Shown: positions 1 to 64,000 of the stretch, piece by piece | Position numbering within the stretch: position 1 is the stretch's first letter | Layout of the letters: each line of letters starts with the position of its first letter | Assembly (NCBI GenBank): GCA_964490935.1 | Contig: CAZBEO010000001.1 | Span: 20,742 to 84,741 of the forward strand | Direction of reading: 5' to 3' | Length of the DNA stretch: 64,000 bases | From: an uncultured Verrucomicrobiota bacterium | GTDB taxonomy: Bacteria; Verrucomicrobiota; Kiritimatiellia; RZYC01 | The notes under the pieces: generated by a model | Database searches by the model: none | Told to the model about the DNA's origin: nothing | What the model saw: only the letters and a program-made list of their open reading frames with translations | Program-made: the position numbers and the translations under genes

Positions 1-978
1 CAAAGCCTCCTCGCTGTCCACGCATACGGCATCCACATATCCGCAGGCCAGGGCAAGCTGTACGAAATCCACATCAAACCCCGCCGTTTTCTGCGCGCCC
101 ACAGAATCATGCACCCCGTTGTTCAATAACACATGATGAAAATGGGGGGCTTTCAAAGAGCCGATTATGGCCGGCGCGCCGAGATGCATCAGCAGCGCGC
201 CATCTCCGTCGAGACATATAACCGGGCGCTCGGTCTGCTGAAGAGCAATGCCCAAGGCAATCTGCGAGGCATGTCCCATGGAGCCGACCGTCAGAAAATC
301 TTTTTCATGATCCTGGCCACTCCGTTCACGGTATTCATATAACTCTCGCGAGAGTTGCCCCGTGGTGGAAACGACCGCCGCACGCTCCGGCAGGCAGGAC
401 ACCACCCATTCAACAGCGGCTTCCCGCTTCAACGAATAACGCACAGCGGAAGTCTTCCGCGCATACGGCTCGAATGTCCCGGCACGCACCAGCAACGCTA
501 CAGGCCGACGATCCGTTATGCTGCACCGTATCATTTCCTCCACACAGACGGCGGACTCTTGATCGTTGTCGGGAAGAAGCCGGCAGGGAATGCCCATGGC
601 TTCAAAAAGCGCCTGGGTTACCTTGCCCTGCTTCAGGTGCTGGGGTTCATCCTTCACGCCCGGTTCGCCACGCCAACCCACCAGCAGAAGCATGGGAATG
701 CCGTACACCTCAGGATCGGCCAGCGACAATAATGGATTCACGGCATTACCCTGGCCGGAGTTCTGCATGTAAACGAGAGCGGGACGCCCGGTCGCCAGAT
801 AATGGCCAGCCGCCAGGGCTACCGCGCCGCCTTCATTGGCAGCCGTCACATGGCGTCCTGTCGGCACCTCTTCGCTCACACAGGCACAAAACGACTTCAG
901 CAGCGAATCCGGAACGCCCGTAAAAAACGATACGCCGCACCCATCCAGCGTTTGAATAAATGAGTTAACCGATATCAT
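1..978 (-). CDS. aepY: phosphonopyruvate decarboxylase (ThDP-dependent), C-terminus cut by the window edge
   Basis: Reverse-strand translation from the ATG at 978..976 gives MISVNSFIQTLDGCGVSFFTGVPDSLL...LDGDGALLMHLGA. The ThDP GDG motif and the Ppd-like N-terminus are present. It sits 2 nt downstream of the PEP mutase stop. Confidence 0.7.
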   Translation of the reverse strand, partial: MISVNSFIQTLDGCGVSFFTGVPDSLLKSFCACVSEEVPTGRHVTAANEGGAVALAAGHYLATGRPALVYMQNSGQGNAVNPLLSLADPEVYGIPMLLLVGWRGEPGVKDEPQHLKQGKVTQALFEAMGIPCRLLPDNDQESAVCVEEMIRCSITDRRPVALLVRAGTFEPYARKTSAVRYSLKREAAVEWVVSCLPERAAVVSTTGQLSRELYEYRERSGQDHEKDFLTVGSMGHASQIALGIALQQTERPVICLDGDGALLMHLGAPAIIGSLKAPHFHHVLLNNGVHDSVGAQKTAGFDVDFVQLALACGYVDAVCVDSEEAL

Positions 979-980
979 GA

Positions 981-2279
981 CTAAATAAGCCCAATCACGT
1001 CTTTAATCGGCATGCAAAGCGCATCGGCTTCCCGTGCGCGTCCATGCAATAAAATGCTTTCCGCCGTTTTCTGCATGGCCGGATAGGCACTGCGTAAAAG
1101 CTGATTGGCATAGATCACCACATGCACGCCATGCCTTTCCAGTTCCTCCTCCGTCACCTGCGAATAGGTGCTTGGCACGGCCACCAGCGGAACACGGCGG
1201 GACAGCTTGGCGTACGCCTCACAAAAGGTGAAAAGTTCATCGGGCGTTTTGGCCTTGCTGTGGATCATGATGCCATCGGCCCCGGCTTCTATATAAGCCT
1301 GCACCCGGCTCAGCGCATCGGCCATCCCCGCACCCGTTATCAGACTCTCGCATCGGGCAATGATCATAAAATCATCAGAAATCTGCGACGCCTTCCCGGC
1401 GCGGATTTTTTCCGACATGATCGCCACGTCGGCCTGCTGCTGATTATTTCCAGCATCCAGCAGGGAATTTTTTTTCAGTCCGACCTTATCCTCAATGATC
1501 ACGGCAGAGATACCGAGCCGCTCGAGCGTACGCACCATGAACACAAAGTGCTCCGAAAGTCCTCCGCTGTCGCCATCATAAATAATGGGCTTCGTGGTGA
1601 CCTCAAGGATGTCATTCACCGTATGCAATCGCGAAGTGAGATCCACGCATTCAATATCCGGCTTCCCCTTCAGCGTGGAATCGGTCAGACTGCTCAGCCA
1701 CATGGCATCGAACTCGATGTTTTGAGGACCTCTCTTTACGCGGCAGTTTTCCACAATCAAACCACTGAGACCGCTGTGCGCTTCCAACGCGCGGATAAGT
1801 GGTTTCACCTTCAACAGGCGACGCAGACGCTGCCGCCGAATGTCCGGCGTGACGCCGACTTCGCGAATCGCCTTGTTAAGCTGCGTGGAAGAAATGCCTG
1901 GGGTATAGGAAGGCTCAATGAGTTCGCCCCCCCATTCGGCCAGCGCGTCGATCACGCGTTGGCGCGTCTCGCGCTGCACGCCCTCGCGCCAGTCATCGCC
2001 ATGCACCACGTAGTCGGGTTTTAATTCGCGCAGATTCGGCACATAATCCAGCGTATGCTGAGGCACCACCCGCACCACTCCCTTCAGACTTTCAACCACG
2101 GCGGCCCGCTGTTCATAGATCATGTATGGAAGGCGCTTATAGCTCGCAATGGCTTCATCGGTCAACACCCCCACCGTCACGTCGCCATATTCCGCCGCCA
2201 CCTTCAATATGTTCAAGTGTCCCGGATGAATAATGTCCGCGCTCATACCCACATATACTGTTTTCATAATGGCTGCCAT
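981..2279 (-). CDS. aepX: bifunctional cytidylyltransferase / phosphoenolpyruvate mutase
   Basis: The N-terminus carries the HxGH nucleotidyltransferase motif ([10 protein letters not shown]). The C-terminal ICL/PEPM domain carries the EDK motif ([13 protein letters not shown]) and GDSGG. Confidence 0.75.
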
Positions 2280-2312
2280 TTATCCTGCTTTATGTTCGCT
2301 GTTCTCTTTATG

Positions 2313-3494
2313 CTATGGAAACGTGGTCTCCAACTCGCTGAGCAGTTCAATCAATCCGATCACCCGCACGTTTGGTCTTAGCGTATAGCCGCCTTCAACC
2401 ATTGGACACACCACCCAGACCTGTTCCAAATTCAAACTCTCTTTTGTGGCGTTAAATCCTTTTGACAATTTGGGTGACAAGGAGGCTTTGCATTCAAAGC
2501 CGATCCGTCGCTGTCCCTGCTCCAGGATCAGATCAATTTCTTCGCCGGATGAAGTACGATAAAAGGAAGCCCGCCATCGAGGTAACTTCTGCGTGATTTG
2601 CTCTATACAAAGCCCCTCCCAAGAAGCTCCAAACAGTGGATGCGCAAAGAGGTCATCGTAAGAATGAATTTCCTGCAAGGCATGCAGAATGCCCGTGTCA
2701 CGAATATAGAATTTAGGTGCCTTCACAAGGCGTTTTTTCAGATTCAGCTCAAGGGGGGGCAAAACCCGAATCATGAACGTCTGTTCAAGCAGATCAATGT
2801 ATTTAAACACCGTACTGTGCGACCACCCCAACGATTGCCCGATCTTGGAGGCATTCAGAAGCTGTCCGTGGTAATGCGAGATCATTCGCCAGAACCGGAA
2901 AAGCCTGTTCGCAGAGATGGAAAATCCCAGCTCCGGGATGTCTCGACTCATAAAGGTCTGGATAAAATCATCCACCCATTCCCTGCATAAGCTGTCGCTT
3001 CGGGCCAGATAGGCCAGAGGAAATCCTCCCCTCCACCATAGCTTTTTAAATAGAGCCGGTCCCGGCGTCTCCAGATATACTTCTTCCAGCAAAAAGGGTG
3101 TCAATTCCAGATAATGAATACGGCCTGCAAGAGTTTCCTTTCCTTTCCGAATTAGATCCTGAGAAGCTGAGCCAAGTAGTAGAAAACGCCCTGGTCTTCT
3201 ATCCTGATCAACCAGCGCCCGCATCAACGGAAAGAGTGACGGCAACCGTTGGATTTCGTCGATGCAAACCAACTGGTCGGCACGCTCGCCAAGAAAAAGC
3301 TCCGGCTCTTCCAACCGCCTTAAATCAGAGGGCAATTCCAAGTCTAAAAACAGCAGATCATCCCGATCTTTCAACGTTTGATGCACCAACGTTGACTTGC
3401 CACACTGCCGAGGCCCTAAAACAGCCGTAACAGGATGATTGCTAACTGATTGCGCAAGTATATCAACCATATTCCGATGGTATAATGTTTGCAT
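2313..3494 (-). CDS. AAA+ ATPase with DUF4143 domain (COG1373-like)
   Basis: Walker A motif GPRQCGKSTL with a DUF4143-like C-terminal half. ATG start. Confidence 0.7.
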   Translation of the reverse strand: MQTLYHRNMVDILAQSVSNHPVTAVLGPRQCGKSTLVHQTLKDRDDLLFLDLELPSDLRRLEEPELFLGERADQLVCIDEIQRLPSLFPLMRALVDQDRRPGRFLLLGSASQDLIRKGKETLAGRIHYLELTPFLLEEVYLETPGPALFKKLWWRGGFPLAYLARSDSLCREWVDDFIQTFMSRDIPELGFSISANRLFRFWRMISHYHGQLLNASKIGQSLGWSHSTVFKYIDLLEQTFMIRVLPPLELNLKKRLVKAPKFYIRDTGILHALQEIHSYDDLFAHPLFGASWEGLCIEQITQKLPRWRASFYRTSSGEEIDLILEQGQRRIGFECKASLSPKLSKGFNATKESLNLEQVWVVCPMVEGGYTLRPNVRVIGLIELLSELETTFP

Positions 3495-3508
3495 TTCGCA
3501 CGTTACTA

Positions 3509-3531
3509 TTGCAATTTACAAAGAATTGCAA
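3509..3531. promoter_or_regulatory. perfect 8-bp inverted repeat TTGCAATT-N7-AATTGCAA upstream of the ATPase gene
   Basis: Seen directly in the sequence, about 15-35 bp upstream of the 2313..3494 start codon. A candidate operator. Confidence 0.25.
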
Positions 3532-3629
3532 GCTGAATCTTTTTCTCCGCGCTTGAAATCGTGTGGTTGCGGCGATGCTGCTCCACGCAATCTGTGGACT
3601 ACCATGATCTTCGCCCGCTCCCTTACCGC

Positions 3630-4571
3630 TCAGATTCTGTTCAGCTCATACCATTCGATCGTATTCTTCAGCCCCTCCCGGAAGTGCGTGGCAGATTTAA
3701 AGCCAAAGGCCTTTTCGGCGCGGGTGGTATCGAGTTTGCGGCGGGGCTGTCCGTTGGGCTTCGTGGTATCCCAGCGGATTTCTCCGTGGAACCCGGTCAG
3801 TTCGGCGATGAGCGCGACTAGGTCTTTGATGCTGATTTCATGGCAACTACCCAGGTTCACCGGCTCACTGTCGTTGTACTGCTCGGAGGCCAGCAGAATG
3901 CCCTCGGCGGCATCATCGACATATAGAAATTCGCGCGTAGCGGAACCATCGCCCCAGACTTCGATAAAGCCGGTTTTGGCATCGCGCGCCTCGACGCATT
4001 TCTTGATCAGCGCGGGGATCACATGCGAACTTTCCGGGTTGAAGTTGTCACGCGGCCCGTACAGGTTCACCGGAAGCAGAAAGATGGAATTATAACCATA
4101 CTGCTGACGGTACGCCTGCGACTGCACCAGCAGCATCTTCTTCGCGAGCCCGTAGGGTGCGTTGGTTTCTTCCGGATAGCCGTCCCAGAGGTCTTCTTCC
4201 TTGAAGGGCACCGGCGTATATTTCGGATACGCGCAAATTGTTCCGAGCGCCACGAATTTTTCCACCTTCCGCACATACGATTCATGCAGCAACTGCACGC
4301 CCATCATCAGGTTATTGTAGAAAAACTCGCCCGGATGCTCCCTATTCGCGCCGATGCCCCCCACCTGTGCCGCCAGATGAATCACCATCGTCGGCATGCA
4401 ACTGTCCAGCAGGCGGCACACATCCTCCTTCTTGCACAAATCGCACTTCTCATGCTGCGGAATCGTAATGATGGGTACGCCAGCGGCCTTCAGGCGCTCC
4501 ACGACGAACGATCCAAGAAAGCCCGAACCACCCGTCACCACCACCCGTTGTTGTTTCCAAAATTCGTTCAT
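3630..4571 (-). CDS. fcl: GDP-L-fucose synthase (GDP-4-keto-6-deoxymannose 3,5-epimerase/4-reductase)
   Basis: GGSGFLGS Rossmann fold, PYGLAKK catalytic YxxxK, and the GMER signature [32 protein letters not shown]. Confidence 0.85.
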
Positions 4572-4659
4572 TGAATTCTCCTTTGGGAAAGAAAAGAAGA
4601 CCCCTTACCCGTTTTTATAAAAGATCCTATTCCGGAGATGGCCCCGTGTTCTATTTTCA

Positions 4660-5841
4660 TCATTTAAGCCATTCAATGGGATCTGTTTTAAAGAAAACTT
4701 CAAACGGAATGCCCGACGGACCAACGACGACTGCTTTCGCATCGGGATATTCTCGCCGGAAGGCCGAAAGGCCCTGCTGATACCCCGGCCGTCCACTTTT
4801 TACCTCCAGCGCACAAATGGACTCCCCGTTCGATAGCACGTAATCTACTTCGTGCGGCCCTCTTCGCCAATACGTAACCACGCTGTTTGTACCAACGAGA
4901 TAGTTCAGCAAGTGGGCTCCGACGGCGTTCTCAATAAGGCGTCCGCGCCAGGTGGAATCCTGCATAGCCTTCTCACGGCTTTTCATACACAACCCATTGA
5001 TCAGCGCATTATTCCAGAGTACCAGCTTAGGGCTGCTTCCCCGTTTCTTAACATGCCCTTTCGAAAACAATTCCAACCCGCTGACCAGATACGCCCGATC
5101 AAGCAGCGTCAGGTAATGAGCCAGGGTCGTGGTATTGCCTGCATCATTCAACTGTCCGAGCATTTTATTATAGGAGAATAACTGGGCGGGAAAAGCTGCT
5201 GCCAGCCCGAATAGATTTCGCAGCAGGGCGGGTTTGTTGATCGGCTGCATTTGAAGGACGTCTCTCGAGATGGTTGATTCCACCAAGGCATCTCGAACGT
5301 ATTGCTTCCAATCATCCTCATTGTCGACGAACCGGGCCGCACCCGGATAACCGCCGAAAAAGAACCAATCCTCCAGCGACCAACCGAACGCTTCCTGCGT
5401 TTCCGCCCAATCCCAATGTGAAAATCGGTGAAGAAAAAAACGACCAGCCAAACTTTCCGTCAGCCCTTTTTGCAGCAGGAGCGCCGAGGAGCCCAGCAGC
5501 AGGAGCCGAATGTCGGCCTTGCGGCCATCCCAGAAATACTTAATCGCCTCGCTCCAATTCGGGAGCTTTTGCACCTCATCCAGGATCAGCAGCACGGGGG
5601 AGTTGTTTTTTGCACACTCCATTTCGGCCCGCTGCCATTGCGAGCTCAACCACGAATCGGCATCGGAAACCATGTAATCCGCCGTGGCATAGATAGAAGG
5701 ATAGTCCAGTTCGGCGGCAATCTGGCGGGAGGCAGTGGTCTTCCCCACTTGACGGGGACCTGTAATCACTTGAAAAACCGACGGCGTTTCGACCAGTTTA
5801 CGCACAATCGCCGGCACAGAATGTCTTTTTATTTCATTCAT
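4660..5841 (-). CDS. AAA+ ATPase with DUF4143 domain (paralog of 2313..3494)
   Basis: Walker A motif GPRQVGKTT and a LILDEVQK Walker B-like motif. The ORF-track start at 5877 is a TTG, so the internal ATG at 5841 is preferred. Confidence 0.6.
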   Translation of the reverse strand: MNEIKRHSVPAIVRKLVETPSVFQVITGPRQVGKTTASRQIAAELDYPSIYATADYMVSDADSWLSSQWQRAEMECAKNNSPVLLILDEVQKLPNWSEAIKYFWDGRKADIRLLLLGSSALLLQKGLTESLAGRFFLHRFSHWDWAETQEAFGWSLEDWFFFGGYPGAARFVDNEDDWKQYVRDALVESTISRDVLQMQPINKPALLRNLFGLAAAFPAQLFSYNKMLGQLNDAGNTTTLAHYLTLLDRAYLVSGLELFSKGHVKKRGSSPKLVLWNNALINGLCMKSREKAMQDSTWRGRLIENAVGAHLLNYLVGTNSVVTYWRRGPHEVDYVLSNGESICALEVKSGRPGYQQGLSAFRREYPDAKAVVVGPSGIPFEVFFKTDPIEWLK

Positions 5842-6008
5842 AGAGAAAGAGTAACCAATCATACTCAATGACTGCAAGATTATTGCTCAATGGAGAAGGC
5901 CCCGGCAGGATAAGCAGGAGGAAAATCCGGTCCATCCCCTTCATCCCGTCTAAAATTATTGGTTACGACTATACTGCTCCAGTCTCTAGGCGCACCATGG
6001 GCACCCCC

Positions 6009-6503
6009 TCACTTCATCAGCATACCCAGCATGACCTTATCCCACACCCATTGCACGCGCTCCTTGAACTGCGTGAAGCGCTTGATTCGTTTCTTTATGA
6101 ACTTCAGTTCTTCGTTGTTCTTTTGCGTGCCGTATTCCTTCAGCAGGCTCTGCGTCTGCTTGAGAACCTCTTCCGTGCGTTCCATGTGCTGTGCAATACT
6201 GTCGAGCATGGCCTTGCGCATGAACTTGCCCCAGTCTTCCGTCGCCTCGTAATAATCCTTGCGGTCCCCTTTTTTCCATACCTTCTTCAGAGCACCCCAC
6301 TGCTCCAGTTGTCGAACCGACATGCTGGCGCTGCCTTTGCTGATACCGAGGGCTTCGGTCAGGGCATCGAGACTCTGTGCCTCGCTGCTCAAATAGAGAT
6401 GGGCAAAAATCTGCCCGATCACCCGCCCCACGCCAAAGGATTGCGTAGCGCCCCCAGCCAATTCCACAAACGGAGCACGCAGTTCATTCACTTGTTCTTG
6501 CAT
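6009..6503 (-). CDS. MarR/GbsR-family winged-helix transcriptional regulator
   Basis: HTH segment LDALTEALGISKGSASMSVRQLEQWGAL. 164 aa. Palindromes lie near its start (6505..6524) and upstream (6733..6748). Confidence 0.5.
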   Translation of the reverse strand: MQEQVNELRAPFVELAGGATQSFGVGRVIGQIFAHLYLSSEAQSLDALTEALGISKGSASMSVRQLEQWGALKKVWKKGDRKDYYEATEDWGKFMRKAMLDSIAQHMERTEEVLKQTQSLLKEYGTQKNNEELKFIKKRIKRFTQFKERVQWVWDKVMLGMLMK

Positions 6504-6856
6504 AGACTTCGTCCCTGTGAAGTCCCGGACGGCGAGGCTTCCCTTGGCTGTTTACGAATAGTTGTGAACCGGATTTCTGACATGAAAACGACACGCCTGT
6601 GCGTTCATTTTGTTTTGAACGTATCATATCCCGCGTCGGGGTCAAGCGGGAAACAAGGCCCATGCGGGGTGGCGGGGAGGGGTATGGATCGCACGGGCGC
6701 TGCAAGCGAATGGCTACTTCAATACAGCATTTCGCAAACTTTCGTTTGCATGCAGCAATCCGTCATCTCATCCCGGAGTCGGCTATACCTGTGATCGTGG
6801 ACTACAGCTTCGAGCAACTATATGCCCAAAAATCGGACGGATTGCTACGGGTTGCT

Positions 6857-7822
6857 TTAGAGTTGGGCGACGCGGGCCTTTTGAATCCCGGTGAGCTGCA
6901 CGAGTATCTGCCGCTTGGAGCGTTCGTTCATGCAGAGAATGCGTTCACCGAGGCGCCCGGTGCTGAGGGCCTTGGCGCGCAGAGAAATCTGCAGGCTGCC
7001 CTGGCCAGCGGTCACCATGATGTAGTCGCCTTTTTTGGCGCACAAGGGGGTCCGCACGTAGTTGCGCAGAATGGGCGTGCCCTGTTTGACGGCGCGGTCC
7101 ATTTCCTGGCCGGTGATGGCTTCCTCCACCGGGATGCGCTTTTCGCCTTTGCGCTCCACCGGCATCCGTTCGCTGCGCAGGTCTTCCGGCTGGAGGAGTT
7201 GCCCGCAATCCAGGGCCCGTCCGGCCACCCAGACCTGCTGCAATTCATATTTTTTCAGTCGGACCGGGACATTGCAAATCGGCACTCCATCCACGGAGAT
7301 ATCGACCAGATAGGTGTCGTACTGATTAAAATTCCGGGCCTTGCGCGAGCGCGTCACCTGGAAAGCGGTTTCGCCGCGCGGTATCCAGATGTTGCGCTGG
7401 AGGGGCGCGAACTCCAGCATGAACTCATCGGAGTTGCCGCTCTTTATTCCGAGATGCTGCTCGACGGCTCCGGTCACTTCGCGGGGGGTGACCCGCCGTT
7501 GGGAACGGCTGACGGTGATCTTAATACTCCCGCTCACGCTGGCCGATTTCATGTCGGGGTATTGCTGAAGAGCGTAGGCCACGGAGGTGAGCGGATAGAC
7601 GGATGCTTCGTTGTCGAGGGGCGCATCGAACACCTTGCGATCGAGCCAACCTTCCGGGATGCCGGTCTGGTCCATCAGCATATCGCGCAGGAGAATGTCG
7701 GGTCCGGTTGAAACCACATCCGATTTAATCATCAGCACCTGGGCGCAGGCGAAGACGGGTACGGCGAGACAGCAAGCAATCAGCAGCAGTCTCCGGGCGT
7801 GGGTGCAGGCGTATTTTTTCAT
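6857..7822 (-). CDS. flgA: flagellar basal-body P-ring formation chaperone FlgA
   Basis: Signal peptide, SAF/FlgA C-terminal domain (GDYIMVTAGQGSLQISLRAKALSTGRLGERI). ATG at 7822 with an AAGGAG RBS. The ORF-track start at 7825 is a GTG. Confidence 0.75.
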   Translation of the reverse strand: MKKYACTHARRLLLIACCLAVPVFACAQVLMIKSDVVSTGPDILLRDMLMDQTGIPEGWLDRKVFDAPLDNEASVYPLTSVAYALQQYPDMKSASVSGSIKITVSRSQRRVTPREVTGAVEQHLGIKSGNSDEFMLEFAPLQRNIWIPRGETAFQVTRSRKARNFNQYDTYLVDISVDGVPICNVPVRLKKYELQQVWVAGRALDCGQLLQPEDLRSERMPVERKGEKRIPVEEAITGQEMDRAVKQGTPILRNYVRTPLCAKKGDYIMVTAGQGSLQISLRAKALSTGRLGERILCMNERSKRQILVQLTGIQKARVAQL

Positions 7823-7846
7823 CACAATGCTCCTTTTAAATGATTC

Positions 7847-8629
7847 CTATCGTCTCAAGGTGTTGGCAATGCCTTCCATTTCATCGGCGGCCTTGATGGT
7901 TTTCGAGTTGGCTTCGTAGGCGCGCTGCGAGAGGATCATGTGCACAAGTTCTTCGGCGGCATTCACGGCGGACGTTTCGGTGTACTTATGCGCTACCGTA
8001 CCCATGCCTTCCTCTCCGGGAATCATGCCGGCCTGCGGGGCACCGCTGGATTCCGATTCCGTAAACAGATTCCGCCCTATGCTGCGGAGCCCTTCGGGAT
8101 TCTGAAAGCGGACAAGCGTGACCTGGGCCAACTGAACCGGGTCGCCGTTGACGATCACGGTAAAGGACCCATCGGGTGCAACCGTGGTTTCGGTGGTTCC
8201 TTCGGGGATGTTGTCGAATCCGGTAACGCGATAGCCATCCACCGTGACGACCTCGCCGGTGGAGGTGCTGCGGAAGTTGCCGTCGCGAGTATAACCGGCG
8301 GTACCATCGGGCAGCGTAACCTCAAAAAACCCTTCGCCTTCGACCGCAAAATCCAGGTCACGTCCCGTTTCTTTGAGCGAGCCCTGCCGGAAGACTTTGG
8401 CGATTTCCGTCACCTTGGTGCCGTGTCCGATCTGTATGCCGTTGGGAATCTGGGCATCCCCGGATTCGGCGCCGGGGGTTAGCAGGGTGGAATAGAGCAT
8501 GTCCCCAAAGGAGATGCGGCTGGGTTTGTAGCCGGTGGTATTGATGTTGGCCAAGTTGTTGGCGATGGTGTCCAACGCCAGTTCCTGTGCCCTCATGCCT
8601 GATACGCCTGCCCATAATGAACGTTCCAT
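7847..8629 (-). CDS. flgG: flagellar distal rod protein FlgG
   Basis: N-terminal ANNLANINTTGYK and C-terminal ELVHMILSQRAYEANSK rod/hook motifs. AAGGAGG RBS. Confidence 0.85.
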   Translation of the reverse strand: MERSLWAGVSGMRAQELALDTIANNLANINTTGYKPSRISFGDMLYSTLLTPGAESGDAQIPNGIQIGHGTKVTEIAKVFRQGSLKETGRDLDFAVEGEGFFEVTLPDGTAGYTRDGNFRSTSTGEVVTVDGYRVTGFDNIPEGTTETTVAPDGSFTVIVNGDPVQLAQVTLVRFQNPEGLRSIGRNLFTESESSGAPQAGMIPGEEGMGTVAHKYTETSAVNAAEELVHMILSQRAYEANSKTIKAADEMEGIANTLRR

Positions 8630-8653
8630 GACTCCTCCTTGTGTAAAAACCGA

Positions 8654-9403
8654 CTAGGCACCCAGGGTGTTGATCATTTTAGTTTGATCCTCATCAAAGG
8701 TCCGTACCATCCGTTGATTGGCCTCAAAGGCCCGCATACAACTGATCATCTCCGCCAGCTCGTCGTAAATGGTCGTATTGCTTGCCTCGAGCGTCTTGTG
8801 CACAATTTCGTATTTATCAACATCGCCCTCACGGGCTGGCATATCTTCGGGCGCGCTGTAGAGTGCCGTTCCGGCCCGATCCAGGCGCTGCAAATCTTCA
8901 AACTGAACCACCTTGAGTGTGCCAAGCAGGTTGTTCTGCGCATCCCGAATGGTTCCGTCCGGCCCGGCGATGAGTTGGGAAAGATTGGCCTCCGGCGGCA
9001 CGACAATATTGCCGTTGGCGCCCTGCACCGGCATGCCGTCCATATTCTGCAGCGTACCATCCGGCCCCATCTTGAAATTCCCGTTTCGAGTATATAAATC
9101 GCGCTTGTCATCCCGTACCACAAAAAAACCGCTTCCCTGCACCGCGAAGTCCAGCGGACGTTCGGTCTGCTTGAGTGGTCCTTCGGTAAAATCAATGAAA
9201 ACCGGATCAAATCGACCTTTTTCGCGCAGGTCTTTGTAGAAATCAACCGACTGATTCAGGAGGGTGTCGAACACCTGGTCGCCCACGGTGAGCTTCTTAA
9301 ATCCAGGCATCGAGCTGTTCGCGATATTCTCGCTTATTGCCTGAAGGCGGTCCTGCTCGCGGCCAAGCATCTGAAATTCTGGACTGTAGAAATCGGCACT
9401 CAT
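8654..9403 (-). CDS. flgF: flagellar proximal rod protein FlgF
   Basis: ISENIANSSMPGFKK and C-terminal MISCMRAFEANQRM motifs. The start is taken at the internal ATG (MSADFYSPEF...), not the long ORF-track extension. No clear SD, so the start is uncertain. Confidence 0.65.
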   Translation of the reverse strand: MSADFYSPEFQMLGREQDRLQAISENIANSSMPGFKKLTVGDQVFDTLLNQSVDFYKDLREKGRFDPVFIDFTEGPLKQTERPLDFAVQGSGFFVVRDDKRDLYTRNGNFKMGPDGTLQNMDGMPVQGANGNIVVPPEANLSQLIAGPDGTIRDAQNNLLGTLKVVQFEDLQRLDRAGTALYSAPEDMPAREGDVDKYEIVHKTLEASNTTIYDELAEMISCMRAFEANQRMVRTFDEDQTKMINTLGA

Positions 9404-9414
9404 GCCGTGGGAAA

Positions 9415-9430
9415 AGCAGGTTGAATGCCA
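9415..9430 (-). promoter_or_regulatory. sigma54 (-24/-12)-like promoter, TGGCATTCAACCTGCT on the minus strand, upstream of flgF
   Basis: GG and GC elements spaced exactly as in TGGCACG-N4-TTGC. A near-identical motif sits divergently upstream of flgH. The -12 element lies only ~12 nt from the proposed flgF ATG. Confidence 0.4.
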
Positions 9431-9475
9431 CGCTTCGACCATTTCTTGCCAATACCTATACCGAACCAACCCACC

Positions 9476-9510
9476 TGCAACCTGCAACCCGCAACCCGGC
9501 ACCTGCACCC
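9476..9510. repeat. five tandem 7-bp units (TGCAACC TGCAACC CGCAACC CGGCACC TGCACCC)
   Basis: Seen directly in the sequence, located between the two divergent sigma54-like promoters. A candidate enhancer/activator-binding tract. Confidence 0.5.
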
Positions 9511-9518
9511 GCCTGATG

Positions 9519-9534
9519 TGGCATTCCTCCTGCT
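9519..9534 (+). promoter_or_regulatory. sigma54 (-24/-12)-like promoter TGGCATTCCTCCTGCT upstream of flgH
   Basis: GG-N10-GC spacing fits the consensus. It lies ~47 nt upstream of the flgH ATG, leaving room for a 5'UTR with the AAGAGG RBS. Confidence 0.45.
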
Positions 9535-9580
9535 ACCCTTATGCCATGAATGTAGAAATAACCCGTGTAAGAGGTGCTTT

Positions 9581-10195
9581 ATGAAGAGGATGAACCCCTT
9601 GATCTATAGCGGAATGCTCTGTTTGATGCTGACCTCATCCTCCTTGGCCGCAAGAAGTTGGAACATGGCGGCTAATTTCTACGGGCACAAGAAAGCCCGC
9701 GAGGTCGGCGACCTGCTGACCGTCCGCATCACGGAAGCCTCGAGTGTAGAAAAAGATGCCTCCCGCAGTGATAAAAAAAGCTACGGTTTGGGCGGATCGG
9801 CCAGTTTCGCTCATCCCACCATAGATAGCCGCGAGCTGGAATGGACCAATGCCACCCTCCCGAAGTTCTCCGTGGCCGCTAACCGCGACTTCTCTGGACA
9901 GGGTGCCGTTTCCGACTCAGACAAGTTTGAAACGTTCATCACCGTGCGCGTCATGGACGTGCTTCCGAACGGCGATTTGCTCATCGAAGGCAAGCGCTCT
10001 CTGATTCTGAAGAACGATACCGTGCAGGTGGTCCTGACCGGCGCCGTGCGCGTGCGGGACATTGACAATCAAAACACCATCGAATCCACGAAGATTGCCG
10101 ATGCCGTCATTCAATATCAAACCAGCGGTTCTCTCGAACGAACAACGAAGAAAGGGCTCCTTCCCCGATTTGTGGATTGGGTGAACCCGTTCTGA
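9581..10195 (+). CDS. flgH: flagellar L-ring protein FlgH
   Basis: Signal peptide and FlgH core (SRSDKKSYGLGGSASF...VRVMDVLPNGDLLIEGKR). The internal ATG with an RBS is used instead of the long ORF-track extension. Confidence 0.8.
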   Translation: MKRMNPLIYSGMLCLMLTSSSLAARSWNMAANFYGHKKAREVGDLLTVRITEASSVEKDASRSDKKSYGLGGSASFAHPTIDSRELEWTNATLPKFSVAANRDFSGQGAVSDSDKFETFITVRVMDVLPNGDLLIEGKRSLILKNDTVQVVLTGAVRVRDIDNQNTIESTKIADAVIQYQTSGSLERTTKKGLLPRFVDWVNPF

Positions 10196-10205
10196 GGACG
10201 ATCAC

Positions 10206-11363
10206 ATGAAAACAAACAAACGACTTTTCTATTTTAAAAACAATGCGGCGCGGCGTCTGATCGCCTGTTTCGCGGCGCTGGCTCTGCTGCCGTTCGGCAC
10301 ACCGACACAGGCCGCCGTCACGGCACGCCTGAAGGACATCGTGCGCATCGAGGGTGTGGATGCGGTGCAGTTGGTCGGCTACGGCATCGTGGTCGGACTC
10401 AGCGGCTCGGGCGACAAGGACCTCCAGCTCACCAAGCAGACCGTGGCCAACCTCCTCGAACAGTTTCGCATCACGATTCCCTCCACCGACATCAAAAGCA
10501 AGAATACGGCAGCGGTCATGGTCACCGCCAGCGCACCCGCCTTTCACCGCGAGGGCGACCGCGTGAACATTCAGGTCTCCACCATGGGCGACGCTTCCTC
10601 GCTCGAGGGCGGCATTCTCCTGATGACGCCGATGCTCGCTCCCGACGGCGTACTCTATGCCCTTTCCCAGGGCGCGCTGACGGTCTCGGGCTATTCCTCT
10701 GGCGTAGGCGGACGTGGAGGGCAGTCGGAGCAGGTGAATTATACCTCCGTCGGCTACATCCCGGGCGGCGCGGTGCTTCGCTACAGCCAGACCGAATCCT
10801 TTATTCAGGAAGGCATCATCCGCCTGGCCCTCAATCATGCCGATTTCACGACAGCCAACCGCCTGGCCGATGCGATCAACAAACTCTACGAAGGCTCGGC
10901 GGCGGTACGCGATGCCTCGTCGGTCTTTGTCCGTGTGCCTTCCGACATTATCGACATCGGGCAGACGGCCCGCTTCATGGCCAGCCTGGAATCGCTCACG
11001 ATCGAGCCGGATGCACAGTCCAAGGTGATCATCAACGAGCGCAGCGGCACCATTGTGATGGGCGGCAACGTACACATTGCCGAGGCCGTTGTGGCACACG
11101 GCAACCTGACTGTGCGCATTACCTCGAACCTAGCTGGCTACATGCCCGAACCCTTTACCACGGCGGAGGCCCTGGTGCTCGAAGAAACGCGCACGCAGGT
11201 ACACGAGGAGAATGCCAAGGTCATGCTGCTGCCCGGCACCACCACCGTGCAGGAACTAGCCGCCCTCCTCAATGAAGTGGGCACCACACCACGCGACATC
11301 ATCTCCATTCTCGAGGCCCTGCAGAATCTCGGCGCACTGCAAATGGAAGTGCAAACCATGTAA
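10206..11363 (+). CDS. flgI: flagellar P-ring protein FlgI
   Basis: LKDIVRIEGVDAVQLVGYGIVVGLSGSGD...; the protein is FlgI-family throughout, with a signal peptide. Confidence 0.85.
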   Translation: MKTNKRLFYFKNNAARRLIACFAALALLPFGTPTQAAVTARLKDIVRIEGVDAVQLVGYGIVVGLSGSGDKDLQLTKQTVANLLEQFRITIPSTDIKSKNTAAVMVTASAPAFHREGDRVNIQVSTMGDASSLEGGILLMTPMLAPDGVLYALSQGALTVSGYSSGVGGRGGQSEQVNYTSVGYIPGGAVLRYSQTESFIQEGIIRLALNHADFTTANRLADAINKLYEGSAAVRDASSVFVRVPSDIIDIGQTARFMASLESLTIEPDAQSKVIINERSGTIVMGGNVHIAEAVVAHGNLTVRITSNLAGYMPEPFTTAEALVLEETRTQVHEENAKVMLLPGTTTVQELAALLNEVGTTPRDIISILEALQNLGALQMEVQTM

Positions 11364-11377
11364 CTGGAGAAACCGTC

Positions 11378-11695
11378 ATGATAAATCCCATCTCATCCAA
11401 CGATGCACTTCCCGCCACCCTCGCCATGCAGGGGCGGCGTGCCGGCGAAAAACCCGATCCACTGCGCGAAGCCTGCGAAGATGCCGAAGGCCTTTTTGCA
11501 AGCCTTCTGCTGAAGGAAGGATTGAAGCCCGTGCTGGATGAAGCCGGCGAAGGAGAATCGCACTCGGGTGCGCTGTTGGAATTTTCAATCGAGGAAATGG
11601 CCCAGGAAATGGGCCGTCAAGGGCTGCTCGGAGTGGCCGATCAGTTTTATGAGCAATTGGCGGGGCAATCCAATCCGTTCGGAGGAGCACAATGA
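11378..11695 (+). CDS. flgJ: flagellar rod-binding protein (FlgJ N-terminal domain only)
   Basis: 105 aa with a rod-binding-domain pattern (ACEDAEGLFASLLLKEGLKP). No C-terminal glucosaminidase domain. GGAGA RBS. Confidence 0.55.
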   Translation: MINPISSNDALPATLAMQGRRAGEKPDPLREACEDAEGLFASLLLKEGLKPVLDEAGEGESHSGALLEFSIEEMAQEMGRQGLLGVADQFYEQLAGQSNPFGGAQ

Positions 11696-12096
11696 ACCAC
11701 AACGCGGTATCCGCAGAACTCAAAGACTGCCTGAAGCTGGTGGAGTCCGAAGCCTCCAATCTCCAGAAGGCCCTGCTCTCGCGCGACAGCGCCCTCATTC
11801 TGGACGCCGTCACACGGCAGCGCATCGCCCTGGATCAAATTCAATCGTACATCAGCGAGAACCAGGCCGACATGCGCTTCACGCCTACAGAAAAGAAGCG
11901 CGTCCTTCAGCCGATGATGCACCGCATACGCCGCGTGCTGACCATGAACGAACGCATGGCGCGAACACTCCTCGGCGTGATCGATAAAACGCTCTCGAAT
12001 CTGGCCATCGGAACCAAAAATACAGCCAATGTCTACAATGGATACGGGCGCATCGCCGGCATGGCCGCGCCTATTCTGATCAACGCACAGGGGTAA
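11692..12096 (+). CDS. putative flagellar export chaperone, FlgN-like (immediately upstream of flgK)
   Basis: 134 aa helical protein. The call rests on its position (flgJ - this gene - flgK) and a FlgN-like heptad pattern. The stop overlaps the start of the previous gene. Confidence 0.35.
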   Translation: MNHNAVSAELKDCLKLVESEASNLQKALLSRDSALILDAVTRQRIALDQIQSYISENQADMRFTPTEKKRVLQPMMHRIRRVLTMNERMARTLLGVIDKTLSNLAIGTKNTANVYNGYGRIAGMAAPILINAQG

Positions 12097-12100
12097 CGTC

Positions 12101-13537
12101 ATGTCTTCACTAACCGATATCACCACCGTGGCCCGAAGCGGCATCCTGGCGCAGCAGGAAAAGCTGAACGTCATCGCCCACAACATCACCAACGTCAACA
12201 CCAAGGGCTACCATCGGCAAACAGCCGTTCTCGCCACCAACCCGGCGAACATGCCCAACATCAGCACCACCATACCCTATTCGCAGGGCACCGGCGTCAC
12301 CGTGCAGGATGTCATGCGCGAGTACGACCTGCTCCGCGAACGGGCCCTGCTTGACGAACGCTCCGGTGCCGCCAAAGATGAATTTCTGGCCAATCAGCTC
12401 CCCGATCTCGAAGCCATCCTCCTGACCGATACCGAAAACGGACTCGCCCAGACCCTCACCCAGTTCTGGACCGCCTGGCAGAACGTGGCCACCTATCCCG
12501 ACAACATCACCATGCGCAACGTGGCACTCGAAAAAGGCGCGCAGCTCGCAGCCGTACTGAGCAAAACGACCGGCTCCCTCCAGAATTACCGCGACGCCAT
12601 CTCCGCCGGAGTTTCCCCAAACATCACCGGTTCCGTGGCCGACGAGGTGAACAGCCTGAACACCATGACCGCCGAACTCCAGAACCTGAACCGGAAAATC
12701 ACCCTCTATCAGGGCACGCGTGTTTCCACCGCCGACCTCGAAGACCGCCGCGATCTGCTCGTGGCCGACCTCGCCAAGCAGGCGGAAGTCTCCGTCGATG
12801 CCGACTACAACATCAGCATCGACGGCCAACTCCTGCTCAGCGGCGATGGCCTTACCCGCAATGAACTGAATATTACCGCCGCCGATCCGCTGACCTTTGA
12901 TGTCAACGGAAACCCCGTAAACATCGAACAGGGCGTCATCGGAGGCTGGAACGAACTGACCGCCTACATTGACTCACTCGGCGACAATCTCGATGCCCTC
13001 GCCGCCGAAGTGATCGCGCAAGTCAACACCCTGCACACCTCCGGCTATGATCTCGACGGTAACCCCGGTCTGGTTTTTTTCACCGGCACCTCCGCCTCCG
13101 ACATTTCCGTCAATGCCGCCCTCTATAATGCGGGCAACCCCCTGCTCAACAATCCGCGACTCATTGCCGCCGCGCAAACCCTCTACGATCCCGGCGGGCC
13201 CAATGAAGGGGCCAACACCGGCGACGGCGCTATCGCCCTGGCCATTGCCGATCTCTCCGGCGCCGCCCTCGCCGCCCTCGGAAACCAGTCGTTCAATCAG
13301 TATTACACGGAGCTTGCCACCAACCTCGGAACGCAGATTGGAACCTTTCAGTCGCTGGCCGAGAGTGGCGCGGCCACTATTTCCGCCCTTGAAAACGCCA
13401 TTCAATCCGAATCAGGCGTCAGCCTCGATGAAGAACTGATTCACATGATCACCGCGCAGCGCGCCTACCAAGCGGCATCCAAACTGCTCTCTGAAACCAA
13501 CACCATGTTCGATGTGCTGATGTCCATCACCCGATAA
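12101..13537 (+). CDS. flgK: flagellar hook-associated protein 1 FlgK
   Basis: N-terminal ISGILAQQEKLNVIAHNITNVNTKGY and C-terminal LIHMITAQRAYQAASKLL motifs. Confidence 0.8.
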   Translation: MSSLTDITTVARSGILAQQEKLNVIAHNITNVNTKGYHRQTAVLATNPANMPNISTTIPYSQGTGVTVQDVMREYDLLRERALLDERSGAAKDEFLANQLPDLEAILLTDTENGLAQTLTQFWTAWQNVATYPDNITMRNVALEKGAQLAAVLSKTTGSLQNYRDAISAGVSPNITGSVADEVNSLNTMTAELQNLNRKITLYQGTRVSTADLEDRRDLLVADLAKQAEVSVDADYNISIDGQLLLSGDGLTRNELNITAADPLTFDVNGNPVNIEQGVIGGWNELTAYIDSLGDNLDALAAEVIAQVNTLHTSGYDLDGNPGLVFFTGTSASDISVNAALYNAGNPLLNNPRLIAAAQTLYDPGGPNEGANTGDGAIALAIADLSGAALAALGNQSFNQYYTELATNLGTQIGTFQSLAESGAATISALENAIQSESGVSLDEELIHMITAQRAYQAASKLLSETNTMFDVLMSITR

Positions 13538-13554
13538 ATAACGGAGACCCTGCC

Positions 13555-13698
13555 ATGAAAAAGAAAAACACGCCAAGCCGCAACGCCCCTGCGGGAGAGT
13601 CCTTTAACCAGAACCTACAGGTCCTGACTCAGCAGCTCGGGCTCTACGCCATGCTCCTGCGCAACGCCTCCTCTAGGCAGCGCATAGTCAATTCTTAA
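13555..13698 (+). CDS. small hypothetical protein (47 aa) between flgK and the glycosylation-like genes
   Basis: ATG preceded by an ACGGAGA RBS; the same RBS is used by the next gene. No recognisable family. Not in the ORF track because it is under 60 aa. Confidence 0.3.
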   Translation: MKKKNTPSRNAPAGESFNQNLQVLTQQLGLYAMLLRNASSRQRIVNS

Positions 13699-13717
13699 AC
13701 GATACGGAGTACCCGGC

Positions 13718-15379
13718 ATGAAACAAGCCAGGCGAATCACCCTTCCAGCGCTTGACGACGCCTTGGAACACGCGAGACCCCGCAGCATCGTGCTGGTGGG
13801 CGCGGGCGGACCTCTGCCAGAACTGATTCGACTCCTGCGCGAACAGGAAGGGCTGGTCTGCCAGGGCATACTCGATCCCGACCCCGCGCTCAAAGGCGAA
13901 TTCATCGAAGACCTGGTCGTGCTCGGTTGGCTCGGAGATATTCCGCGCCACGCCTCCTGCGCCCTGATCGGACTCCCAAAACGCGCGAACGGCTTTGACC
14001 GTAAATCCGTTTATCATATTCTGCTCCGGCAGGGTCTTTGCCTACCGGTGCTTCAGGCGCGTTCGTCCGCCTCGGCACCGGATGTCACTTTGCCTGCAGG
14101 CACGGTCGTGCTCGAAGGGGCCGTGGTGGAACCGGGGGCCTCGCTGGGCGTCAACTGTCTGCTCGAGCCAGGCGCAAAGGTCACCCGCTGCGCTGCATTG
14201 GGCGAACATACCGTCCTGCACCGAAACACCACGTGGCGCAAAACCGGGCCAGCCCCCTCTGCGCAACCCGAGCCGCGCCAACAACTCGAAGCCGTCCTCG
14301 CCCAGGAACACGAACCCTTGCAGCGTATTATCGAGCGCATCAACTGGGCCAACATGGAAATCATCCTCGTGGTGAATCCGCAGGGACGCCTCATCGGAAC
14401 CATCACCGATGGCGACATACGCCGAGGGCTCCTCGCCGGGGTGGATATGAACCTGCCCGCCGGCCTCATCATGAACCGCACCCCGACCACCGCGCCGCAG
14501 GGCCTTTCCCGCAAAGAAATGCTGCACCTCATGCGCGAAAAATCCATTCGCCACCTGCCCGTGGTCGATGCCGAAGGCCGTCCGGTCCTGCTCGAACGCA
14601 TGGAACATATTTTGGATGCCATCAGCGGGCACGACGCTATCGTCATGGCGGGCGGCCTCGGCTCACGCCTGCGCCCGCTCACCAACGATACCCCCAAGCC
14701 GCTTCTGCCCGTCGGCAACCGCCCCATTCTGGACCACATTCTCGGCGGGTTGAAATCGGCAGGCATCGAGGAGGTGGTCCTCTCCCTGAACTACCGGGGC
14801 GACCAGATTCGCCACCACGTGGGCGACGGCGAACAGCACGGCATGCGCGTAAATTACGTCACCGAGAAAGAACGCCTCGGCACCGCTGGCGCGCTCTCGC
14901 TGCTAAATCCGCGTCCCACGCGCCCATTCCTGGTCATGAACGGCGATCTGCTCACGAATCTGAACTACGCCAAGCTGCTGCGCTTCCAGCAGGAAAACGA
15001 TTATGCGCTGGTTATGTGCGTGCGCCAGTACAAGATTCAGGTGCCCTACGGCGTGGTACAGATCACGCCCGAGGGACAGATCAACGCCCTGCAGGAAAAA
15101 CCCGTGCATGAACATTTCATCAATGCCGGAATCTACGTCATGAAGCCGCAGTGTCTCGATTACATTCCGCATCGGGCTTATTTTGACATGACCGATCTGA
15201 CCAATCTGCTCATCGAACGCGGCGAGAGCGTCGGCGCCTTTCCGCTGGTGGAATACTGGCGCGACATCGGACGTCCCGAAGACCTTCACGCCGCCACGGA
15301 GGAACACGCTCGCCACATTACTGCGGCAGGGGCTGCACGGCCCTGTACCTCACGCGTCCCGATGGAGGCCCTGGCATGA
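13718..15379 (+). CDS. tri-domain sugar-nucleotide enzyme: NeuD/PglD-like acetyltransferase + CBS pair + sugar-phosphate nucleotidyltransferase (PtmE-like)
   Basis: N-terminal Rossmann/hexapeptide region, central CBS (GTITDGDIRRG...IRHLPVVD), and a C-terminal segment AIVMAGGLGSRLRPLT...KPLLPVGN. Confidence 0.65.
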   Translation: MKQARRITLPALDDALEHARPRSIVLVGAGGPLPELIRLLREQEGLVCQGILDPDPALKGEFIEDLVVLGWLGDIPRHASCALIGLPKRANGFDRKSVYHILLRQGLCLPVLQARSSASAPDVTLPAGTVVLEGAVVEPGASLGVNCLLEPGAKVTRCAALGEHTVLHRNTTWRKTGPAPSAQPEPRQQLEAVLAQEHEPLQRIIERINWANMEIILVVNPQGRLIGTITDGDIRRGLLAGVDMNLPAGLIMNRTPTTAPQGLSRKEMLHLMREKSIRHLPVVDAEGRPVLLERMEHILDAISGHDAIVMAGGLGSRLRPLTNDTPKPLLPVGNRPILDHILGGLKSAGIEEVVLSLNYRGDQIRHHVGDGEQHGMRVNYVTEKERLGTAGALSLLNPRPTRPFLVMNGDLLTNLNYAKLLRFQQENDYALVMCVRQYKIQVPYGVVQITPEGQINALQEKPVHEHFINAGIYVMKPQCLDYIPHRAYFDMTDLTNLLIERGESVGAFPLVEYWRDIGRPEDLHAATEEHARHITAAGAARPCTSRVPMEALA

Positions 15380-16362
15380 ATGGAAAAACGGCCGTAGTCA
15401 CCGGCGCCTGCGGATTTATCGGCAGTCATCTCGCCGAGGAACTCGTTCGGCGCGGCGCACACGTCAAGGCGCTCGCCCTCTATGATGCACGCGGCGCACG
15501 CGGCTGGCTCGACCAGATTGATCCCGCCCTCGCACGCGAAATGGAACTCATTTCCGGCGACGTCCGCGACGCCGAGCAGATGCGCCGCCTCATCCGAAAA
15601 GATGATGTCGTCTTTCATCTCGCGGCCCTCATCGGCATACCCTATTCATACATCGCCCCGCGTTCCTACGTGCAGACCAATATCGAAGGCACCCTCAACA
15701 TCCTCGAGGCCGCACGCGAAGCCGGCGCGGCACGCGTCATGAACATGTCCACCAGCGAAGTCTACGGTTCCGCCCTGCGCGTGCCTATCGACGAAGATCA
15801 CCCCCTACAAGGACAAAGCCCCTATTCCGCCTCCAAAATCGGCGCGGAAAAAATGACGGAAAGCTATGTCAAATCCTTTTCGCTGCCTGCCGTCACCGTA
15901 CGTGCCTTCAACACCTTCGGCCCGCGCCAATCGCCCCGTGCCGTCATCCCCACCATCCTTATGCAACTGCTCGCTGGCGAAAAGGAACTCCACCTCGGAA
16001 ACCTGCACAGTACGCGCGATTTCAACTTTGTGGCCGACACCGTCGAGGGCCTAATCCGCCTCGCTTCCTGCGAAGCCGCCATTGGGCGGGCCGTCAACAT
16101 CGGCACCGGTGCCGAGATAACCATCGCCCAGCTCGCCGAAGCCGCCCAGCGCGCCGTCGGGCACACCGCTTCAATCATCGAAAAACAGGACCGCATGCGC
16201 CCCGAACAAAGCGAAGTACAACGTCTTTGCGCCGACGCCTCCCTGCTCCACTCGCTCACCGGCTGGACCCCACCCCCGCGCCTCGAGGAAGGCCTTCGCT
16301 TAACCGCCACATGGATGAAAACGGAACTGAACCGCTATGAGCCTCAACGATACTATGTTTAA
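15376..16362 (+). CDS. NAD-dependent epimerase/dehydratase (nucleotide-sugar 4,6-dehydratase-like)
   Basis: TGACGFIGSHL Rossmann fold, catalytic YSASK, ATGA start overlap with the upstream gene. Confidence 0.75.
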   Translation: MNGKTAVVTGACGFIGSHLAEELVRRGAHVKALALYDARGARGWLDQIDPALAREMELISGDVRDAEQMRRLIRKDDVVFHLAALIGIPYSYIAPRSYVQTNIEGTLNILEAAREAGAARVMNMSTSEVYGSALRVPIDEDHPLQGQSPYSASKIGAEKMTESYVKSFSLPAVTVRAFNTFGPRQSPRAVIPTILMQLLAGEKELHLGNLHSTRDFNFVADTVEGLIRLASCEAAIGRAVNIGTGAEITIAQLAEAAQRAVGHTASIIEKQDRMRPEQSEVQRLCADASLLHSLTGWTPPPRLEEGLRLTATWMKTELNRYEPQRYYV

Positions 16363-17077
16363 ACAGCCGCTGGCCCTCGCCCCGCGTGCCGTACTTTTTG
16401 ACCTGGATGACACCCTCTATCCAGAACGCCAATATGTGTTCAGCGGCTTTCAGGCCGTGGCCGCCTATATCCAGCGGGTGTACGGACTGCTTGTCTTCAA
16501 CGATCTGGTCAAGACCTACCTCACGGGCGAGCGGTCCAACGTCTTCGGAGCCACCCTCGAAAAACACTTCGGAAACGTCGAAGAGGCTGTCCTTAAAAAA
16601 ACACTCCACGTCTTCTGGACCCACACCCCGAAAATCGAACTCTATGAAGATGCCCGCATCTGCATGGCCCTGCTCTTCTCGCGCGGCATCAAGGTCGGCG
16701 TCATCACCACTGGACGCGGCGGCATCCAACAGAAAAAAATCGCCGCCCTCGAACTCGAACCCCTCCTCGACGGCATTATCTACACCGATGATCTTCTGGG
16801 CGACTCCGAACCCGGCCAGCCCAATGCCGACGCCTTTCACATCCTCGCCCTACAGCTCGAAGTCGAACTCAGCGACCTCTGCTTTGTGGGCGACAATCCG
16901 CTCACCGACTTCGCGATCCCCCGGCGCCTCGGCGTCAAAACCGTCCGCATACGCCGTCCCGGCGGTGAATTTTCCGAAGCCCAACCCCCCGCTCTCGGCT
17001 TTCAGGCCGACCGCGTCATCGAATCCCTCACCGATCTCCCCCGCCTCTTTCTCCCGGCCAACTCTATTCGACCCTGA
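16337..17077 (+). CDS. HAD-superfamily hydrolase (putative sugar-phosphate phosphatase)
   Basis: Motif I LFDLDDTLY and a C-terminal VGDNPLTD motif. Overlaps the upstream gene by 26 nt. Confidence 0.65.
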   Translation: MSLNDTMFKQPLALAPRAVLFDLDDTLYPERQYVFSGFQAVAAYIQRVYGLLVFNDLVKTYLTGERSNVFGATLEKHFGNVEEAVLKKTLHVFWTHTPKIELYEDARICMALLFSRGIKVGVITTGRGGIQQKKIAALELEPLLDGIIYTDDLLGDSEPGQPNADAFHILALQLEVELSDLCFVGDNPLTDFAIPRRLGVKTVRIRRPGGEFSEAQPPALGFQADRVIESLTDLPRLFLPANSIRP

Positions 17078-17211
17078 ACAGCGCCCCCCGGCAGCCCGCT
17101 CGCTTAGCCCCTCCTTCCCCTATCCAAAAAAGCGGCATATATGTATTGTTATTGACAGAATTAGGCGCTAGACACGGACACAAATCGAAACGGGGTTCCG
17201 GAGGGTCGCCC

Positions 17212-17619
17212 ATGTCCGCAGAGCTGAACATACTGATCGTTGATGATGAATTCAGCGCCAGGAAACTGCTGGAAATCATGCTCAAGCCGTACGGTCGCTG
17301 CGTGATGGCTGTGAACGGAAACGAGGCCATCAAAGCCGTGCAGCAGGCCCTTTCCAAGGATGACTACTTCGACCTCATCTGCCTCGACATCATGATGCCC
17401 GAGATGGATGGGCAGGAGGCCCTCAAAATCATTCGCCAGCTCGAAAACAAGCGTAGCCTTTGGCCTGGAAACGGCGCCAAGGTCATCATGACCACCGCCC
17501 TTCAAGATGCCTCGAATGTCATGACCGCCTTCATGGAGCAATGCGAATCCTACCTCGTCAAGCCCATCGAAAAAGAAGCCCTGCTCACCGAAATGCGCAA
17601 GCTGACGCTTATCCCCTGA
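17212..17619 (+). CDS. single-domain CheY-like response regulator
   Basis: ILIVDDE, the ICLDIMMPEMDG phospho-acceptor region, and a conserved K (YLVKP). Internal ATG used. Confidence 0.7.
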   Translation: MSAELNILIVDDEFSARKLLEIMLKPYGRCVMAVNGNEAIKAVQQALSKDDYFDLICLDIMMPEMDGQEALKIIRQLENKRSLWPGNGAKVIMTTALQDASNVMTAFMEQCESYLVKPIEKEALLTEMRKLTLIP

Positions 17620-17635
17620 CCGGTCGGAGCAAGCC

Positions 17636-18829
17636 GTGAAAGCCCTTCTCATCAAATGGCGGGACATGAACCCGCAGCTCAAACTCTTTCTTGCCGCCGT
17701 ACTGCTTTTTGGCGTCGCCGGCGGCATCTTCGACATCAGCTTCAACAACTACCTCAGCGACACCTTTCAAATCAGTGCCAAAACACGCGGCTGGCTCGAA
17801 TTTCCCCGCGAAACGCCTGGCTTTCTTACGGCTATCTTTGTCGGCCTCCTCTTCTTCATCCCGGAGACACGCATTGCCTCTCTGGCCGCCCTGCTGGCTG
17901 GCCTTTCCCTCATCAGCATAGCCGTCTGGGGACAGCAGTGGATACCCATGCTCATTCTCATGACGCTGTTCAGCACCGGACTGCACCTCTTTCTCCCCGT
18001 ACGCAACTCCGTGAGCATGCTCCTGGCAAAAGACGGCCGACACGGCCGGCGCATGGGGCAGGTCGGCGCTGTCCAGTTCGCCTCCGGCATCCTCGGCAGC
18101 GCCCTCATTTGGTTCGTCTTCCGAAAGACCTCCGGAAGCTACCCGCTGCTCTTCGTACTCGGCGGCATCCTAGCCCTGGTCGCCGCGGCACTCTTCTTCG
18201 CCATGCACCTGCCCGCTGCGCACCTTCAGCGCCCCAAATGGGTCTGGAACCGGCGATACTGGCTCTACTACGTTCTCGCCATCCTCTTCGGCGGGCGCAA
18301 ACAAATCTTTCTCACCTTCGGCCCCTGGGTGCTCATCCGCGAATACCACCAATCCGCCGCCGTCTTCGCCCAGCTCTGGGTGGTCGGAGCCATCGCCGGC
18401 CTCTTCTTTCAGCCCCTCCTCGGCAACCTCATCGACCGCTGGGGCGAGCGGAAAGTCCTCATCATCGACTCCATCCTCGTCACCACCGTATGTCTCGGCT
18501 ACGCCTGCTCACACTGGATTCCGAACCCCCGCCTCGTGCTACCCGTCCTCTTCGCCTGTTACTTGGGCGATCAGCTCCTCTTCGGCGTCAACATCGCCCG
18601 CATCACCTACATTTCCAAAATTGCCCTCAACCCAACCCATATCGCCCCGACCCTTTCACTGGGCAGCAGCCTGGACCACGCCGTATCCATGACCGTCCCC
18701 ATTCTGGGCGGCATTCTTTGGACCACCTACGGCTACCAAGCCGTCTTCCTGGCCGCCGCCGTACTCGCCCTGCTCATGCTCTTCTTCAGCGCCCTGATCC
18801 GCCTCCCCGCCCGCTGCGTGAAGCATTAG
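17636..18829 (+). CDS. MFS transporter
   Basis: ~12 predicted TM segments. GTG start with a GGAG RBS; an alternative ATG lies at 17666. Confidence 0.6.
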   Translation: MKALLIKWRDMNPQLKLFLAAVLLFGVAGGIFDISFNNYLSDTFQISAKTRGWLEFPRETPGFLTAIFVGLLFFIPETRIASLAALLAGLSLISIAVWGQQWIPMLILMTLFSTGLHLFLPVRNSVSMLLAKDGRHGRRMGQVGAVQFASGILGSALIWFVFRKTSGSYPLLFVLGGILALVAAALFFAMHLPAAHLQRPKWVWNRRYWLYYVLAILFGGRKQIFLTFGPWVLIREYHQSAAVFAQLWVVGAIAGLFFQPLLGNLIDRWGERKVLIIDSILVTTVCLGYACSHWIPNPRLVLPVLFACYLGDQLLFGVNIARITYISKIALNPTHIAPTLSLGSSLDHAVSMTVPILGGILWTTYGYQAVFLAAAVLALLMLFFSALIRLPARCVKH

Positions 18830-18991
18830 GGTGTAGCGAGCCACTGTTTTTAATCGCAATGCCGTCCGTTTTTCTTTATGAAGAGAGAGTGCGTTCGGTA
18901 GCTCTGTTCAATTCGATGAGGCCAAGGCACCACAGCGTCTCGCTGTTGTTTACGATGTGAGTATCCTCCGTATGGAGGAAAAGGAGTAGAC

Positions 18992-21900
18992 ATGCAAAAA
19001 ATATGGCGGTATGTGCAAAAAAGTGTGAAGCGGTATCGTTATGTGTCGCCTCTTGTGATGGGTTTTGTTTTTGGTTTATGCCGCATGGCCGCCGCGGCAC
19101 TCCCCGCAGATTTTCCTGCCATCACGGTGCCGGTATGCAGTGCTCCGTCCGAAGGCGATATCTTTCTGAGCAATTTCACGCAGGATTCGGATGTAAGTAC
19201 GACCCCGTATCTAATCATACTGAACAACGCAGGGGAGCCGATTGAATACCGAAGGCTGGACAGTCCGGTTAATACGGATTTCAAACGGCAGCCCAGCGGA
19301 GCAACCACGTATTTTCAACTGATGGATACCAACACCCTGGGAACCAATAAGTTTGCGTTCCACTTTGTGGATCGAAACCTGAATTCCACGGGAACCATCT
19401 CGGCGGTTACCACCGGCTTAATCACTGCGCTGACAGCGGAATGGATGACGGATGTTCACGAACTCCGTATGCAGGATAATGGACACGGCTACCTGCTGGC
19501 GTATCGTTTGACTCCCACCAACATGCTTTCTTATGGAGGAAAACTCAACGCGTTTGCCATCGACATGGCTATCCAGGAGGTGGATGCCGCCGGCAATCTT
19601 TACTGGCAATGGTCGCCTGAGAACTTCTTTACCCATCAAAACACCACGCCCGATGTGCCGCTGACCAACCGGATCGTTGATTATGCCCATTGCAATGCCG
19701 TTGATATCGATACAGACGGCCATATACTGCTTTCCACGCGCTACTTTGATGAAATTACCAAGATCAACCGGCAGACGGGTGAAATCATCTGGCGCATGGG
19801 GGGGAGTGCCTGCAGCAACAACCAGTTTACCTTTATCAATGATGATCAGCCGCAGGACGGGGGCGGCACCTTCACCGGGTTTTCCCACCAGCACGGGGTC
19901 CGCCGTCTTGCCAACGGAAACATCCTGCTCTTTGATAACGGCCACCTGAAGAACCCACCCTATTCGCGTGCGGTGGAGTATGCTGTAAACGAAGGGACGC
20001 TTACCGCCGAGAAGGTCTGGTCCTATACCCATTCTCCGCCGATTTCATCCACGGAGATGGGGTTTGCTCAGCGTCTGGCCAATGGCAATACTTTCATCTG
20101 CTGGGGCGGAAGTACCAGTCAGGTTGCCATTACCGAAGTGACGGCACAAAGCAACGTGGTCTTTGAGCTGACGCTGCCCGAAGGCGTGCACACCTACCGC
20201 GCGTTTAAACAATCCTGGACCACGAATATCTCCCCCACGAACACCTTTCTGCCGCCGCCGTATCGTCCGGATGGATGGCCCGCTCAGCACATGGGCGCGC
20301 ACAATTCCGACTGGGTGCCCCGCGAGATGCTGGACCTGCAGCAGACGAATGAAATGGCGAACGTACGGTTCATGTTGCGTGACCCGGCCAATCCGGTGGT
20401 CTGTGCCGGTGGAGGGGTGATTGTGGTATTGGACGGAAAGGAATATTTTATTGTCACGACCAGCTCGGTTAAATATCCCAATCTGTGCGCCCTGGATATG
20501 ACCGACGGGAGCGTCTACTGGCAATCCGCCCCGCTGACCAATGCCCCGTTTGGACAGTCTGCTCCCGGACCCGATTCCTGCGCCTCCACCGTGGCGCCCA
20601 TCGCCGATAAATATGGCAACATTTATCTGGCGGACTGTCATTATGTGTATTGTTACCGCATCGAAGCCCTCCCTGATGCGAGCGGGTATCAGCCGTGGAT
20701 ATGGCGTCAGCCCATGCCCAACCTGAAAATCTACAGCGATGTAGACGGCCTGTGGCACCCATCGAGTGATCCAACGGCGGCTGATACAAAGGGTTTCCCG
20801 TTTATGTCGTTTGTGCTTACCCCTGAAGTAGACGAAAACTATTACGTGGGCGGGTTTACGGTGCAGGGAGAAACCTTCATGTTTGATCACATCGACGGCA
20901 CCCTGGCGGGCGCGACGTATCTGGAAACCAACATGATCGGCACCGTCTCCAATCAGCCGCCCTGTGATCCGTACCTGTTTGCCGAAACCAACAATCCGAT
21001 GATTATGAGTTCAAACAATCCCATTCTGTTCGGCATCTGGGCAACCGGCATTACCAACACGGTGGATCCGGACCTGAAATATTTTATGAATCCCTGTCAG
21101 TTGAAGGGATATATGGAGGCCGGAACCTTCGGCATCGGAGCCATGGTGGCCAACAACCCCTGTATGATGAAAAATCCTACCAATCCGGCGGCCTGCCGTC
21201 TGTTTGTTGCGGGCGGGCAGTCCGAATATCTTAAGCAGTGGGATGTGGATACCAATACGCCCGATGTCATCATGTATGCCGTTGATTTTGATCCGACCGC
21301 CTCGTATTCCGGGCGGCTGGCCGTCTGCAACTACGACATCACAAACTACGTCGACTCCACGCCGCAGTTTGCCTTTAACGGGAGAATGGTTGACGGAGAG
21401 AGTTCCGCCACATCGCCCGACCTTTCCTATAACGAAAAGTGGCTTTTCTGCAGTGATAAAGCCGGGTCAAACTACTGCTTCGATACCCGGTCCGGCACCA
21501 CCGTCTGGTCCTACGACACCGGGGAGGCGCTGGGTTCTCCGACCACCTTTCAGAACGAAGACGAAGACGGCAACTTTCTATATATGACCATGGCCGGTTA
21601 TGATCCGTGGGCCTTCATGATCAACGCGGAAACCGGGCAGATTGCCTCCAACGAAACCTACGGACTGCTGGTGCGCAAACTTCCGCTTTCGCTCTATGTC
21701 CAAAGAAACTGCTGGCGCACGAATGAAGCCTATCAGCAGGTGTTTCAAAACACCGAAGGCTTTTTCACAAAGAACGCCATAGGCTCTTCGATCATATCCG
21801 GATGCAGTAACCGGGTCGAAATGATCTTCACCGTTGGATGGAAATATCCCATTCATATGCCTCCTGCGCTTGCGAATATGGCCACCATCCCGACCCATCA

Positions 21901-22429
21901 GCAGGTCGTATATCTGGACGTTGATAAACTGTGGAACAGCACCAACATGGCCGACCTTATTGCGGCGACCTACATGGACACCAACGGCACCAGTGAAGCC
22001 GGCTTTATTCCCAGTCCTTTAGGTAATCAGCGCGGAATTATGTTCTATATTTCTCAATCCTGCTGCATGGCCCAGTTCATGGATGTGAACAGTGCCGAAG
22101 GGCGGTTTGATTCGGGGCTGTATGCCTACCTGTATATGCCCGAAGACATGCGCTCACTGTATATGAAACCCTATGGCGGGCTCGGGCTGTTTAAGATTCC
22201 CTACGTCCCCGATTTTGCTGTTACGTCCATCGAACAGACCAACCAGAATCTCGCCTTGCAGTGGGATGCCAACCCCCCGGATGGAACGTTCACCGTGCAG
22301 TCCACGGATAATCTCATCCTGCCCGATTGGCAGCCGGCCGAACCAACGAACTTCTGGCCCTTTGCCGGGACCGTTTGGACGACCCAGTGCAGCAGCCCGC
22401 TGTTTTACCGGTTGATACTGGAACCCTGA
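18992..22429 (+). CDS. large secreted protein: arylsulfotransferase (ASST)-like N-terminal beta-propeller plus C-terminal PQQ-like repeat region
   Basis: ASST-like motifs HCNAVDIDTDGHILLSTRYFDEITKINRQTGEIIW and HQHGVRRLANGNILLFDNG. Later repeats (SVYWQS, TTVWSYDTGEALGSP). AAGGAG RBS. Confidence 0.55.
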   Translation: MQKIWRYVQKSVKRYRYVSPLVMGFVFGLCRMAAAALPADFPAITVPVCSAPSEGDIFLSNFTQDSDVSTTPYLIILNNAGEPIEYRRLDSPVNTDFKRQPSGATTYFQLMDTNTLGTNKFAFHFVDRNLNSTGTISAVTTGLITALTAEWMTDVHELRMQDNGHGYLLAYRLTPTNMLSYGGKLNAFAIDMAIQEVDAAGNLYWQWSPENFFTHQNTTPDVPLTNRIVDYAHCNAVDIDTDGHILLSTRYFDEITKINRQTGEIIWRMGGSACSNNQFTFINDDQPQDGGGTFTGFSHQHGVRRLANGNILLFDNGHLKNPPYSRAVEYAVNEGTLTAEKVWSYTHSPPISSTEMGFAQRLANGNTFICWGGSTSQVAITEVTAQSNVVFELTLPEGVHTYRAFKQSWTTNISPTNTFLPPPYRPDGWPAQHMGAHNSDWVPREMLDLQQTNEMANVRFMLRDPANPVVCAGGGVIVVLDGKEYFIVTTSSVKYPNLCALDMTDGSVYWQSAPLTNAPFGQSAPGPDSCASTVAPIADKYGNIYLADCHYVYCYRIEALPDASGYQPWIWRQPMPNLKIYSDVDGLWHPSSDPTAADTKGFPFMSFVLTPEVDENYYVGGFTVQGETFMFDHIDGTLAGATYLETNMIGTVSNQPPCDPYLFAETNNPMIMSSNNPILFGIWATGITNTVDPDLKYFMNPCQLKGYMEAGTFGIGAMVANNPCMMKNPTNPAACRLFVAGGQSEYLKQWDVDTNTPDVIMYAVDFDPTASYSGRLAVCNYDITNYVDSTPQFAFNGRMVDGESSATSPDLSYNEKWLFCSDKAGSNYCFDTRSGTTVWSYDTGEALGSPTTFQNEDEDGNFLYMTMAGYDPWAFMINAETGQIASNETYGLLVRKLPLSLYVQRNCWRTNEAYQQVFQNTEGFFTKNAIGSSIISGCSNRVEMIFTVGWKYPIHMPPALANMATIPTHQQVVYLDVDKLWNSTNMADLIAATYMDTNGTSEAGFIPSPLGNQRGIMFYISQSCCMAQFMDVNSAEGRFDSGLYAYLYMPEDMRSLYMKPYGGLGLFKIPYVPDFAVTSIEQTNQNLALQWDANPPDGTFTVQSTDNLILPDWQPAEPTNFWPFAGTVWTTQCSSPLFYRLILEP

Positions 22430-23343
22430 CCCCGAAGGTGGAAGCGCTCGATGAGGGCGGCGCGTTCCTCTTCGTTGCTTCGCTCATATTCCGCCTGCGC
22501 ATATTCGTAGAACCGCCCGTCGGGAGGGCGGACGAAAAGGAGCTGTTCGCGTATCCAGTCAAGGGCGCGGGCGAGGGCTTCGGGCGCGAGGGGCGGGGCT
22601 TCGGAATCGAGGCGGTCGGTCCGCACCATCGTCTCTTCACCCAAGGCCTGGGTGAACGCTTCCACGGCGGCCTCATCCGATGGGCGTTCGATGAGGCAAA
22701 GCAGAAGGTCCGGTCGTTTCGCCAAAGGCGCGAGGCTGCCGCTCTGGCCGGAGACGGCGTCGCCAATCCAAGCGGCGAAGGCGGGACGCGGGGACGCAAA
22801 GACGGCGCCGATTTCCGCGCCGGTTCCATACCCCGCGAGAAGTTGTACGCCGGGCAGGATGCGGCAGTCTTTCATCGCGGCACGATAGGTGCAGAGGAGC
22901 GCAGCGAGTACTTTTTCTTCCGGGAGCGAGGGCGGCAGATTGGGTGCCAGCAGTATCCAGCCGCGTGCGCAAAAGACCTCGGCAAGAGCCTCCTGCTGCT
23001 CCGTTTCGAGGTGCGCGGAAACGACAGCCAGCGGGTAACGCTGCGAGGGATGCGCGTCGTAGTCGGCGGGCAGATACAAATCATAGGCGTAGGTTCCCCG
23101 ACGCAGAAGCAACACCCGCTCGCCGATAAAGAAGGGATCGTCGGCTGGAAAATACGTTTCGGCGTGCTGGTTCGTCCAGCAGGGAGCGAGCGAGGCAGGT
23201 GGCGGTGCAGGCGCGGCCAAAACCGTCGCACCGGCACAGATTAAGAGGAACAGCAACCCCAGTCCGAGTGAGTTATCACCCCGGACGGGGTGAAGGCCTA
23301 TAGCCCAGGGTCGGCAGACCCTGGGTTTCTCATTCTCCAACAT
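22405..23343 (-). CDS. putative secreted alpha/beta-hydrolase-fold protein (start uncertain)
   Basis: Signal-peptide-like LGLGLLFLLICAGATVLAAPA followed by a ~280 aa hydrolase-like body. The in-frame ATG at 23343 lies inside a repeat element; an alternative TTG lies near 23256. The long ORF-track extension runs across repeats. Confidence 0.4.
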   Translation of the reverse strand: MLENEKPRVCRPWAIGLHPVRGDNSLGLGLLFLLICAGATVLAAPAPPPASLAPCWTNQHAETYFPADDPFFIGERVLLLRRGTYAYDLYLPADYDAHPSQRYPLAVVSAHLETEQQEALAEVFCARGWILLAPNLPPSLPEEKVLAALLCTYRAAMKDCRILPGVQLLAGYGTGAEIGAVFASPRPAFAAWIGDAVSGQSGSLAPLAKRPDLLLCLIERPSDEAAVEAFTQALGEETMVRTDRLDSEAPPLAPEALARALDWIREQLLFVRPPDGRFYEYAQAEYERSNEEERAALIERFHLRGQGSSINR

Positions 23344-23366
23344 CCCATGCACCCCGGATGGGGTGC
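23262..23366. repeat. ~100-bp MITE-like dispersed repeat, copy A (inverted relative to copy B at 50794..50890)
   Basis: The reverse complement aligns nearly base-for-base with 50794..50890. It ends in a GCACCCC-N4-GGGGTGC hairpin followed by T8 (23371..23380). Confidence 0.55.
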
Positions 23367-23462
23367 GTGTTGTTTTTTTTGTCGGCTTCCCGGGGTCCGA
23401 TGACCCCGTGCCTTTCTCCCCGGCCCCTCCGGGGCCATCATGACGCTGACTTTTGTCGGTAT

Positions 23463-23560
23463 TTCCAACGATTGGAAAAAACGTCTGAAATAGTGCCAAC
23501 GATTGGAAAAACCGTAGCTGCACAGCAGTCCCGCCCACGCGGGATTTCCAATGGTTGGAA
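23463..23560. promoter_or_regulatory. three palindromic TTCCAA-N3-TTGGAA(AAAA) sites (23463..23477, 23495..23508, 23546..23560)
   Basis: Seen directly in the sequence, in the region upstream of the hydrolase gene and downstream of the giant gene. Each site is followed by an A-run. Preceded by the 13-nt GACTTTTGTCGGT, which is shared with the 50896 locus. Confidence 0.35.
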
Positions 23561-23604
23561 AAAACGATTTGAGCGGTTTTTGGCGTGCCGGGTTTCATGG
23601 TGGA

Positions 23605-26600
23605 TCAGGGTATCGAAACTCGGGTGCGGATGTAAAGGGTGCCGTGATTGGTGACGGGTATTTGGATGGCCCCGCCGGTGCCCGGGATGTTGGTCTGGAC
23701 CGCATTCCACTGAGGCGTGGTTAGGTTGGTGGTGGAGTAGATGTGATAGATGCGGTCGGACGCGGTGAAGAAGGTGACGTAGTCCTGCGAGGAGGAGGCG
23801 ACGGGGTTGACGGCAAAGAGCGAGGCGGGATCGGTGGGATCGGTGTGGGCGGTATATTCATCGCGATTGGACATGCCGTCGCCATCGGTATCGTCGTCAG
23901 ACTGGGCCGCGGTGGGGCTGGCGAAGTAGGTGTTTTCCCAGGTGTCGGGAAGTCCGTCGGAATCAGCATCGCCGGTGCAGCCGGTGATTGTCTGGGCGGT
24001 GTTAAGCGATCCACGTGTGGCGTCGGTGGCTGCAGCCCAAGTGAAATCGGCGTAGGTTGTTCCGGCTCCGGAAAGCTGGAGCGAGCGTCCGAGGGCGAGG
24101 GTGGTGGATTCGCTCACGCCGATGTCGGTGGAAAGCGTGCCGACGGCGAGGTTGTTGGCGGCGGTAAAGACCCCTTCATAACTCAGGAACTGAATGACGG
24201 CGGAGTCGGAGCGGCGAACGAGTGCGAGACCGTCGGGTGAGCCGTTTTGCAGGCCGGGCATATCGAACCAGAGGGTGCCAAAGCCGCATCCTTCGTCGGG
24301 CAGGAGGCCGGAAAGGGAGATCGCGCCGGCGTAGGCTTCTCCGTTATAGCCGTTGTAAGGAATGAGGGTGTAGTTGGTAAGGCTGATCCCGGCGGGACCG
24401 GCGATTTCAACGCCTTCATTGGTGTCACCACCGTCGTTATCATAATGGATTTCATTGATCCAAACGGAAGCGGACTCGGCAATACGCAGGGTCACGTCTT
24501 CGAAGTCGACCCCATCATCGCCAACGGCATAGAAGGTGCAGGTGTAGATGCCTACCGGTTGTGCCTGAGCCCAAGTGAAGGTTCCGGAGCCGTTCGTGGA
24601 GCCGAACGTTGCTCCGGATGGAGCGTTGCTGACGGAGAGCGTGATGGGTTCATTGTCGGGATCGGTGGCGGTGACGGCGAAGGAGAGTGAGCTGCCTTGC
24701 AGGGCCGTTTTCCCGCCGATAGCGGTAAGGACCGGCGGATTCGTGTTGCCGATGCGTACTTCCAGGGTGATGGTTTCGGAGTCGGTGAGGCGTCCATCGG
24801 TGGCATAGAAGGTGCAGGTGTAGACGCCGAGAGGATTCGGAGTGAGCCACTCGAACGTATCGCTGAGGAAGGTGGATCCCGCAGGGGCGTTGCTGACGGA
24901 ATAGGTGATGGCGTCGCCATTGTAGTCGGTGGCGTGGACCGTGAAATTCAGGGAGTTGCTCTCGATGACCGATTGGTTACCGATGGGGTTCAGCACGGGC
25001 GGCAGGTTGGTTTCGCCGTTGCAGGGATAAATGAGTTGATGTTCGTTGAGCCACCCGGGCGTGGCGGAATTGGTGGGGTTCGACCAGATGAATTCCATGT
25101 AGTTGGTGCCGAGGCCGCTGAGTTGGAGCGAGTTGCCGATGGGCGTGGTGTCGTTGGATTCACGCACGACGACATCCAGGGAATACTCGCCTGCGGCGGG
25201 ACCGTTGATGGCCAGGAAGGTGGGGCTGTAGCTGAGCAGCACAACGAGGTTCGTCCAATCACGAACCAGGGCGATGCCGCCGGTCTGCTGAAGGATTTTG
25301 GTGAATGGGACGGCGCCGTAGCCGCACCCTTCATCCGGGAGGACGCCGCTCAGCGCGTTGCTGGCATAGACGGAGCCATCGGTGCGGTAATAAAAGAGGG
25401 CGTAATAGGCTAGGTCCAACCCGGCGGTTCCGGCGATTTCCACGAACTCGCCGGTGTCGGTTCCATCGTTGTCGTAATGGAATTCGTTGATCCAGAGATC
25501 GCCTTCGGCAAGCACCTCGATGGTGATGGCCTCTGAGTCGATGCCGTCGTTGTCCACAGCTTGGAAGGTGGTGGTGTAGACACCACATACGGCGGTGTTG
25601 GACCAAGTGAAGACGCCGGTGTCGTCCAGCGAAACAAACGTGGCGCTTGGCGGTAGGTCGAAGGCCGAGAGGGTGATGGATTCCTCATCCGGGTCGACGG
25701 CAGTCACGGAAAATTGCAGGGTTTGATTCTGGATGACATGCCGGTTTCCAATGGGCTGAAGCACGGGCGCATTGGTGGCGGGGCTGACGGTGATCTTCAC
25801 GGAATCACTGTCGGCGCCATCGGTGTCGGTGGCGTAGAATACACACGTGTAGGCCCCCGCGGGTGCGGCATTGCTCCAGGTGAACAGGCCGAGTCCCGCC
25901 TCAGCGGAAAAATTCGCACCGGCGGGCAGATTGCTCACGGTCATGGTAATGGCATCGCCATCGGCATCGGTGGCGGCAACTTCAAAGGAGAGGGTGAGCC
26001 CTGTGGTGATGATCTTGTCGGCCACGTTCTGAATGACCGGCGCCTGCGCGCCGGAGGCCACCGTGATGATGACGGTTTCCGTGCCTGCACCATCATTATC
26101 TACGGCATAGAAGGTGGTGGTGTAGACGCCGGCCGGCACCGCCGAAGCCCAAGAGAACGTGCCGGTGGCTCCACTCGAATTGAACGTGGAGCCGGGTGGC
26201 GCATTGCTGACGCTTAGCGTGATTACATCGCCATTGACATCCACGGCGGTGATTGTGAATTCCAGCGCATTGCTTTGCACGACAATGGGATTACGGATCG
26301 GATAAATGGCAGGAGGTTGCTCTCCGGCGTCGGCGCTGGGGTACATACGCTGAAGTTCATTCAGCAGGCCGTGCGATGCAGCCAAGCCGTTATCCTGCCA
26401 GATAAAATCAGCATACGCGGTGCCCAAGCCGGTGAGCTGAAGCGAGCAGCCCGTCTCTGCGCCGGACTCGGACCCAATGTTCTCGGAGGATTCTTCGGCG
26501 GCTGGCCCAGTCACGCCCACCATGACGCCTTCGTAACTGATAAACTGCACGAGGTTCGTTTCATCCATGACCAGCGCGATGCCTTCCGTTTCGTTCTGCA

Positions 26601-29031
26601 GCCCGCTGATGGGCACCCAGACCGCGCCAAAGCCGCTGCCTTCATCCGGGATGGTACCAACGAGCGCAACGGATTTGTAGGCCGTGCCGTCGCCGCCGTT
26701 GTAGGCGAGCACCGAGTAATAGGAAAGTTCCACGCCGGCGGTTCCGGCGATTTCCACGCCTTCATCGGCATCCGTGCCTGCGTTGTCGTAATGGAGTTCA
26801 TTGATCCAGACCGTGCCATCCACCAGCACACGAATGGTGGCCGTGCGCGATTCCGTACCATCGGCATCCGTCGCCTGGAACGCACACGCATACACCCCGG
26901 CGGGCCCGGCGTTCGGCCATGAAAAACTTCCCTGCTCATTGGTGGAGGCAAAGAAGGCACCGGCAGGAAGGTTGGTGCAGGAGAGCGTGGCTGTGTCGCC
27001 ATCGGTGAGTTTGGCGTGTACGGAAAATTCGAGGGTTTGCCCTTCGGTCACGCGCTGGAGGGGGATGGCATCGAGCGAGGGCGGCGTGCGCCCGAGACTG
27101 AAAGATTTCATCACGGCCATGTGCGCATTTCCTATGGAGTCCGAATCGCTGTTCAGCACGGGCGAAGGCGGGGGCGGATTCGTCCAGAGGCGCGTATCGA
27201 AAACGAGCCCGTCGTGGAAGTCAACGCCCTGCACGGTCGTGCGGTAGTGATTTTCTTCGAGGTTGCGGCTGGGCAACACGTAGTCGAATGGGTACTCCCG
27301 GTTTCGGCTTGTTTCCGTGACCCCATATTGATCGGTGGGCTTGCGGGCATCGCTAACGACGTTGGTCAGAATCGCCAGGCAGGGCTCGGCACGCGACGCG
27401 GTGTTCAGGTCGCCGGCGATAACCAGATAATCGTTGGTCGGAAAATTCGCCAGAGCGATGTAGTTGGTCAGCAGGCGTGCCTCGGCGGCGCGATCCTCTT
27501 CGGTTCCAGAATAATAGATATGCAGACTGACCACGTGCAGATCGCGGTCGCCGGGGATATCAATGGTGGCCCAGGCGATATCGCGGTTCGCCGTGATCGG
27601 ATCGGCCCATTCCCCCGCGGCGGTGATGGGCCAGCGGCTGATAATGGCGTTGGGCTGCGGAAAATAGGCGCTGGATTGTGGTTCGATGTAATAATAATAC
27701 TCCGTGCCGAAAAAGACATCGACGAATTCGCGCATCGTGCTGTTCGTGATGTTACACTCTTGTAACCCGACAATATCCGGCTTCAGGGCGTGAAAGATGC
27801 GGTACGCCGGCTCCTTGTAGACCGAAGGAAAGCCATCAACCAAGTTGGCGGCCATGATGGAGATCGTTTCGTTGTCGCGGATCGAGAGCGTATGCGTGGC
27901 GGGCTCTCCGATCGTTGCCCCCTCCGCCCCATCCAGCGTCAGTGCGAGCGTTTCCACGCTTTCCATGTTGTCATCATCGGCAATCACCACGGAAATCATC
28001 TGCTGCGTTTCGCCGCCCGCCGTGAACACCAGCGAGGTGGGCGACACCGTGTAGTCCACCCCCGCCGAGGCCGTCCCGCCCGCATCGCCGATCCACACCG
28101 TCACATCCGCCGAACGCGAAAGAACCACGGCTACCTGCTGCGTACCGACATCCTCGTCCACCAGCGCATCCGCATAGGCGAAACAAACGGAGGGCGGTTC
28201 CGCCACCGTCAGGTTGACTTCGTCCAGGCTGTACCCATCCTTATCCGACGCATAAAACTGCATCGTTTGGACGCCGACGGGCGTCGCGCCCGCCCAGCGA
28301 AACGTCCCGTGCTCATTGGTCGAGACAAACGTCGAACCCGAGGGCGCGTTGCTCACCGACAGCGTCACCGGATCGCCATCCGTGGGCGTGGCAAACACGC
28401 TAAACTCGATCGTATCGCCCAGGGTGACGGTTCGGCTGGGAATGGCCTGTAACACGGGCGGCGTGTTGGCCGCTGCGCCATCATAATAATACAGCTCCAC
28501 GAATTCATAAAAAAAGTTGGCGGCATCCGAATATTCCGTAATCACCAGCACCGAGGTCTCGTCGGTTCCGACGCCCCCGACGCCCGGGGTCGCATCCGCC
28601 ATGCCCAGGGTACTCCAGTTGGTGACGGCATCGCCGCCCACCGAGGCATTCAGGCGCTGGATCGAGTTCCTTTTCGGATCACGCGACAAGGGCGTCGGGC
28701 CATCCAGCACCACCGAAGAGGCGTCCAGCAGGGAAAACTGTTCGCCGCCATCAATCACCGGCAACTGATTTTCCGCATTGAGGTAGAGCACTTCATCGCC
28801 CAGTGTGACCCCCCAGTACGCTTCAAAGTCGGCGCGGGAACCGTAACGACCAACAATCAGGTATTCACCCGGCTCGATCGTCGTTCCATCGGGCAGCGTA
28901 TACGTCTTGCTCCTGTTGGTTTGCTTGACCTTGTACCCCGAAACATCCAGGGCCGACGCCGTAACCACCAACGAGAGCCCCAGCAACATGGCGCACCACA
29001 GCTTAAAATATCCCGAGCTTCTGCATCCCAT
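23605..29031 (-). CDS. giant secreted multidomain protein (1808 aa): lamin-tail domains x4, Ig-like (He_PIG-type) repeats x~7, Calx-beta, endonuclease/exonuclease/phosphatase (EEP) domain, C-terminal Ca-binding Asp-rich module
   Basis: LTD motifs (WINELHYDNAGTDADEGVEIAG, LWINEFHYDNDGTDTGEFVEIAG, VWINEIHYDNDGGDTNEGVEIAG). EEP motifs (LQEC...AGDLNTASR...FDYVLP). Calx-beta (VDYTVSPTSL...SIRDNE). Signal peptide. ATG with an AAGGA RBS. Confidence 0.7.
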   Translation of the reverse strand: MGCRSSGYFKLWCAMLLGLSLVVTASALDVSGYKVKQTNRSKTYTLPDGTTIEPGEYLIVGRYGSRADFEAYWGVTLGDEVLYLNAENQLPVIDGGEQFSLLDASSVVLDGPTPLSRDPKRNSIQRLNASVGGDAVTNWSTLGMADATPGVGGVGTDETSVLVITEYSDAANFFYEFVELYYYDGAAANTPPVLQAIPSRTVTLGDTIEFSVFATPTDGDPVTLSVSNAPSGSTFVSTNEHGTFRWAGATPVGVQTMQFYASDKDGYSLDEVNLTVAEPPSVCFAYADALVDEDVGTQQVAVVLSRSADVTVWIGDAGGTASAGVDYTVSPTSLVFTAGGETQQMISVVIADDDNMESVETLALTLDGAEGATIGEPATHTLSIRDNETISIMAANLVDGFPSVYKEPAYRIFHALKPDIVGLQECNITNSTMREFVDVFFGTEYYYYIEPQSSAYFPQPNAIISRWPITAAGEWADPITANRDIAWATIDIPGDRDLHVVSLHIYYSGTEEDRAAEARLLTNYIALANFPTNDYLVIAGDLNTASRAEPCLAILTNVVSDARKPTDQYGVTETSRNREYPFDYVLPSRNLEENHYRTTVQGVDFHDGLVFDTRLWTNPPPPSPVLNSDSDSIGNAHMAVMKSFSLGRTPPSLDAIPLQRVTEGQTLEFSVHAKLTDGDTATLSCTNLPAGAFFASTNEQGSFSWPNAGPAGVYACAFQATDADGTESRTATIRVLVDGTVWINELHYDNAGTDADEGVEIAGTAGVELSYYSVLAYNGGDGTAYKSVALVGTIPDEGSGFGAVWVPISGLQNETEGIALVMDETNLVQFISYEGVMVGVTGPAAEESSENIGSESGAETGCSLQLTGLGTAYADFIWQDNGLAASHGLLNELQRMYPSADAGEQPPAIYPIRNPIVVQSNALEFTITAVDVNGDVITLSVSNAPPGSTFNSSGATGTFSWASAVPAGVYTTTFYAVDNDGAGTETVIITVASGAQAPVIQNVADKIITTGLTLSFEVAATDADGDAITMTVSNLPAGANFSAEAGLGLFTWSNAAPAGAYTCVFYATDTDGADSDSVKITVSPATNAPVLQPIGNRHVIQNQTLQFSVTAVDPDEESITLSAFDLPPSATFVSLDDTGVFTWSNTAVCGVYTTTFQAVDNDGIDSEAITIEVLAEGDLWINEFHYDNDGTDTGEFVEIAGTAGLDLAYYALFYYRTDGSVYASNALSGVLPDEGCGYGAVPFTKILQQTGGIALVRDWTNLVVLLSYSPTFLAINGPAAGEYSLDVVVRESNDTTPIGNSLQLSGLGTNYMEFIWSNPTNSATPGWLNEHQLIYPCNGETNLPPVLNPIGNQSVIESNSLNFTVHATDYNGDAITYSVSNAPAGSTFLSDTFEWLTPNPLGVYTCTFYATDGRLTDSETITLEVRIGNTNPPVLTAIGGKTALQGSSLSFAVTATDPDNEPITLSVSNAPSGATFGSTNGSGTFTWAQAQPVGIYTCTFYAVGDDGVDFEDVTLRIAESASVWINEIHYDNDGGDTNEGVEIAGPAGISLTNYTLIPYNGYNGEAYAGAISLSGLLPDEGCGFGTLWFDMPGLQNGSPDGLALVRRSDSAVIQFLSYEGVFTAANNLAVGTLSTDIGVSESTTLALGRSLQLSGAGTTYADFTWAAATDATRGSLNTAQTITGCTGDADSDGLPDTWENTYFASPTAAQSDDDTDGDGMSNRDEYTAHTDPTDPASLFAVNPVASSSQDYVTFFTASDRIYHIYSTTNLTTPQWNAVQTNIPGTGGAIQIPVTNHGTLYIRTRVSIP

Positions 29032-29233
29032 CTGGTCACATCCTTCAATTTGCCTATAGTGGGTTGGAATATAACCCGAAGCGCACAGAAAGTTTACCTT
29101 TCTAGCAGGAGGGGGCGCGTGAAAGAGAGTGAAACCACAAGGATTACTTCGAAGTTAAACGTGGGATTCAACTTCACATAAAAGGAGGGACATAAATATT
29201 CCTTTTCCCTTAATACAGGGTCATAATGAGGGC

Positions 29234-29716
29234 ATGACAAAAAAGGTATATATTGAAACAAGTACTGTAAGCTACTTAACGGGTCGTGCAAACAGAGATG
29301 TGGTGCTGGCGGGTCACCAGCAGTCAACGCAGGAATTCTGGGAACTTCTTGGCCGGGGACTGGACCCTTATGTTTCCGCCTTAGTTGTGAAAGAAGCCTC
29401 GGAAGGAGATCCCGAATCCGCGAGCAGACGATTATCCGCCATTGACGCTTTCTTGATCCTGAAAACGACACCAGATGCCGAGGTGTTATCAGAAAAAATA
29501 TTGGAAGCGCATGGTGTCCCAAAAGAATTTCCCGAGGATGCACTTCACATTGCTATCGCAGCCGTCAATGGGATGGATTTCATGGTCACATGGAACTTTA
29601 AACACATTAACAATCCATTTACGAAAATGATGATTCGTCATGCTGTTGAGAATGCTGGCTATGAATGTCCTGAAATGGTATCTCCTGAAGCATTTCTGGG
29701 AGGAAATAATGAATGA
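29234..29716 (+). CDS. PIN-domain protein (VapC-like putative toxin)
   Basis: VYIETS near the N-terminus; C-terminal EDALHIAIAAVNGMDFMVTWNFKHI PIN-like acidic-residue pattern. Confidence 0.45.
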   Translation: MTKKVYIETSTVSYLTGRANRDVVLAGHQQSTQEFWELLGRGLDPYVSALVVKEASEGDPESASRRLSAIDAFLILKTTPDAEVLSEKILEAHGVPKEFPEDALHIAIAAVNGMDFMVTWNFKHINNPFTKMMIRHAVENAGYECPEMVSPEAFLGGNNE

Positions 29717-29921
29717 TCCTTATGTAGATGAAATACGGAAATATCGGATGGCTCATACGCATGCCTTTAATGGCGATATCCACCGCATAGGTGAAGACCT
29801 GCGGAGTTTCGAATCAACGCTGGGCAGCCGGGTTGTATCTCTCGAGCCTAAACGACTCCGTCAACAACCGGCTATACGCGTATGTTTGACCCACAATGGG
29901 TCAAACGTCGGCGAACTGTAA
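29709..29921 (+). CDS. small protein (71 aa) overlapping the PIN gene stop by 8 nt; possible cognate partner
   Basis: ATG preceded by GGAGG. Sequence MNDPYVDEIRKYRMAHTHAFNGDIHRIGEDL. No confident family. Confidence 0.3.
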   Translation: MNDPYVDEIRKYRMAHTHAFNGDIHRIGEDLRSFESTLGSRVVSLEPKRLRQQPAIRVCLTHNGSNVGEL

Positions 29922-29953
29922 CCGGTCGAAATGCAACACTTGGGAGGCGTGCC

Positions 29954-31399
29954 ATGTCTGAACCGATCACCCGTTACAAACCCATTGTGTATATTGTCGG
30001 CCTGACGGCCGCGCTGGCGGGCCTGCTCTTCGGGCTCGACGTGGGCGTCATTTCCGGCGCGCTTCAATTCATTGAAAAGGACCTGGGCATCGGCACGTTT
30101 GGCATAGAGGAAGTCGTGAGTGCACTGTTGTGGGGCGCCACGTTCGGCGCGCTGATCAGTGGCTTCTTCACCAAGGCGCTGGGGCGCAAAAGCACCCTGC
30201 TCATCGGCGCAGTCATCTTTGCACTCGGCTCGCTCTGCTGTTCGATCGCTCCCACGGCGGGCATCCTGATCGGCGCGCGCTTTGTGCTGGGTATTGCCGT
30301 GGGCATCGCCTCCTTCACCGCCCCGATGTATCTTTCGGAAATCGCTCCCCGCTCCATTCGCGGCGCCCTGGTCTCCATGTATCAGCTCCTCATCACCATC
30401 GGCATCGTCCTCGCCTTCATGAGCGACACCTATTTCGCCACCTACTGCCGCATCCACGAAGTACTCGGCGGGCATTGGCGTCTCATGCTCGGATCCCTTG
30501 TGGTGCCCTCCACCCTCATGTTCATTGCCGTCTTCTTCCTTCCTGAAAGCCCCCGCTGGCTCCTGCTCAAAGGACGCAGCGAACACGCGCGCCGAGTGCT
30601 CGACCGCATCCGCAACACCACCGAAGAAGTCTCCCGCGAAATCGAAGAAATAGAAACCAGTCTCGAAGCGAAACAAAACGGCTTCCACCTGCTGCGCAAC
30701 AACCCCGGTTTCCGAAAAGTCCTGCTGCTCGGCATCGGATTGCAGGTGATTCAACAACTCACCGGCATCAACGTGGTCATGTATTACGCACCGAAAATTT
30801 TCAGCATCGCCGGATTTCAAACCTCCGCCGAACAAATGTGGGGTACCGTTCTCGTGGGCTGCATCAATGTGCTGGCCACCTTTGTGGCCATTGCCTTCGT
30901 GGATAAACTCGGACGCAAACCCATCATGTACGGCGGCTTCATCGTCATGGGCATCGCCATGACCGCCGTCGGCCTCTGCTTTAAATTCGGACTCGATAAT
31001 CATCCCGCCATTCAGACCAATCCGGCCCTTCACGCCGTGAATCCCCTGCTCTCCTTCGCGGCGATTGCCTTCATCCTTCTATTCATCATCGGCTTTGCCG
31101 CCAGTGCCGGGCCGATCATCTGGGTTATGTGCGCAGAAATATTCCCGACTGCGGGCCGCGATCTGGGCATCACCGTTTCCACCTGCACCAACTGGGTGGT
31201 CAACGGGATTGTCGGCATGACCTTCCTTTCTCTGCTCGACGGCTTCGGACACGGCAACACCTTCCTGCTCTACGGCGGCATCGAGGTCCTCTTCATCCTC
31301 TTCTTCCTGCGCTGGGCCCCCGAAACCAAGGGCGTATCCCTCGAAGAAATCGAAGCCAACGTGCTGCACGGAAAAAAACTCCGCGACATCGGACGCTAA
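29954..31399 (+). CDS. MFS sugar porter (sugar:H+ symporter family)
   Basis: Sugar-transporter signatures GLLFGLDVGVISGA, GRK, and PESPRWL. GGGAGG RBS at the internal ATG. Confidence 0.8.
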   Translation: MSEPITRYKPIVYIVGLTAALAGLLFGLDVGVISGALQFIEKDLGIGTFGIEEVVSALLWGATFGALISGFFTKALGRKSTLLIGAVIFALGSLCCSIAPTAGILIGARFVLGIAVGIASFTAPMYLSEIAPRSIRGALVSMYQLLITIGIVLAFMSDTYFATYCRIHEVLGGHWRLMLGSLVVPSTLMFIAVFFLPESPRWLLLKGRSEHARRVLDRIRNTTEEVSREIEEIETSLEAKQNGFHLLRNNPGFRKVLLLGIGLQVIQQLTGINVVMYYAPKIFSIAGFQTSAEQMWGTVLVGCINVLATFVAIAFVDKLGRKPIMYGGFIVMGIAMTAVGLCFKFGLDNHPAIQTNPALHAVNPLLSFAAIAFILLFIIGFAASAGPIIWVMCAEIFPTAGRDLGITVSTCTNWVVNGIVGMTFLSLLDGFGHGNTFLLYGGIEVLFILFFLRWAPETKGVSLEEIEANVLHGKKLRDIGR

Positions 31400-31420
31400 A
31401 ACGATTTCGCTGATTCTTTT

Positions 31421-31435
31421 GGAGGGTGAGCGTCC
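31421..31435 (+). repeat. GGAGGGTGAGCGTCC, a REP-like dispersed motif copy
   Basis: Member of a motif family also seen at 32651, 43451, 56635, 60318 and 60436. Confidence 0.5.
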
Positions 31436-31518
31436 ATGGATTGCCATTCAACACCACGGGCTGAAATCCCGCGCTACACGGGCACAGCCACCACACAGAA
31501 CTCATGCATGATCCATGG

Positions 31519-32460
31519 TTAGTTGCTCCCGTACGCTGCGGCGCGGTCCTGTCTACGTGCCAATTCACTGGTATAATGACAACCAAGGCTCGATGATCGC
31601 TCTCTTGCCCAATCGGTTAGCTTGGTATGTCCGGCAGGCGAAGTGTTCACATAGAGGAGATTGTCCATCAACCCCTTGATTTCTTCCCGGGTGATCATGA
31701 CGTCACCGACCAGTTTTCCTATAGCCCATCCGACCGCATAGCCAACAGCTGGCGGAACCGGGATAATGAATCGCCTCTTGCCGATGATATCACCGACCGT
31801 TTCGACGAGCCCCCTGTACGTAAACGTTTCCGGCCCGATGGCGTTAATCACTTGGTCATCGCGCTTACGCCCCTGTTGCACAGCCAAGTCGGCGAGATCG
31901 CCCACATGAATCGGCTGGAGCTTGTACTGCCCGTCACCGAAGACGCCAAAAAGAGCAAGGTGACGCAAGGCCCAGGCGATGTTGTTTACGAGGATGTCCT
32001 CCTTCCCAAACAGTACCGTCGGACGCAGAATCGAATGCGAGAGGCCGCTTTCGACAAGCATTCTTTCGAGAAGCGCCTTTCCTCTGAAGTATTCCAATGG
32101 GGAATCTTCAGATGGATTGGTGATGCTCACATGAACCACTCGCTCGACGCCTGCCGCCGTCGCCGCATCAAAGAGAATCTTGGTGTTTCGCACGGCATCG
32201 GCATGCGTGAAACTGCGGTGGTTGAATCGCACCCAATACGTATTATAAAGGACGGAGACGCCCCGGAGGGAGTCCACAAGCAGTTTCGGGTCTTCGAAGT
32301 GAAAGGGCGTGGCGCGCACCCGATCGCCAAAAGGGTTTCGGCGCTGCGTGGAGTTTGTAAGTGTGATTACGGTCTTGCCCTCCGACAACAGGCGCTCGGC
32401 GATGTATTTCCCCGAGTACCCAAACGCTCCTGTAACAGCGTGTATGTTTCTTTCATTCAT
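31519..32460 (-). CDS. NAD(P)H-binding NmrA/NDUFA9-like SDR-family protein
   Basis: AVTGAFGYSGKYIAERL Rossmann motif; length and architecture fit the atypical SDR/complex I NDUFA9-like family. Confidence 0.7.
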   Translation of the reverse strand: MNERNIHAVTGAFGYSGKYIAERLLSEGKTVITLTNSTQRRNPFGDRVRATPFHFEDPKLLVDSLRGVSVLYNTYWVRFNHRSFTHADAVRNTKILFDAATAAGVERVVHVSITNPSEDSPLEYFRGKALLERMLVESGLSHSILRPTVLFGKEDILVNNIAWALRHLALFGVFGDGQYKLQPIHVGDLADLAVQQGRKRDDQVINAIGPETFTYRGLVETVGDIIGKRRFIIPVPPAVGYAVGWAIGKLVGDVMITREEIKGLMDNLLYVNTSPAGHTKLTDWARERSSSLGCHYTSELARRQDRAAAYGSN

Positions 32461-32650
32461 AATCTGAGACTCATATTTTCACTCTTGGAAGCCAGCATAG
32501 CCCGTTCAATTTTACTGCGCCACTTTTCTCTCCCAAAACTTTCTATGCGATCTATGCGTTCCTTGTGGTGAATGAAAAACAACAGACTCGCGATGGCCTT
32601 TGCGAAAAATGGCCCTTTCGGATCATGCCTTTCGTGTTTTACGGTTCGCG

Positions 32651-32665
32651 GGGACGCTCACCCTC
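32651..32665 (-). repeat. inverted copy of the GGAGGGTGAGCGTCC motif
   Basis: An exact reverse complement. The following ~45 nt (ATGAATGGCCATTCAACACCACGG...GCGCTACA) are a direct repeat of 31436..31480. Confidence 0.5.
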
Positions 32666-32846
32666 CATGAATGGCCATTCAACACCACGGCGCGGAAGCC
32701 CGCGCTACATTCAATCATCTTGCGCCTGCGCCATTTTCGTCCCTTGACTTTTTAGTACGTCCACTCCAAAAATAGCCGCCGGTGGAAAAGACCCATGGCA
32801 TTTCGAGCATGGCTATATTGATAGCATCAATTTCAAAGAGTGACGT

Positions 32847-33620
32847 ATGTCAACGTGGGAATCACTACTAGTACATCTCCGGCGGGTGCGGCGGGGCATC
32901 TGGTTTGATGCGGCCGTCTTTCTGGCCAACTGCTGGCTGGTGCCGCGTCTCACAGCGATATCGGAGGAGGACGGAGAAACGAGCCTTGCCTATGCGGCGG
33001 CGATGATGTTTTCGCTGCTGCTCTACGTGCTGGGCGCGGGGCTCAAGCGCCGGCCCTTGCAGGAACGGCTCGCCCGAACCGTGCGCAAACCAACCGCCAC
33101 CTGGGCATGGATTGTTCTGTTCACCTTGATTATCATGCAGTTCGCGTTGGGCATGGTCCTCTTTATGATAAGCACCGATGCGCTGGCCCTGCACTTCGCG
33201 GCCTCTCCGTGGATGCCTGCCAAGGATTCCGTATGGCTGCTGGTTCCGTCCTTGGTCGCAGGATCTGCGCCGGTAGTCATGACCATTCGTGCGTTGCTGC
33301 CGATGCCCAACGCCGCGGAAGCTTGGGTTCCGGCAGGTACCGACCTGCGCCGACAGGAACGGTTTGCCGATACTGCGCTGTATTTTTCAGCCCTGGTTAT
33401 GCTCTCGATTTGGGATGGCATGTTCATGCAATCCCTCGCCGGACGGGGCCCCTACCCCTGGTATATGGCCGCCCTGCTCATCACCCTGATTACGGTTCCT
33501 TTTGCCATGTTTTACGCGGCGCCACGCATTCTTTTTCTGGCAGAAGATTACCGGCGGCCCACCACGTGGCTGCGCATTGCGACCGTTATGCTGCCGCTCT
33601 CCGTGCGCCTACTGACCTAA
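32847..33620 (+). CDS. hypothetical integral membrane protein
   Basis: Multiple hydrophobic segments; no recognised family. Confidence 0.45.
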   Translation: MSTWESLLVHLRRVRRGIWFDAAVFLANCWLVPRLTAISEEDGETSLAYAAAMMFSLLLYVLGAGLKRRPLQERLARTVRKPTATWAWIVLFTLIIMQFALGMVLFMISTDALALHFAASPWMPAKDSVWLLVPSLVAGSAPVVMTIRALLPMPNAAEAWVPAGTDLRRQERFADTALYFSALVMLSIWDGMFMQSLAGRGPYPWYMAALLITLITVPFAMFYAAPRILFLAEDYRRPTTWLRIATVMLPLSVRLLT

Positions 33621-33680
33621 ACAGCGGGTACCCTGTTGTGATTTGGAAGAGAGATGCGAAGGTAATGAGCCCTTGTTTTG

Positions 33681-34047
33681 TCAGGAATTCTCCAGAGTCT
33701 CTGCATCAACTTTGTCTTTTGCTCGTCCGGTTGAATTTTTATTTTTGATCATGTTCTCTTTTGAGAGAATTGGAATAGACAGGGATTCAATTTCAATGAT
33801 TACTTTGTCCTTATATGCCTCTTCCTCTAACAATGCTAACAGCATTTCTTTGTAATCTTGATTCAACATCGTATTTCTTTGTTAATGAGAAAACTTCCTT
33901 GGTTAGCTCCCATACAAATGAAACGGACTCGCTAGCCGATAGACTAACGGGACTTTCCCGTGAGGATATGTTGGAAGAAAATTTTCTGGTTACTGTTCTG
34001 TCTAGTTTCATGATACGAAAATAGCATAATACCGACTTCTGCTTCAA
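33681..34047 (-). pseudogene. frameshifted gene remnant inside a low-GC (~38%) island
   Basis: Two overlapping minus-strand ORFs in different frames (33811..34047 and 33681..33869). The base composition contrasts with the ~60% GC surroundings. Confidence 0.3.
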
Positions 34048-34212
34048 CTCCTATTCCCAAAGCTGGCCCCCCGCCAATTGACGTTGCGTGATTCTCGCTC
34101 TCTTCATTCGTTGGAATTTCGGTTGAAAAACACCCGGGAACACGCTACAGGACTGGAGTAGCAATACGGCCCGCAGAAAAAAACTAACTCTCCAAAAAAC
34201 GAAAAGCGCACC

Positions 34213-35406
34213 GTGAAACAGAAGAAGAAAAACTACGAACCGCCCGAGCATCCATCCTCTGTCGGTCTGACCCGCGCGCAACGCCTGCGCGTGGTCGAGC
34301 CCGACCAACCTCTGCTCCTTGAATCTGGAGCCACCCTCGCCCCGATCGATATCGAATACGAAGCCTACGGCACACTCAACGCCGCGCGCGACAACGCCGT
34401 ACTCATCACCCACGCCCTCTCCGGCGATGCCCACGCTGCCGGATGGGATGACCCCGAAACCGCCGCCGAACGCCCTTGGCGCCTGCGTAAGCCCGGCTGG
34501 TGGGATGCCATCATCGGCCCCGGAAAGGCGATCGACACCAACCGCTGGTACGTCCTGTGCACCAACGTCCTCGGTAGTTGCTACGGCACCACCGGCCCCG
34601 CCTGCCTCGACCCCGAAACCGGCCAGTCTTATGGCCTCCGCTTTCCCATCGTCACCGTGGGCGACTGGGTTCACCTCCAGGCCCGCCTCCTTGATCACCT
34701 CGGCATCGAGCGCCTCCACGCCGTCATCGGCGGTTCCCTCGGCGGCCAGCAGGCCCTCGAGTGGGCACTCAAATATCCCGACCGTGTCAACAAATGCGGC
34801 GTACTCGCCGCCGCCGCCCGGCTCTCCGCCCAGGGCCTTGCCTACAACGCCGTCGGACGCTATTCCATCCTCCACGACCCCGCCTTCTGCGACGGCGATT
34901 ACTACGGCGCCATCGGCCCCAACCACGGTCTCGCCGCCGCCCGGATGCTCGCTCACATCACCTACCTTTCCGAGGAAAGCATGAACCACAAATTCGGACG
35001 CCGCCGCAAAGGCGCCGACACCGGCTACGGCTTCGACATCGAATACGAAGTCGAAAGCTACCTTGAATATCAGGGCCAAACCTTTGTCCAGCGCTTCGAT
35101 GCCAACAGCTACCTCTACATCACCCGCGCCATGGATTATTACGATGCCGCCGCTCGCGCCGGCGGCGATCTCACCGAGGCCTGCTCGCGCCTCCAATCCC
35201 AGATGCTCGTGGTGTCCTTCTCCACCGACTGGCTCTACCCGCCCCCTCAATGCCGCGAACTCGCTCTTGCCATCGCCCGCAACGGGAAAGGCGTCCACCA
35301 CGTCGAAATACAAACACGCCACGGACACGACGCCTTCCTCGTCGAAACCGAAAAAGTTTCGCGCCTCCTCGGCCGCTTCCTTACCTCGAAAGGGTTTCAC
35401 TCATGA
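34213..35406 (+). CDS. metX: homoserine O-acetyltransferase MetX
   Basis: An alpha/beta-hydrolase MetX fold throughout, with the catalytic GGSLGG nucleophile elbow. GTG start. Confidence 0.85.
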   Translation: MKQKKKNYEPPEHPSSVGLTRAQRLRVVEPDQPLLLESGATLAPIDIEYEAYGTLNAARDNAVLITHALSGDAHAAGWDDPETAAERPWRLRKPGWWDAIIGPGKAIDTNRWYVLCTNVLGSCYGTTGPACLDPETGQSYGLRFPIVTVGDWVHLQARLLDHLGIERLHAVIGGSLGGQQALEWALKYPDRVNKCGVLAAAARLSAQGLAYNAVGRYSILHDPAFCDGDYYGAIGPNHGLAAARMLAHITYLSEESMNHKFGRRRKGADTGYGFDIEYEVESYLEYQGQTFVQRFDANSYLYITRAMDYYDAAARAGGDLTEACSRLQSQMLVVSFSTDWLYPPPQCRELALAIARNGKGVHHVEIQTRHGHDAFLVETEKVSRLLGRFLTSKGFHS

Positions 35407-36179
35407 CCGAACCCCTCACCACGCCCTGTGAAGATGCACTCGAACTTCTCCGTCAAGCCCTCGGCGACCGACTCGACCCCACCATGGCAAACCTCACGCC
35501 CGAAGGACTCCGCGACCTCGTGCACCGCCTCGGCGTCACCCCGGAAAAACCCGCCGCTCCCTCCGCACGCTGGCAGGATGAATGGATCGAACACCTCGTT
35601 CCTGAAGGCGTCTCCGTGCTCGACCTCGGCTGCGGCGAAGGACTCCTTCTCGAACGCCTCGCCCAACTCAAAGGGGTGCGCGGACAGGGCGTCGAACTCG
35701 ATCCCGATGCCGTTGAAGCCTGCGTCGCGCGTGGCGTACCCGTCATGCAAGCCGACCTCGACCGGGGCCTTCAGGGCTTCCCCGATGGACTCTTCGACAT
35801 CGTTGTTCTCGAAGAAACCCTCCAAACCCTGCGCAATCCTCAAATCGTCCTGCGCGAAATGCTGCGTGTCGGGCGTTGCGGCTTGGTTTCGTTTCCCAAT
35901 TTCGGCTGCTGGCGCGTCCGACTTGAACTCGCCCTGACCGGGCGTATGCCCGTCAGCTCCGCCCTTCCGCATGCCTGGTACGACACCCCCAACATTCATC
36001 TCATGACCCTGCTGGATTTCGAGGAACTCGCCGCCCAAGAACAGTTCATCATCACCCGAGGCTACGCCCTTGCCGAAGGCTGCGTCCGCCCCCTCGCCCC
36101 CGGCGACAACCTCGCCGCCGAAGAAGTTCTCCTCGAAATCCGCAAAAACGAACATGGACAAAGCGGGACGCAGGGGTAG
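35403..36179 (+). CDS. metW: methionine biosynthesis protein MetW
   Basis: LDLGCGEG methyltransferase-like motif. ATGA-coupled to the metX stop. Confidence 0.75.
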   Translation: MTEPLTTPCEDALELLRQALGDRLDPTMANLTPEGLRDLVHRLGVTPEKPAAPSARWQDEWIEHLVPEGVSVLDLGCGEGLLLERLAQLKGVRGQGVELDPDAVEACVARGVPVMQADLDRGLQGFPDGLFDIVVLEETLQTLRNPQIVLREMLRVGRCGLVSFPNFGCWRVRLELALTGRMPVSSALPHAWYDTPNIHLMTLLDFEELAAQEQFIITRGYALAEGCVRPLAPGDNLAAEEVLLEIRKNEHGQSGTQG

Positions 36180-36220
36180 TATGTGCCCATTCATTAACCC
36201 ACGAATTGTTGGAGGTCATT

Positions 36221-37444
36221 ATGCGTATCAAAGCATTCAAAGCGTATCGCCCGCCCCTGGAACTCACGGAAAAACTAGCCAGTCTTCCCTATGATGTCTA
36301 TTCCGTGGAAGAAGCGCGCGAGCTGACCGTCGATAATCCCTACGCCTTCCTGCACGTCAGCATCCCCGCCGTGGACCTCCCCGAAGATACGCCCGAAAAA
36401 GACGAAAGCGTCTATCAAAAAGCCGGCGAAAACTTCCAGGCCTTCATCGCAAAAGACTACCTCATTCAGGATGAAAAGCCCGGCCTCTTTCTCTATCGCC
36501 AGATCATGGGCAAACACCATCAGCGCGGCCTCGTAGCGGTCAGCCATGTGGATGATTACGACAAAGAACTCATCAAAAAACACGAGCACACCCGCGCCGC
36601 ACCCGAAGAAGACCGCACCCGCCACATCGAAGCACTCAATGCCCAGGCAGGACCCGTCTTCCTCACCTACCGCGATGTCCCCGAGATCAATGACATCCTC
36701 GCCGACATCGAAAAAAGCGAGCCGCTCTTTGATTTCACCGCACCCGACGGCATTCAACATGCCGCCTGGCGCATTCCCGAAACCGCACGCCTCGTGCAAC
36801 TCTTCGCCGCCATCCCAGTGGATTACATTGCCGACGGACACCACCGCGCATCCGCCGCCGCACGCGTTGCCCGCGAGCGCCGCGCCGCGCATCCCGAACA
36901 CGCCGGCGACGAAGAATACAACTGGTTCCTCACCGTCCTCTTCCCCTCCACCCAGCTCCAGATTCTCCCCTACAACCGCTGCATCGCCGACCTCCAGGGA
37001 CTCACTCCGAAAGAACTGATTGAAGCCATACGCCTGGCAGGCTTCACCGTACGCGAAACCACCCTCACCAAACCCGATAAACCCGGCATGATCTGCATGT
37101 ACCTCGCGGGAAAATGGTATGAAATGGGCTGCCCCAAAGTGGACTCCGCCGACCCGGTGCAAACCATGGATGTCAGCCTCCTTCAAAACCGTGTCCTGGC
37201 ACCTATCCTCGGAATCGATGACCCGCGCAAAAACCCGCGCGCTTCCTTCGTGGGCGGAATCCGCGGACCCGAGGAACTCAAAAAAAGAGTCGAATCCGGG
37301 CGCGACGCCGTGGCCTTCTCCATGTATCCCACCGACATCCGCCAGCTCATGGATGTGGCCGACGCCAACCTGGTCATGCCCCCGAAAAGCACCTGGTTCG
37401 AACCAAAACTCCGCTCCGGCCTCTTCGTGCATGCGCTAGAGTAA
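36221..37444 (+). CDS. DUF1015 family protein
   Basis: MRIKAFKAYRP...DGHHR signature of DUF1015. GGAGG RBS. Confidence 0.7.
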   Translation: MRIKAFKAYRPPLELTEKLASLPYDVYSVEEARELTVDNPYAFLHVSIPAVDLPEDTPEKDESVYQKAGENFQAFIAKDYLIQDEKPGLFLYRQIMGKHHQRGLVAVSHVDDYDKELIKKHEHTRAAPEEDRTRHIEALNAQAGPVFLTYRDVPEINDILADIEKSEPLFDFTAPDGIQHAAWRIPETARLVQLFAAIPVDYIADGHHRASAAARVARERRAAHPEHAGDEEYNWFLTVLFPSTQLQILPYNRCIADLQGLTPKELIEAIRLAGFTVRETTLTKPDKPGMICMYLAGKWYEMGCPKVDSADPVQTMDVSLLQNRVLAPILGIDDPRKNPRASFVGGIRGPEELKKRVESGRDAVAFSMYPTDIRQLMDVADANLVMPPKSTWFEPKLRSGLFVHALE

Positions 37445-37586
37445 AAGCATTCTCATCGCGCCTCTCTCTCGGGAGGGCCCGTGTCCCCACGGGCCAAGCG
37501 GAAAGTGAGCGCGGAGAGTACAGAGAAATATGGAACGACCTGAAGATCAATAAAAGGCCGTTGGGGACAACGACCCTCCCCAGAAC

Positions 37587-39366
37587 TCACTCGGCGAGAA
37601 TTCGCGCCTGCTGACGTTCGCGGAGAATGTCGCGGTTGGTCCAGACGAGCCAGGGATCGCGATACGGCAGGCCGCGCGGGGTGTCCTGAATGGTTTTCAG
37701 CTCTTCCGCGTCGATGGGCAGGCGAATCCGGGTGGGGTCGAGGGCGGCTACCGTGCCACTGCGCTGACGGCCCACCGGTTCCGTTTCACCAATGGAAAAG
37801 CCCGCCTGCATCAGACCGGCGCGAACAGGCAACGCCGCACAATAGGTCACAAGCACCGAATCGGGTTTCATCACGGCACGGATGAGGCGAAAGAAATCCA
37901 GGGTCCAGAGTTCGCTGTTGCGCTGGGTGGAGAAGGCATCGAGAAAGACGATGTCCTGCGAGACGGGAGGCACGGATTGAACCGTGTGGCGGGCATCACC
38001 CAACCGAAGGTGAATGGTGCTGAACGCGGCGTTGGAGTCGCCGGAGTCATGCAGCGCACACAGTCGGACGCTCCAGGAAAAGGCCTCGGAGGCTTCTTCC
38101 GGCATCACGGCGGCGGCTCGGAGCAGTACGCGCCGATCCAGCTCAAGGGCTGTGACATGCAGCGGATGCTGCTTCAACTGTTCGGCCAGATTACAGGCAA
38201 CTAGCGTGTTGTAGCCGAGGCCGAAACAAATATCGAGGAGGGCGACCGGGCCGTCGGCCAAGCGCCGATCCAACTCCACCGGCTGCACATATTTTTTCTC
38301 GGCCTCCAGGCGTGCGCCGGCCTGGGTGTGGTAGTGCTCTTTGAAGTCGTTGTTCCAGAGGGTGATGCTTCCATCGCCAGTGATGACGGCCTCAGGCGCG
38401 GCAGATGCCGTGGCCTCGCCGGACGCCCCGCCGGGCACCAGATCACCCTGGCACCATTCCCGGAGAATCATCTGCTGCTGAATAGTCTCCATGAACCGCC
38501 CCTTGGGCATGTGCCATTGCGGGGCGACGAGTTCTTCGGGCGGGGTATCGGTGGTCATGCGAATGACGGGCCACGCACGCGGAATACGGCGCAGGAAATC
38601 GAGCAGCATTTCGCCGTAGGCATATTCCTGATACACGGAAAAGGGGTGAGCGGCATATTCATCGGCCAGAGGTGTATTTTTAATGACGTGCAGATTGTGT
38701 ATTTTGACAGCCTCGATGGGGAGGGCGGCGAGGGTTTCGGCGGTGGTGTTGATGTGTTCCTGATCTTCGCCGGGAAGACCGAGGATCACATGCGCGGCGA
38801 TGGGTATGCCCCGTGCGTGAAGGGCGGCCACCGCCCGTTCGGTTGCGGCATAGTCGTGCCCGCGGTTAATACGGCGCAGGGTGGCGTCGTGTACGGTCTG
38901 AATGCCCAGCTCAACCCACACATCGGTGGTCTCTGCCCAAGAGGACAAAAAATCGAGCGTGGATTCGGAAAGGCAGTCGGGTCGGGTGCCGATGGATATG
39001 GCGTCGAACGAGGCCATGCCGCGCACCTGCTCGAAGAGCATGCGCGTGGCGGCATCGAGTTCATGGGTGGCAGTGAAGGCCTGAAAATAGAGCATGTAGC
39101 GGCGGGCTAAATAGCGCCTGCGTGCAAAATGAATGGCGGCGGCGACCTGCTCTGCGATGGTCTCGCTGTTCATGGTCTGCACGGCACGCGCACCGTGTTC
39201 CGGGCAGAACGTGCAGCCGCCCGAGCCGGAGAGATCGCGATGCGGGCAGCCGCGCCCGAGGTCCACCGGGATACGGAAGAGCGGTCCCCCGTAGCGCTGA
39301 ATCATGTAGTCCCGATAAAGGGTTATCGGCTTTGCATCGGAATGGGCTGGTGTGAATTCCATCATG
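37587..39366 (-). CDS. fusion protein: TIGR01212-family radical SAM (YhcC/YtqA-like) N-terminal domain + MnmC2/MnmD-like tRNA mnm5s2U methyltransferase C-terminal domain
   Basis: The N-terminal half matches TIGR01212. The C-terminal half carries LDICFGLGYNTL...DIVFLDAFS...DSVLVTYCAA. The start is taken at the ATGATG immediately after the tsf terminator. Confidence 0.6.
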
Positions 39367-39380
39367 GGGGTGGAAACAAA

Positions 39381-39420
39381 ACAGGCGGCGCTTATGCGGC
39401 GCCGCCTGTCTGTTTTGGTT
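39381..39420. terminator. bidirectional Rho-independent terminator (GGCGGCGC-loop-GCGCCGCC flanked by A- and T-runs)
   Basis: Perfect 8-bp GC stem. A T-run follows on the plus strand and a TGTTTTGTTT run on the minus strand (downstream of tsf). Confidence 0.6.
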
Positions 39421-39435
39421 AACGTAGTGTTACGC

Positions 39436-40281
39436 TTATTCGCCCAGTTGGTAGCGGACAAAGCGGCGGATGGAAAGGGTGTCGCCGAGTTCCTTGCCTT
39501 TGGCGGCGAGGAGCTTGTTGATGGTCCATTCCGAATCCTTTACGAATTCCTGATCCAGCAGACATATCTGACTAAAGTACTTGTTGATCTTTCCGCCTAC
39601 GATCTTCTCAATAATGTTGGCTGGCTTGCCTTCCTGCTCCATCTGCTTGACGTAGATTTCCTTTTCGGAGGCCACCACGTCGGATGGGACATCGGCATCG
39701 CAAAGATAGCGCGGGTTCGCGGCGGCAATCTGAAGCGTCAGGTCCTTGACCAGTTCAGCGAAGACCTCGCTGCCGACCGTCTCGCCCTTTTCGCAGGCCA
39801 CTTCAATCAGTACGCCAACCTTGCCACCCAGATGCACATAGGAGGCCAAGCGCCCCGTGCTCTGAAGCGCATAAGCGATGTTGCGGCTCACCACCAGATT
39901 TTCACCGATTTCGGTGATCTTGGCGGTCGTTTCATCCTTTACGGCTTCCGCCAAGGCGCCATCGGCTAGGCCTTTGGCCTTTTCGTGGAGCGACTTCACA
40001 AACGCCTGGAAGGTTTCATTGCGGGTGACAAAGTCGGTCTCGCAATTCACTTCAATCATCACCGCCTTGTTTCCGTCTTCATAGACGGATGCGGCGATGA
40101 GGCCGTCCTTAGCCGCACGCGAGGCCTTTTTTCCGGCAATGGCCACGCCGCGTTCGCGGAGCAGCTTGATAGCCTGCTGCATGTCGCCATCGGCTTCCTG
40201 GAGCGCACGTTTGCATTCCATCATGCCCACGTTCGTGGCTTCACGCAGCTCTTTGACCTGTTTTGCATTGATTTCTGCCAT
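39436..40281 (-). CDS. tsf: translation elongation factor Ts
   Basis: VKELREATNVGMMECKRAL N-terminal UBA-like signature, EF-Ts dimerisation domains. Strong RBS. Confidence 0.9.
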   Translation of the reverse strand: MAEINAKQVKELREATNVGMMECKRALQEADGDMQQAIKLLRERGVAIAGKKASRAAKDGLIAASVYEDGNKAVMIEVNCETDFVTRNETFQAFVKSLHEKAKGLADGALAEAVKDETTAKITEIGENLVVSRNIAYALQSTGRLASYVHLGGKVGVLIEVACEKGETVGSEVFAELVKDLTLQIAAANPRYLCDADVPSDVVASEKEIYVKQMEQEGKPANIIEKIVGGKINKYFSQICLLDQEFVKDSEWTINKLLAAKGKELGDTLSIRRFVRYQLGE

Positions 40282-40319
40282 GATACTAAATTCCTTCCTC
40301 TCTGCTTGTTCCTGAACTC

Positions 40320-41351
40320 TTATTCAGCGGCAGGCGCTGCCGCCTCGGGGGCGGGTGCCGCCTCGACTGCGACCGCAGGTGCTTCAACCGGAGCTGCTTC
40401 AACCGGGGCTTTCACTGGCTCAACCGGGGCTGCTTCGACCTTCGCTTCGGTTTTGACTTCCGCTTTCGCCTCGGCTTTGGCTTCCACCGACTTAGCGGCT
40501 TCTTCGGCCTTCTTCGGTACACGAGTTTTGCGGGCGGTTTCTTCCTTCACGCGGCGCGTTTCGCGTTCGCTTTTGGCCTTGGCCTTGGCTTCGGCGTCTT
40601 CGGCGGCCTTGCGGCGCAACTCGTCGGATGCCTTCTTGGCGTATTCATTCGAAGCCTGAAGAATCGTATCGCCCAGCGCCTTGGTCACCAGGCGAATCGC
40701 GCGAATGGCGTCGTCATTGCCTGGGATGGGATAGTTGATGTTGTCCGGATCGCAGTTCGTATCCAGCATGGCAATGACGGGGATGCCCAGCTTGTTGGCT
40801 TCCGTCACAGCAATGGACTCGCGGTTCACATCCACCACAAAAAGTGCACCCGGCAAGCGGTTCATTGAAGAAATGCCGCACAGATTCTTCTGCAGCTTGT
40901 CCAGCTCGCGACGAAAGCGCGCCGCTTCCTTCTTCGATCCCGCGCTCTTGAAGCCGTCGTCGGTTTCCATTTTTTCGAGTTCGCGCATACGGTTGATGCT
41001 GTTGCGCATGGTATCGTTGTTGGTCAGCATGCCGCCCAGCCAGCGATGGGTCACGTAATGCTGTTTCAGACGATCGGCCGTTTCTTTCAGCGGCTCCTGC
41101 GCCTGCTTTTTCGTGCCGACAAACAACACGGATTTGCCGGAAAGAATCAAGTCATACACGAACTCCTGCGCCACGCGCAGCAGGGCCAAGCTCTTGGCCA
41201 GATCGATGATGTAGATTCCGTTGCGCTCGCCAAAAATGAAGCGTTTCATTTTGGGATTCCAGCGCTTGGTTTGATGCCCGAAGTGAAGGCCTGCATCCAG
41301 TAAATCCTGGACAGCCACTTTAGTCTGAACGACACTGCTGCTATCTGCCAC
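40320..41351 (-). CDS. rpsB: 30S ribosomal protein S2 with ~100-aa Lys/Ala/Glu-rich C-terminal extension
   Basis: LLDAGLHFGHQTKRWNPKM core. GTG start with AGGAGG 5 nt upstream (the ORF-track start is a longer alternative). Low-complexity KAE/AP tail. Confidence 0.85.
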   Translation of the reverse strand: MADSSSVVQTKVAVQDLLDAGLHFGHQTKRWNPKMKRFIFGERNGIYIIDLAKSLALLRVAQEFVYDLILSGKSVLFVGTKKQAQEPLKETADRLKQHYVTHRWLGGMLTNNDTMRNSINRMRELEKMETDDGFKSAGSKKEAARFRRELDKLQKNLCGISSMNRLPGALFVVDVNRESIAVTEANKLGIPVIAMLDTNCDPDNINYPIPGNDDAIRAIRLVTKALGDTILQASNEYAKKASDELRRKAAEDAEAKAKAKSERETRRVKEETARKTRVPKKAEEAAKSVEAKAEAKAEVKTEAKVEAAPVEPVKAPVEAAPVEAPAVAVEAAPAPEAAAPAAE

Positions 41352-41517
41352 AATAACCTCCTGTGAGTTGTTCCGGGTAGCCCGGAAAATCCGCTTTCCT
41401 TCCCGTGGCCGGGAAGTACTCGCTTCCGCCCGGCATGATCCGGGCCCTTTGTGAGGGGCGGAATATACCACCCCGAATCGCCGTAGCAAGCGTTTTGTTG
41501 AGCAAAAAACCCGTGAT

Positions 41518-42372
41518 TCAATCGCTTTCTACCGGTTCCGGCAAGGTGACGGACCGCACGCGCCCGATGATATGCCCGGGAATCACGCCACCTGCATAGG
41601 CGACATAACCCCACGGAAAGGCCAACCATTCGCCGATTCCGCCACCGAGGTAGGTGCCGTAAGCCGGATAGAGTACGTTGTAGCCCTGCTTTTGCAAGTC
41701 CAGCCCCTGCTCGCTGCGCAGGTAACTGAGGGCATCTTTCGTGGCCAGCGCCTCGGGATAGAGATTGAAGAAGGGAATCATATAGGCGAACGAATAGGTT
41801 CCCTTCCATTCCCGTTTGGCGAAATCCTTGGAGTGCCCGCCTTCGTGCAGGAGGATGGCGGGGATATCCGAATAGATGTTGATGGTGTTGGAATAAGGGT
41901 TGTAATTATCGCCGCCGAAGACGCGCCCCGGAAATGCGGTATACATCAGCCAACTCCAGAAGCCCAGAGTGTAGCGCCAGCCCGCGCCAATGGATTTGTT
42001 GCGGAAGGTGCGTCGCCATTCATCCCGTACACTGTATTCATTGATGCGCACCTTGACGTTGGTGAGACTGTTCAGCGCCAGATAATCGCGCAGCACCTCC
42101 ACGGACTCTTCAGAAACAAGATGACTGTCTACTTTGTAGTTCAAAAGGACCAGCTTGGAAAGCAGGCTGCCGGGCCAAACCCAGCCGACAATGTGGTCGG
42201 CGGCACCCCAAGAATTGCCGTACATAATCTGCGACTCCCCTTCGGACAGCGGGGTGCCTTCGATGTAATTGATTGGTTGTCCGATCCGATAAGGAACGGT
42301 CGCGCAGCCGGTGCCGAGCAGCAGCAGCGCAAACGCAGGCAACAGGGTCCAAACAAACACGCACCTTTTCAT
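41518..42372 (-). CDS. lipoprotein with HExxH motif (putative Zn-metallopeptidase)
   Basis: LLLGTGC lipobox and a HEGGH motif. The ATG at 42372 is preferred over the TTG at 42399. Confidence 0.45.
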   Translation of the reverse strand: MKRCVFVWTLLPAFALLLLGTGCATVPYRIGQPINYIEGTPLSEGESQIMYGNSWGAADHIVGWVWPGSLLSKLVLLNYKVDSHLVSEESVEVLRDYLALNSLTNVKVRINEYSVRDEWRRTFRNKSIGAGWRYTLGFWSWLMYTAFPGRVFGGDNYNPYSNTINIYSDIPAILLHEGGHSKDFAKREWKGTYSFAYMIPFFNLYPEALATKDALSYLRSEQGLDLQKQGYNVLYPAYGTYLGGGIGEWLAFPWGYVAYAGGVIPGHIIGRVRSVTLPEPVESD

Positions 42373-42580
42373 GCAGCGTAGCGTCCGCCTTAAGACCAAT
42401 TAATTCAAGCTCAAACACAACGGCGTTCAGATTTCATGAGTGTTTAATTGTGAATTTGTTATAGACAAAAGAGAGGAATAATCTTAAAGGTCAAAAGCTG
42501 TTCAAAAGGGACAGCGGTGATAGGAATAATGAGTTGCGTATGGGTCGCTGCTCGTTCAGGTGTAAACGAAAGGAGATTGT

Positions 42581-43339
42581 ATGAGAGGTTCCAATGTGTG
42601 CAAAGCGCTGAGTATCATGATGACTGTGGTATGCGCCGCAACGGTGGCTCAGGCGGCCGTTTGGAGCAAGTCGAATGTTCAGTTCCTGTATGGCCAGAGT
42701 TATGAAAAGGGTTCGGGTGAGTCCGACGGCAATATCATGACGCTGGAACATAACAGCGGATGGGAGTATGGCGACAACTACTTCTTCGTTGACTTCGCGA
42801 ACTTTGACCGCGACAGCGTCAATCTGTATGGCGAATGGTGCACCCGCCTGAGCCTGTTCAAAATAGCCAACAAGCTGTCCGGCAGTGAAATTTCAGCCGG
42901 CCCGGTAGCGGATGTGCTGGCGGTTGGTCAGATGGACTTAGGCGATGGCTTCCGTGCCTATATGGCCGGTGTCGGCGCCGTGTTCTCTATACCTTATGTC
43001 AACTATTTCTCAGTGGACGTAAAATACCGCGACAATCCGAATGCGGATGGCAACACCTATCAGGTGACTCCGGTTTGGGATATTCCGTTCAGCATCGGCC
43101 CGGCCCGCTTTGATTTCACGGGCTTCTTGGACTGGACCGGACGCGAAGACAGCCAGCCGGTCAGCATCCTGACGCAACCTCAGCTTCTGCTCGATTTGGG
43201 CAATTTCTGGGGCGCGCCGGACCGTCTGTATGCTGGTGCCGAATTCCAGTACTGGTCAGAAAAATTCGTGTTCACGGACGACGGCATAGACTATGCCGAA
43301 GAAAAATGTCTGCAAGCCATCGTGAAGTGGGTGTTCTAA
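42581..43339 (+). CDS. outer-membrane beta-barrel protein, Tsx/OmpK-like (putative nucleoside channel)
   Basis: Signal peptide, alternating amphipathic strands, C-terminal ...KWVF. AAGGAG RBS. Confidence 0.45.
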   Translation: MRGSNVCKALSIMMTVVCAATVAQAAVWSKSNVQFLYGQSYEKGSGESDGNIMTLEHNSGWEYGDNYFFVDFANFDRDSVNLYGEWCTRLSLFKIANKLSGSEISAGPVADVLAVGQMDLGDGFRAYMAGVGAVFSIPYVNYFSVDVKYRDNPNADGNTYQVTPVWDIPFSIGPARFDFTGFLDWTGREDSQPVSILTQPQLLLDLGNFWGAPDRLYAGAEFQYWSEKFVFTDDGIDYAEEKCLQAIVKWVF

Positions 43340-43368
43340 GAACCCCGCATCGCGATTGAATTGAAAAA

Positions 43369-43397
43369 GAACCCCGGACAACCGGGGTTCTTTTTTT
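43369..43397 (+). terminator. Rho-independent terminator (GAACCCCGG-loop-CCGGGGTTC + T7)
   Basis: Seen directly in the sequence, just after the Tsx-like gene stop. Confidence 0.65.
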
Positions 43398-43450
43398 GAC
43401 GTAGCACGGGCTTCCAGCCCGTGATCTTCAGCGAAAGGCTGGCAGAGCCT

Positions 43451-43475
43451 GGAGGGCGAGCGTCACGGCGAACCG
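43451..43475 (+). repeat. GGAGGGCGAGCGTCACGGCGAACCG REP-like motif copy
   Basis: Closely related to the copies at 56635..56659 and 60436..60460. Confidence 0.5.
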
Positions 43476-43500
43476 TCTCGGGATTAATGTACCCTATTGT

Positions 43501-44477
43501 CTATTTGGCACAGTCGTTACCCGTGCGGAGTGCGCGAAGCACCTCCTGCATATCCGGAAAGAGCGGCGCGGTGCATTCCAGTTTTTCCCCGGTGCGCGGA
43601 TGCAGGAAAATCAGTTTTCCCGCGTGCAGCATCTGGCGGGCCAGAGACGGTGAATCAATCTGAACCGGTTTCCGGCCGTATACCCGGTCGCCCAGCACCG
43701 GATGTCCCGCATGCGCCATGTGCACTCGAATCTGGTGGGTGCGCCCGGTTTCTATTTTGACGCGCATCCGGCTGCATGCGGCAAACCGCTCCTCGGTGCG
43801 GTAGTGCGTGACCGCCTCGCGTCCCCGCTCCGCCTGCACACTCATTTTTTTGCGATCACTCACGCTGCGTCCAATCAGCGTCTGGCAGACGCCGTCCGGT
43901 GGCGAAAAATGCCCATGCACCAGCGCCACATACTCCTTGTGAATGGTGCGGTCTCGAAACTGGTCGGAAAGCGCCTGCATCGAAAAATCGTTTTTTGCCA
44001 CCACCAGCGCGCCGGACGTATCCTTGTCCAGCCGGTGAACAATGCCGGGCCGCACCGTGCCGTTGATGGTGCCCAGATCGTTGCAGTGAAACAGCAGCGC
44101 ATTCACCAGCGTTCCCTGATAATGCCCAGGTGCCGGATGCACCACCATGCCCGGGGCCTTATTCAACACCAGTAAATCCTCATCTTCAAACAGGATTTCA
44201 ATCGGCAAATTTTCGGGCTTGACCTCCAGGGTTTCCGGCGGCGGCAGCGTGTACTCCACCTGCTCTCCCCCGTGAAGACGCTGACTCGCCTTTGCGTGGG
44301 CGCCATTCAGCGCCACGTCCCCGTTTTCAATCAGCCGTTGCCAACGCGCACGCGAAATTGACGGCTCCGCACGCGCCAGCCAGGCGTCCAGCCGCAGGGG
44401 CACCGCCAAATGCTCCACCTCCAGCACGATCTCACCTTCCGGCGGCTCTCTTTTTTCCAGTTTTTCTTCTCTGCTCA
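43501..44477 (-). CDS. rluD: RluA/RluD-family pseudouridine synthase
   Basis: S4 domain plus the catalytic HRLDKDTSG motif. Internal ATG start. Confidence 0.75.
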
Positions 44478-44675
44478 TGAAAAGCACGATACCCGAGCGG
44501 CCCACATACCGCAACGCGGAATGCAGCAACCCGCATTGCTCCTTCTAATTAACTTGAAATAAAGCCTTCATTTCATAAACTTACGATTCGATTGTGGTTA
44601 GTATTGGTCTCGCACGTTTGTTCCCCCACCTTGCGCCAGAGAGGCGCGCCGAATCGGGAACGCGAAGGAAATGTC

Positions 44676-46976
44676 ATGGATGATCTTTTACTGGATTTTA
44701 TAACGGAGTCAAAAGAACACCTAGATACCATCGAGGATGACTTCGTCATGCTCGTCCAGCAAAAAGACAATCCAGACAGCGAACTGGTCAACAAGGTGTT
44801 CCGCGCCATTCACACGGTGAAGGGCGTGGCCGGGTTCGTCGGGCAGAAACGCATCGGCGAACTCTCTCACGTCATGGAGTCCCTCCTGCAGCAAATCAAG
44901 GTAGGCAAAAAGAAGCCCGAACAGCGCTACATGGATGTCCTGCTCGAGGGCGTGGACCAATTGAATACCATGCTGGACAACATCGAGGACGCCAACGATA
45001 TGGATATTTCTAAGGTATACGACAAACTCAGCGTGCTGGTGGAGGAAGAGAGCCCGAGCGCCGAGGCAGCGCCACTCCAATCGAAGTCCGAGCCGCCTAC
45101 GGAAGAAAAGAAAAAAGCTACCGCAAAAAGCAAGAAGGCGGACGTGGCACCTGCCAAAGAAACCCCGCCACCCCCTCCTGAGCCCGAACCACTGGCCGAC
45201 ATCCCGGAACTCTCTATTACGCCGGACATGATCGCGCGCTTCACGCAGGAATCCATGGACCTGCTCGACGAAGCGGAGCAAGGCCTCCTGCAGATTGACA
45301 AACATCCGGAAGGTGCCGATGGCTATATCGGAGAAGCCTTCCGCATGATGCACAGCTTCAAGGGCAACTGCGGATTCTTCGGCTTGGCCGATTTTGAACA
45401 GCTTAGTCACAGGGTCGAAAACATACTCGATGCCATGCGACACGGCGAAACAGCCGGATCAAAAAACGCCATTGGACTCCTGCTGAAAATGGTGGACTTC
45501 CTTCGCAACGGCCTGACCAATTACGCCGAGCACGGCAAATCCAAAATTCTCGGTCTGCCCGGGATGCTGGACCTGCTCAGCGACATGATCCCTGGCGAGG
45601 CTCCCGAAAAGAGTGCGGAGGCTCCTACCTCCACTCCGGCACCCGAAGAAAAGAAAGAAGAACTAACGTTCGACAAGGAGGAACCACCGCCGCCGCCCGC
45701 CAAGCCAGAAAAGGCGGTTGCCCCGCCCCCCGCTCCCGCGCCCAAAGAGGAAAGCCAGACAAGCACGACCAGGTCGATGCCCACTGCCACTGCAGCGGTA
45801 CGCCAGGGCATCCGCGTGGACATTGACAAACTCGACCGCCTCATCAACCTGGTGGGCGAACTGGTCATCGCCGAGGCGATGGTGGTGCGCAATCCGGCGG
45901 TCATGGACATGGAAGACGAAACACTCGAGCGGGCCATTCACCACTTAAACCGCGTCTCCGCTGATCTGCAGGATGTGGCCATGTCCGTGCGCATGGTGCC
46001 CCTCTCCGCCACCTTCCGCAAGATGACGCGTCTGGTCTACGATGTTTCCAAAAAAGCGGGAAAAAACGTGGAGTTACAACTCGATGGCGAAGACACTGAG
46101 GTGGACAAAACCGTGATCGAGCAGATCGGCGATCCCCTGGTACATATCGTGCGCAACGCCATTGATCACGGACTCGAAAACCCCGAAGAACGCCGGGCCG
46201 CCGGCAAGTCCGAAAACGGCATCGTGCACATCGAAGCACGTCACGAAGGCGGCGAAGTCTGGATCATCATCAAGGACGACGGCAAAGGCCTGAACCGTGA
46301 GCGCATCCTGAAAAAAGCCGTGACCAACGGCCTGATTCAGGAAGACCAGGCATCTGAAATGAAAGACGAAGAAGTCTTTAAACTGGTCTTTGAACCGGGA
46401 TTTTCCACGGCGGAAAAGGTCACAGATATCTCCGGGCGCGGCGTGGGCATGGACGTGGTGAAAAAGAACATCGAAAAGCTGAAGGGCCGTGTTGAAGTGC
46501 GAAGCAAACCCGGCCAGGGAAGCACCTTTATTATGCACATCCCGCTGACGCTGGCCATCATCGACGGCATGTTGATCCGCGTGAGCGATGCCCGCTACAC
46601 CATTCCATTGCTATCCATCCGGGAAACACTGCGTCCAACCCGCTCGCAAATCACGGTGACGCCGGACGGCCAAGAAATCGTGCGGCTGCGCGAGGAAATG
46701 ATTCCGGTATTGCGGCTCCATAAAATTTTCAACAAGAAGACCGACTGCGCCTCGCTGGAGCAGGGCCTGCTGATCATTGTGGAATGCGACCGGGACTGTG
46801 TGGCCCTGTTTGTGGATGAATTGCTCGGGCAGCATCAGACGGTCATCAAGGGCCTGTCGGACTATCTGGGAAGCGCACGCGGCGTATCCGGGTGCACCAT
46901 TCTGGGTGATGGGCAAGTCAGCCTGATTCTGAATGTGGGTGGCTTGATCGATATCAGCAACGATCAACGCGCCTGA
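44676..46976 (+). CDS. cheA: chemotaxis histidine kinase CheA with two Hpt (P1) domains
   Basis: Two Hpt domains (FRAIHTVKG and FRMMHSFKG), Pro-rich linkers, a dimerisation domain, HATPase (GRGVGMDVV), and a CheW-like C-terminus. Confidence 0.85.
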   Translation: MDDLLLDFITESKEHLDTIEDDFVMLVQQKDNPDSELVNKVFRAIHTVKGVAGFVGQKRIGELSHVMESLLQQIKVGKKKPEQRYMDVLLEGVDQLNTMLDNIEDANDMDISKVYDKLSVLVEEESPSAEAAPLQSKSEPPTEEKKKATAKSKKADVAPAKETPPPPPEPEPLADIPELSITPDMIARFTQESMDLLDEAEQGLLQIDKHPEGADGYIGEAFRMMHSFKGNCGFFGLADFEQLSHRVENILDAMRHGETAGSKNAIGLLLKMVDFLRNGLTNYAEHGKSKILGLPGMLDLLSDMIPGEAPEKSAEAPTSTPAPEEKKEELTFDKEEPPPPPAKPEKAVAPPPAPAPKEESQTSTTRSMPTATAAVRQGIRVDIDKLDRLINLVGELVIAEAMVVRNPAVMDMEDETLERAIHHLNRVSADLQDVAMSVRMVPLSATFRKMTRLVYDVSKKAGKNVELQLDGEDTEVDKTVIEQIGDPLVHIVRNAIDHGLENPEERRAAGKSENGIVHIEARHEGGEVWIIIKDDGKGLNRERILKKAVTNGLIQEDQASEMKDEEVFKLVFEPGFSTAEKVTDISGRGVGMDVVKKNIEKLKGRVEVRSKPGQGSTFIMHIPLTLAIIDGMLIRVSDARYTIPLLSIRETLRPTRSQITVTPDGQEIVRLREEMIPVLRLHKIFNKKTDCASLEQGLLIIVECDRDCVALFVDELLGQHQTVIKGLSDYLGSARGVSGCTILGDGQVSLILNVGGLIDISNDQRA

Positions 46977-48676
46977 ACCACAAGCCATCCATGCGGCGGG
47001 ATGTCCTGTCGGGGTTCACTGATTGCCCGCCCGCTCCATAGATCCGTCCCGACGAAGGGCAGTAGTGCTGAAATCGTCCGTTCCTGTACGTTGAACAATA
47101 CGGCGATTTCTGCATGACCCGCAAGCGACCGAACAAAGCCAAGCGCCTCGCTGGGCTCATTTTTTGTCCACCAATGCAAATCGCCCCGGCACAGAACCGG
47201 ATGTTTCCGACGCAAAGCAATAGCCTGCCGATAAAATGCGAAGAGTTCCCGGTCGGGTGCGCGGGAAACCGGAAAAACCCCTCCTCCGGGCAAACGCTCC
47301 GACTGCTCATAGGTCACATCATCCCAGAGCATGGGCTGCCGATCATCCGGATCATTCACGCCCCACATTCCGACTTCCGTACCGTAATAAATCATCGGGG
47401 CCCCGAGGTAGGTCATCTGCATCACCACCAATTGCCTCAGGAGTTTCTTCTCGCGAGCGCCGGGTTGCCTGGTGAAGAGATCCGGATGATCGCTCAAACG
47501 GAATTCGGCAAAATAATCATCCCAGGTTTTTTTCGGATGGTCGGGATTGGCGATAGTGGAGAGAATGCGTCCGGTGTCGTGCGAGTCGAACAGGTTCTGC
47601 AAAATGCCGTTCACTTCTGGAGGATAGGCATCAAGCAGGGCCTGTAGCTTGGTCCGGCATTCTGCAGCATCGATGGCGTATTTCCCGCGAATGAAATAAC
47701 TCAGCGCCGGATAGACCCACATATAGTTCATGACCGCGTCCAGTTCGTCGCCCTGCAGAAATTCAGTCGCCAGATTGACCACCTCGCCGGTGGTATACGC
47801 CTCGGGATTGATACGCTTGACCAGCGCACTCCACTCCTTCCAGAAGCGGTGCGGAACGCAGAATGCCACGTCCAATCGCCAGCCATCCACGCCCCAGATC
47901 AAATCGCCGTCGCCGTGCGGGTCCATCCAGCGGCGTGTGACGTGAAAAAGATAGTCCCGAACTGGGACAACCAGATTGCCGTCCGCACGACCGAACTCGG
48001 GCAGCGACCGCACGCCGAACCAACCGATGTAATCAAACGTGCCGTCCCGATGCCACCGCTCCACCGTATGCCAATCGCGATAGGCCGACGACGCGCCGAT
48101 TTTTAGCAAATCCTGAAAAGCGAAAAAGGCGCGACCGGTATGATTGAACACCCCGTCAAGAATCACTCGCATGCCGCGCTGATGTATTTCATGCACCAAC
48201 TCCACAAAAAACAAATCCGCCGCCGTCCATATCCAGGTGGCGGGGTCCTCCGTTTCCTTGGCCTCGGCCAAACGCTGCAAATCCCCCGCCCGGTCCGGGC
48301 CGAACGCTGGATCGATGTGATGAAAACACGTCGCGTCGTATTTATGCAGCGACTGCGCCTGAAAAACCGGATTCAGATAAAGGGCGTTCACCCCAAGTTC
48401 CTGGAGATAATCGAGCTTTTCGCGCACGCCCACGAGGTCGCCTCCGAATCGCCGGTTGAACACCGCGCTCCGGTTGAATTTGCCCGGTTCCCTTTCCCAT
48501 TCGTCCTGATCATACCAATCCATCCCCCACGGTGAAATACGCCAGCCCGGGATCGGCTCTTCTGAAAAATCCGACACCTCCGGATTACTCGACGGACAAC
48601 CATTGCGGAAACGTTCCGGGAAAATTTGATACCATACTGCGTCGTGCGCCCATTCGGGGATGTTATGCCGATCCAT
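46964..48676 (-). CDS. glycoside hydrolase family 13 (alpha-amylase superfamily) enzyme
   Basis: GH13 regions DGVFNH, GWRLDVA, EVV and FDSHD. 13-nt convergent overlap with cheA. Confidence 0.8.
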   Translation of the reverse strand: MDRHNIPEWAHDAVWYQIFPERFRNGCPSSNPEVSDFSEEPIPGWRISPWGMDWYDQDEWEREPGKFNRSAVFNRRFGGDLVGVREKLDYLQELGVNALYLNPVFQAQSLHKYDATCFHHIDPAFGPDRAGDLQRLAEAKETEDPATWIWTAADLFFVELVHEIHQRGMRVILDGVFNHTGRAFFAFQDLLKIGASSAYRDWHTVERWHRDGTFDYIGWFGVRSLPEFGRADGNLVVPVRDYLFHVTRRWMDPHGDGDLIWGVDGWRLDVAFCVPHRFWKEWSALVKRINPEAYTTGEVVNLATEFLQGDELDAVMNYMWVYPALSYFIRGKYAIDAAECRTKLQALLDAYPPEVNGILQNLFDSHDTGRILSTIANPDHPKKTWDDYFAEFRLSDHPDLFTRQPGAREKKLLRQLVVMQMTYLGAPMIYYGTEVGMWGVNDPDDRQPMLWDDVTYEQSERLPGGGVFPVSRAPDRELFAFYRQAIALRRKHPVLCRGDLHWWTKNEPSEALGFVRSLAGHAEIAVLFNVQERTISALLPFVGTDLWSGRAISEPRQDIPPHGWLVVQAR

Positions 48677-48832
48677 GTGCCTGTTCTTTCTCCGTTTTCA
48701 GGGTCTCGGGGTCAAAAACGCAAAAGCATACCCCTATACAGGCTAAACCGATAGCGTTTTCCGCCTAAAATCAAGGCTTGCCATTGAGATGGCACCGCTT
48801 ATGCTCTCTTTACGTGCCGGGAGTTCCTTTTT

Positions 48833-49831
48833 ATGCAGAAAGACATACTGATCATTAAGCTGGGATACTGTGAAACACTCGTCAACGAGCAAGGGTTTGT
48901 ACCCAGTCTCGGCGACGTGTTTCGGCATACGGTTTTGTTGCATCGCTATGCAAATGATAGGGTTACCTGGCTGACCAGCCTGTCCGCCGTGCCCCTCCTG
49001 CGCGGAAATCCCTATATTGACGAACTGCTCGTCTACGATGAAAACACGACCGAGGCGCTAAAAAAACGACACTTTGATGAAATTATCTGCATCGAAAAGG
49101 CCGCCACCATCTGCCATTTAGCCAAAAGTATCCCCGCCAATATCTATTACGGGTTCGGATGGAACGGAAAGAACGTGGATGCCCATCCAAACGCCCAGCC
49201 CGCTCTTGATATTGCCAATGGAAAAGATCACTTTCTCCCCATTCAGGCCCTTCTCTACCAAATGGTCGCCGGCTACTGGAACGGCGAAGAGTATATTCTC
49301 GGCTACACCCCGAAAAAACTGCCCAAATACGATGTCGGCCTCAACTTTCGGGTCGGAAGCAAGTGGCCCACGAAGGCCTGGCCGAGGCACCACTGGCAGA
49401 AACTCGCCGCCCTCTGTGAGCAGAAAGGCTACTCCGTAAGCTGGCAGAAGGGCGAAAAAGATATTGAAGAATACATCGACTGGATTAACGCCGGACGCAT
49501 CATCATCACCTGCGACAGCCTTGGCATGCACCTGGGTCTCGCCCTAAAAAAGAAGGTCGCCGCCCTCTTCGGCCCCACCCCTTCCGACGGCATCTACATG
49601 TACGGGCGCGGCCTTATCATTCGGGCCAACTGGTCCTGCATGGACCTGCCCTGCATGAAACCGCAATGCAAAAAAGACACTGCCTGCATGGAGGCTATTC
49701 AGCCGGACATGGTCTTTCAGGCCATTCTCAACATGATGAACGACTCCGCCGTCAGCTCCAGTCGTCGCCGCTGCCCCGCCACCCTGCGTGCCACAGCCCA
49801 GCAGCCCCTGATCCCCGTTGAGTCGCCCTGA
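48833..49831 (+). CDS. glycosyltransferase family 9 (heptosyltransferase-like)
   Basis: N-terminal ILIIKLG and C-terminal ITCDSLGMHLGLALKKKVAALFGPT GT9 signatures. Confidence 0.7.
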   Translation: MQKDILIIKLGYCETLVNEQGFVPSLGDVFRHTVLLHRYANDRVTWLTSLSAVPLLRGNPYIDELLVYDENTTEALKKRHFDEIICIEKAATICHLAKSIPANIYYGFGWNGKNVDAHPNAQPALDIANGKDHFLPIQALLYQMVAGYWNGEEYILGYTPKKLPKYDVGLNFRVGSKWPTKAWPRHHWQKLAALCEQKGYSVSWQKGEKDIEEYIDWINAGRIIITCDSLGMHLGLALKKKVAALFGPTPSDGIYMYGRGLIIRANWSCMDLPCMKPQCKKDTACMEAIQPDMVFQAILNMMNDSAVSSSRRRCPATLRATAQQPLIPVESP

Positions 49832-49842
49832 GAGGTATGCCC

Positions 49843-50778
49843 ATGACCTCTCCCGAACTCGTGACTATTCCCGATTCATTCAACTACATCGGAATCTTTC
49901 TTACCTTCCGCTGTCCCTACCGCTGCTCCTACTGCATCAACCAGTACGGCAACGGCGTTCACCTCGACTACCCCGAAATCCCCGGCACCGACTGGGTGAA
50001 TTTCTTCCGCCGACTCCCCGCCAACGACATACCCATTACCCTCCAGGGCGGTGAACCCGGACTCCACCCCGACTTCTTCTCCATCCTGCACGACACCCTC
50101 GAATTTCACCCCGTGGACATCCTGACCAACCTCGCCTTTGATCTCGACCGCTTCATTGCCGAGATTGATCCCGCTCGCATCAATCGACCCGCCCCTTACG
50201 CCCCCATTCGCGTCAGCTTCCACCCCGAACAATTTTCTCTGCCCTTTATCACCGAAAAAATTCTTCTCCTCATGAACGCTGGATTCCGCGTCGGCCTCTA
50301 CGGCGTAACCCACCCCAATCAGACAGACCTCATGGAAGAGGCCGCCAGCACCTGCCGAAACCTGGGCATAGACTTCCGACTCAAACCCTTTTTGGGCACC
50401 CACCAAGGAAAACTCCACGGACAATACACCCACCCCGATGCCTGCGACGGAAAGTCCCCCCGCACCTGCGACTGCGCCACCTCTGAACTGCTCGCCGCCC
50501 CCGACGGCACCATCCACCGCTGTCACACCTTTTGCTACCGGCACCTCCAACCCGTGGCCACCATCTACGATGCCCAACTCACCCTCACCGACGACTTCAC
50601 CCCCTGCAATCTCTTCGGCCAGTGCAACCCGTGCGACATCAAAGTAAAAAACAACCGCTTCCAGCAGTTCGGCCACGTCGCCACCCGCATCCGAAACATT
50701 CGCTCAAAAGTTTGCGACATGATGGCCCCGGGAGGGGCCGAGGATAATAGCCCGGGGTCAGCGACCCCGGGAAGTTGA
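49843..50778 (+). CDS. radical SAM protein with Cys-rich SPASM-like C-terminus
   Basis: CPYRCSYC cluster motif and C-terminal CDC...C...C...CNPC cysteines. Translationally coupled to the GT9 gene. Confidence 0.6.
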   Translation: MTSPELVTIPDSFNYIGIFLTFRCPYRCSYCINQYGNGVHLDYPEIPGTDWVNFFRRLPANDIPITLQGGEPGLHPDFFSILHDTLEFHPVDILTNLAFDLDRFIAEIDPARINRPAPYAPIRVSFHPEQFSLPFITEKILLLMNAGFRVGLYGVTHPNQTDLMEEAASTCRNLGIDFRLKPFLGTHQGKLHGQYTHPDACDGKSPRTCDCATSELLAAPDGTIHRCHTFCYRHLQPVATIYDAQLTLTDDFTPCNLFGQCNPCDIKVKNNRFQQFGHVATRIRNIRSKVCDMMAPGGAEDNSPGSATPGS

Positions 50779-50793
50779 CAAACAAAACAAGAT

Positions 50794-50890
50794 GCACCCC
50801 GGAGGGGGTGCATGGGGTGTTGGAGAATCAGAAACCCAGGGTCTTCCGACCCCTGTGCTATATGCCTTCACCCCATCCGGGATGTAACTC
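50794..50890. repeat. ~100-bp MITE-like dispersed repeat, copy B
   Basis: Aligns with the reverse complement of 23262..23366. Starts with a GCACCCC-GGAG-GGGGTGC hairpin, followed by GACTTTTGTCGGT (50896..50908). Confidence 0.55.
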
Positions 50891-50916
50891 ACGCGGACTT
50901 TTGTCGGTGGAATCAA

Positions 50917-51897
50917 TCATCGGAACGATTGGATCAGATCGCCGGAGACGACGGTTTTGCGGGTGCCGTCGGGGAGGCGCAGGACGAGGGCTCCCTCCGG
51001 CGTAATGGATTCGGCATGGCCTTCGAGGGCTCCCGCTTCCTGTCGTACGGTGACGGTTCGGCCGAGCGTGCAGCTTCGGGCGCGCCAAGCCTCGAGCACC
51101 GGTTCAAATCCTTCCGTGCAAGCCTGCACGTAGCGCCGTTCAAAGGATTCGATAATCGTGCGGGCGAGCGCCCTGCGGTCGAGCGGCGCGCCGGCCTCGG
51201 CGGCCAGCGAGGTGGCCTGTTCGCGCAGTTCCGGCGGAATGGCATCGGCGGGTGTGTTGATGTTGAGTCCGATGCCCAGGACGGCGTAATCAATCGAATC
51301 GAGATCAAAGCCAGCTTCCGTCAGGATGCCGCAGATTTTTTTTTCGCCGATCAGCAGATCGTTCGGCCATTTCACCTCGGCACGAATTCCGGCAGTCTCT
51401 TCAATCGCTTCGGAGACGGCGACGGCGGCCAGCAGGGGCAACAAGGTGAGACTTCGTGGAGAAAAGCCGGGGCGCAACAGCATGGTAAAACACAGGCCAT
51501 GCGAGGCATCCGAGAGCCATGCGCGCCCGCGCCGCCCCCGTCCGTCTGTTTGGTGTTCAGCAATGAACAGGGTGCCTTCAGGGCATCCGGAGAGAGCGGC
51601 CTCTTTGGCGGTCGTATTGGTGGACGGCAGTTGCCTGAAGTAGTGAATGCCTTGTTGTCCGAAGTGCTTTGTTTGAAGCTGAAAGCGTATTTCTTCGGGC
51701 AGCAGGAGGTCGGGCGCGGCATGGAATCGGTAGCCTTTTCGGTGGGCGGATTCGATGCGGTAGCCCATCTCGTTAAGGGTGGCGACCTGTTTGCTCACGG
51801 CCATTCGGCTGATACCGAGTTGCGTGGCGAGGCTTTCGCCGGTGAGCCAGCCGTCAGACGTGCGCAGTGCGGTAAGAATCGAATCGCGATTAGTCAT
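50917..51897 (-). CDS. birA: bifunctional biotin-[acetyl-CoA-carboxylase] ligase / biotin operon repressor
   Basis: N-terminal HTH, BPL catalytic GRRGRAW and KWPNDLL motifs. The start overlaps the upstream gene stop by 8 nt. Confidence 0.8.
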   Translation of the reverse strand: MTNRDSILTALRTSDGWLTGESLATQLGISRMAVSKQVATLNEMGYRIESAHRKGYRFHAAPDLLLPEEIRFQLQTKHFGQQGIHYFRQLPSTNTTAKEAALSGCPEGTLFIAEHQTDGRGRRGRAWLSDASHGLCFTMLLRPGFSPRSLTLLPLLAAVAVSEAIEETAGIRAEVKWPNDLLIGEKKICGILTEAGFDLDSIDYAVLGIGLNINTPADAIPPELREQATSLAAEAGAPLDRRALARTIIESFERRYVQACTEGFEPVLEAWRARSCTLGRTVTVRQEAGALEGHAESITPEGALVLRLPDGTRKTVVSGDLIQSFR

Positions 51898-54343
51898 GTT
51901 CACTCCCCCCGGCAGCGCGCAGGCGATCCGCCGCTTCGCTTGCCAACCCCACGGTTTGATCACGGTTTTCCTGCAGTAATTCGATGCGAAAAGCAGCGGC
52001 CCCGCGAAAAGCGTCGGCCTCGAGAAGAGCCAAGGACGACTCGGGTTGGTTGCGGATGATCTGATTGCGCCCGACCTGATCGCGCAGGGCCCTATACGTC
52101 ACGCCCTTGCGGTCCGTCAGTTCCAATTCGTTGGCCTTGCATGGTTCGCCGCACTTCGGCCAGCCATGCCCCGTGCCGAGGTGATGCGCGTAGAGGCAGT
52201 ATTGGGTAAAGAAGAGCGTGGGATGATGGTACGCGAGCCATTCCCAGCGACCAGGGTCGGTTTGGCGCGCCAGGAGGGCGCGGGCCTCTTCATCGAGTTC
52301 GAGCGCGGGGGTCAGAGCGGTCAATCCGCAGCGCAGGGCTTTTTGCGCGGCGGCGGGGTGCGCGATGTTGAGGGAAAAATCGCCGATCAATTCCAGGCCC
52401 GGGTGCAGTCGCCGCATGCGGCGGAAGGCACCCCAGGTGCGTGCGAGATAGAAATCAGGTTCGAGCGCGGCATGCTCTTCAATGAGATGTGCCTGCGGTT
52501 CGGTGATCACGCGCGGGCTGGTCAATCCCACCGGGAGGCCCGCTTCGCGCGTCCGGGCTAGGGCCTCGCGTAGAGCCTTTCCACCCGGAAATTCCAAGTA
52601 GATTCCCACGGGCGCGGCCATGTGCGGTGCGTGTTCGAGAAGCGCATCGAGTTGTTCTTCGGAGCGGACCAACCATTTCAGCACGGGTGCATAGGCCCCG
52701 GCTTCCTGAAGCACCGGCAAGGGCTCTTCGGGAAGGACGATATGCTGTTCAGCGTGTAGGCGCTGCTCTAGTAGGCGCTCAACCAGTTGGCGGCGCAGCT
52801 CGTTGAGCACGCTTTTCGGGATCATGAGGTCCGTTTGCTGAACCTGACCCTCCGCGCCTTCCAGCGTGATGGAGCCGGGGGCGTAGGGCGTATCGCCAAG
52901 GCGGCCCAACTGCTCGGTCAGCACCTCAAGGGTCGTCGGGCGGGTGCGGGCAGGCTCGGGCACGTGGGAGGATTCCACCTCCGCCTCGTGACCTGCCGCA
53001 TCGCGCCCGTACAGGCGGAGGGGCCGCCCCGCCGACGCAAACAACCTAAAATCCAACAGCACCGGATGCGGTGTGGTGATCTTGGCGTATGACTGGCGCA
53101 GCTCGCGGTCCAGCACCGGATCGGACGTCTTCCACACCGTCATCCCCGGGCGCAACGATGAAAGCTCCACGTCCTCCCGCCCAAAACCAAGTTCATACGC
53201 CTCGGGACCATGGCCCGAAGCAGGCAGACGTTGTGCCTGATAAATGCGGGCACCGGACCTGCGCCCCTCCGTATCCGGATAATCAAAGGCCACGCCGTCG
53301 CCCGGCTGTGGGGGAAAGAGCAAGTCCTTCGCCGTGTCCAGAATAACCGATCGCCTGCCGATGCGCGAAAGAGTTCCAAGCAGCAAACCTTGGTGCCCCA
53401 CGAGGCGGGAATCAACCAGTTCCGCATGTTCGTCGCCATGGACATAACCGGCGGTTTGCCCGCGTGCAAAAAGAATTTCCAGCGTCTGATGGGGCCGCTC
53501 GGTGCTGACCTTCTGATCGCGAAGCGCCGCCTGAATGGCATCGCGGTAGGCCGCCACCGTCGCAGCCACGTAGTCGGCCTTTTTGAGGCGTCCCTCGATC
53601 TTGAAGCAGGTCACGCCCGCCTGGATGCGCTCCTGCACAAAATCGAGCCCGCAGAAATCTTTTGGGCTGAGGAGGTGGCGACCCGGCGTTTCGAGGGGTG
53701 AACCGTGATTGGAGAGCGCGTAGGGTAGCCGACACGGCTGAGCGCACGCCCCCCGGTTTGCGCTGCGCCCGCCCATATAAAAACTGGCATGACACTGCCC
53801 GGAATAGGAGATGCACAAGGCCCCGTGCACAAACACCTCGAGTTCCACGGAGGTCTGCCAGCGAAGGTGGCGAATTTCCTCGGTGCTCAGCTCGCGCGGA
53901 AGAATCACGCGCGTAATGCCGAGTTCCTCCTGCGCCCAATTGATCGCCTCGGGCTCTGAAAGGGTCATTTGTGTGGAGGCGTGCAGCGGAAGCGAGGGAA
54001 TCCGACGGTGAATCCAGTCGGCCAGGCCGATGTCCTGTACAATCACGGCATCCACCCCCGAATGCGCCGCCGCCTCGGCCAGTCGCACCGCTTCATCCCA
54101 CTCATTTGGAAAAATCAGCGTGTTCAGCGTCAGATACAGCCGCACATTATGCCGGTGACACAGCGCCACAGCCTCCCCTAATCGCGGCCCTTCAAAATTC
54201 TCCGCCCGCAATCGGGCATTGAACCGGCCCGTACCCAGATAGACGGCATCCGCGCCATTCGCAATCGCGGCGCGCAAAGACTCCTCGTCACCTGCGGGCG
54301 CGAGCAATTCAATTGGGACGGGTTGCAGTGGCTGGCTTGTCAT
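51890..54343 (-). CDS. U32-family peptidase-like protein (YegQ/RlhA-like) with DUF3656-type C-terminal extension
   Basis: U32 core with conserved Cys cluster (CISYSGQCHAS...CAQPCR). 817 aa. Confidence 0.75.
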   Translation of the reverse strand: MTSQPLQPVPIELLAPAGDEESLRAAIANGADAVYLGTGRFNARLRAENFEGPRLGEAVALCHRHNVRLYLTLNTLIFPNEWDEAVRLAEAAAHSGVDAVIVQDIGLADWIHRRIPSLPLHASTQMTLSEPEAINWAQEELGITRVILPRELSTEEIRHLRWQTSVELEVFVHGALCISYSGQCHASFYMGGRSANRGACAQPCRLPYALSNHGSPLETPGRHLLSPKDFCGLDFVQERIQAGVTCFKIEGRLKKADYVAATVAAYRDAIQAALRDQKVSTERPHQTLEILFARGQTAGYVHGDEHAELVDSRLVGHQGLLLGTLSRIGRRSVILDTAKDLLFPPQPGDGVAFDYPDTEGRRSGARIYQAQRLPASGHGPEAYELGFGREDVELSSLRPGMTVWKTSDPVLDRELRQSYAKITTPHPVLLDFRLFASAGRPLRLYGRDAAGHEAEVESSHVPEPARTRPTTLEVLTEQLGRLGDTPYAPGSITLEGAEGQVQQTDLMIPKSVLNELRRQLVERLLEQRLHAEQHIVLPEEPLPVLQEAGAYAPVLKWLVRSEEQLDALLEHAPHMAAPVGIYLEFPGGKALREALARTREAGLPVGLTSPRVITEPQAHLIEEHAALEPDFYLARTWGAFRRMRRLHPGLELIGDFSLNIAHPAAAQKALRCGLTALTPALELDEEARALLARQTDPGRWEWLAYHHPTLFFTQYCLYAHHLGTGHGWPKCGEPCKANELELTDRKGVTYRALRDQVGRNQIIRNQPESSLALLEADAFRGAAAFRIELLQENRDQTVGLASEAADRLRAAGGSEHD

Positions 54344-54401
54344 GATTGCAGCGGATATAGCCTATTCCTCTCTTTCGCGCAATACCTCGGCAGAAATTAT
54401 C

Positions 54402-54941
54402 CTACAGCGTGGACGCGCTATCCGGCGGAACGGCTCCCATTCTGCGCTTCAGTTCTTCGAGAAATGCAGCGAGATTCCCTTCGGTTATTTTTGCATGCGG
54501 GATAACATGCGCCTGCATGGTTCCGATAAAGAGGTAGCTGTGCGTCGGGGTGGACTCCACCCGTTCAATGCCCTGAAACAGCACCCTATGTTCTCCAACA
54601 TCCGTTCGTTCAACAAGCCCCGCAGTCGTAAGTTCCAACTCATGCCGACACAAAACTCCCGCGTTTGCGTCCTGTTTGTACATGTTGGCCAGCGTCTTAG
54701 TTTTGACTCTCCCCGCGAAAAACCAGAAGAGCAGCAGAAAAAGCGTACCCACACCCTCAAAAACCAGGATTCCCTCCGGATTTTCCCCAAGTCCTATCTC
54801 AACCAGACCGATCACCAGAAAAAGCAGTGCAAAGGCCGCAACAAGAATAATTTTTCTCCTGCGGATGTATGGGTTGTTCTTCAGGCAGTCTCGGTTGAAG
54901 GCCGCCAAGTCTTCCATATCCACCGTGTATTGAATTTTCAT
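54402..54941 (-). CDS. YcxB-like membrane protein
   Basis: Two central TM helices and YcxB-like topology. Internal ATG used; the ORF-track N-terminal extension was rejected. Confidence 0.4.
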   Translation of the reverse strand: MKIQYTVDMEDLAAFNRDCLKNNPYIRRRKIILVAAFALLFLVIGLVEIGLGENPEGILVFEGVGTLFLLLFWFFAGRVKTKTLANMYKQDANAGVLCRHELELTTAGLVERTDVGEHRVLFQGIERVESTPTHSYLFIGTMQAHVIPHAKITEGNLAAFLEELKRRMGAVPPDSASTL

Positions 54942-54945
54942 TCGT

Positions 54946-55536
54946 TCACTTTCGTGCAAGGTGAACCGGAATCGGCCCCTCGTGCGGGGCAAGGTCGCAA
55001 CACATGTTTTTGGCGATGCGGGCGGCCTTTTCATAACCATCCACCAGCTCGACCAGGCGAAGCGCAAAGAGAAACGAGGTTCCCGCCGCACGCGCGGTGA
55101 AGAAACCGTCATCCGCCGCAAACGGCTCATCCACCCACTGCGCGTCGGGCATATCCCGCTCAAGGCCCGGATAACAGGTACAACGACGCCCCGCAAGCAC
55201 CCCTGCATCGTAGAGCACTTTCGGCCCGGCGCAGATGGCCGCCAACCGTTTGCCCTGCTCGCTAAAATCCACAATCCACTCGCCCAGCAGCTCACTGCGG
55301 CACAAACGCTCCACGCCACCCGTACCGCCCGGGATGACGATCATGTCAAAGAGGTCACGGTCGAGGTCTCCTAGAAGACAGTCCGGCAGAAGCTGCGTAC
55401 CGCGTGCGGCAATGACCACACCATCGCGCAGGCCCGCCACCACCACATCCCATTCCGCCCGGCGCATTACATCCACGGCTATGACCGCTTCCATCTCTTC
55501 CACGCCATCCGCCAAAGGTACTACCACGTTGGTCAT
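54946..55536 (-). CDS. DJ-1/PfpI family protein
   Basis: ICAGP nucleophile elbow and the VIPGG motif. AGGAGG RBS. Confidence 0.75.
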   Translation of the reverse strand: MTNVVVPLADGVEEMEAVIAVDVMRRAEWDVVVAGLRDGVVIAARGTQLLPDCLLGDLDRDLFDMIVIPGGTGGVERLCRSELLGEWIVDFSEQGKRLAAICAGPKVLYDAGVLAGRRCTCYPGLERDMPDAQWVDEPFAADDGFFTARAAGTSFLFALRLVELVDGYEKAARIAKNMCCDLAPHEGPIPVHLARK

Positions 55537-56285
55537 GCGTTCCTCCTGTCCATGTGCCTGAGTTCACCCGAAACGGCGGCGACCTCCGCTTCGCTCAAGG
55601 GAAATTCGCCCGGCTCGATCAGTACGCGCTGCATCGCATCCGGGCCGCAAAGCATCACGCCGGCCACACCCTGCATTCCCCCTTCGAGCCGCCCTCCCGC
55701 AAAACAGATAATTGGACTGACCGGTACGCTCCGCCCGAGCTTCTCCGAAAGATGTTTTTGCAGCGTGCCGACCGACTGCTTCACCTGCTCCAGCGGAGAG
55801 CGGTCCGGACGTTTCCCGTCATACAGAATGTCCTGCCCGCTCACCGACATCGTGCCGGACCAGTTTTTTGTTTCCACCACGAAAACACCCGTCGGCCCCA
55901 CCACCACATGGTCCATATCCGATGCCGCCCCGCGCAACAGCAAACCGTGAAAAACCGTGAAAGTGGCCGGAAGCAGATACAGAGCACGCGCCACCTGCTC
56001 CTCCCCCTGCGCTCCCTTGAAATACGAGGCCAAACGCCTCTCTCCCGCATACAACACCAGCGCCAACCCGGCGCACAGAGCGACCAGCGCCAACCCGGCC
56101 GTCGAACGCGCCACATCCGGATACGGCAGTGCCGCCCGCAGAAAAAATCCCGCCAGAAACATAAACAAGAGCAGGGGAAACATGCCCCGCATGAAGCCGG
56201 TAAAGCGCGGACGCACACCCGGACTGCCCACCACTTCGGCGAACGTCACGCCGCCATCTGATTTCTTTGTTCGCGCCATACTCAT
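55533..56285 (-). CDS. NERD (nuclease-related domain) protein with N-terminal TM segment
   Basis: NERD core DHVVVGPTGVFVVETKNW. The stop overlaps the DJ-1 start by 4 nt. Confidence 0.6.
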   Translation of the reverse strand: MSMARTKKSDGGVTFAEVVGSPGVRPRFTGFMRGMFPLLLFMFLAGFFLRAALPYPDVARSTAGLALVALCAGLALVLYAGERRLASYFKGAQGEEQVARALYLLPATFTVFHGLLLRGAASDMDHVVVGPTGVFVVETKNWSGTMSVSGQDILYDGKRPDRSPLEQVKQSVGTLQKHLSEKLGRSVPVSPIICFAGGRLEGGMQGVAGVMLCGPDAMQRVLIEPGEFPLSEAEVAAVSGELRHMDRRNA

Positions 56286-56380
56286 CGACCTCCCGCACCG
56301 GTTATCCAATCAATGTGTTTACTTTTCAACTAAAACCTCATAAATTTCCAGTCCGTTCACCCGTAAAAGAGAGGTGCCTT

Positions 56381-56608
56381 ATGAACCCTTGTTTAGCCTT
56401 TGGTCAGCCCGGTTGGCTGGAAATACTCCTGGTCCTGCTGATTGCCCTGCTCCTGTTCGGCTCGAAAAAACTACCCGATCTCGCGCGCGCCCTCGGGAAA
56501 AGCCTCAGTGAATTCAAGCGCGGCAAGGATGAAGTCGTCCGGGAACTCACCCAAAGCGACGGGCCGGGGGAAAAAGAGAAAGAGGACGAACCCACAAAGC
56601 CACTCTAA
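56381..56608 (+). CDS. tatA: twin-arginine translocase subunit TatA/E
   Basis: WLEILLVLLIALLLFGSKKLPDLARALGKSLSEFKRG signature. RBS AGAGAGG. Confidence 0.75.
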   Translation: MNPCLAFGQPGWLEILLVLLIALLLFGSKKLPDLARALGKSLSEFKRGKDEVVRELTQSDGPGEKEKEDEPTKPL

Positions 56609-56634
56609 GGGCCTTGGAGCCCTTTTGTTTCACT

Positions 56635-56659
56635 GGAGGGCGAGCGTCCACGCGAGCCG
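56635..56659 (+). repeat. GGAGGGCGAGCGTCCACGCGAGCCG REP-like motif copy
   Basis: Intergenic, between the tatA and receiver-GHKL genes. Confidence 0.5.
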
Positions 56660-56693
56660 CTTCAGCCGACGGATTTCCGTCCGGCCAGGAAAC

Positions 56694-57578
56694 TCAACTC
56701 AACTGCTTGCGCACACAGACCACATTGCCCCGATCACGATATTCCACATGATCGAAAATCATCCGACTCAGAAAGATGCCGCGTCCGCAGGGTTTGTAAA
56801 ACGACTCCGGCGCCAGCGGACTCGGGACATCCCGCCAGTTGAACCCCTCGCCTTCGTCCCGAAGAATCCATTCACAGAACTTCCCCCGGACGCCGTGGTA
56901 TTCAATCGTCACCAAGCGGCGTGCCCGGTTGTCATCCGACAAACGCTCCTCGTGAATTAGGCGCAATCCATCCGACTCGTACAACGCCTTTTCCTTTTCC
57001 TGCTGCGTGATACCCAAATTGCCGTGCTCAATGGAGTTACTCAGCAATTCATCCAGTCCGAGAATGAGGTCCAGCCGTTCCTTTTCAGTAAAAACGATTT
57101 TAGTTTGAGCCACCAGATACTGAGCCGTCCGAGTGGTGGCCTCGATACGATTGTCCACCTGCATAATCAGCGAACGCTCGAGCACCATGCGGCTCAACTC
57201 GTGCCCTCCGTCGCGCTCAGAAATCACAATGGCATATTTGTGCAACAATTGCAGAAGCTGCTTGTCCGACACCGGTTTCTGAAGGAAGTTGTTTGCGCCC
57301 GCGTTAAGTGCCCGCGAGGCCGCCTCCGCCGAGCCTTCCCCCGTAATGATGATCACCACCACATCCTTGTTTTTCTCGCGTATATTCTGCAGAAGGGTGA
57401 TGCCGTCCATCCGAGGCATTTGAACGTCAGTAATCACCAGGTCGGGGCATTCGCGTTCGAACAGTTCAAGGGCCTCGGCACCATCTCGCGCCGCAATCCA
57501 TTGGTACCCTTGCTTCTGAACCACGGCGGTCAGGTAGGTGCGGGCCGTGCTGTTATCCTCTGCGATCAGTATTTTCAT
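56694..57578 (-). CDS. response-regulator receiver fused to GHKL-type ATPase/serine-kinase-like domain (RsbW/SpoIIAB-like)
   Basis: KILIAEDN and DLVITDVQMPRMDG receiver motifs. C-terminal region with an anti-sigma-kinase-like ELLSNSIEHG N-box. Confidence 0.6.
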   Translation of the reverse strand: MKILIAEDNSTARTYLTAVVQKQGYQWIAARDGAEALELFERECPDLVITDVQMPRMDGITLLQNIREKNKDVVVIIITGEGSAEAASRALNAGANNFLQKPVSDKQLLQLLHKYAIVISERDGGHELSRMVLERSLIMQVDNRIEATTRTAQYLVAQTKIVFTEKERLDLILGLDELLSNSIEHGNLGITQQEKEKALYESDGLRLIHEERLSDDNRARRLVTIEYHGVRGKFCEWILRDEGEGFNWRDVPSPLAPESFYKPCGRGIFLSRMIFDHVEYRDRGNVVCVRKQLS

Positions 57579-57767
57579 AGGCCAATCAGTCTGCCTTCCA
57601 TGCGACGACAGGATAAAACGAACTTGTTCAAGCGACATAAAGAGTAGATAAATCAGCTTGACGAATCAACCCTTCGTTCTGATAAAAAAACGCTCAACCC
57701 ATCGGTAAATGAAGACTGGCTGTGGAGACGCACTGCGCATCCAACGCCGCACAAAAAGGAAAAGACC

Positions 57768-59648
57768 ATGTCGGAAGAAAAAAAAGAATTCAAAGCGGAA
57801 CTCAAACAGGTGATGGACATCATCATTCACTCCCTCTACTCCCACCGGGAAATCTTTCTGCGCGAACTGATTAGCAATGCCTGTGATGCCATTGACCGCC
57901 TGCGGTTTGATGCCATTCAGCAACCCGAACTCACCGGCGAGGATGCCGACTGGAGCATCCGCGTCATCGCCGATAAACAGCACGGCACCCTAACCATCGC
58001 CGATAACGGCAAAGGCATGACCCGCGAGGAAATGGACGATAACCTCGGCACCATCGCCCGCTCCGGCACCAAAAACTTCCTGCAGCAACTGAAAGAGCAG
58101 AACGCCGAAAATCGCCCCGAACTGATTGGCCAATTCGGCGTTGGCTTTTATTCCGCTTTTATGGCGGCTGATCACGTCACCGTACTCAGCCGCGCCGCCG
58201 GACAAGAGGCCGCCACCCGCTGGACCTGCGCTGGCGGAGAAGGCTACACGCTGGAAGACGCCGAAAAATCCGGACGCGGAACCGTAATCACCCTCCACCT
58301 CCGCGACGACGCCAAAGAATTTCTCGATGAATGGCGCATCCGCGAACTCGTGAAGAAGTATTCCGATTTTATTGAATATCCCATTTCACTCGAACTCGTG
58401 GATGAAAAGGGCGACTCTCCGGCCATCACCAACCCGGTGATGAATGCCATGAAGGCCATCTGGATTCGCTCGAAGTCCGACGTGACGGAAGATGAATACA
58501 ACGAATTCTACAAAGCCATCTCGCACGACTTCCAAAACCCAGCGCGCATCATTCATTATGCCGCAGAAGGCACCATGGAATTCAAGGCCCTCCTCTTCCT
58601 CCCCAGCCAGCGTCCCTTTGACTTCTTCTTTGGCGACACCAAAACCGGACCCGCACTCTACATCCAGCGCGTACAGATTATGGATCACTGCGAAAAGCTG
58701 TTGCCCCGCTACCTGCGTTTTGTCAAAGGCGTGGTGGACTCCTCCGACCTCCCCCTCAACGTCTCGCGCGAAATGGTGCAGCATAGCGCCGTCCTCGCCA
58801 AAATTCAGAAAAACCTCGTCAGCAAGGTCCTCTCCGAACTGGCTGAAATGAAAACCAAAAACTACGAAGACTACGTCAAATTCTTCAAGGAATTCGGCGA
58901 CGTACTCAAAGAGGGCGTCCACGAAGATTTTGCCAACCGCGAAAAAATCGCTGACCTGCTGCTCTTTCACTCCACCACGGCAGACAAACCGGACCAGTAT
59001 GTCACCCTGGAACAATACCTCTCCACCCTCGGCGAAGACCGCAAAGAAATCTATTACCTTTGCGGAGAACACCTCGCCGCGCTTGCCGCATCGCCCTACG
59101 TGGAAACCTTCAAAGCCAAAGGCGAAGAAGTCCTCCTCCTCACCTCGCCCGTCGACGAATGGATGATCGACGCCCTACGTGAATACAAAGGCAAAACCTT
59201 CAAAGCTGTAGACCGGGGCGAAGCCCAAATCGGCGAAGAGGAAAAAGAGGCCCTCAAACAAAATCAGGAACACTTTGCAAGCCTGCTCCAATTCCTCAAA
59301 GACAAGCTGGATACCCTCAAAGAGGTCCGCCTTTCCGCACGCCTGAAAAACAGCGCCGCCTGCCTGGTGGTGGATGAGCAAGGCATGAGCGCTCAAATGG
59401 AGCGGATGATGCGCAAAATGGGACAAGAAGTCCCTGCTGCCGAGCGAATACTGGAACTCAATCCCGAGCATCCCGCCGTCAAAACCATGCTTGAACTATA
59501 TGAAAAAGACCGCAAAGACGAACGGGTCGAGCTGTATGGACGACTCTTCTACGATGAAGCCATCATCGCCGAAGGCTCACGGTTGGAAGACCCCGCCGCC
59601 TTTGCCGAACGCATCAACCGCCTGATCGCCCGGCCCGCGAATGCCTGA
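57768..59648 (+). CDS. htpG: molecular chaperone HtpG (Hsp90)
   Basis: N-terminal YSHREIFLRELISNACDA Hsp90 ATPase signature, through to the C-terminal dimerisation domain. Confidence 0.9.
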   Translation: MSEEKKEFKAELKQVMDIIIHSLYSHREIFLRELISNACDAIDRLRFDAIQQPELTGEDADWSIRVIADKQHGTLTIADNGKGMTREEMDDNLGTIARSGTKNFLQQLKEQNAENRPELIGQFGVGFYSAFMAADHVTVLSRAAGQEAATRWTCAGGEGYTLEDAEKSGRGTVITLHLRDDAKEFLDEWRIRELVKKYSDFIEYPISLELVDEKGDSPAITNPVMNAMKAIWIRSKSDVTEDEYNEFYKAISHDFQNPARIIHYAAEGTMEFKALLFLPSQRPFDFFFGDTKTGPALYIQRVQIMDHCEKLLPRYLRFVKGVVDSSDLPLNVSREMVQHSAVLAKIQKNLVSKVLSELAEMKTKNYEDYVKFFKEFGDVLKEGVHEDFANREKIADLLLFHSTTADKPDQYVTLEQYLSTLGEDRKEIYYLCGEHLAALAASPYVETFKAKGEEVLLLTSPVDEWMIDALREYKGKTFKAVDRGEAQIGEEEKEALKQNQEHFASLLQFLKDKLDTLKEVRLSARLKNSAACLVVDEQGMSAQMERMMRKMGQEVPAAERILELNPEHPAVKTMLELYEKDRKDERVELYGRLFYDEAIIAEGSRLEDPAAFAERINRLIARPANA

Positions 59649-59782
59649 GAATTCACGCAAATTAGCTTATTTTCAGCGGCCACCGGCAAAATGATGTTAG
59701 AACGCATGATCGGCCAAGGCCGCGCCGATCGCGGGGAACCATTGGTCCGGCGTATGGCGGAGTTTTGTGAAGTGGTGATCTT

Positions 59783-59902
59783 TTAGCAGGCACACTTCGA
59801 CTCCCCGGAATTGTGTTGAATGAGACGGTGATCAATATCCTCCGACAGGCCAATATATTTGCGCCCCGTCGCATTTTGAAGGATATACACTTGGTAATTC
59901 AT
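59783..59902 (-). pseudogene. truncated N-terminal fragment (39 codons) of a GIY-YIG gene, inside direct-repeat copy 1
   Basis: Identical to the first 36 codons of the 59989..60243 gene, followed by a premature stop. Confidence 0.45.
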
Positions 59903-59915
59903 AGATAAAAAAAGG
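59793..59915. repeat. 123-bp perfect direct repeat, copy 1 (copy 2 at 60134..60256)
   Basis: Identical base-for-base by eye; contains the GIY-YIG start and N-terminal coding region. Confidence 0.7.
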
Positions 59916-59942
59916 CCGGAACATGCGTTCCGGCCCTCAAGT

Positions 59943-59990
59943 TGGTAGCGGGGGTTGGATTCGAACCAACGGTCCCGCAGATGCGGGATT
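59943..59990 (-). other. partial tRNA-Met-like 3' half (anticodon loop CTCATAA + identical T-arm/acceptor/CCA) without a matching 5' half
   Basis: 28 nt identical to the 3' end of the tRNA at 60562..60637, plus an identical anticodon loop. The 5' region is GIY-YIG coding sequence. It is followed by the same terminator hairpin. Confidence 0.45.
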
Positions 59991-60243
59991 ATGAGCCGGG
60001 AGAAAGGCCTGTCAGTCGATATAATCCTGACCCACCTTTTTGCCGTTTTAAGAGATTTTCAAGCTTTCGGGCTTCGGTCAGGGTCAAGGGCGAAGAGGAC
60101 CAAATCAACGTCCAGGGGCCCTTTCCGCGAGTCCACTTCGACTCCCCGGAATTGTGTTGAATGAGACGGTGATCAATATCCTCCGACAGGCCAATATATT
60201 TGCGCCCCGTCGCATTTTGAAGGATATACACTTGGTAATTCAT
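59989..60243 (-). CDS. small GIY-YIG nuclease-superfamily protein (UPF0213/YhbQ-like)
   Basis: YQVYILQNATGRKYIGLSEDIDHRLIQHNSG...KWTRGKGPW motifs. Its stop codon lies in the anticodon-loop-like CTCATAA of the partial tRNA. Confidence 0.65.
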   Translation of the reverse strand: MNYQVYILQNATGRKYIGLSEDIDHRLIQHNSGESKWTRGKGPWTLIWSSSPLTLTEARKLENLLKRQKGGSGLYRLTGLSPGS

Positions 60244-60256
60244 AGATAAAAAAAGG
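60134..60256. repeat. 123-bp perfect direct repeat, copy 2
   Basis: Identical to 59793..59915. Confidence 0.7.
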
Positions 60257-60317
60257 TTCTTCCGGGTTTTTCGTGAAATCTGTACCTATCACGGACGCGA
60301 AAAGAATCTGAATATAC

Positions 60318-60342
60318 CGGCTCGCGGGGACTCTCGCCCTCC
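60318..60342 (-). repeat. inverted REP-like motif copy (CGGCTCGCGGGGACTCTCGCCCTCC)
   Basis: Reverse complement of the motif family. It could pair with the copy at 60436..60460 to form a long hairpin. Confidence 0.5.
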
Positions 60343-60435
60343 AAGTCTTGGATTTGATAGCATTAATATCCTATTCATCAACAACATGTTAAACAATTAA
60401 TAGCAAACTTGGCCTGTAATGCCCTGCAATTATGT

Positions 60436-60460
60436 GGAGGGCGAGCGTCCTCGCGAGCCG
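60436..60460 (+). repeat. GGAGGGCGAGCGTCCTCGCGAGCCG REP-like motif copy
   Basis: Sits in the tRNA-GIY-YIG spacer. Confidence 0.5.
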
Positions 60461-60523
60461 TAGAACATCAATCTTTAGAAATAGCTCAAAATGGCAGAAT
60501 GCTCACGAAATTCCCGGAAGAAC

Positions 60524-60554
60524 CTAAAAAAAGGCCGGAACATGCGTTCCGGCC
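60524..60554 (-). terminator. Rho-independent terminator downstream of tRNA-Met (GGCCGGAAC-loop-GTTCCGGCC + T7 on the minus strand)
   Basis: Hairpin plus U-run, seen directly in the sequence. An identical copy at 59905..59937 follows the partial tRNA. Confidence 0.6.
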
Positions 60555-60561
60555 CTCAAGT

Positions 60562-60637
60562 TGGTAGCGGGGGTTGGATTCGAACCAACGGCCTTCAGGT
60601 TATGAGCCTGACGAGCTACCAGGCTGCTCCACCCCGC
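60562..60637 (-). tRNA. tRNA-Met (anticodon CAT); D-arm and overall sequence resemble initiator tRNA-fMet
   Basis: The reverse complement, GCGGGGTGGAGCAGCCTGGTAGCTCGTCAGGCTCATAACCTGAAGGCCGTTGGTTCGAATCCAACCCCCGCTACCA, folds as a cloverleaf with an encoded CCA. It is nearly identical to E. coli tRNA-fMet across the D-arm and acceptor. Confidence 0.85.
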
Positions 60638-60710
60638 AGTCATTTCGTCTCGAATGGGGGGCAATATGACGCCCCTTCTTCTGCTTTGCAACCCCTTTTT
60701 TAACCTTTCT

Positions 60711-63560
60711 TTAATTCACCGGTTCGGCCTGCCCAAATCCCCAAGGCTGGGTGCGCGGGGTTTGGGTGGCGCTTTGCCAGATATACCATAGGCCGAGTTC
60801 AGGCGCATAGACGGTGCGATCGTATTTCCCGTCGCCATCGAAATCCGCCGGGACGGCATACGCGTCACTCCAGCCCCAATACTCGCTGCTCGTGGTCTGC
60901 GTGGCCGAGAGCCAGGCGCGCCACAAGCCGGTTTCCGGCGCGTAGACGGCCACATCGGCAAGACCGTCACCATCGTAATCGCCCGGCATGGCAACCGCCT
61001 GGTTGTTACCCCATGCCTGCGAACGTCCGGTTTGGGTGGCGCTCTGCCAGATCAGCCACGTACCGCTTTCCGGTACGTAGACGGCGATGTCCGTGAGTCC
61101 ATCGCCATCGTAATCGTCCGGCACGGGTCCGGCTTCATTCCAGCCCCAAGCCTGCACGCGCATCGTCTGGGTGGCGCTCTGCCAGATCAACCATGTGCCG
61201 CTTTCCGGGACATACACGGCAATGTCCGTAATACCGTCGCCATCATAATCGCCCGGCACGGGGAACGCCTCGGCCCATCCCCAAGCCTGTACGCGCGCGG
61301 TCTGCGTCGCGCTCTGCCAGATTAGCCAGGTGCCGCTTTCCGGCGCATACACGGCCACGTCATAGAGGCCATCGCCATCGAAGTCGCCCGTCACCGGATA
61401 GGCATCGCTCCAGCCCCATGCCTGGAAGCGTCCGGTCTGTGAGCTGGATTGCAGGATGCTCCACGCGCCGCCTTCTGCGTAGTAGACGGCGATATCGGCG
61501 ATGGTGTCGCCATCGTAATCGAGATAAGCGGCAGGCATCCGCATCGAAGCCTCTATGGAGGCGTCGCCGTTGTCCGCTCCATAGAATGCGCGGACCGTGT
61601 AGTAGAACGTCTGACTGTTCGTGAGGGAGGTATCGGTCCAGGAGGAGGCACCCTGAGCGGCCTCGCCCACGAATACGCCTGTCCCGCCCGGTGTGGCCGA
61701 GCGATAGATCAGGAAGCCCTTTTCGCCGCCGATCGGGGCCCAGCCGATGCGTATCGCGCGTCCCGCGCGCGTGGTCGTCAAATTCGTCAGCGCCAGGGGA
61801 TATTCATAAGCGCCCATATCCACGGCGGCACCAATGATACGACTGTTTCCGAATACATCGTTGGTACTGGCCATCCAGCTTTCGTTGGTTCCCGCATTGA
61901 TGCAGGGGGATTCGATCTGAAGCCTTGGATCGGAGTCACTCACGAATAGCGGATCGTTGGTGATGCAATGCACAAAATCCACCTGACTCGGACGAGTGCA
62001 GCAGTAGGCCATATCCACGGCGGCGCCTTCGAAGGCGTACTCGGAAACCCCCTCGTCGTCGACATTGCCGTAGATGATGGAGTTACGGATGACGGCATCC
62101 GCTCCCACGTAAAGTCCGGCATTGGTGGTTGCCGAATTGAAGGCCACCGTGCAACTGAGAAGAGAGGCTTGGGTTTCCCCTTCCTCCGAAGGAACGATGG
62201 CCACACCACCGGCCTGACCCTCGGCTTGGTTATCGGTAATGAGCGTATTTCGGACTTCAGCATCGCCTTCCAATTGAACGCCGCCGACGTCGCCCTCGCT
62301 ATAGTTTTCAACGACATAGCTGTTGATCATCCGCCCGCCGTTCACCCAAACGCCGCCGACTTTTCCGGTATGGACCACGCTGTCTACCGTTTCGCTGGTG
62401 GCTTGGTTGAAGACCATGTAGCAGGTGTCAAGGAGCCCATAGCCCTGCACATACGCGCCTCCCGCAGAGTTGGCCGTGTTAAGTAGAAGATAGGTGTTGC
62501 GCAGGATTCCCCCATCGGCGAGAAACACCCCTCCGGCGCGACCATACGGCTCCACCCCGAAGGCATAATTTCCATAGATAAAGCATTGTTGGAGCAGTCC
62601 GCCACCGTTGAGCCACGCGCCGCCGCCGGAAAGCGCCGTCCCTTGGAACAGGATGCTGCCGTTCAGCGTGCCACCGTGCTCGAAGTAAGCACCGGCGCCA
62701 CGGCGGGCGGTGTTTCCGTATACCGAGCATTCCTCGGACGTTCCATCCTGATTGAAATACAATCCGCCGCCGTCTCCAAGCGCGATGTTTTCGTGCAGAT
62801 CGCAATCGCTCGCGAGGGCGCTGTTTTCCAGGCCGAGGCCGGCGGCATCTCCATCGGATTCGTTGCCGATAAACTCGCAACGGCTGATACGCGAAGAACC
62901 TGCCGCGCGACCTCCGGCATAGGACCCCGCCCGGTTACTGATGATGCTGGCATCGGTCAGCAAGGCCTTTCCGCCCATGTTGACGCCGCCGTACCTATTG
63001 GACGCCGTGTTTCCGGAAATAGTCACATTACTGACGGTTCCGGCGAGCAATTCGAGCCCCGCGGAATAATAGTCGGCGCCGCCGGTCAGCGTGAAGGTGT
63101 GCACGAAGGCATTGCTGTGATCCACGTTCATCACGCGACAAACACCTTGTCCATTCAGGATCACATTTTCCTTGGCAGGCACGCCGTTCAGGGTCATCCG
63201 TTTGAGGACGGTCACCGGCGCGGTCAGGTTGTAGGTTCCGGGGCCGACCAGCGTGGTACCGCCCACGGCGCAGGCGTCAATCGCGTCTTGGACGTTGGTG
63301 GCGGCATCAAACCAGTTCGTGAACGGAGTAACATGCAGTCCGCTCGGTGAGACGTAATTGATAAAGCCCGACTCCACCACCCGTACGGTGCCGTGGCGGA
63401 GGCCACACCGCCCAGATTCGAGGCCGTCAGCACCACCGGATAGAGACCCGGCGCACTCCAAGAAGCCGTGATGAAGGTTTGGTCGGTGTAGGTATTCGTG
63501 ACGCCCACCCCGGTAACAGTCCAAACCAGACTGGCAGGCTTGCCGAACAGGGAAGCCCAC
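60711..63560 (-). CDS. C-terminal ~890 aa of a giant secreted protein: right-handed beta-helix region, FN3 domain, six FG-GAP-like repeats (frame A downstream of a frameshift)
   Basis: Beta-helix repeats with NxxGGG-type turns. FN3 segment (GWAPIGGEKGFLIYRSATPGG...FYYTVRAFYG). Repeats of the form GDYDGDGxxDxAVY...WxxWQSATQT. The first ~55 residues of this ORF look non-native. Confidence 0.6.
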   Translation of the reverse strand: MGFPVRQACQSGLDCYRGGRHEYLHRPNLHHGFLECAGSLSGGADGLESGRCGLRHGTVRVVESGFINYVSPSGLHVTPFTNWFDAATNVQDAIDACAVGGTTLVGPGTYNLTAPVTVLKRMTLNGVPAKENVILNGQGVCRVMNVDHSNAFVHTFTLTGGADYYSAGLELLAGTVSNVTISGNTASNRYGGVNMGGKALLTDASIISNRAGSYAGGRAAGSSRISRCEFIGNESDGDAAGLGLENSALASDCDLHENIALGDGGGLYFNQDGTSEECSVYGNTARRGAGAYFEHGGTLNGSILFQGTALSGGGAWLNGGGLLQQCFIYGNYAFGVEPYGRAGGVFLADGGILRNTYLLLNTANSAGGAYVQGYGLLDTCYMVFNQATSETVDSVVHTGKVGGVWVNGGRMINSYVVENYSEGDVGGVQLEGDAEVRNTLITDNQAEGQAGGVAIVPSEEGETQASLLSCTVAFNSATTNAGLYVGADAVIRNSIIYGNVDDEGVSEYAFEGAAVDMAYCCTRPSQVDFVHCITNDPLFVSDSDPRLQIESPCINAGTNESWMASTNDVFGNSRIIGAAVDMGAYEYPLALTNLTTTRAGRAIRIGWAPIGGEKGFLIYRSATPGGTGVFVGEAAQGASSWTDTSLTNSQTFYYTVRAFYGADNGDASIEASMRMPAAYLDYDGDTIADIAVYYAEGGAWSILQSSSQTGRFQAWGWSDAYPVTGDFDGDGLYDVAVYAPESGTWLIWQSATQTARVQAWGWAEAFPVPGDYDGDGITDIAVYVPESGTWLIWQSATQTMRVQAWGWNEAGPVPDDYDGDGLTDIAVYVPESGTWLIWQSATQTGRSQAWGNNQAVAMPGDYDGDGLADVAVYAPETGLWRAWLSATQTTSSEYWGWSDAYAVPADFDGDGKYDRTVYAPELGLWYIWQSATQTPRTQPWGFGQAEPVN

Positions 63561-64000
63561 AGCTCGGTGCTGTCATTCACGCGCAGGGTATCTTCGTTCA
63601 GGATATAGACGATACAACTCGGAAGCAGATTGGTCGGGATGACCTCATCGCAGCCGATGTCCACCGTTCCTTCATAGATGCGCGATTCGGAATCATAGTC
63701 CACTTCCCCGTTCACGATCCCGGAAGAATCCCCGGCATTACGTGCAGGCGAAGAGGGCAGGATGTGCGGATTGTGCAAGCTGGCCAGGCGAGGATTGGCA
63801 CCCGTGATGTTGCCCGTTCCAGTGACGCCGGGGGTGGTCAGACAATAGTTCACTTCGATAGCGCCACTCGGCTTGTAATTATCGGCACCCACTGGCGCTT
63901 CGTTGTAGTACATGAGACTGTTGCGCGTGATGCCCTTGCCGTGCAGGACTCCGCCACCGTACCCCTCGGCCAGGTTGCGCACCACCGTACAATTACGCAT
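63224..64000 (-). CDS. N-terminal/middle portion of the same giant protein in a different frame (continues beyond the window); the two parts are separated by a frameshift near 63392..63400
   Basis: Ig/PKD-like sequence up to ...TASNLGGVASA, then junk-like tail. The frame of the 60711..63560 ORF becomes protein-like at exactly this point. Confidence 0.5.
   Translation of the reverse strand: MRNCTVVRNLAEGYGGGVLHGKGITRNSLMYYNEAPVGADNYKPSGAIEVNYCLTTPGVTGTGNITGANPRLASLHNPHILPSSPARNAGDSSGIVNGEVDYDSESRIYEGTVDIGCDEVIPTNLLPSCIVYILNEDTLRVNDSTELWASLFGKPASLVWTVTGVGVTNTYTDQTFITASWSAPGLYPVVLTASNLGGVASATAPYGWWSRALSITSHRADCMLLRSRTGLMPPPTSKTRLTPAPWAVPRWSAPEPTT

What the first reader, a model, noticed from the sequence alone, without database searches (positions are those of the whole stretch)
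1..2279. 2-aminoethylphosphonate biosynthesis core with a cytidylyltransferase-PEP mutase fusion
PEP mutase (EDK motif) is fused in-frame to an N-terminal HxGH cytidylyltransferase. Two nucleotides downstream lies a ThDP-dependent phosphonopyruvate decarboxylase. The fusion implies that the phosphonate is activated as a CMP conjugate and installed on a glycan or lipid. The locus continues leftward out of the window, where an AEP transaminase and transferases would be expected. GDP-fucose synthase lies just upstream, which suggests a phosphonate-decorated surface glycan.
Basis: partly seen in the sequence, partly recalled or inferred. Interest (0 to 1): 0.55.

Follow-up and report, generated by a model that had tools for sequence, protein, structure and literature searches.

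The report
Hydroxyethylphosphonate surface-glycan locus, not aminoethylphosphonate
The fused cytidylyltransferase-PEP mutase gene and the phosphonopyruvate decarboxylase are real, but the gene just past the window edge is an alcohol dehydrogenase, not a transaminase, so this is an ordinary member of a widespread, already described cassette that most likely makes CMP-activated 2-hydroxyethylphosphonate for a surface polysaccharide.

Summary
Window 981..2279 (-) encodes a 432-aa protein with an HxGH cytidylyltransferase domain and a complete PEP mutase. The cytidylyltransferase domain is 70% identical to the solved Fom1 CyTase domain (PDB 5x3d). The PEP mutase has the EDKxxxxxNS motif and all catalytic residues. 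Two nucleotides downstream begins a phosphonopyruvate decarboxylase, cut by the window edge.

An ENA contig (L087) is 100% identical to window 1..13724 and runs 6.4 kb past the left edge. It shows Ppd, then an iron alcohol dehydrogenase (relatives are named phosphonoacetaldehyde reductase), a methyltransferase, Wzy, a TagF-like phosphotransferase, a GT4 glycosyltransferase and a second methyltransferase. There is no AEP transaminase. In 61-64 of 67 testable related genome loci the order is likewise fusion, Ppd, Fe-ADH.

The predicted product is therefore CMP-2-hydroxyethylphosphonate (the chemistry of Fom1, Fom2 and FomC), transferred to a Wzy-dependent glycan. It is not AEP.

The fusion type is already described: 23.6% of PEP mutases carry it (Rice 2019), and Fom1 has been characterised. 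This is a new member of a known kind, in a probable Kiritimatiellae genome. The one open angle is the frequent adjacency of a TagF-like gene, which suggests an uncharacterised phosphonyl transferase that uses CMP-HEP.

The parts
981..2279 (-). Bifunctional Fom1-type gene: N-terminal HxGH cytidylyltransferase fused to PEP mutase (432 aa, stop codon included)
   Evidence: ORF list. Pfam PF01467 and PF13714. TIGR02320 at 380 bits, above its 319.55 cutoff. PDB 5x3d at E 1e-61 and PEP mutases 5unc/1m1b at E 1e-34 to 1e-37.
1857..2261 (-). Cytidylyltransferase domain (aa 7-141)
   Evidence: 95 of 135 residues (70%) are identical to the solved Fom1 CyTase domain, PDB 5x3d. A GISST motif lies at aa 128-132.
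2217..2228 (-). HPGH (HxGH) nucleotide-binding motif, aa 18-21
   Evidence: Motif search. The DNA reads 'catccgggacac'.
984..1832 (-). PEP mutase domain (aa 150-432)
   Evidence: Aligned with Mytilus PEP mutase 1m1b. W194, S196, L198, D208, D235, D237, E263, K269, N271, S272, R309 and H340 correspond to W44, S46, L48, D58, D85, D87, E114, K120, N122, S123, R159 and H190.
1464..1493 (-). [10 protein letters not shown], the PEP-mutase-specific EDKxxxxxNS motif (aa 263-272)
   Evidence: Motif search. The motif is defined as Ppm-specific in Rice 2019.
1..978 (-). Phosphonopyruvate decarboxylase (Ppd), first 326 of 375 aa, cut by the window edge. It starts 2 nt after the fusion's stop codon.
   Evidence: TIGR03297 at 432 bits for the partial protein and 483 bits for the full-length protein in L087. 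TPP_enzyme_N and TPP_enzyme_C domains.
3630..4571 (-). GDP-L-fucose-synthase-like SDR (313 aa). It is syntenic with the fusion in close relatives.
   Evidence: Best solved relatives are GDP-L-fucose synthases (8du0, E 1.6e-66). NF047922 scores 291 bits, below its 500 cutoff. It lies directly next to the fusion in L082 and one gene away in L084.
2313..3494 (-). AAA_14/DUF4143 ATPase lying between the SDR and the fusion. Probably not part of the pathway.
   Evidence: Pfam. PADLOC candidate defence family PDC-S01 at E 4e-87. Absent at this position in L082 and present in L084.
4660..5877 (-). Second AAA_14/DUF4143 ATPase, lying between the regulator and the SDR. Probably not part of the pathway.
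   Evidence: Pfam. PADLOC PDC-S01 at E 8e-150. Absent at this position in L082 and L084.
6009..6503 (-). 164-aa MarR/GbsR-like putative regulator at the head of the locus
   Evidence: MarR_2 is weak. CudC-like at 68 bits, below cutoff. A 164-aa gene occupies the same position upstream of the SDR in L082, L083, L084 and L086.

Best explanation
This is the start of a 2-hydroxyethylphosphonate (HEP) surface-glycan locus in a probable Kiritimatiellae genome.

Proposed pathway:
1. The PEP mutase domain converts PEP to phosphonopyruvate.
2. The translationally coupled Ppd pulls that unfavourable equilibrium forward by decarboxylating phosphonopyruvate to phosphonoacetaldehyde.
3. The next gene, just beyond the window edge, is an Fe-dependent alcohol dehydrogenase that reduces the aldehyde to HEP.
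4. The N-terminal Fom1-type cytidylyltransferase domain then condenses HEP with CTP to give CMP-HEP.
5. A phosphotransferase transfers the phosphonyl group from CMP-HEP to a sugar hydroxyl of a Wzy-polymerised, probably O-methylated polysaccharide, releasing CMP. The TagF-like enzyme encoded four genes further on is the most likely candidate.

What is shown: the identity of both domains and their catalytic residues, the Ppd, the gene order past the window edge, and the conservation of the cassette.

What is inferred: the substrate of the Fe-ADH, the HEP specificity of the CyTase domain, the role of the TagF-like enzyme, and the nature of the acceptor.
For: Domains and residues.

The leftward continuation was read directly. 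L087 is 100% identical to window 13724..1 over 13,724 nt. It continues with Ppd (375 aa), Fe-ADH (367 aa), a SAM methyltransferase, Wzy_C, Glyphos_transf (PF04464, 198 bits), GT4 and a second methyltransferase. The exact Fe-ADH sequence (P0121) and the fusion (P0001) both list a longest contig of 129,081 nt.

NCBI names the 75%-identical and other homologues of the Fe-ADH 'phosphonoacetaldehyde reductase'.

The order fusion-Ppd-Fe-ADH is kept in 61-64 of 67 testable loci from many phyla.

Fom1's CyTase domain is 70% identical here and was shown to make CMP-HEP from CTP and HEP (Cho 2017, as cited in PMC6697681).

A TagF-like gene occurs in 23 related loci, often directly after the Fe-ADH, and 21 of these have no second HxGH cytidylyltransferase that could supply CDP-glycerol. 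None is present in the window or in the extension either.

The histidines that align with positions 444 and 584 of S. epidermidis TagF (3l7i) are conserved. These are the catalytic histidines, from my own recollection of the TagF structure paper.
Against: - The Fe-ADH does not reach any NCBIfam equivalog cutoff (TIGR03405 Phn_Fe-ADH 141 bits vs 423.7). Its substrate rests on gene context and on the names given to homologues.
- No enzyme here was assayed.
- PF01467-Ppm fusions also occur in some AEPT-encoding neighbourhoods (GCF 743 in PMC8942020), so this domain family is not strictly tied to HEP.
- An AEP transaminase could be encoded elsewhere in the genome.
- The 88%-identical relative L082 shows no recognisable Glyphos_transf within 10 kb, so the TagF link is frequent but not universal.
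- The extension comes from a different assembly from the window, although it is identical over the whole overlap.
Confidence: 0.8

Rival explanations
1. One reading: a Ppm-Ppd-AEP transaminase core makes 2-aminoethylphosphonate, which is activated as CMP-AEP and installed on a glycan or lipid.
For: Ppm and Ppd are present. AEP is the commonest predicted outcome of ppm neighbourhoods (56%, PMC8942020). PF01467-Ppm fusions exist in some AEPT neighbourhoods.
Against: The 6.4 kb past the window edge and the 13.7 kb on the other side hold no class-V aminotransferase. The post-Ppd gene is an Fe-ADH. No Aminotran_5 was seen next to the cassette in related loci. The AEP-specific cytidylyltransferases characterised so far are PF12804 LicC-like PntCs, not this domain type.
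Confidence: 0.05
2. CMP-HEP is a transient intermediate of a small-molecule phosphonate pathway (fosfomycin-like, methylphosphonate, or another HEP-derived natural product) rather than a glycan decoration.
For: Fom1, Fom2 and FomC perform exactly these first steps in fosfomycin biosynthesis. About 6 kb of the 26-kb contig and the rest of the genome were not seen.
Against: The called genes of L087 include no radical-SAM/B12 methyltransferase, no cupin or HppE/MpnS/HEPD-like gene, and no FomD-like hydrolase. The neighbours are Wzy, TagF-like, GT4 and methyltransferases, and a flippase in the syntenic relatives.
Confidence: 0.05
3. HEP is made and cytidylylated as proposed. However, the TagF-like enzyme uses ordinary CDP-glycerol or CDP-ribitol, and a different, unrecognised transferase installs HEP, possibly on a glycerol or a lipid rather than directly on a sugar.
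For: All characterised TagF-family enzymes use CDP-polyols (one search hits: TarL, TagF, Cps3D). From my recollection of Yu 2014, HEP-glycerol esters were recovered from actinomycete phosphonoglycans. L082 lacks a recognisable TagF-like gene. A Kiritimatiellales relative (L003) has a CDP-alcohol phosphatidyltransferase inside the cassette, which points to a lipid route in some lineages.
Against: No HxGH glycerol-3-phosphate cytidylyltransferase is present in the window or in the extension, and none was found in 21 of 23 related loci that carry a TagF-like gene. The TagF-like gene often directly follows the Fe-ADH.
Confidence: 0.1

Closest known systems
Fom1 (Streptomyces wedmorensis fosfomycin pathway), a bifunctional HEP cytidylyltransferase / PEP mutase, together with Fom2 (Ppd) and FomC (Fe-ADH)
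   Same: The two-domain architecture is the same. The CyTase domain is 70% identical to the solved Fom1 domain (5x3d). It has the same partner enzymes, Ppd and an Fe-ADH, and so the same predicted product, CMP-HEP.
   Different: No Fom3, Fom4 or FomD equivalents are present. The neighbours are glycan-assembly genes, so CMP-HEP is predicted to be a donor for transfer rather than a handle for methylation. The host is a probable Kiritimatiellae rather than an actinomycete.
PntC-Ppm fusions of the phosphonyl tailoring (Pnt) pathway (Rice et al. 2019, e.g. Treponema denticola Tde1415)
   Same: A nucleotidyltransferase is fused to the N-terminus of Ppm. The logic of cytidylyl activation followed by transfer to a cell-surface molecule is the same, and the neighbourhood is also a surface-glycan one.
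   Different: The characterised PntCs are LicC-like PF12804 domains specific for AEP and are partnered with an AEP transaminase and LicD. Here the domain is PF01467 (HxGH), and the partners are an Fe-ADH and a TagF-like transferase.
HEP phosphonoglycan clusters of Glycomyces sp. and Stackebrandtia nassauensis (Yu et al. 2014; the PhpC-type HEP neighbourhoods in Li and Horsman 2022)
   Same: The route from Ppm and Ppd through an Fe-ADH to HEP is the same. Glycosyltransferases and SAM methyltransferases are present, which fits the O-methylated sugars and HEP esters reported there (chemical details are from my own knowledge of the 2014 paper, which could not be read here).
   Different: The phylum differs. 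The product here is uncharacterised. I could not compare the gene clusters directly.
TagF/TarF/TarL CDP-polyol phosphotransferases (Glyphos_transf, PF04464)
   Same: The 414-aa protein just outside the window matches PF04464 end to end (198 bits). Its closest solved relatives are TarL (E 1e-23) and TagF (E 3e-17), and both histidines that align with TagF residues 444 and 584 are kept.
   Different: It falls far below the NCBIfam equivalog cutoffs (TarF 108 bits vs 550). The predicted donor is CMP-HEP, a phosphonate anhydride, rather than CDP-glycerol or CDP-ribitol. This has not been tested.

Membership tests
PEP mutase (Ppm, EC 5.4.2.9) | Matches the family model above the curated cutoff | tested here: met
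   TIGR02320 at 380.4 bits vs cutoff 319.55. PF13714 at 187.8 bits vs cutoff 31.5.
PEP mutase (Ppm, EC 5.4.2.9) | The EDKxxxxxNS motif, which separates true Ppm from other isocitrate-lyase-superfamily members | tested here: met
   [10 protein letters not shown] at aa 263-272. The motif definition is from PMC6697681.
PEP mutase (Ppm, EC 5.4.2.9) | Catalytic and Mg-binding residues of Mytilus Ppm (D58, D85, D87, E114, K120, N122, R159, H190) | tested here: met
   All are conserved in the HMMER alignment to 1m1b, as D208, D235, D237, E263, K269, N271, R309 and H340. The residue roles are from my own knowledge of the Mytilus structures.
PEP mutase (Ppm, EC 5.4.2.9) | PEP to phosphonopyruvate activity | not testable with these tools
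   This needs an enzyme assay.
Fom1-type bifunctional CyTase-Ppm (EC 2.7.7.104 / 5.4.2.9) | An N-terminal PF01467 HxGH cytidylyltransferase domain in frame with Ppm | tested here: met
   PF01467 at aa 13-134, HPGH at aa 18-21, in a single 432-aa ORF. The same architecture is found in all 120 listed homologues.
Fom1-type bifunctional CyTase-Ppm (EC 2.7.7.104 / 5.4.2.9) | Close similarity to the characterised Fom1 CyTase domain | tested here: met
   E 1.2e-61 to PDB 5x3d, with 95 of 135 residues identical.
Fom1-type bifunctional CyTase-Ppm (EC 2.7.7.104 / 5.4.2.9) | A supply of HEP from an adjacent Ppd and an Fe-dependent phosphonoacetaldehyde reductase | tested here: met
   Ppd lies 2 nt downstream. 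The Fe-ADH starts 19 nt after Ppd in the identical contig L087. Homologues are named phosphonoacetaldehyde reductase.
Fom1-type bifunctional CyTase-Ppm (EC 2.7.7.104 / 5.4.2.9) | Cytidylylation of HEP in preference to AEP or other phosphonates | not testable with these tools
   This needs a kinetic assay with CTP and HEP, AEP or phosphocholine.
Fosfomycin biosynthetic cluster | A B12/radical-SAM methyltransferase (Fom3), the HppE epoxidase (Fom4) and the CMP-HPP hydrolase (FomD) nearby | tested here: not met
   None appears among the called genes of L087, which covers about 6.4 kb beyond Ppd and 11 kb upstream of the fusion.
AEP biosynthesis core (Ppm-Ppd-AEPT) | A class-V aminotransferase (PhnW/AEPT, PF00266) next to Ppd | tested here: not met
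   The post-Ppd gene is an Fe-ADH and L087 holds no aminotransferase. None was found next to the cassette in related loci. The rest of the genome was not seen.
PntC (AEP-specific phosphonyl tailoring cytidylyltransferase) | A LicC-like MobA/NTP_transf_3 (PF12804) fold | tested here: not met
   The only nucleotidyltransferase hit is PF01467.
TagF-like phosphotransferase (Glyphos_transf), the gene just outside the window | A full-length PF04464 match and conserved catalytic histidines | tested here: met
   197.9 bits over model positions 6-364 of 367. His in the WHG motif and His in the RPH motif align with positions 444 and 584 of TagF.
TagF-like phosphotransferase (Glyphos_transf), the gene just outside the window | Donor substrate (CDP-glycerol or CDP-ribitol for known members; CMP-HEP proposed here) | not testable with these tools
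   The evidence is indirect only. No second HxGH CyTase is present in the window, in the extension, or in 21 of 23 TagF-bearing related loci.
GDP-L-fucose synthase (Fcl/WcaG) | Matches the equivalog model above cutoff, and has a GDP-mannose dehydratase partner | tested here: inconclusive
   NF047922 at 291 bits vs cutoff 500. The best PDB hits are GDP-L-fucose synthases at E 1.6e-66. No Gmd-like gene is adjacent in the window or in L082/L084.

The most novel reading that the evidence does not exclude
The TagF-like protein encoded four genes past Ppd, together with its counterparts that directly follow the fusion-Ppd-Fe-ADH cassette in many phyla, may be a phosphonyl transferase that uses CMP-HEP in place of CDP-glycerol. 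It would esterify HEP onto sugars or, because HEP keeps a free hydroxyl, might even extend short teichoic-acid-like HEP chains. That would be the first enzyme assigned to installing HEP on glycans and a new donor class for the TagF family. It would also give a genetic handle on the source of HEP esters in environmental high-molecular-weight organic phosphorus.
Probability: 0.4. Interest if true: 0.5.

Novelty: new member of a known kind. Interest (0 to 1): 0.27.

Why it matters
The main value is as a correction. Annotating Ppm plus Ppd as 'AEP biosynthesis' is a common reflex, and here reading 6 kb further shows the HEP branch instead. HEP esters on polysaccharides are a major form of marine and environmental organic phosphonate, and a source of ethylene (and, through methylphosphonate, of methane). 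Yet few producers and no HEP transferase have been characterised.

The survey around this window shows two things. The fusion-Ppd-Fe-ADH cassette is very conserved (63-77% identity across bacterial phyla, candidate-phyla-radiation (Patescibacteria) bacteria and archaea). It is also most often followed by a TagF-like gene, which gives a concrete candidate for biochemical testing. The window itself adds one more host lineage (a probable Kiritimatiellae) to a known system.

Tried and rejected
1. Looking up the fusion protein to extend the contig gave only a 3.1-kb JGI contig that ends inside Ppd.
2. The ATPase as I delimited it is not on record.
3. The SDR look-up succeeded and gave L087.
4. Extending further failed. 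The look-up with the Fe-ADH (P0121) returned only short contigs of about 2 kb. About 6 kb of the 26-kb contig and the rest of the 129-kb NCBI contig therefore remain unseen.
5. The Cho 2017 (Fom1) and Yu 2014 (phosphonoglycan) papers are not held. Their content is cited second-hand or from memory.
6. The promoter and terminator scan of 1..7000 found fewer sites than the shuffled controls and says nothing about operon structure.
7. NCBIfam gave no equivalog-level name for the Fe-ADH, the TagF-like protein, Wzy or the methyltransferases.
8. I considered and rejected the idea that the fusion is an assembly artefact, given thousands of same-architecture homologues.
9. I considered and rejected a link to the adjacent flagellar genes. 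That adjacency is not conserved in L082 or L084.
10. I did not run a structure prediction, because 70% identity to a solved domain makes it unnecessary.
Full report

Yes. Window 981..2279 on the minus strand is a single 432-aa ORF. Pfam places a cytidylyltransferase-like domain (PF01467) at aa 13-134 and a PEP mutase domain (PF13714) at aa 152-410. NCBIfam's PEP mutase equivalog TIGR02320 scores 380 bits, above its cutoff of 319.55.

The HxGH motif is HPGH at aa 18-21. The Ppm-specific motif EDKxxxxxNS is [10 protein letters not shown] at aa 263-272.

In the HMMER alignment to the Mytilus PEP mutase structure 1m1b, every residue I know to be catalytic or metal-binding is conserved. Mytilus W44, S46, L48, D58, D85, D87, E114, K120, N122, S123, R159 and H190 correspond to W194, S196, L198, D208, D235, D237, E263, K269, N271, S272, R309 and H340.

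The stop codon (983..981) is followed by 'tc' and then the ATG at 978 of a second ORF that runs off the window. That ORF's 326 visible residues match phosphonopyruvate decarboxylase TIGR03297 at 432 bits (cutoff 312.5).

- The active-site residues are present.
- The N-terminal domain aligns with a solved nucleotidyltransferase, the Fom1 CyTase domain (PDB 5x3d), at E 1e-61 with 95 of 135 residues identical.

The fusion is not an artefact. A database search hit the 8000-candidate ceiling, and all 120 listed hits have the same two domains and lengths of 423-448 aa.

**2. What lies beyond the left edge?**

This was the key untested prediction. A look-up of the SDR protein returned an ENA contig, L087 (26 kb, of which 20,095 nt are held). 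It is 100% identical to window 13724..1 over all 13,724 overlapping bases and continues 6,371 nt further. The order of genes after the fusion is as follows.

| Gene | Size | Evidence |
|---|---|---|
| Ppd | 375 aa | TIGR03297, 483 bits |
| Iron-containing alcohol dehydrogenase | 367 aa | starts 19 nt after Ppd |
| SAM methyltransferase | 263 aa as called (275-aa ORF) | Pfam methyltransferase families |
| Wzy_C polymerase/ligase-like membrane protein | 492 aa | Pfam Wzy_C |
| TagF-like Glyphos_transf protein | 414 aa | PF04464, 198 bits, end to end |
| GT4 glycosyltransferase | 386 aa | Pfam GT4 families |
| Second methyltransferase | cut by the end of the held sequence | Pfam methyltransferase families |

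There is no class-V aminotransferase. The exact Fe-ADH sequence (P0121) and the exact fusion sequence (P0001) both list a longest contig of 129,081 nt, consistent with both lying on the contig from which the window was cut. NCBI names the 75%-identical homologue, and many more distant ones, 'phosphonoacetaldehyde reductase'.

The closest relatives are Kiritimatiellae metagenome-assembled genomes (MAGs) whose fusion proteins are 88% and 85% identical. They are syntenic: a 164-aa regulator-like gene, the SDR, an optional ATPase, the fusion, Ppd, the Fe-ADH and Wzy, followed by glycosyltransferases, a methyltransferase and a flippase.

**3. How general is this?**

A genome-collection scan returned 80 loci from many lineages: Verrucomicrobiota/Kiritimatiellales, Desulfobacterota, Spirochaetota, Bacteroidota, Gammaproteobacteria, Chloroflexota, Patescibacteria and several archaeal lineages. 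Their fusion proteins are 63-77% identical to this one.

By clustering of ORFs and by tblastn, 61 of the 67 loci with enough downstream sequence have fusion, Ppd and Fe-ADH together. Three more have the Fe-ADH with Ppd displaced or undetected. L019, one of the two loci scored as lacking the Fe-ADH, shows it in the clustering.

I took 104 genes, the first one or two downstream of the cassette in those loci, and added the window genome's own TagF-like gene, giving 105. Among these the commonest Pfam family is Glyphos_transf (22 members). It is followed by flippases, GT2, YidC-like plus Sulfatase proteins and LicD. Aminotran_5 is not among the 25 most frequent families. It is also absent from the 10 genes scanned from four loci that lack an adjacent Fe-ADH or Ppd (L003, L007, L033, L075).

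In 23 loci with a TagF-like gene, that gene often starts directly after the Fe-ADH. Only 2 of these loci contain a second HxGH cytidylyltransferase that could supply CDP-glycerol. The window and its extension contain none.

**4. Mechanism**

Shown:
- a complete Ppm active site;
- a Ppd coupled by a 2-nt spacer;
- an Fe-ADH next in line;
- a CyTase domain 70% identical to the one enzyme of this type that has been characterised.

From established knowledge:
- Ppm's equilibrium lies towards PEP and is pulled forward by Ppd.
- Fe-ADHs such as PhpC and FomC reduce phosphonoacetaldehyde to HEP (PMC8942020).
- Fom1's CyTase domain makes CMP-HEP from CTP and HEP (Cho 2017, as summarised in PMC6697681).

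Inferred:
- This locus makes CMP-HEP.
- A transferase, most plausibly the TagF-like enzyme, moves the phosphonyl group onto a sugar hydroxyl with release of CMP. CMP-HEP is a close analogue of CDP-glycerol, with CH2 in place of the bridging oxygen.
- The acceptor is a Wzy-dependent polysaccharide.
- The two methyltransferases may O-methylate sugars, as in the actinomycete HEP phosphonoglycans (from my recollection of Yu 2014, which is cited).

**5. Comparison with what is known**

Rice et al. 2019 catalogued Ppm fusions. Of 1485 true Ppm sequences, 23.6% carry PF01467, with Fom1 as the exemplar, and 33% carry the LicC-like PF12804 domain. The AEP-specific PntC enzymes they characterised are of the PF12804 type.

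Li and Horsman 2022 assigned 8.5% of ppm neighbourhoods to the HEP branch through PhpC-like Fe-ADHs. They noted that only two of these neighbourhoods have known products.

The present locus fits these descriptions fully. It is a Fom1-type enzyme by architecture, by similarity and by its partner genes. It is not a fosfomycin cluster, because no Fom3, Fom4 or FomD is present. It is not an AEP core, because there is no AEPT and no PntC-type domain.

In the papers I could search, I found no description of a transferase for HEP or of the link between the cassette and TagF-like genes. The library is incomplete, so this is not proof of novelty.

**6. The remaining claims**

The 'GDP-fucose synthase just upstream' is a 313-aa SDR at 3630..4571. 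Its best solved relatives are GDP-L-fucose synthases (E 1.6e-66), but it scores below NCBIfam's equivalog cutoff (291 vs 500 bits), and no GDP-mannose dehydratase is adjacent.

It is separated from the fusion by an AAA_14/DUF4143 ATPase gene, and a second such ATPase lies on its other side. Both match PADLOC's single-gene defence candidate PDC-S01. Their presence varies among relatives: none in L082, one in L084 and two here. They therefore look like insertions rather than pathway genes. In L082 the SDR abuts the fusion directly, which supports its membership of the locus.

**7. Verdict**

- Observation: confirmed.
- Interpretation: partly supported. The fusion, CMP activation and a glycan destination hold. 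AEP and the predicted transaminase do not.
- Novelty: this is a new member of a known kind.
- Interest: low to moderate. The only forward-looking element is the testable idea that TagF-family enzymes next to this cassette are CMP-HEP-dependent phosphonyl transferases.

Noticed in passing
window 2313..3494 (-) and 4660..5877 (-): Two AAA_14/DUF4143 ATPase genes sit between the genes of the glycan locus. Both match PADLOC's single-gene defence candidate PDC-S01 (E 4e-87 and 8e-150). Their presence differs among close relatives: none in L082, one in L084 and two here. This suggests recent insertion.
   Followed up: partly
L003:1750-2895 (Kiritimatiellales MAG): In this relative two small genes lie between the fusion and Ppd. 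One of them is a CDP-alcohol phosphatidyltransferase (PF01066). No Fe-ADH is adjacent. This hints at a phosphonolipid branch that uses the same fused enzyme.
   Followed up: partly
L006, L010, L019, L030, L055, L062, L065, L072 (mostly Bacteroidales/Salinivirgaceae and Cloacimonadota; L006 is a Spirochaetales MAG): Directly after the fusion-Ppd-Fe-ADH cassette these loci carry a divergent Glyphos_transf-like gene paired with a protein of about 1000 aa. That protein combines a YidC-like (60KD_IMP) N-terminus with a Sulfatase/LtaS-like domain. This unusual pairing may be a membrane phosphonyl-transfer machine.
   Followed up: no
L075:3-2091 and 10001-13538; L027:4313-6027; L014, L026, L029: Some loci carry two copies of the fusion (L075; the second has the order fusion, Fe-ADH, Ppd). 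Others carry an extra stand-alone HxGH cytidylyltransferase, 30-34% identical to the fused domain, next to the fusion.
   Followed up: partly
L002-L081 as a set: The fused protein is 63-77% identical across very distant lineages, including Patescibacteria, Nanoarchaeota, Woesearchaeota and Methanomassiliicoccales. This is far more conserved than the host phylogeny would predict and implies frequent horizontal transfer of the cassette.
   Followed up: no
window 6857..13724 (both strands): The phosphonate/glycan locus directly abuts a flagellar basal-body cluster (FlgA, FlgG/F-like rod proteins, FlgH, FlgI, FlgK by Pfam in L087). This adjacency is not conserved in the closest relatives.
   Followed up: partly
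window 23605..29031 (-) and 18992..22429 (+): Two very large ORFs (1808 aa and 1145 aa) were seen in the ORF list and not examined.
   Followed up: no

Follow-up and report, generated by a model that had tools for sequence, protein, structure and literature searches.

How is transcription launched in both directions from a gap of 177 bp between two flagellar operons? In the 64-kb stretch of DNA analysed here, which we call the window and which belongs to a Kiritimatiellae metagenome-assembled genome, flgF-flgG-flgA and flgH-flgI are transcribed away from one another out of a single intergenic region, in which two nearly identical 16-mers flank a short tandem repeat. An earlier inspection of the same letters, referred to below as the sequence-only reading, took the 16-mers for divergent sigma-54-type promoters, suggested that the repeat might be the site of an enhancer-binding protein, likened the arrangement to the flagellar hierarchies of Caulobacter, and pointed out that the start codon of flgF lies so close to its promoter that the gene might be leaderless or might begin further downstream.

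That sigma-54 governs the rod and ring genes of flagella is well established in Proteobacteria, and a pair of sigma-54 flagellar promoters is by itself ordinary. To our knowledge, sigma-54 control of flagella has so far been without experimental proof in the Kiritimatiellota, and the literature that we searched contained no data on sigma-54 specific to this phylum. The cultured Kiritimatiellales are non-motile, and Pontiella carries a full set of flagellar genes (PMC10880615).

Loci and gene identities

Genes in the window were identified through Pfam. An alignment-based FlgF search of genome contigs and of metagenome contigs returned two loci each, and most of the relatives were collected individually. 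The flgF comparison covers eight lineages (L003-L008, L010 and L011), with FlgF proteins 96, 80, 83, 77, 64, 64, 61 and 55% identical to that of the window (about 96-54%), and one additional, more distant relative, L022. Both the FlgF nearest to that of the window (96% identical) and the contig that encodes it carry the label Kiritimatiellae bacterium MAG. The flgH comparison covers five further lineages (L012, L014, L016, L018 and L020), with FlgH proteins that are 86-62% identical. L001 and L002, which are two other metagenome assemblies of this species, have an identical locus. The features of the region are as follows.

6857-7825, minus strand: flgA (P-ring assembly chaperone; Pfam ChapFlgA), the terminal gene of a conserved promoter-to-stop module
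7847-8629, minus strand: flgG (distal rod protein; Pfam), with its own Shine-Dalgarno (SD) sequence AAGGAGG
8654-9403, minus strand: flgF (proximal rod protein, 249 aa; Pfam LlgE_F_G_D1 and Flg_bbr_C, and homologues)
9401-9403, minus strand: flgF start codon ATG; predicted transcription start at A9403 or 1-2 nt upstream
9415-9430, minus strand: -24/-12 sigma-54-type promoter predicted for the flgF operon, TGGCATTCAACCTGCT; exact pattern, conserved in relatives
9434-9515, no strand: species-specific spacer of 82 bp, similar to no relative and to no other part of the window
9476-9510, plus strand: degenerate 5 x 7-bp tandem repeat, TGCAACC-like (TRF), without counterpart in relatives
9519-9534, plus strand: -24/-12 sigma-54-type promoter predicted for the flgH operon, TGGCATTCCTCCTGCT; exact pattern, conserved in L012, L014, L016, L018 and L020
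9546-9580, plus strand: predicted flgH 5′ leader of about 35 nt, with the SD sequence AGAGGTG at 9570-9576
9581-10195, plus strand: flgH (L-ring protein; Pfam FlgH, 2.3e-43)
10206-11363, plus strand: flgI (P-ring protein; Pfam FlgI, 3.5e-110)
11378-13537, plus strand: rest of the flgH operon, namely a 105-aa ORF, a 134-aa ORF and flgK (Pfam for flgK; synteny)
12101-13537, plus strand: flgK (Pfam)

The Pfam assignments uphold the gene identities on which the sequence-only reading had based its outward-facing promoters for flgF-flgG-flgA and flgH-flgI. By synteny, the 134-aa ORF stands at the position of FlgN, and the equivalent ORF of L022 gives a weak FlgN match. The order of the genes in the flgH operon is the same in L012, L014, L016, L018, L020 and L022. 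In the more distant L022, flgF-G-A-H-I are contiguous behind a single flgF promoter.

Two outward-facing motifs held at fixed positions

Both motifs occupy the coordinates and strands first given for them, with exact GG-N10-GC spacing: the minus-strand doublets are G9429/G9428 and G9417/C9416, and the plus-strand doublets G9520/G9521 and G9532/C9533. The 64 kb contain two exact matches to the pattern that they share, TGGCAT-N5-CTGCT, where 0.05 would be expected, and 0 of 100 shuffles reached this number. Both matches are these outward-facing intergenic sites. The generic consensus TGGCAC-N5-TTGCW, from which each site departs by two mismatches (T for C at -22 and C for T at -15), occurs in the window no more often than chance predicts when up to two mismatches are allowed (33 matches against 34.9 expected). 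Since the generic consensus does not discriminate, any statistical case within the single window has to be made from the shared pattern and from where it lies. A simple consensus scan of 9300-9700 found no sigma-70-like promoter, and a tRNA was the sole match of an Rfam scan. The only terminator-like match, a weak one at 9419-9440 (7 pairs, 3 of them GC), overlaps the -24 region of the flgF motif. A candidate third promoter, CGGCATCCAAACTGCT, at the 3′ end of flgK was set aside, being inseparable from coding constraint.

The comparison with relatives is more telling. Ahead of flgF, the motif TGGCA[TC]-N5-CTGCT (CGTGCT in L022) recurs in nine further lineages (L003-L008, L010, L011 and L022), and the gap from GC to the flgF ATG is 12 nt throughout, apart from 13 nt in L011 and L022; the ATG is part of a conserved ATGAGT. 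The sequence GGCATGAGT is invariant in the eight lineages that align without gaps (the window, L003-L008 and L010) and identical in L011; L022 has AGCATGAGT. Within the 60 nt upstream of the flgF ATG, the only columns invariant across the eight gap-free lineages are TGGCA, CTGCT(T) and GGC. The genes upstream of flgF vary, being a 97-aa ORF with a terminator in several lineages and elsewhere a DUF1846 gene or a gene for a large CarboxypepD_reg protein; flgH is the upstream neighbour in this species only. In L004, L005 and L008 the upstream gene ends in a hairpin and T-run 25-45 nt ahead of the motif, so that the flgF operon needs a promoter of its own within that short interval.

The flgH motif behaves in the same way. 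As [TC]GGCAT-N5-[CG]TGCT it is present in all five further flgH lineages, where 30-47 nt separate it from the ATG and a GAGGT-type SD sequence lies in between, and the DNA upstream of its -24 element is unrelated between lineages, in which the neighbouring gene is a tRNA-Met, an MFS transporter, an HD protein or an aminotransferase. With redundancy removed, the window and the loci together comprise 233 kb, in which a strict form of the motif, TGGCA[CT]N5[CT]TGCT, has 18 matches against 0.72 expected. All 18 sites lie upstream of genes of the flagellar cluster and point at them: nine at flgF, four at flgH, three at flagellin genes and two at a 149-aa ORF adjoining the flagellins. A slightly looser version of the motif stands ahead of fliE in L007.

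Each motif is thus fixed in position at an orthologous gene, amid flanks and neighbours that differ, which supports the proposal that the two are genuine, outward-facing promoters of the sigma-54 type. The same two 16-mers could also be seen as the arms of one inverted-repeat element, either an operator bound by a regulator dimer or the pair of terminal repeats bounding a small mobile element, since the similarity between them extends into an imperfect inverted repeat with 35-nt arms (9397-9431 and 9518-9552, 71% complementary). Against this, each motif is single in all relatives, at a fixed distance from its own gene. The extended similarity of the arms is explained by a shared promoter and start-site context, C-R-T-G-A at nt 12-16 after the GC, and this context is seen for flgH alone in L012. 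We therefore regard an inverted-repeat element as extremely improbable.

The flgF start codon

The distance between promoter and gene has a meaning only if the start of the gene is known, and annotation is divided on this point: FlgF proteins of 238, 262, 267 and 268 aa, corresponding to four different starts, are annotated across assemblies. Conventional translation of flgF would require a start either downstream, at Met12 (ATG 9370, giving a 33-nt leader), or upstream, at ATG 9442 or GTG 9508. In favour of such starts, gene callers chose versions of 238 aa (the Met12 start), 262 aa and 268 aa, and the reading frame in the window is open up to 9508.

A start at Met12 is at odds with the way in which the first eleven codons evolve. 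Their variable sites number 4, 2 and 7 at the first, second and third codon positions, with synonymous changes (TTC/TTT, CCA/CCG, GAA/GAG and GCG/GCT/GCA) and retention of F, Y, S and P; Met12 is, moreover, not preceded by an SD sequence. An upstream start, which would place the motif within coding sequence, conflicts with an in-frame TGA 6 nt upstream of the flgF ATG in L010 and with the absence of any upstream in-frame start codon in L005. It would also turn the motif spacer into codons, and these are not conserved; an N-terminal extension of FlgF across the motif (W-H...C) was likewise rejected. FlgF proteins from other phyla have N-termini that align to the Met at ATG 9403, which counts against both alternatives. 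On this comparative evidence the predicted flgF start is fixed at ATG 9403, and a conventional start on either side of it is quite improbable. Of the two possibilities raised by the sequence-only reading, a start further downstream can be dropped, as codons 1-11 evolve as coding sequence and distant FlgF proteins begin at the same place; a leaderless flgF is the one that stands.

A predicted leaderless flgF mRNA

Transcription from sigma-54 promoters starts about 11-13 nt after the GC. The short gap that had been noticed between the minus-strand -12 element and the flgF ATG is indeed 12 nt (9404-9415, from C9416 to A9403), and with a GC-to-ATG distance of 12-13 nt across lineages the flgF mRNA would begin either with the A of the AUG or 1-2 nt ahead of it. 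A comparable spacing has been described in Campylobacter jejuni, where start sites are found 8-13 nt downstream of the motif GGaa-N6-tTGCTt (PMC3847290). In this clade, the promoters of flgF, flgH and the flagellin genes share a pyrimidine-purine step at nt 12/13 past the GC, from which the sequence continues conserved (ATGAG, RTGAA and GCCCTGAA), and this step weakly favours the predicted start site. The predicted flgH leader likewise opens with an ATG (9546), 12 nt past the GC, the same spacing as at flgF.

The translation signals of flgF fit such a start. All other flagellar genes in the window have a GGAG/GAGG-type SD sequence 6-10 nt upstream of their start codons; flgF has none, only cttttcccacggc standing upstream of it. 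The start codon of flgF is ATG in 10 of 10 lineages. In Sinorhizobium meliloti, 171 leaderless start sites have been mapped, all of which begin with AUG, and non-AUG codons are inefficient on leaderless mRNAs (PMC3616915). The likeness to that set lies in the AUG at the predicted 5′ end, the missing SD sequence and the invariant ATG. Unlike the S. meliloti transcripts, the putative leaderless architecture of flgF is tied to a -24/-12 promoter and is conserved across a clade; PMC3616915 makes no mention of leaderless transcripts linked to sigma-54 promoters. We predict from these features that the mRNA of the flgF operon is leaderless. Were initiation to occur at least 2 nt upstream of the AUG, the transcript would have a very short leader instead.

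A different role for the flgF-proximal motif has to be weighed here, namely that it binds sigma-54 holoenzyme as a regulatory or poised site and that the operon is transcribed from an unseen promoter further upstream, with a normal leader that happens to lack an SD sequence. Promoter types in the PVC group are poorly known, and a simple consensus scan for sigma-70 promoters might pass over one of them. Leaderless sigma-54 transcripts are, besides, undocumented in the literature searched: a partial search turned up no description of a leaderless flagellar mRNA transcribed from a sigma-54 promoter, and the genome-wide start-site papers found, which name both sigma-54 and leaderless transcripts, described no such case. 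Both intragenic and non-productive sites for sigma-54 have been described in E. coli (PMC4591121). Against this role, the motif is the only conserved element upstream of flgF across 10 lineages, several of which have a terminator that leaves only 25-45 nt ahead of it. Homology between lineages, as described below, begins at -27, and the translocated module possesses no upstream sequence other than the motif. An upstream main promoter is therefore unlikely, slightly more so than an enhancer role for the repeat (see below), and a sigma-54-type promoter that directs a leaderless mRNA is the reading that we retain for flgF.

The spacer and its tandem repeat

BLASTN alignments place the edges of homology with some precision. 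On the flgF side, similarity to L003, L004, L005, L007, L008 and L011 begins at 9430-9433, and on the flgH side similarity to L012 and L020 begins at 9516-9518; both boundaries fall 0-3 nt upstream of TGGCA. The block shared with L003, at 89% nucleotide identity, opens exactly at promoter position -27 (9433) and closes with the stop codon of flgA (6858). The 82-bp segment between the boundaries (9434-9515) is identical in L001 and L002, and has no match in the relatives or elsewhere in the window. In the sampled relatives both operons are placed elsewhere, beside different genes; the tRNA-Met that adjoins the flgH promoter in L012, for instance, maps to 60562-60638 of this window, a distance of 51 kb. 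Boundaries at about -27 on both sides, together with differing neighbours, suggest that the back-to-back arrangement is the product of a recent rearrangement, and the 82-bp spacer is probably its junction. The rearrangement would have kept the core promoters only, and the homology breaks at -27 amount to something like a natural deletion analysis.

Within the spacer lies the repeat, the sequence and coordinates of which agree with the first description: TGCAACC TGCAACC CGCAACC CGGCACC TGCACCC, at 9476-9510. TRF reports it at 9473-9507 with a period of 7, 5.0 copies, 78% matches and a score of 42, and it is the only array in the window with a period of 5-9 and at least four copies, against 0.1 expected per shuffled window. 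The tract is a real, degenerate tandem repeat, and its copy number is the same in three assemblies of the species.

The sequence-only reading had considered the tract a possible enhancer-binding-protein site, and it could in principle be a shared enhancer through which an activator of the FlbD, FleQ or NtrC type drives both promoters. The array is non-random and unique in the window, it occupies -73 to -107 with respect to the predicted flgF start, which is a typical distance for an enhancer, and it contains TGCACC-like words that we take to resemble NtrC half-sites. Its position with respect to the predicted flgH start, -36 to -70, is by contrast probably too near for looping. With 7-bp units repeated in direct orientation, each unit is turned to another side of the helix than the one before it, and the tract has no dyad symmetry, the sole inverted repeat of the region being the promoter pair itself. 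It is absent from all the relatives compared, although their promoters are conserved, and the space upstream of -24 is filled in those relatives by terminators or a tRNA gene. The words TGCACC/TGCAACC do occur upstream of flgH in L012, with no detectable alignment to the tract. Since the tract lies inside the 82-bp segment peculiar to this species, it is not a conserved enhancer, and an enhancer role is unlikely. We consider it probable that the tract arose by replication slippage, as filler at the rearrangement junction.

Sigma-54 and its activators

In the window and the collected loci other than L022 we found neither rpoN nor a gene for an enhancer-binding protein. A search of the window and 22 loci for signature motifs of RpoN and enhancer-binding proteins gave no match; these sequences contained no GAFTGA or Sigma54_activat signature, nor did we identify an activator of the FlbD type or an element resembling ftr. 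In L022 a complete rpoN (Sigma54_AID, CBD and DBD) lies about 3 kb past a flagellar cluster that has the same flgF promoter-ATG architecture, and close homologues of the L022 RpoN are annotated in Kiritimatiellae MAGs, Pontiella agarivorans and Pontiellaceae. Sigma-54 is available in the clade, and we infer that the two promoters of this genome depend on it.

Discussion

Our data are consistent with a model, to which we assign a probability of about 0.75, in which the intergenic region holds two independent sigma-54 core promoters placed back to back by a recent junction, with a leaderless flgF mRNA on one side and no proximal enhancer in between. The minus-strand promoter at 9415-9430 would transcribe flgF-flgG-flgA from A9403 or from a position no more than 1-2 nt away, and flgF would be translated from this leaderless mRNA without an SD sequence, flgG and flgA being translated via SD sequences of their own. 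The plus-strand promoter at 9519-9534 would transcribe flgH-flgI, the two small ORFs and flgK, with an ordinary leader of about 35 nt and a strong SD sequence. The activating ATPase would act from solution, or from downstream or intragenic sites. As nothing is conserved upstream of -27, and as the space there is often taken up by a terminator or a tRNA gene, activation probably proceeds without a proximal upstream enhancer.

Flagellar promoters of classes III and IV in Caulobacter crescentus use sigma-54 together with FlbD, ftr enhancers and IHF, and include the divergent flaN/flbG pair. The comparison with Caulobacter-type hierarchies that the sequence-only reading had drawn is sound as a functional analogy: rod, ring and hook-associated genes stand behind -24/-12 elements in both, and both have a divergent sigma-54 pair in a short intergenic region. 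It does not extend to a conserved ftr-like enhancer, which is present here neither between nor upstream of the promoters, nor to FlbD, of which no homologue was found in the window or loci. Unlike in Caulobacter, the divergent pairing in this species appears to be recent and species-specific, and the flgF promoter abuts the start codon. The RpoN motif reported for Caulobacter is GGCNC-N4-CTTGC (PMC4287350).

Activation without an upstream enhancer has precedents. The FlgS-FlgR-sigma-54 regulon of Campylobacter jejuni and Helicobacter pylori includes rod and hook genes, and its activator needs no upstream enhancer; in Vibrio and Pseudomonas, some activators bind downstream. Sigma-54 would likewise serve the middle flagellar genes in the clade studied here, and enhancer-less activation fits the bare sequence upstream of -27. 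The differences from Campylobacter and Helicobacter are the phylum (PVC/Kiritimatiellota) and the flagellin genes, which in the relatives of our species also carry the sigma-54 motif. In Vibrio cholerae and Pseudomonas aeruginosa, flgFGHIJ belong to class III, depend on FlrC or FleR with sigma-54, and form one operon with a normal leader. The control of flgF, flgG, flgH and flgI by sigma-54 would be common to these bacteria and ours, whereas here the genes are divided between two operons and flgA follows flgG.

A broader claim can be built on the same comparison: that throughout the clade sigma-54 initiates transcription of the rod operon at the A of the flgF AUG, independently of an enhancer and with no need of sequence upstream of about -27, and that promoter and genes together form a self-contained module, from promoter to stop codon, that has changed place within these genomes. 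We consider the odds of this generalization to be even.

Overall, the value of this locus lies less in the promoter pair than in the manner in which the promoters are built into their operons. The predicted combination of a -24/-12 promoter fused to a leaderless start, conserved over deep divergence, is one that we did not find described, and the homology breaks at -27 argue that such promoters work without a proximal upstream enhancer. As well as correcting the annotated start of flgF, the analysis provides a promoter consensus for the clade, rTGGCAT-N4-cCTGCTt, that is usable for predicting the flagellar regulon in uncultured genomes.

Gene order around flgF and flgH

In a more distant relative (locus L022, 7405-13982), the genes flgF-flgG-flgA-flgH-flgI-...-flgK are contiguous, and the gap between flgA and flgH is only 21 nt and contains a Shine-Dalgarno sequence. 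No separate flgH promoter was seen in L022, and its rpoN gene (16854-18350) lies approximately 3 kb past flgK. The contiguous order from flgF to flgK in L022 may represent the ancestral single-operon state. A tRNA-Met gene is found in the window at 60562-60638 on the minus strand, and its orthologue and flank (89% identical) occupy positions 1-120 of the related locus L012. There, the tRNA-Met gene is located directly 5′ of the flgH promoter, whereas in the window the two are 51 kb apart. The displacement marks the rearrangement that brought flgH beside flgF.

A short ORF ahead of flgH

In the window, an ATG lies 3′ of the flgH promoter with a spacing of 12 nt from the promoter GC, identical to that of the flgF ATG, and opens a short reading frame:

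9546-9584, plus strand: 12-codon ORF MNVEITRVRGAL, beginning at the ATG 12 nt past the flgH promoter GC

The TGA of this ORF overlaps the flgH ATG (ATGA). The related loci L012, L014, L019 and L020 carry a GTG in place of the ATG, and there too the ORF is 12 codons long; the encoded peptide showed no conservation across the window and these four loci. One possible reading is a leaderless upstream ORF that is coupled to flgH; the alternative is plain start-site context.

Further sigma-54-like sites

Additional sites in the window that resemble sigma-54 promoters include the following:

9531-9546, minus strand: TGGCATAAGGGTAGCA, a GG-N10-GC match on the strand opposite the flgH promoter, whose -12 region and start site it overlaps
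13473-13488, plus strand: CGGCATCCAAACTGCT, a third GG-N10-GC site, within the final 65 nt of flgK
48790-48805, plus strand: TGGCACCGCTTATGCT, the closest match in the window to the canonical sigma-54 consensus, with 1 mismatch

Because a sequence similar to TGGCATAAGGGTAGCA is present in L012 but not in L014 or L020, the match probably arises incidentally from the palindromic TGGCA/TGCCA context. The CGGCATCCAAACTGCT site is approximately 67 nt upstream of a conserved 47-aa ORF (13555-13698) and NTP-transferase/epimerase genes; resembling sites are present in L012, L014 and L020, and absent in L016 and L018. As CGGCATCCAAACTGCT also encodes the conserved FlgK C-terminus (AASKLL), any promoter function is inseparable from coding constraint. 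A gene for a family-9 glycosyltransferase (48833-49831) lies 28 nt 3′ of TGGCACCGCTTATGCT, with a radical-SAM gene after it; TGGCACCGCTTATGCT may be a non-flagellar sigma-54 promoter.

Repeats and neighbouring genes

Short direct repeats were found just 5′ of the flgF sigma-54 promoter in L010 (TTCCAATGGTTGGAACTT x2, ~640-690) and just 5′ of the flgH sigma-54 promoter in L016 (GTCACTTAATTTC x2, ~6745-6790). Both are lineage-specific and unshared between lineages, as is the heptamer tract between the two promoters of the window. Other features of the window were as follows:

60920-61398: tandem repeat with a 135-bp unit in 3.6 copies (74% matches; TRF score 460), within a 949-aa ORF at 60711-63560 on the minus strand
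981-2279 and upstream, minus strand (271-2699 in L001, another assembly of the species): CTP-transferase/PEP-mutase fusion and TPP-dependent decarboxylase-like gene
2313-3494 and 4660-5877, both minus strand: two paralogous AAA_14/DUF4143 ATPase genes, adjoining the flgA end of the operon

An AAA_14/DUF4143-like gene is also found 3′ of fliE in the related locus L007. A few kb separate the flagellar genes from the fusion and decarboxylase-like genes, which constitute a phosphonate biosynthesis signature and, together with the nucleotide-sugar genes that come after flgK (13718-17171), suggest surface or flagellin modification with glycan and phosphonate.

A flagellar island in relatives

Comparison of L003 (1-10000), L004 and L022 revealed a large flagellar island 5′ of flgF, comprising csrA, two to three tandem flagellin genes, an MptE/Maf-like gene, fliS, a CheY-like gene and, immediately 5′ of flgF, a 97-aa ORF. 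No gene of this island was found in the window. Each tandem flagellin gene of the island is preceded by a sigma-54-type motif, with a leader of 62-65 nt; a hierarchy with flagellins behind sigma-54 instead of sigma-28 motifs would be unusual.

What the first reader, a model, noticed from the sequence alone, without database searches (positions are those of the whole stretch)
13718..17077. Compact flagellin-glycosylation-like module directly downstream of flgK, featuring an unusual tri-domain fusion
One polypeptide joins three domains: a NeuD/PglD-type acetyltransferase, a CBS pair, and a sugar-1-phosphate nucleotidyltransferase. In Campylobacter the CBS-nucleotidyltransferase (PtmE) and the acetyltransferases are separate proteins. 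The fusion gene is followed, with overlapping or coupled starts, by an NAD-dependent 4,6-dehydratase-like SDR and a HAD phosphatase. The neighbourhood to flgK and the subsequent CheY-like gene suggest a nucleotide-activated amino-sugar or nonulosonate-precursor pathway that decorates flagellar or surface proteins. The aminotransferase and NeuB-like synthase are not in this window.
Basis: partly seen in the sequence, partly recalled or inferred. Interest (0 to 1): 0.55.

Follow-up and report, generated by a model that had tools for sequence, protein, structure and literature searches.

The report
Flagellar-operon sugar-nucleotide module with degenerate acetyltransferase domain
Directly after the flagellar gene flgK, this Kiritimatiellae-like bacterium carries a small gene set for the first steps of a legionaminic-acid-type sugar, probably used to decorate the flagellum; its first enzyme has an extra domain that looks like an acetyltransferase but lacks the parts needed to transfer an acetyl group.

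Summary
The three ORFs exist as described: 13718-15379, 15376-16362 and 16337-17077, with 4-nt and 26-nt overlaps. The 553-aa protein has three domains. Its C-terminal two-thirds (CBS pair plus NTP_transferase) is PtmE/LegX-like, 49% identical to a CBS-NTase inside a canonical legionaminic acid (Leg) cluster. The SDR is LegB-like (TIGR04180, 424 bits against a cutoff of 475). The third gene is an intact HAD-IA hydrolase of unknown substrate.

The N-terminal domain is homologous to PglD/VioB/PerB-class N-acetyltransferases but is truncated. It keeps the nucleotide-binding residues. It has about half of the beta-helix and lacks the catalytic His, the oxyanion Gly and the CoA-binding turns. It is still under purifying selection (dN/dS about 0.10).

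The fusion is not a one-off. At least 78 protein clusters share it, from Kiritimatiellae, Lentisphaerota, Victivallales and other PVC-group assemblies. In all 10 independent loci examined it follows flgK and a conserved 45-55-aa ORF. Five loci add a LegC-like aminotransferase. In one relative a version without the N-domain sits between flgK and flgL.

No LegG, LegI or LegF gene lies in the window or in any locus.

Verdict: a new variant of a known kind, of moderate interest.

The parts
12101..13537 (+). flgK (hook-associated protein 1). This is the upstream anchor gene of the conserved arrangement.
   Evidence: TIGR02492 at 245 bits (cutoff 170.75); PF22638, PF06429 and PF00460. It precedes the fusion in all 10 independent loci.
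13555..13698 (+). Conserved small ORF (47 aa): a basic N-terminus followed by the motif L-x2-Y-L-x2-[YF]-x3-L-R. Function unknown.
   Evidence: A positional equivalent of 45-55 aa is present in all loci (85 aa as called in L011, 94 aa in L018), with a shared motif. GGAG lies 9 nt before the ATG. dN/dS is 0.05 against L004 (48 codons, dS near saturation). No Pfam or NCBIfam hit.
13718..15379 (+). Tri-domain protein (553 aa): truncated PglD-class domain, CBS pair, and PtmE/LegX-like sugar-1-phosphate nucleotidyltransferase.
   Evidence: AlphaFold model with mean pLDDT 89. 78 clusters of at least 500 aa share the architecture.
13778..14242 (+). N-terminal domain (aa 21-175): a Rossmann-like nucleotide-binding subdomain plus about 3.5 turns of left-handed beta-helix. 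It is a truncated, probably catalytically inactive homologue of Class I sugar N-acetyltransferases.
   Evidence: VioB 7txp at E 1.5e-14, covering only chain residues 3-152 of 217. PerB, PglB-ATD, WeeI and PglD are hit likewise. The top 21 Foldseek hits are all PglD-class. pLDDT is 98. Conserved: G28, D53, G85 and F93-D94-R95. The catalytic-His column 157 is variable. dN/dS is 0.10.
14300..14617 (+). CBS pair (Bateman module), aa ~195-300.
   Evidence: PF00571, two stretches, E 1.8e-12. Invariant G227, D231, R235 and R236 in alignment A2.
14633..15325 (+). Nucleotidyltransferase domain, aa ~306-536, PtmE/LegX-like and probably GTP-dependent.
   Evidence: PF00483 at E 3e-42. The best solved relatives are GDP-mannose pyrophosphorylases and HddC. 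It is 49% identical to the L017 CBS-NTase in a canonical Leg cluster. The G312-G313-x-G315-x-R317 and K327 motifs are invariant.
15376..16362 (+). LegB-like NAD-dependent NDP-HexNAc 4,6-dehydratase (328 aa).
   Evidence: TIGR04180 at 424 bits (cutoff 475); the next best hit is dTDP-glucose dehydratase at 172 bits. Motifs GACGFIG, TSEVYG and YSASK are present. It is 49% identical to the L017 LegB, which scores 529 bits. dN/dS is 0.04.
16337..17077 (+). HAD-IA hydrolase (246 aa) with intact catalytic motifs. Substrate unknown.
   Evidence: PF00702 and PF13419. DLDDT at aa 22 and GDNPLTD at aa 185. It is present after the SDR in six of the nine relatives that carry an SDR, and follows the fusion directly in L011. 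Close orthologues occur only in the same clade. dN/dS is 0.07.
17146..17619 (+). REC-only (CheY-like) response regulator. It is context only, conserved in the two nearest relatives. The true start is probably the internal ATG near 17212.
   Evidence: PF00072 at E 1.3e-18. The same gene follows the HAD in L004 and L005, where it is called as 135 aa.
17636..18829 (+). MFS transporter. It is context only, conserved in the two nearest relatives.
   Evidence: PF07690 at E 4.3e-19. Same position in L004 and L005.

Best explanation
This is a compact sugar-nucleotide module built into the flagellar flgHI-(rod-binding)-(flgN-like)-flgK operon of a Kiritimatiellae-like bacterium. It makes the first GDP-linked intermediates of a legionaminic-acid-type (or bacillosamine-type) 6-deoxy-amino-sugar, most likely for glycosylating the flagellum.

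Proposed steps:
1. The C-terminal CBS-nucleotidyltransferase of the 553-aa protein works like PtmE/LegX. It activates a hexosamine-1-phosphate with GTP (inferred from homology).
2. The translationally coupled SDR works like LegB. It converts GDP-GlcNAc to the GDP-4-keto-6-deoxy sugar (inferred from homology).
3. In many relatives a LegC-like aminotransferase, encoded immediately downstream, performs the next step. In this genome that gene must lie elsewhere if the pathway continues.
4. The HAD hydrolase is an active-looking phosphatase or mutase. It may supply the sugar-1-phosphate or remove a phosphorylated by-product (speculative).

The N-terminal domain descends from a PglD/VioB-class N-acetyltransferase. 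It has kept only the NDP-binding subdomain and the first half of the beta-helix. It most likely no longer transfers acetyl groups. It probably serves as an NDP-sugar-binding and/or trimerising regulatory module alongside the CBS pair (inferred).

Shown here: domain content, truncation, conservation, synteny and purifying selection. Inferred: substrates, GTP use, the flagellar target and the role of the N-domain.
For: PtmE/LegX likeness:
- CBS plus NTP_transferase architecture.
- 49% identity over 337 aa to P0105. In L017, P0105 sits in the order LegB - GSCFA - DegT - Epimerase_2 - NeuB - AcT - MT - CBS-NTase - GFO_IDH - CTP_transf_3 - adh_short.
- The best solved relatives are GDP-sugar pyrophosphorylases.
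- PtmE/LegX next to LegB is a published marker of GDP-dependent Leg pathways for flagellin glycosylation. PtmE is GTP-specific and LegB accepts only GDP-GlcNAc.

LegB likeness:
- TIGR04180 at 424 bits against 172 bits for the next family.
- The TSE, YxxxK and GxxGxxG motifs are present.
- 49% identity to a LegB that scores above the cutoff.

LegC in relatives: TIGR04181 at 388 bits against 267 bits for PseC.

Flagellar linkage:
- The fusion follows flgK and the small ORF in 10 of 10 independent loci.
- In L018 the order is flgK, small ORF, CBS-NTase, FlgL-like.
- A Maf-type PF01973 gene lies next to fliS in L006.
- There is no terminator-like site between flgK and the module, the gaps are 17-19 nt, and GGAG Shine-Dalgarno sites are present.

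N-domain degeneracy:
- It aligns only to the first ~150 residues of 194-220-aa enzymes.
- Published VioB catalytic and CoA-binding residues are absent or variable, while the nucleotide-binding residues are invariant.
- It is confidently folded and constrained, with dN/dS 0.10.
Against: - No LegH, LegG, LegI (NeuB) or LegF gene is in the 64-kb window or within about 10 kb of any of the loci. A complete Leg pathway is therefore unproven, and in this genome even LegC is missing nearby.
- The SDR and the relatives' DegT score below the curated LegB and LegC cutoffs.
- NCBIfam has no PtmE-specific model. UTP-type enzymes (archaeal GlmU, MurU) score nearly as well as GDP-type ones, so nucleotide specificity is not settled.
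- No glycosyltransferase or Maf gene is in the window.
- The accessory genes vary between loci. One locus has no SDR, and one has only the fusion.
- A family-invariant His164 in the last helix turn could mean residual or altered catalysis.
- The HAD's role is unexplained.
Confidence: 0.62

Rival explanations
1. The fusion is a genuinely bifunctional enzyme. The N-terminal domain is an active, minimised N-acetyltransferase. It either makes GDP-GlcNAc from GDP-GlcN (the step attributed to GlmU in C. jejuni, from memory) or does the LegH step, using the family-invariant His164 as base.
For: - Fusing enzymes of adjacent pathway steps is common.
- The domain is clearly homologous to Class I sugar N-acetyltransferases, including the GDP-sugar enzyme PerB.
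- The nucleotide-binding residues are invariant.
- His164 is conserved in 75 of 78 members.
- Purifying selection is strong.
- No separate acetyltransferase gene is seen in any of the loci.
Against: - All 78 members stop after about 3.5 of the 7 helix turns of VioB.
- The catalytic-His column is R/P/S/A.
- The oxyanion Gly153 equivalent falls in a variable, low-confidence linker.
- The Gly182-Met183-Gly184 pantothenate contact and Pro201 have no counterpart.
- His164 aligns to a Tyr in VioB and is 7 residues, not a whole helix face, from the catalytic column.
- A relative (L018) has the same flgK-linked NTase without the domain, so the domain is dispensable for the module's core role.
Confidence: 0.2
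2. The module feeds a general cell-envelope glycan (LPS, capsule or a general O-glycosylation system), or makes a different GDP-6-deoxy sugar. Its position after flgK is a genomic accident of this clade with no flagellar function.
For: - No flagellin, Maf or FlmG gene lies in the window.
- Other glycan genes are nearby: the PEP-mutase/cytidylyltransferase fusion at 981-2279 and the SDR at 3630-4571.
- Leg also occurs in LPS and S-layer glycans.
- The late Leg genes are not linked.
Against: - The position after flgK is kept across 50-89% protein identity in 10 independent loci, while everything downstream varies.
- In L018 the gene is between flgK and a FlgL-like gene.
- The junctions are tight and terminator-free.
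- Leg genes embedded in flagellar clusters have precedent (Plesiomonas; LegX in Brevundimonas).
Confidence: 0.12
3. It is a GDP-heptose / 6-deoxy-heptose type pathway. The NTase would be HddC-like, the HAD would act as a GmhB-like bisphosphate phosphatase, and the SDR would be a DmhA-like GDP-heptose 4,6-dehydratase.
For: - HddC is among the NTase's hits (NF049965 at 110 bits; PDB 5xhw and 6jq8 at E 2.8e-27).
- An NTase + HAD phosphatase + 4,6-dehydratase is the enzyme set of that pathway (from memory).
Against: - The SDR scores 424 bits to LegB but only 95 bits to GDP-mannose dehydratase, and E 7.6e-23 to the solved GDP-heptose dehydratase 7us5.
- The HAD is a capped HAD-IA of 246 aa, with only a weak HAD-IIIA match (E 1.5e-5). 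GmhB is a cap-less protein of about 190 aa (from memory).
- No GmhA or HddA gene is nearby.
- Relatives add a LegC-family aminotransferase.
- The closest NTase relative found in an identifiable pathway cluster sits with NeuB.
Confidence: 0.04

Closest known systems
PtmE (C. jejuni Cj1329) / LegX (Brevundimonas Bresu_3267): GlcN-1-P guanylyltransferase of GDP-dependent legionaminic acid biosynthesis
   Same: - Same CBS pair plus NTP_transferase core.
- Encoded directly upstream of a LegB-type dehydratase.
- Associated with flagellar glycosylation.
- 49% identical to a PtmE-type protein inside a canonical Leg cluster.
   Different: - It carries an extra N-terminal domain of about 190 aa derived from a PglD-class acetyltransferase (553 aa against about 350 aa).
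- It is embedded in the flgK operon and not in a NulO island.
- The late Leg genes are not linked.
- Activity and GTP specificity are untested.
Class I sugar N-acetyltransferases (PglD, VioB, PerB, Neisseria PglB-ATD, WeeI, NeuD/LegH)
   Same: - Same N-terminal alpha/beta nucleotide-binding subdomain followed by a left-handed beta-helix.
- Conserved counterparts of VioB Gly8, Asp32, Gly67 and the Arg72 region.
- The top sequence and structure matches are all from this class.
   Different: - About 3.5 helix turns instead of 7.
- No conserved catalytic His, no oxyanion Gly, no CoA/pantothenate-binding turns and no C-terminal Pro.
- Scores 51 bits against the 160.8 cutoff of TIGR03570.
- It was found only as the N-terminal part of this fusion family (one of the three family representatives is a 329-aa entry whose completeness was not checked).
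LegB (GDP-GlcNAc 4,6-dehydratase, TIGR04180) and LegC (TIGR04181)
   Same: - These are the best-scoring families for the window's SDR and for the relatives' DegT.
- The dehydratase-type TSE and YxxxK residues are present.
- The gene order NTase-dehydratase-aminotransferase matches the pathway order.
   Different: - Both score below the curated cutoffs (424 of 475; 388 of 420), so this is a divergent sub-clade.
- A HAD gene is inserted between them.
- LegC is absent from this window.
Flagellar gene clusters that embed nonulosonate genes (Plesiomonas shigelloides polar flagella cluster; Campylobacter, Aeromonas and Geobacillus flagellin glycosylation islands)
   Same: Sugar-biosynthesis genes for Leg or Pse are placed inside flagellar loci, with Maf-type transferases nearby. 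L006 has a PF01973 gene next to fliS.
   Different: - Here only the early GDP-sugar steps are embedded.
- They lie at a fixed site right after flgK (between flgK and flgL in L018).
- They occur in PVC-group bacteria, for which no flagellar glycosylation has been reported in the searchable literature.
GlmU and archaeal bifunctional sugar-1-P nucleotidyltransferase/acetyltransferases (e.g. TIGR03992)
   Same: One polypeptide combines an NTP_transferase domain with a left-handed beta-helix domain. The NTase domain scores 167 bits to TIGR03992.
   Different: - The domain order is reversed (beta-helix first).
- The beta-helix belongs to the PglD class with its own Rossmann-like subdomain.
- A CBS pair is inserted.
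- The helix is truncated and lacks catalytic residues.

Membership tests
PtmE/LegX-type CBS-nucleotidyltransferase | CBS pair followed by an NTP_transferase (PF00483) domain with intact G-G-x-G-x-R-L...K signature | tested here: met
   PF00571 x2 and PF00483 at E 3e-42. G312, G313, G315, R317 and K327 are invariant in 97 sequences.
PtmE/LegX-type CBS-nucleotidyltransferase | Close sequence relationship to a member located in a canonical Leg cluster (with NeuB, Epimerase_2, CTP_transf_3) | tested here: met
   49% identity over 337 aa (E 2e-110) to the L017 CBS-NTase.
PtmE/LegX-type CBS-nucleotidyltransferase | Encoded next to a LegB-type dehydratase | tested here: met
   ATGA overlap with the LegB-like SDR. 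The same holds in 8 of 10 related loci.
PtmE/LegX-type CBS-nucleotidyltransferase | Two-domain protein of about 350 aa | tested here: not met
   553 aa with an additional N-terminal domain. The two-domain form exists in relatives (L017, L018).
PtmE/LegX-type CBS-nucleotidyltransferase | GTP-specific activation of GlcN-1-P | not testable with these tools
   Only indirect evidence: the best solved relatives are GDP-sugar pyrophosphorylases, but UTP-type families score similarly in NCBIfam.
Class I sugar N-acetyltransferase (PglD/VioB/PerB/NeuD; TIGR03570) | N-terminal alpha/beta subdomain with conserved nucleotide-binding Gly, Asp, Gly and Arg | tested here: met
   G28 (76/78), D53 (78/78), G85 (71/78) and F93-D94-R95 (77, 76 and 78 of 78) align to VioB G8, D32, G67 and the R72 region.
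Class I sugar N-acetyltransferase (PglD/VioB/PerB/NeuD; TIGR03570) | Full left-handed beta-helix (seven turns in VioB), including the CoA-binding turns and the C-terminal Pro | tested here: not met
   Alignments end at chain residue 140-157 of 194-220. The model shows about 11 helix faces, aa 112-173, then a disordered linker. All 78 members have the same length.
Class I sugar N-acetyltransferase (PglD/VioB/PerB/NeuD; TIGR03570) | Catalytic histidine (VioB His135 / PglD His125 / PerB His141) | tested here: not met
   The aligned column 157 is Arg in the window and R/P/S/A/Q across the family.
Class I sugar N-acetyltransferase (PglD/VioB/PerB/NeuD; TIGR03570) | Score above the curated family cutoff | tested here: not met
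   51.4 bits against a cutoff of 160.8.
LegB NAD-dependent 4,6-dehydratase (TIGR04180) | Score above the curated cutoff (475 bits) | tested here: not met
   424.3 bits. It is still by far the best family (next best 172 bits). The L017 LegB scores 529.5 bits.
LegB NAD-dependent 4,6-dehydratase (TIGR04180) | Extended-SDR dehydratase residues: GxxGxxG, Thr-x-Glu, YxxxK | tested here: met
   GACGFIG at aa 10, TSEVYG at aa 126 and YSASK at aa 150.
LegB NAD-dependent 4,6-dehydratase (TIGR04180) | Specificity for GDP-GlcNAc | not testable with these tools
   Shown biochemically for the T. forsythia and C. jejuni enzymes only.
Complete CMP-legionaminic acid pathway | LegC aminotransferase present | tested here: not met
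   Absent from the 64-kb window. It is present directly after the module in L001, L003, L006, L010 and L012.
Complete CMP-legionaminic acid pathway | LegH, LegG (Epimerase_2), LegI (NeuB) and LegF (CTP_transf_3) present | tested here: inconclusive
   None is in the window or within about 10 kb of the module in 11 loci. The rest of these genomes could not be searched.
Flagellin glycosylation system | Dedicated flagellin glycosyltransferase (Maf/PF01973 or FlmG) in the flagellar locus | tested here: inconclusive
   A PF01973 gene lies next to fliS in L006 only. None is in the window. A search with the Maf fragment was uninformative.
HAD-IA phosphatase | Motif I DxDxT and motif IV GDxxxD, plus a cap insertion | tested here: met
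   DLDDT at aa 22 and GDNPLTD at aa 185. 246 aa, with about 75 aa between motif I and the core. No specific equivalog was matched (best is TIGR02253 at 65 bits of 170).

The most novel reading that the evidence does not exclude
The truncated PglD-like domain is a new kind of regulatory 'pseudo-acetyltransferase'. It would bind the pathway's GDP-sugar product (or a related NDP-sugar) and, together with the CBS pair, tune the guanylyltransferase. Supply of the glycan donor would then be matched to flagellar assembly, which would explain why it is hard-wired, with a conserved ~47-aa partner protein, into the hook-associated flgK(-flgL) operon across Kiritimatiellota and Lentisphaerota. A variant of this reading is that the domain is a minimal acetyltransferase that uses His164 and a non-canonical acyl donor.
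Probability: 0.25. Interest if true: 0.6.

Novelty: new variant of a known kind. Interest (0 to 1): 0.42.

Why it matters
- It would extend legionaminic-acid-type flagellar glycosylation to the largely uncultured PVC lineages Kiritimatiellota and Lentisphaerota. No such modification has been reported for them.
- It provides a simple genomic marker: a PtmE-like gene fixed after flgK.
- It gives an example of an enzyme domain (a PglD-class acetyltransferase) cut down to its nucleotide-binding half and kept under selection as an accessory domain. This is a caution for automated annotation, which could read a bifunctional acetyltransferase/nucleotidyltransferase from the domain homology.
- The conserved small ORF, and the placement between flgK and flgL in one relative, suggest coupling between hook-filament junction assembly and glycan-donor synthesis that could be tested.

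Tried and rejected
1. Looked up the window protein's own contig: no record.
2. The genome-contig scan was run with the single protein instead of an alignment.
3. Used the Maf C-terminal fragment of L006 to reach flagellin-glycosylation islands in these lineages.
4. The full-model fold search was dominated by NTases and said nothing about the N-domain. This was solved by predicting the N-domain separately.
5. Tried to transfer a function to the HAD from distant homologues. They sit after ATP-grasp ligases in unrelated polysaccharide clusters, so no transfer was made. From memory, the C. jejuni Cj1435-type phosphatase that follows an amidoligase is a similar pairing, but no ATP-grasp gene is present here.
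6. Sigma-54 box search: plausible GG-N10-GC boxes lie in the flgF/flgH divergent region, but the window-wide count equals the chance expectation, so they are reported only in passing.
7. Rejected the GDP-heptose reading and the RmlA/GlmU cell-wall reading on family scores.
8. Rejected an assembly artefact or gene-merger error as the origin of the fusion: 78 independent clusters share it.

Full report
**1. What is there**

| Coordinates | Strand | Length | Junction |
|---|---|---|---|
| 13718-15379 | + | 553 aa | - |
| 15376-16362 | + | 328 aa | start overlaps the previous stop as ATGA |
| 16337-17077 | + | 246 aa | overlaps the SDR by 26 nt |

The 26-nt overlap is preserved in six related loci. 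Upstream lie flgH, flgI, a rod-binding-like gene, a flgN-like gene and flgK (12101-13537; TIGR02492 at 245 bits). flgF, flgG and flgA are on the opposite strand. Downstream lie a REC-only response regulator, an MFS transporter and a 1145-aa arylsulfotransferase-like protein.

A 47-aa ORF at 13555-13698 sits between flgK and the fusion gene. It has its own GGAG Shine-Dalgarno site.

The closest relatives are Kiritimatiellae MAGs. L004 (GCA_028708815.1) is 89-97% identical at the protein level.

**2. Domains of the 553-aa protein**

- Pfam finds NTP_transferase (aa 307-530, E 3e-42) and a CBS pair.
- NCBIfam adds a weak, partial match of aa 24-169 to the NeuD/PglB/VioB family: 51 bits against a cutoff of 160.8, covering model positions 2-146 of 202.
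- An AlphaFold model built on 97 homologues is confident (mean pLDDT 89). It shows three folded units joined by a disordered linker at aa 176-183.
- No solved structure has this three-domain layout.

**3. The C-terminal two-thirds is PtmE/LegX-like**

- The best solved relatives of the NTase domain are GDP-mannose pyrophosphorylases (7whr at E 1e-32; 7d72; 7x8j) and the GDP-heptose enzyme HddC. RmlA and GlmU are far weaker.
- Among database homologues, proteins of about 350 aa with only CBS plus NTase are 43-50% identical over that region.
- One of them, P0105, sits in a textbook legionaminic acid cluster in L017. The order is LegB (TIGR04180 at 529 bits, above cutoff), GSCFA, DegT, Epimerase_2, NeuB, acetyltransferase, methyltransferase, CBS-NTase, GFO_IDH, CTP_transf_3, adh_short. 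From memory, the last four reproduce the C. jejuni ptmE-ptmF-ptmB-ptmA order.
- The window protein (aa 200-530) is 49% identical to that CBS-NTase, with E 2e-110.
- Published work shows that PtmE is GTP-specific on GlcN-1-P. It also shows that LegB accepts only GDP-GlcNAc, and that a PtmE/LegX gene next to legB marks GDP-dependent Leg pathways used for flagellin glycosylation.

**4. The SDR and the HAD**

- The SDR scores 424 bits to LegB (TIGR04180, cutoff 475). The next family, dTDP-glucose 4,6-dehydratase, scores 172 bits.
- It has GACGFIG, TSEVYG and YSASK, the dehydratase-type Thr/Glu/Tyr/Lys set. It is 49% identical to the bona fide LegB of L017.
- The HAD has intact motifs (DLDDT and GDNPLTD) and a cap insertion, but no specific family assignment and no close solved relative.
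- Close HAD orthologues occur only in the same clade. More distant ones (35-40% identity) in Geothrix and a Clostridiales MAG follow an ATP-grasp ligase in polysaccharide clusters. That is a different context, so I do not transfer a function. The HAD's role here remains the least explained part.

**5. The N-terminal domain is a truncated, probably inactive descendant of a PglD-class acetyltransferase**

- Alone, it hits VioB (7txp) at E 6e-9. A profile of 25 family members hits VioB (1.5e-14), PerB, Neisseria PglB-ATD, WeeI and PglD.
- In every case the match covers only the first 140-157 residues of enzymes that are 194-220 residues long.
- A separate model of the domain has pLDDT 98 over aa 21-175. 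Its top 21 structural matches are all enzymes of this class, with TM-scores of 0.25-0.66, most at or above 0.44.
- The model shows about 11 helix faces (aa 112-173), or about 3.5 turns. VioB has seven.

Mapping the published VioB residues onto the family:

| VioB residue and role | Family counterpart | Status |
|---|---|---|
| Gly8 (nucleotide site) | G28 | conserved, 76/78 |
| Asp32 (ribose contact) | D53 | invariant, 78/78 |
| Gly67 (pyrophosphate contact) | G85 | conserved, 71/78 |
| Arg72 region | F93-D94-R95 | 77, 76 and 78 of 78 |
| His135 (catalytic base) | column 157 | variable: R, P, S, A, Q |
| Gly153 (oxyanion) | aa 175-177 | variable, disordered linker |
| Gly182-Met183-Gly184 (pantothenate contact) | none | absent |
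| Pro201 | none | absent |

All 78 full-length members have the same short domain (140-162 residues between two fixed columns).

An exhaustive search of 1.8 billion representatives found the truncated form only in this fusion family, as three representatives. One of these is a 329-aa entry whose completeness I did not check. The other listed hits are almost all standalone enzymes of about 200-230 aa, plus a few longer multidomain proteins. All of them match over about 150 residues of their own acetyltransferase domain.

The domain is not decaying. dN/dS against L004 is 0.10 for its core, the same as for the NTase domain. A family-specific His164 is nearly invariant (75 of 78).

My reading is that it retains NDP(-sugar) binding and perhaps trimerisation, but not canonical acetyl-CoA-dependent catalysis. 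I put a residual or novel catalytic role at about 0.2.

**6. The flagellar linkage is the strongest new result**

I examined ten independent related loci at 50-89% identity to the fusion: L001, L003, L004 (= L008), L005 (= L009), L006, L007, L010, L011, L012 and L013. They come from Kiritimatiellae, Lentisphaerae GWF2_57_35, Victivallales and assemblies labelled Verrucomicrobiota. In every one the fusion gene follows flgK and a small ORF, within flgF-G-A-H-I-x-x-K.

What follows the fusion varies:

| Downstream genes | Loci |
|---|---|
| SDR-HAD-RR-MFS | window, L004, L005 |
| SDR-HAD-DegT | L001, L006, L010 |
| SDR-DegT | L003, L012 |
| SDR-HAD | L007 |
| HAD only | L011 |
| none (rpoN next, then a FlgL-like gene) | L013 |

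- The DegT is best matched by the LegC family (TIGR04181 at 388 bits, cutoff 420; PseC scores 267).
- In L018 a 364-aa CBS-NTase without any N-domain remnant occupies the same site. It is preceded by a 94-aa member of the small-ORF family and followed by a FlgL-like gene (TIGR02550 at 105 bits). There the sugar gene sits between flgK and flgL.
- L006 has a Maf-type (PF01973) gene next to fliS.
- In the window there is no terminator-like site between flgK and the module, and the gaps are 17-19 nt. Co-transcription with flgK is therefore likely, but it is inferred.

**7. What is missing**

Pfam scans of the selected large ORFs (all but the 1808-aa ORF at 23605-29031), and a frame-independent tblastn with the L017 Leg enzymes, find only PtmE-, LegB- and LegC-like genes in the window and the loci. 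No LegG, LegI/NeuB, LegF, PtmF or full-length acetyltransferase is present.

The window's lineage also lacks the LegC gene at this site. The module therefore encodes only the early GDP-sugar steps. Whether the product ends as legionaminic acid, a bacillosamine-type sugar or something else cannot be decided from the sequence available.

**8. The small ORF**

- It is present in all loci at 45-55 aa (85 aa as called in L011, 94 aa in L018).
- It has a basic N-terminus and the shared motif L-x2-Y-L-x2-[YF]-x3-L-R.
- It has a Shine-Dalgarno site.
- dN/dS is 0.05 against L004. With 48 codons and dS near saturation this is only a rough value.
- It has no family match.
- It is probably a real protein tied to this module or to FlgK.

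**9. Comparison with known systems, and novelty**

- In function this is the known PtmE/LegX - LegB (- LegC) front end of GDP-dependent Leg biosynthesis. Leg genes inside flagellar clusters have precedent.
- Three things are new. The first is the clade-wide fusion of PtmE to a truncated, catalytically stripped PglD-class domain. The second is the fixed insertion of this gene and a small ORF after flgK in PVC-group bacteria. The third is the HAD partner.
- I found no description of any of this in the searchable literature.
- I rate it a new variant of a known kind, with interest 0.42. The biology is plausible and testable, but it is not a categorical surprise, and the key functional claims rest on inference.

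Noticed in passing
window 13555-13698 (+): A conserved 47-aa ORF lies between flgK and the fusion gene. It has a basic N-terminus and the motif L-x2-Y-L-x2-[YF]-x3-L-R. It is found at the same position in all related loci and appears to be under purifying selection. It has no family match.
   Followed up: partly
L018 8684-11105: In GCA_037963515.1 a 364-aa CBS-NTase without the N-terminal domain sits between flgK (plus a 94-aa small-ORF relative) and a FlgL-like gene. The sugar gene is therefore inserted inside the flgK-flgL pair, and the N-domain is dispensable or was acquired later.
   Followed up: partly
window 981-2279 (-): A 432-aa fusion of a cytidylyltransferase-like domain (PF01467) with PEP phosphomutase (PF13714) suggests phosphonate synthesis or activation, possibly for glycan decoration. 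An SDR epimerase lies nearby at 3630-4571 (-).
   Followed up: no
window 9415-9430 (-) and 9519-9534 (+): Two sigma-54-like boxes (TGGCAT-N5-CTGCT) face outward in the divergent flgF/flgH intergenic region. rpoN lies just downstream of the module in L001, L006 and L013. Window-wide, the pattern count is no higher than chance.
   Followed up: partly
window 6857-9508 (-) versus 9425 onward (+): flgF-flgG-flgA are inverted relative to flgH-I-...-K in the window. They are co-directional and contiguous in L001, L003, L006, L007, L010, L012, L013 and L018. L005 has a different gene upstream of flgH, so the nearest relatives are also rearranged.
   Followed up: no
L001 14817-15599; L006 14946-15758: A pentapeptide-repeat protein (PF00805, E 9e-56) followed by rpoN lies directly after the LegC-like gene in two loci.
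   Followed up: no
L014 6015-7690; L016 5334-7669: Distant relatives of the HAD (35-40% identity) in Geothrix and a Clostridiales MAG overlap the stop of a PylC-like ATP-grasp ligase inside polysaccharide clusters. This is a recurring ligase-phosphatase pair unrelated to the flgK context.
   Followed up: partly
window 2313-3494 (-) and 4660-5877 (-): Two paralogous AAA_14 + DUF4143 ATPase genes flank the SDR epimerase.
   Followed up: no
window 18992-22429 (+) and 23605-29031 (-): A 1145-aa protein with arylsulfotransferase (ASST) beta-propeller and PQQ-like repeats, and an unexamined 1808-aa ORF on the opposite strand.
   Followed up: no
L010 9923-11581: In Lentisphaerae GWF2_57_35 the public protein (P0076, 358 aa) is annotated without the N-terminal domain. 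The DNA nevertheless encodes the full fusion: tblastn covers query aa 21-553 and an uninterrupted 552-aa ORF is present. The deposited start codon is probably too far downstream.
   Followed up: partly
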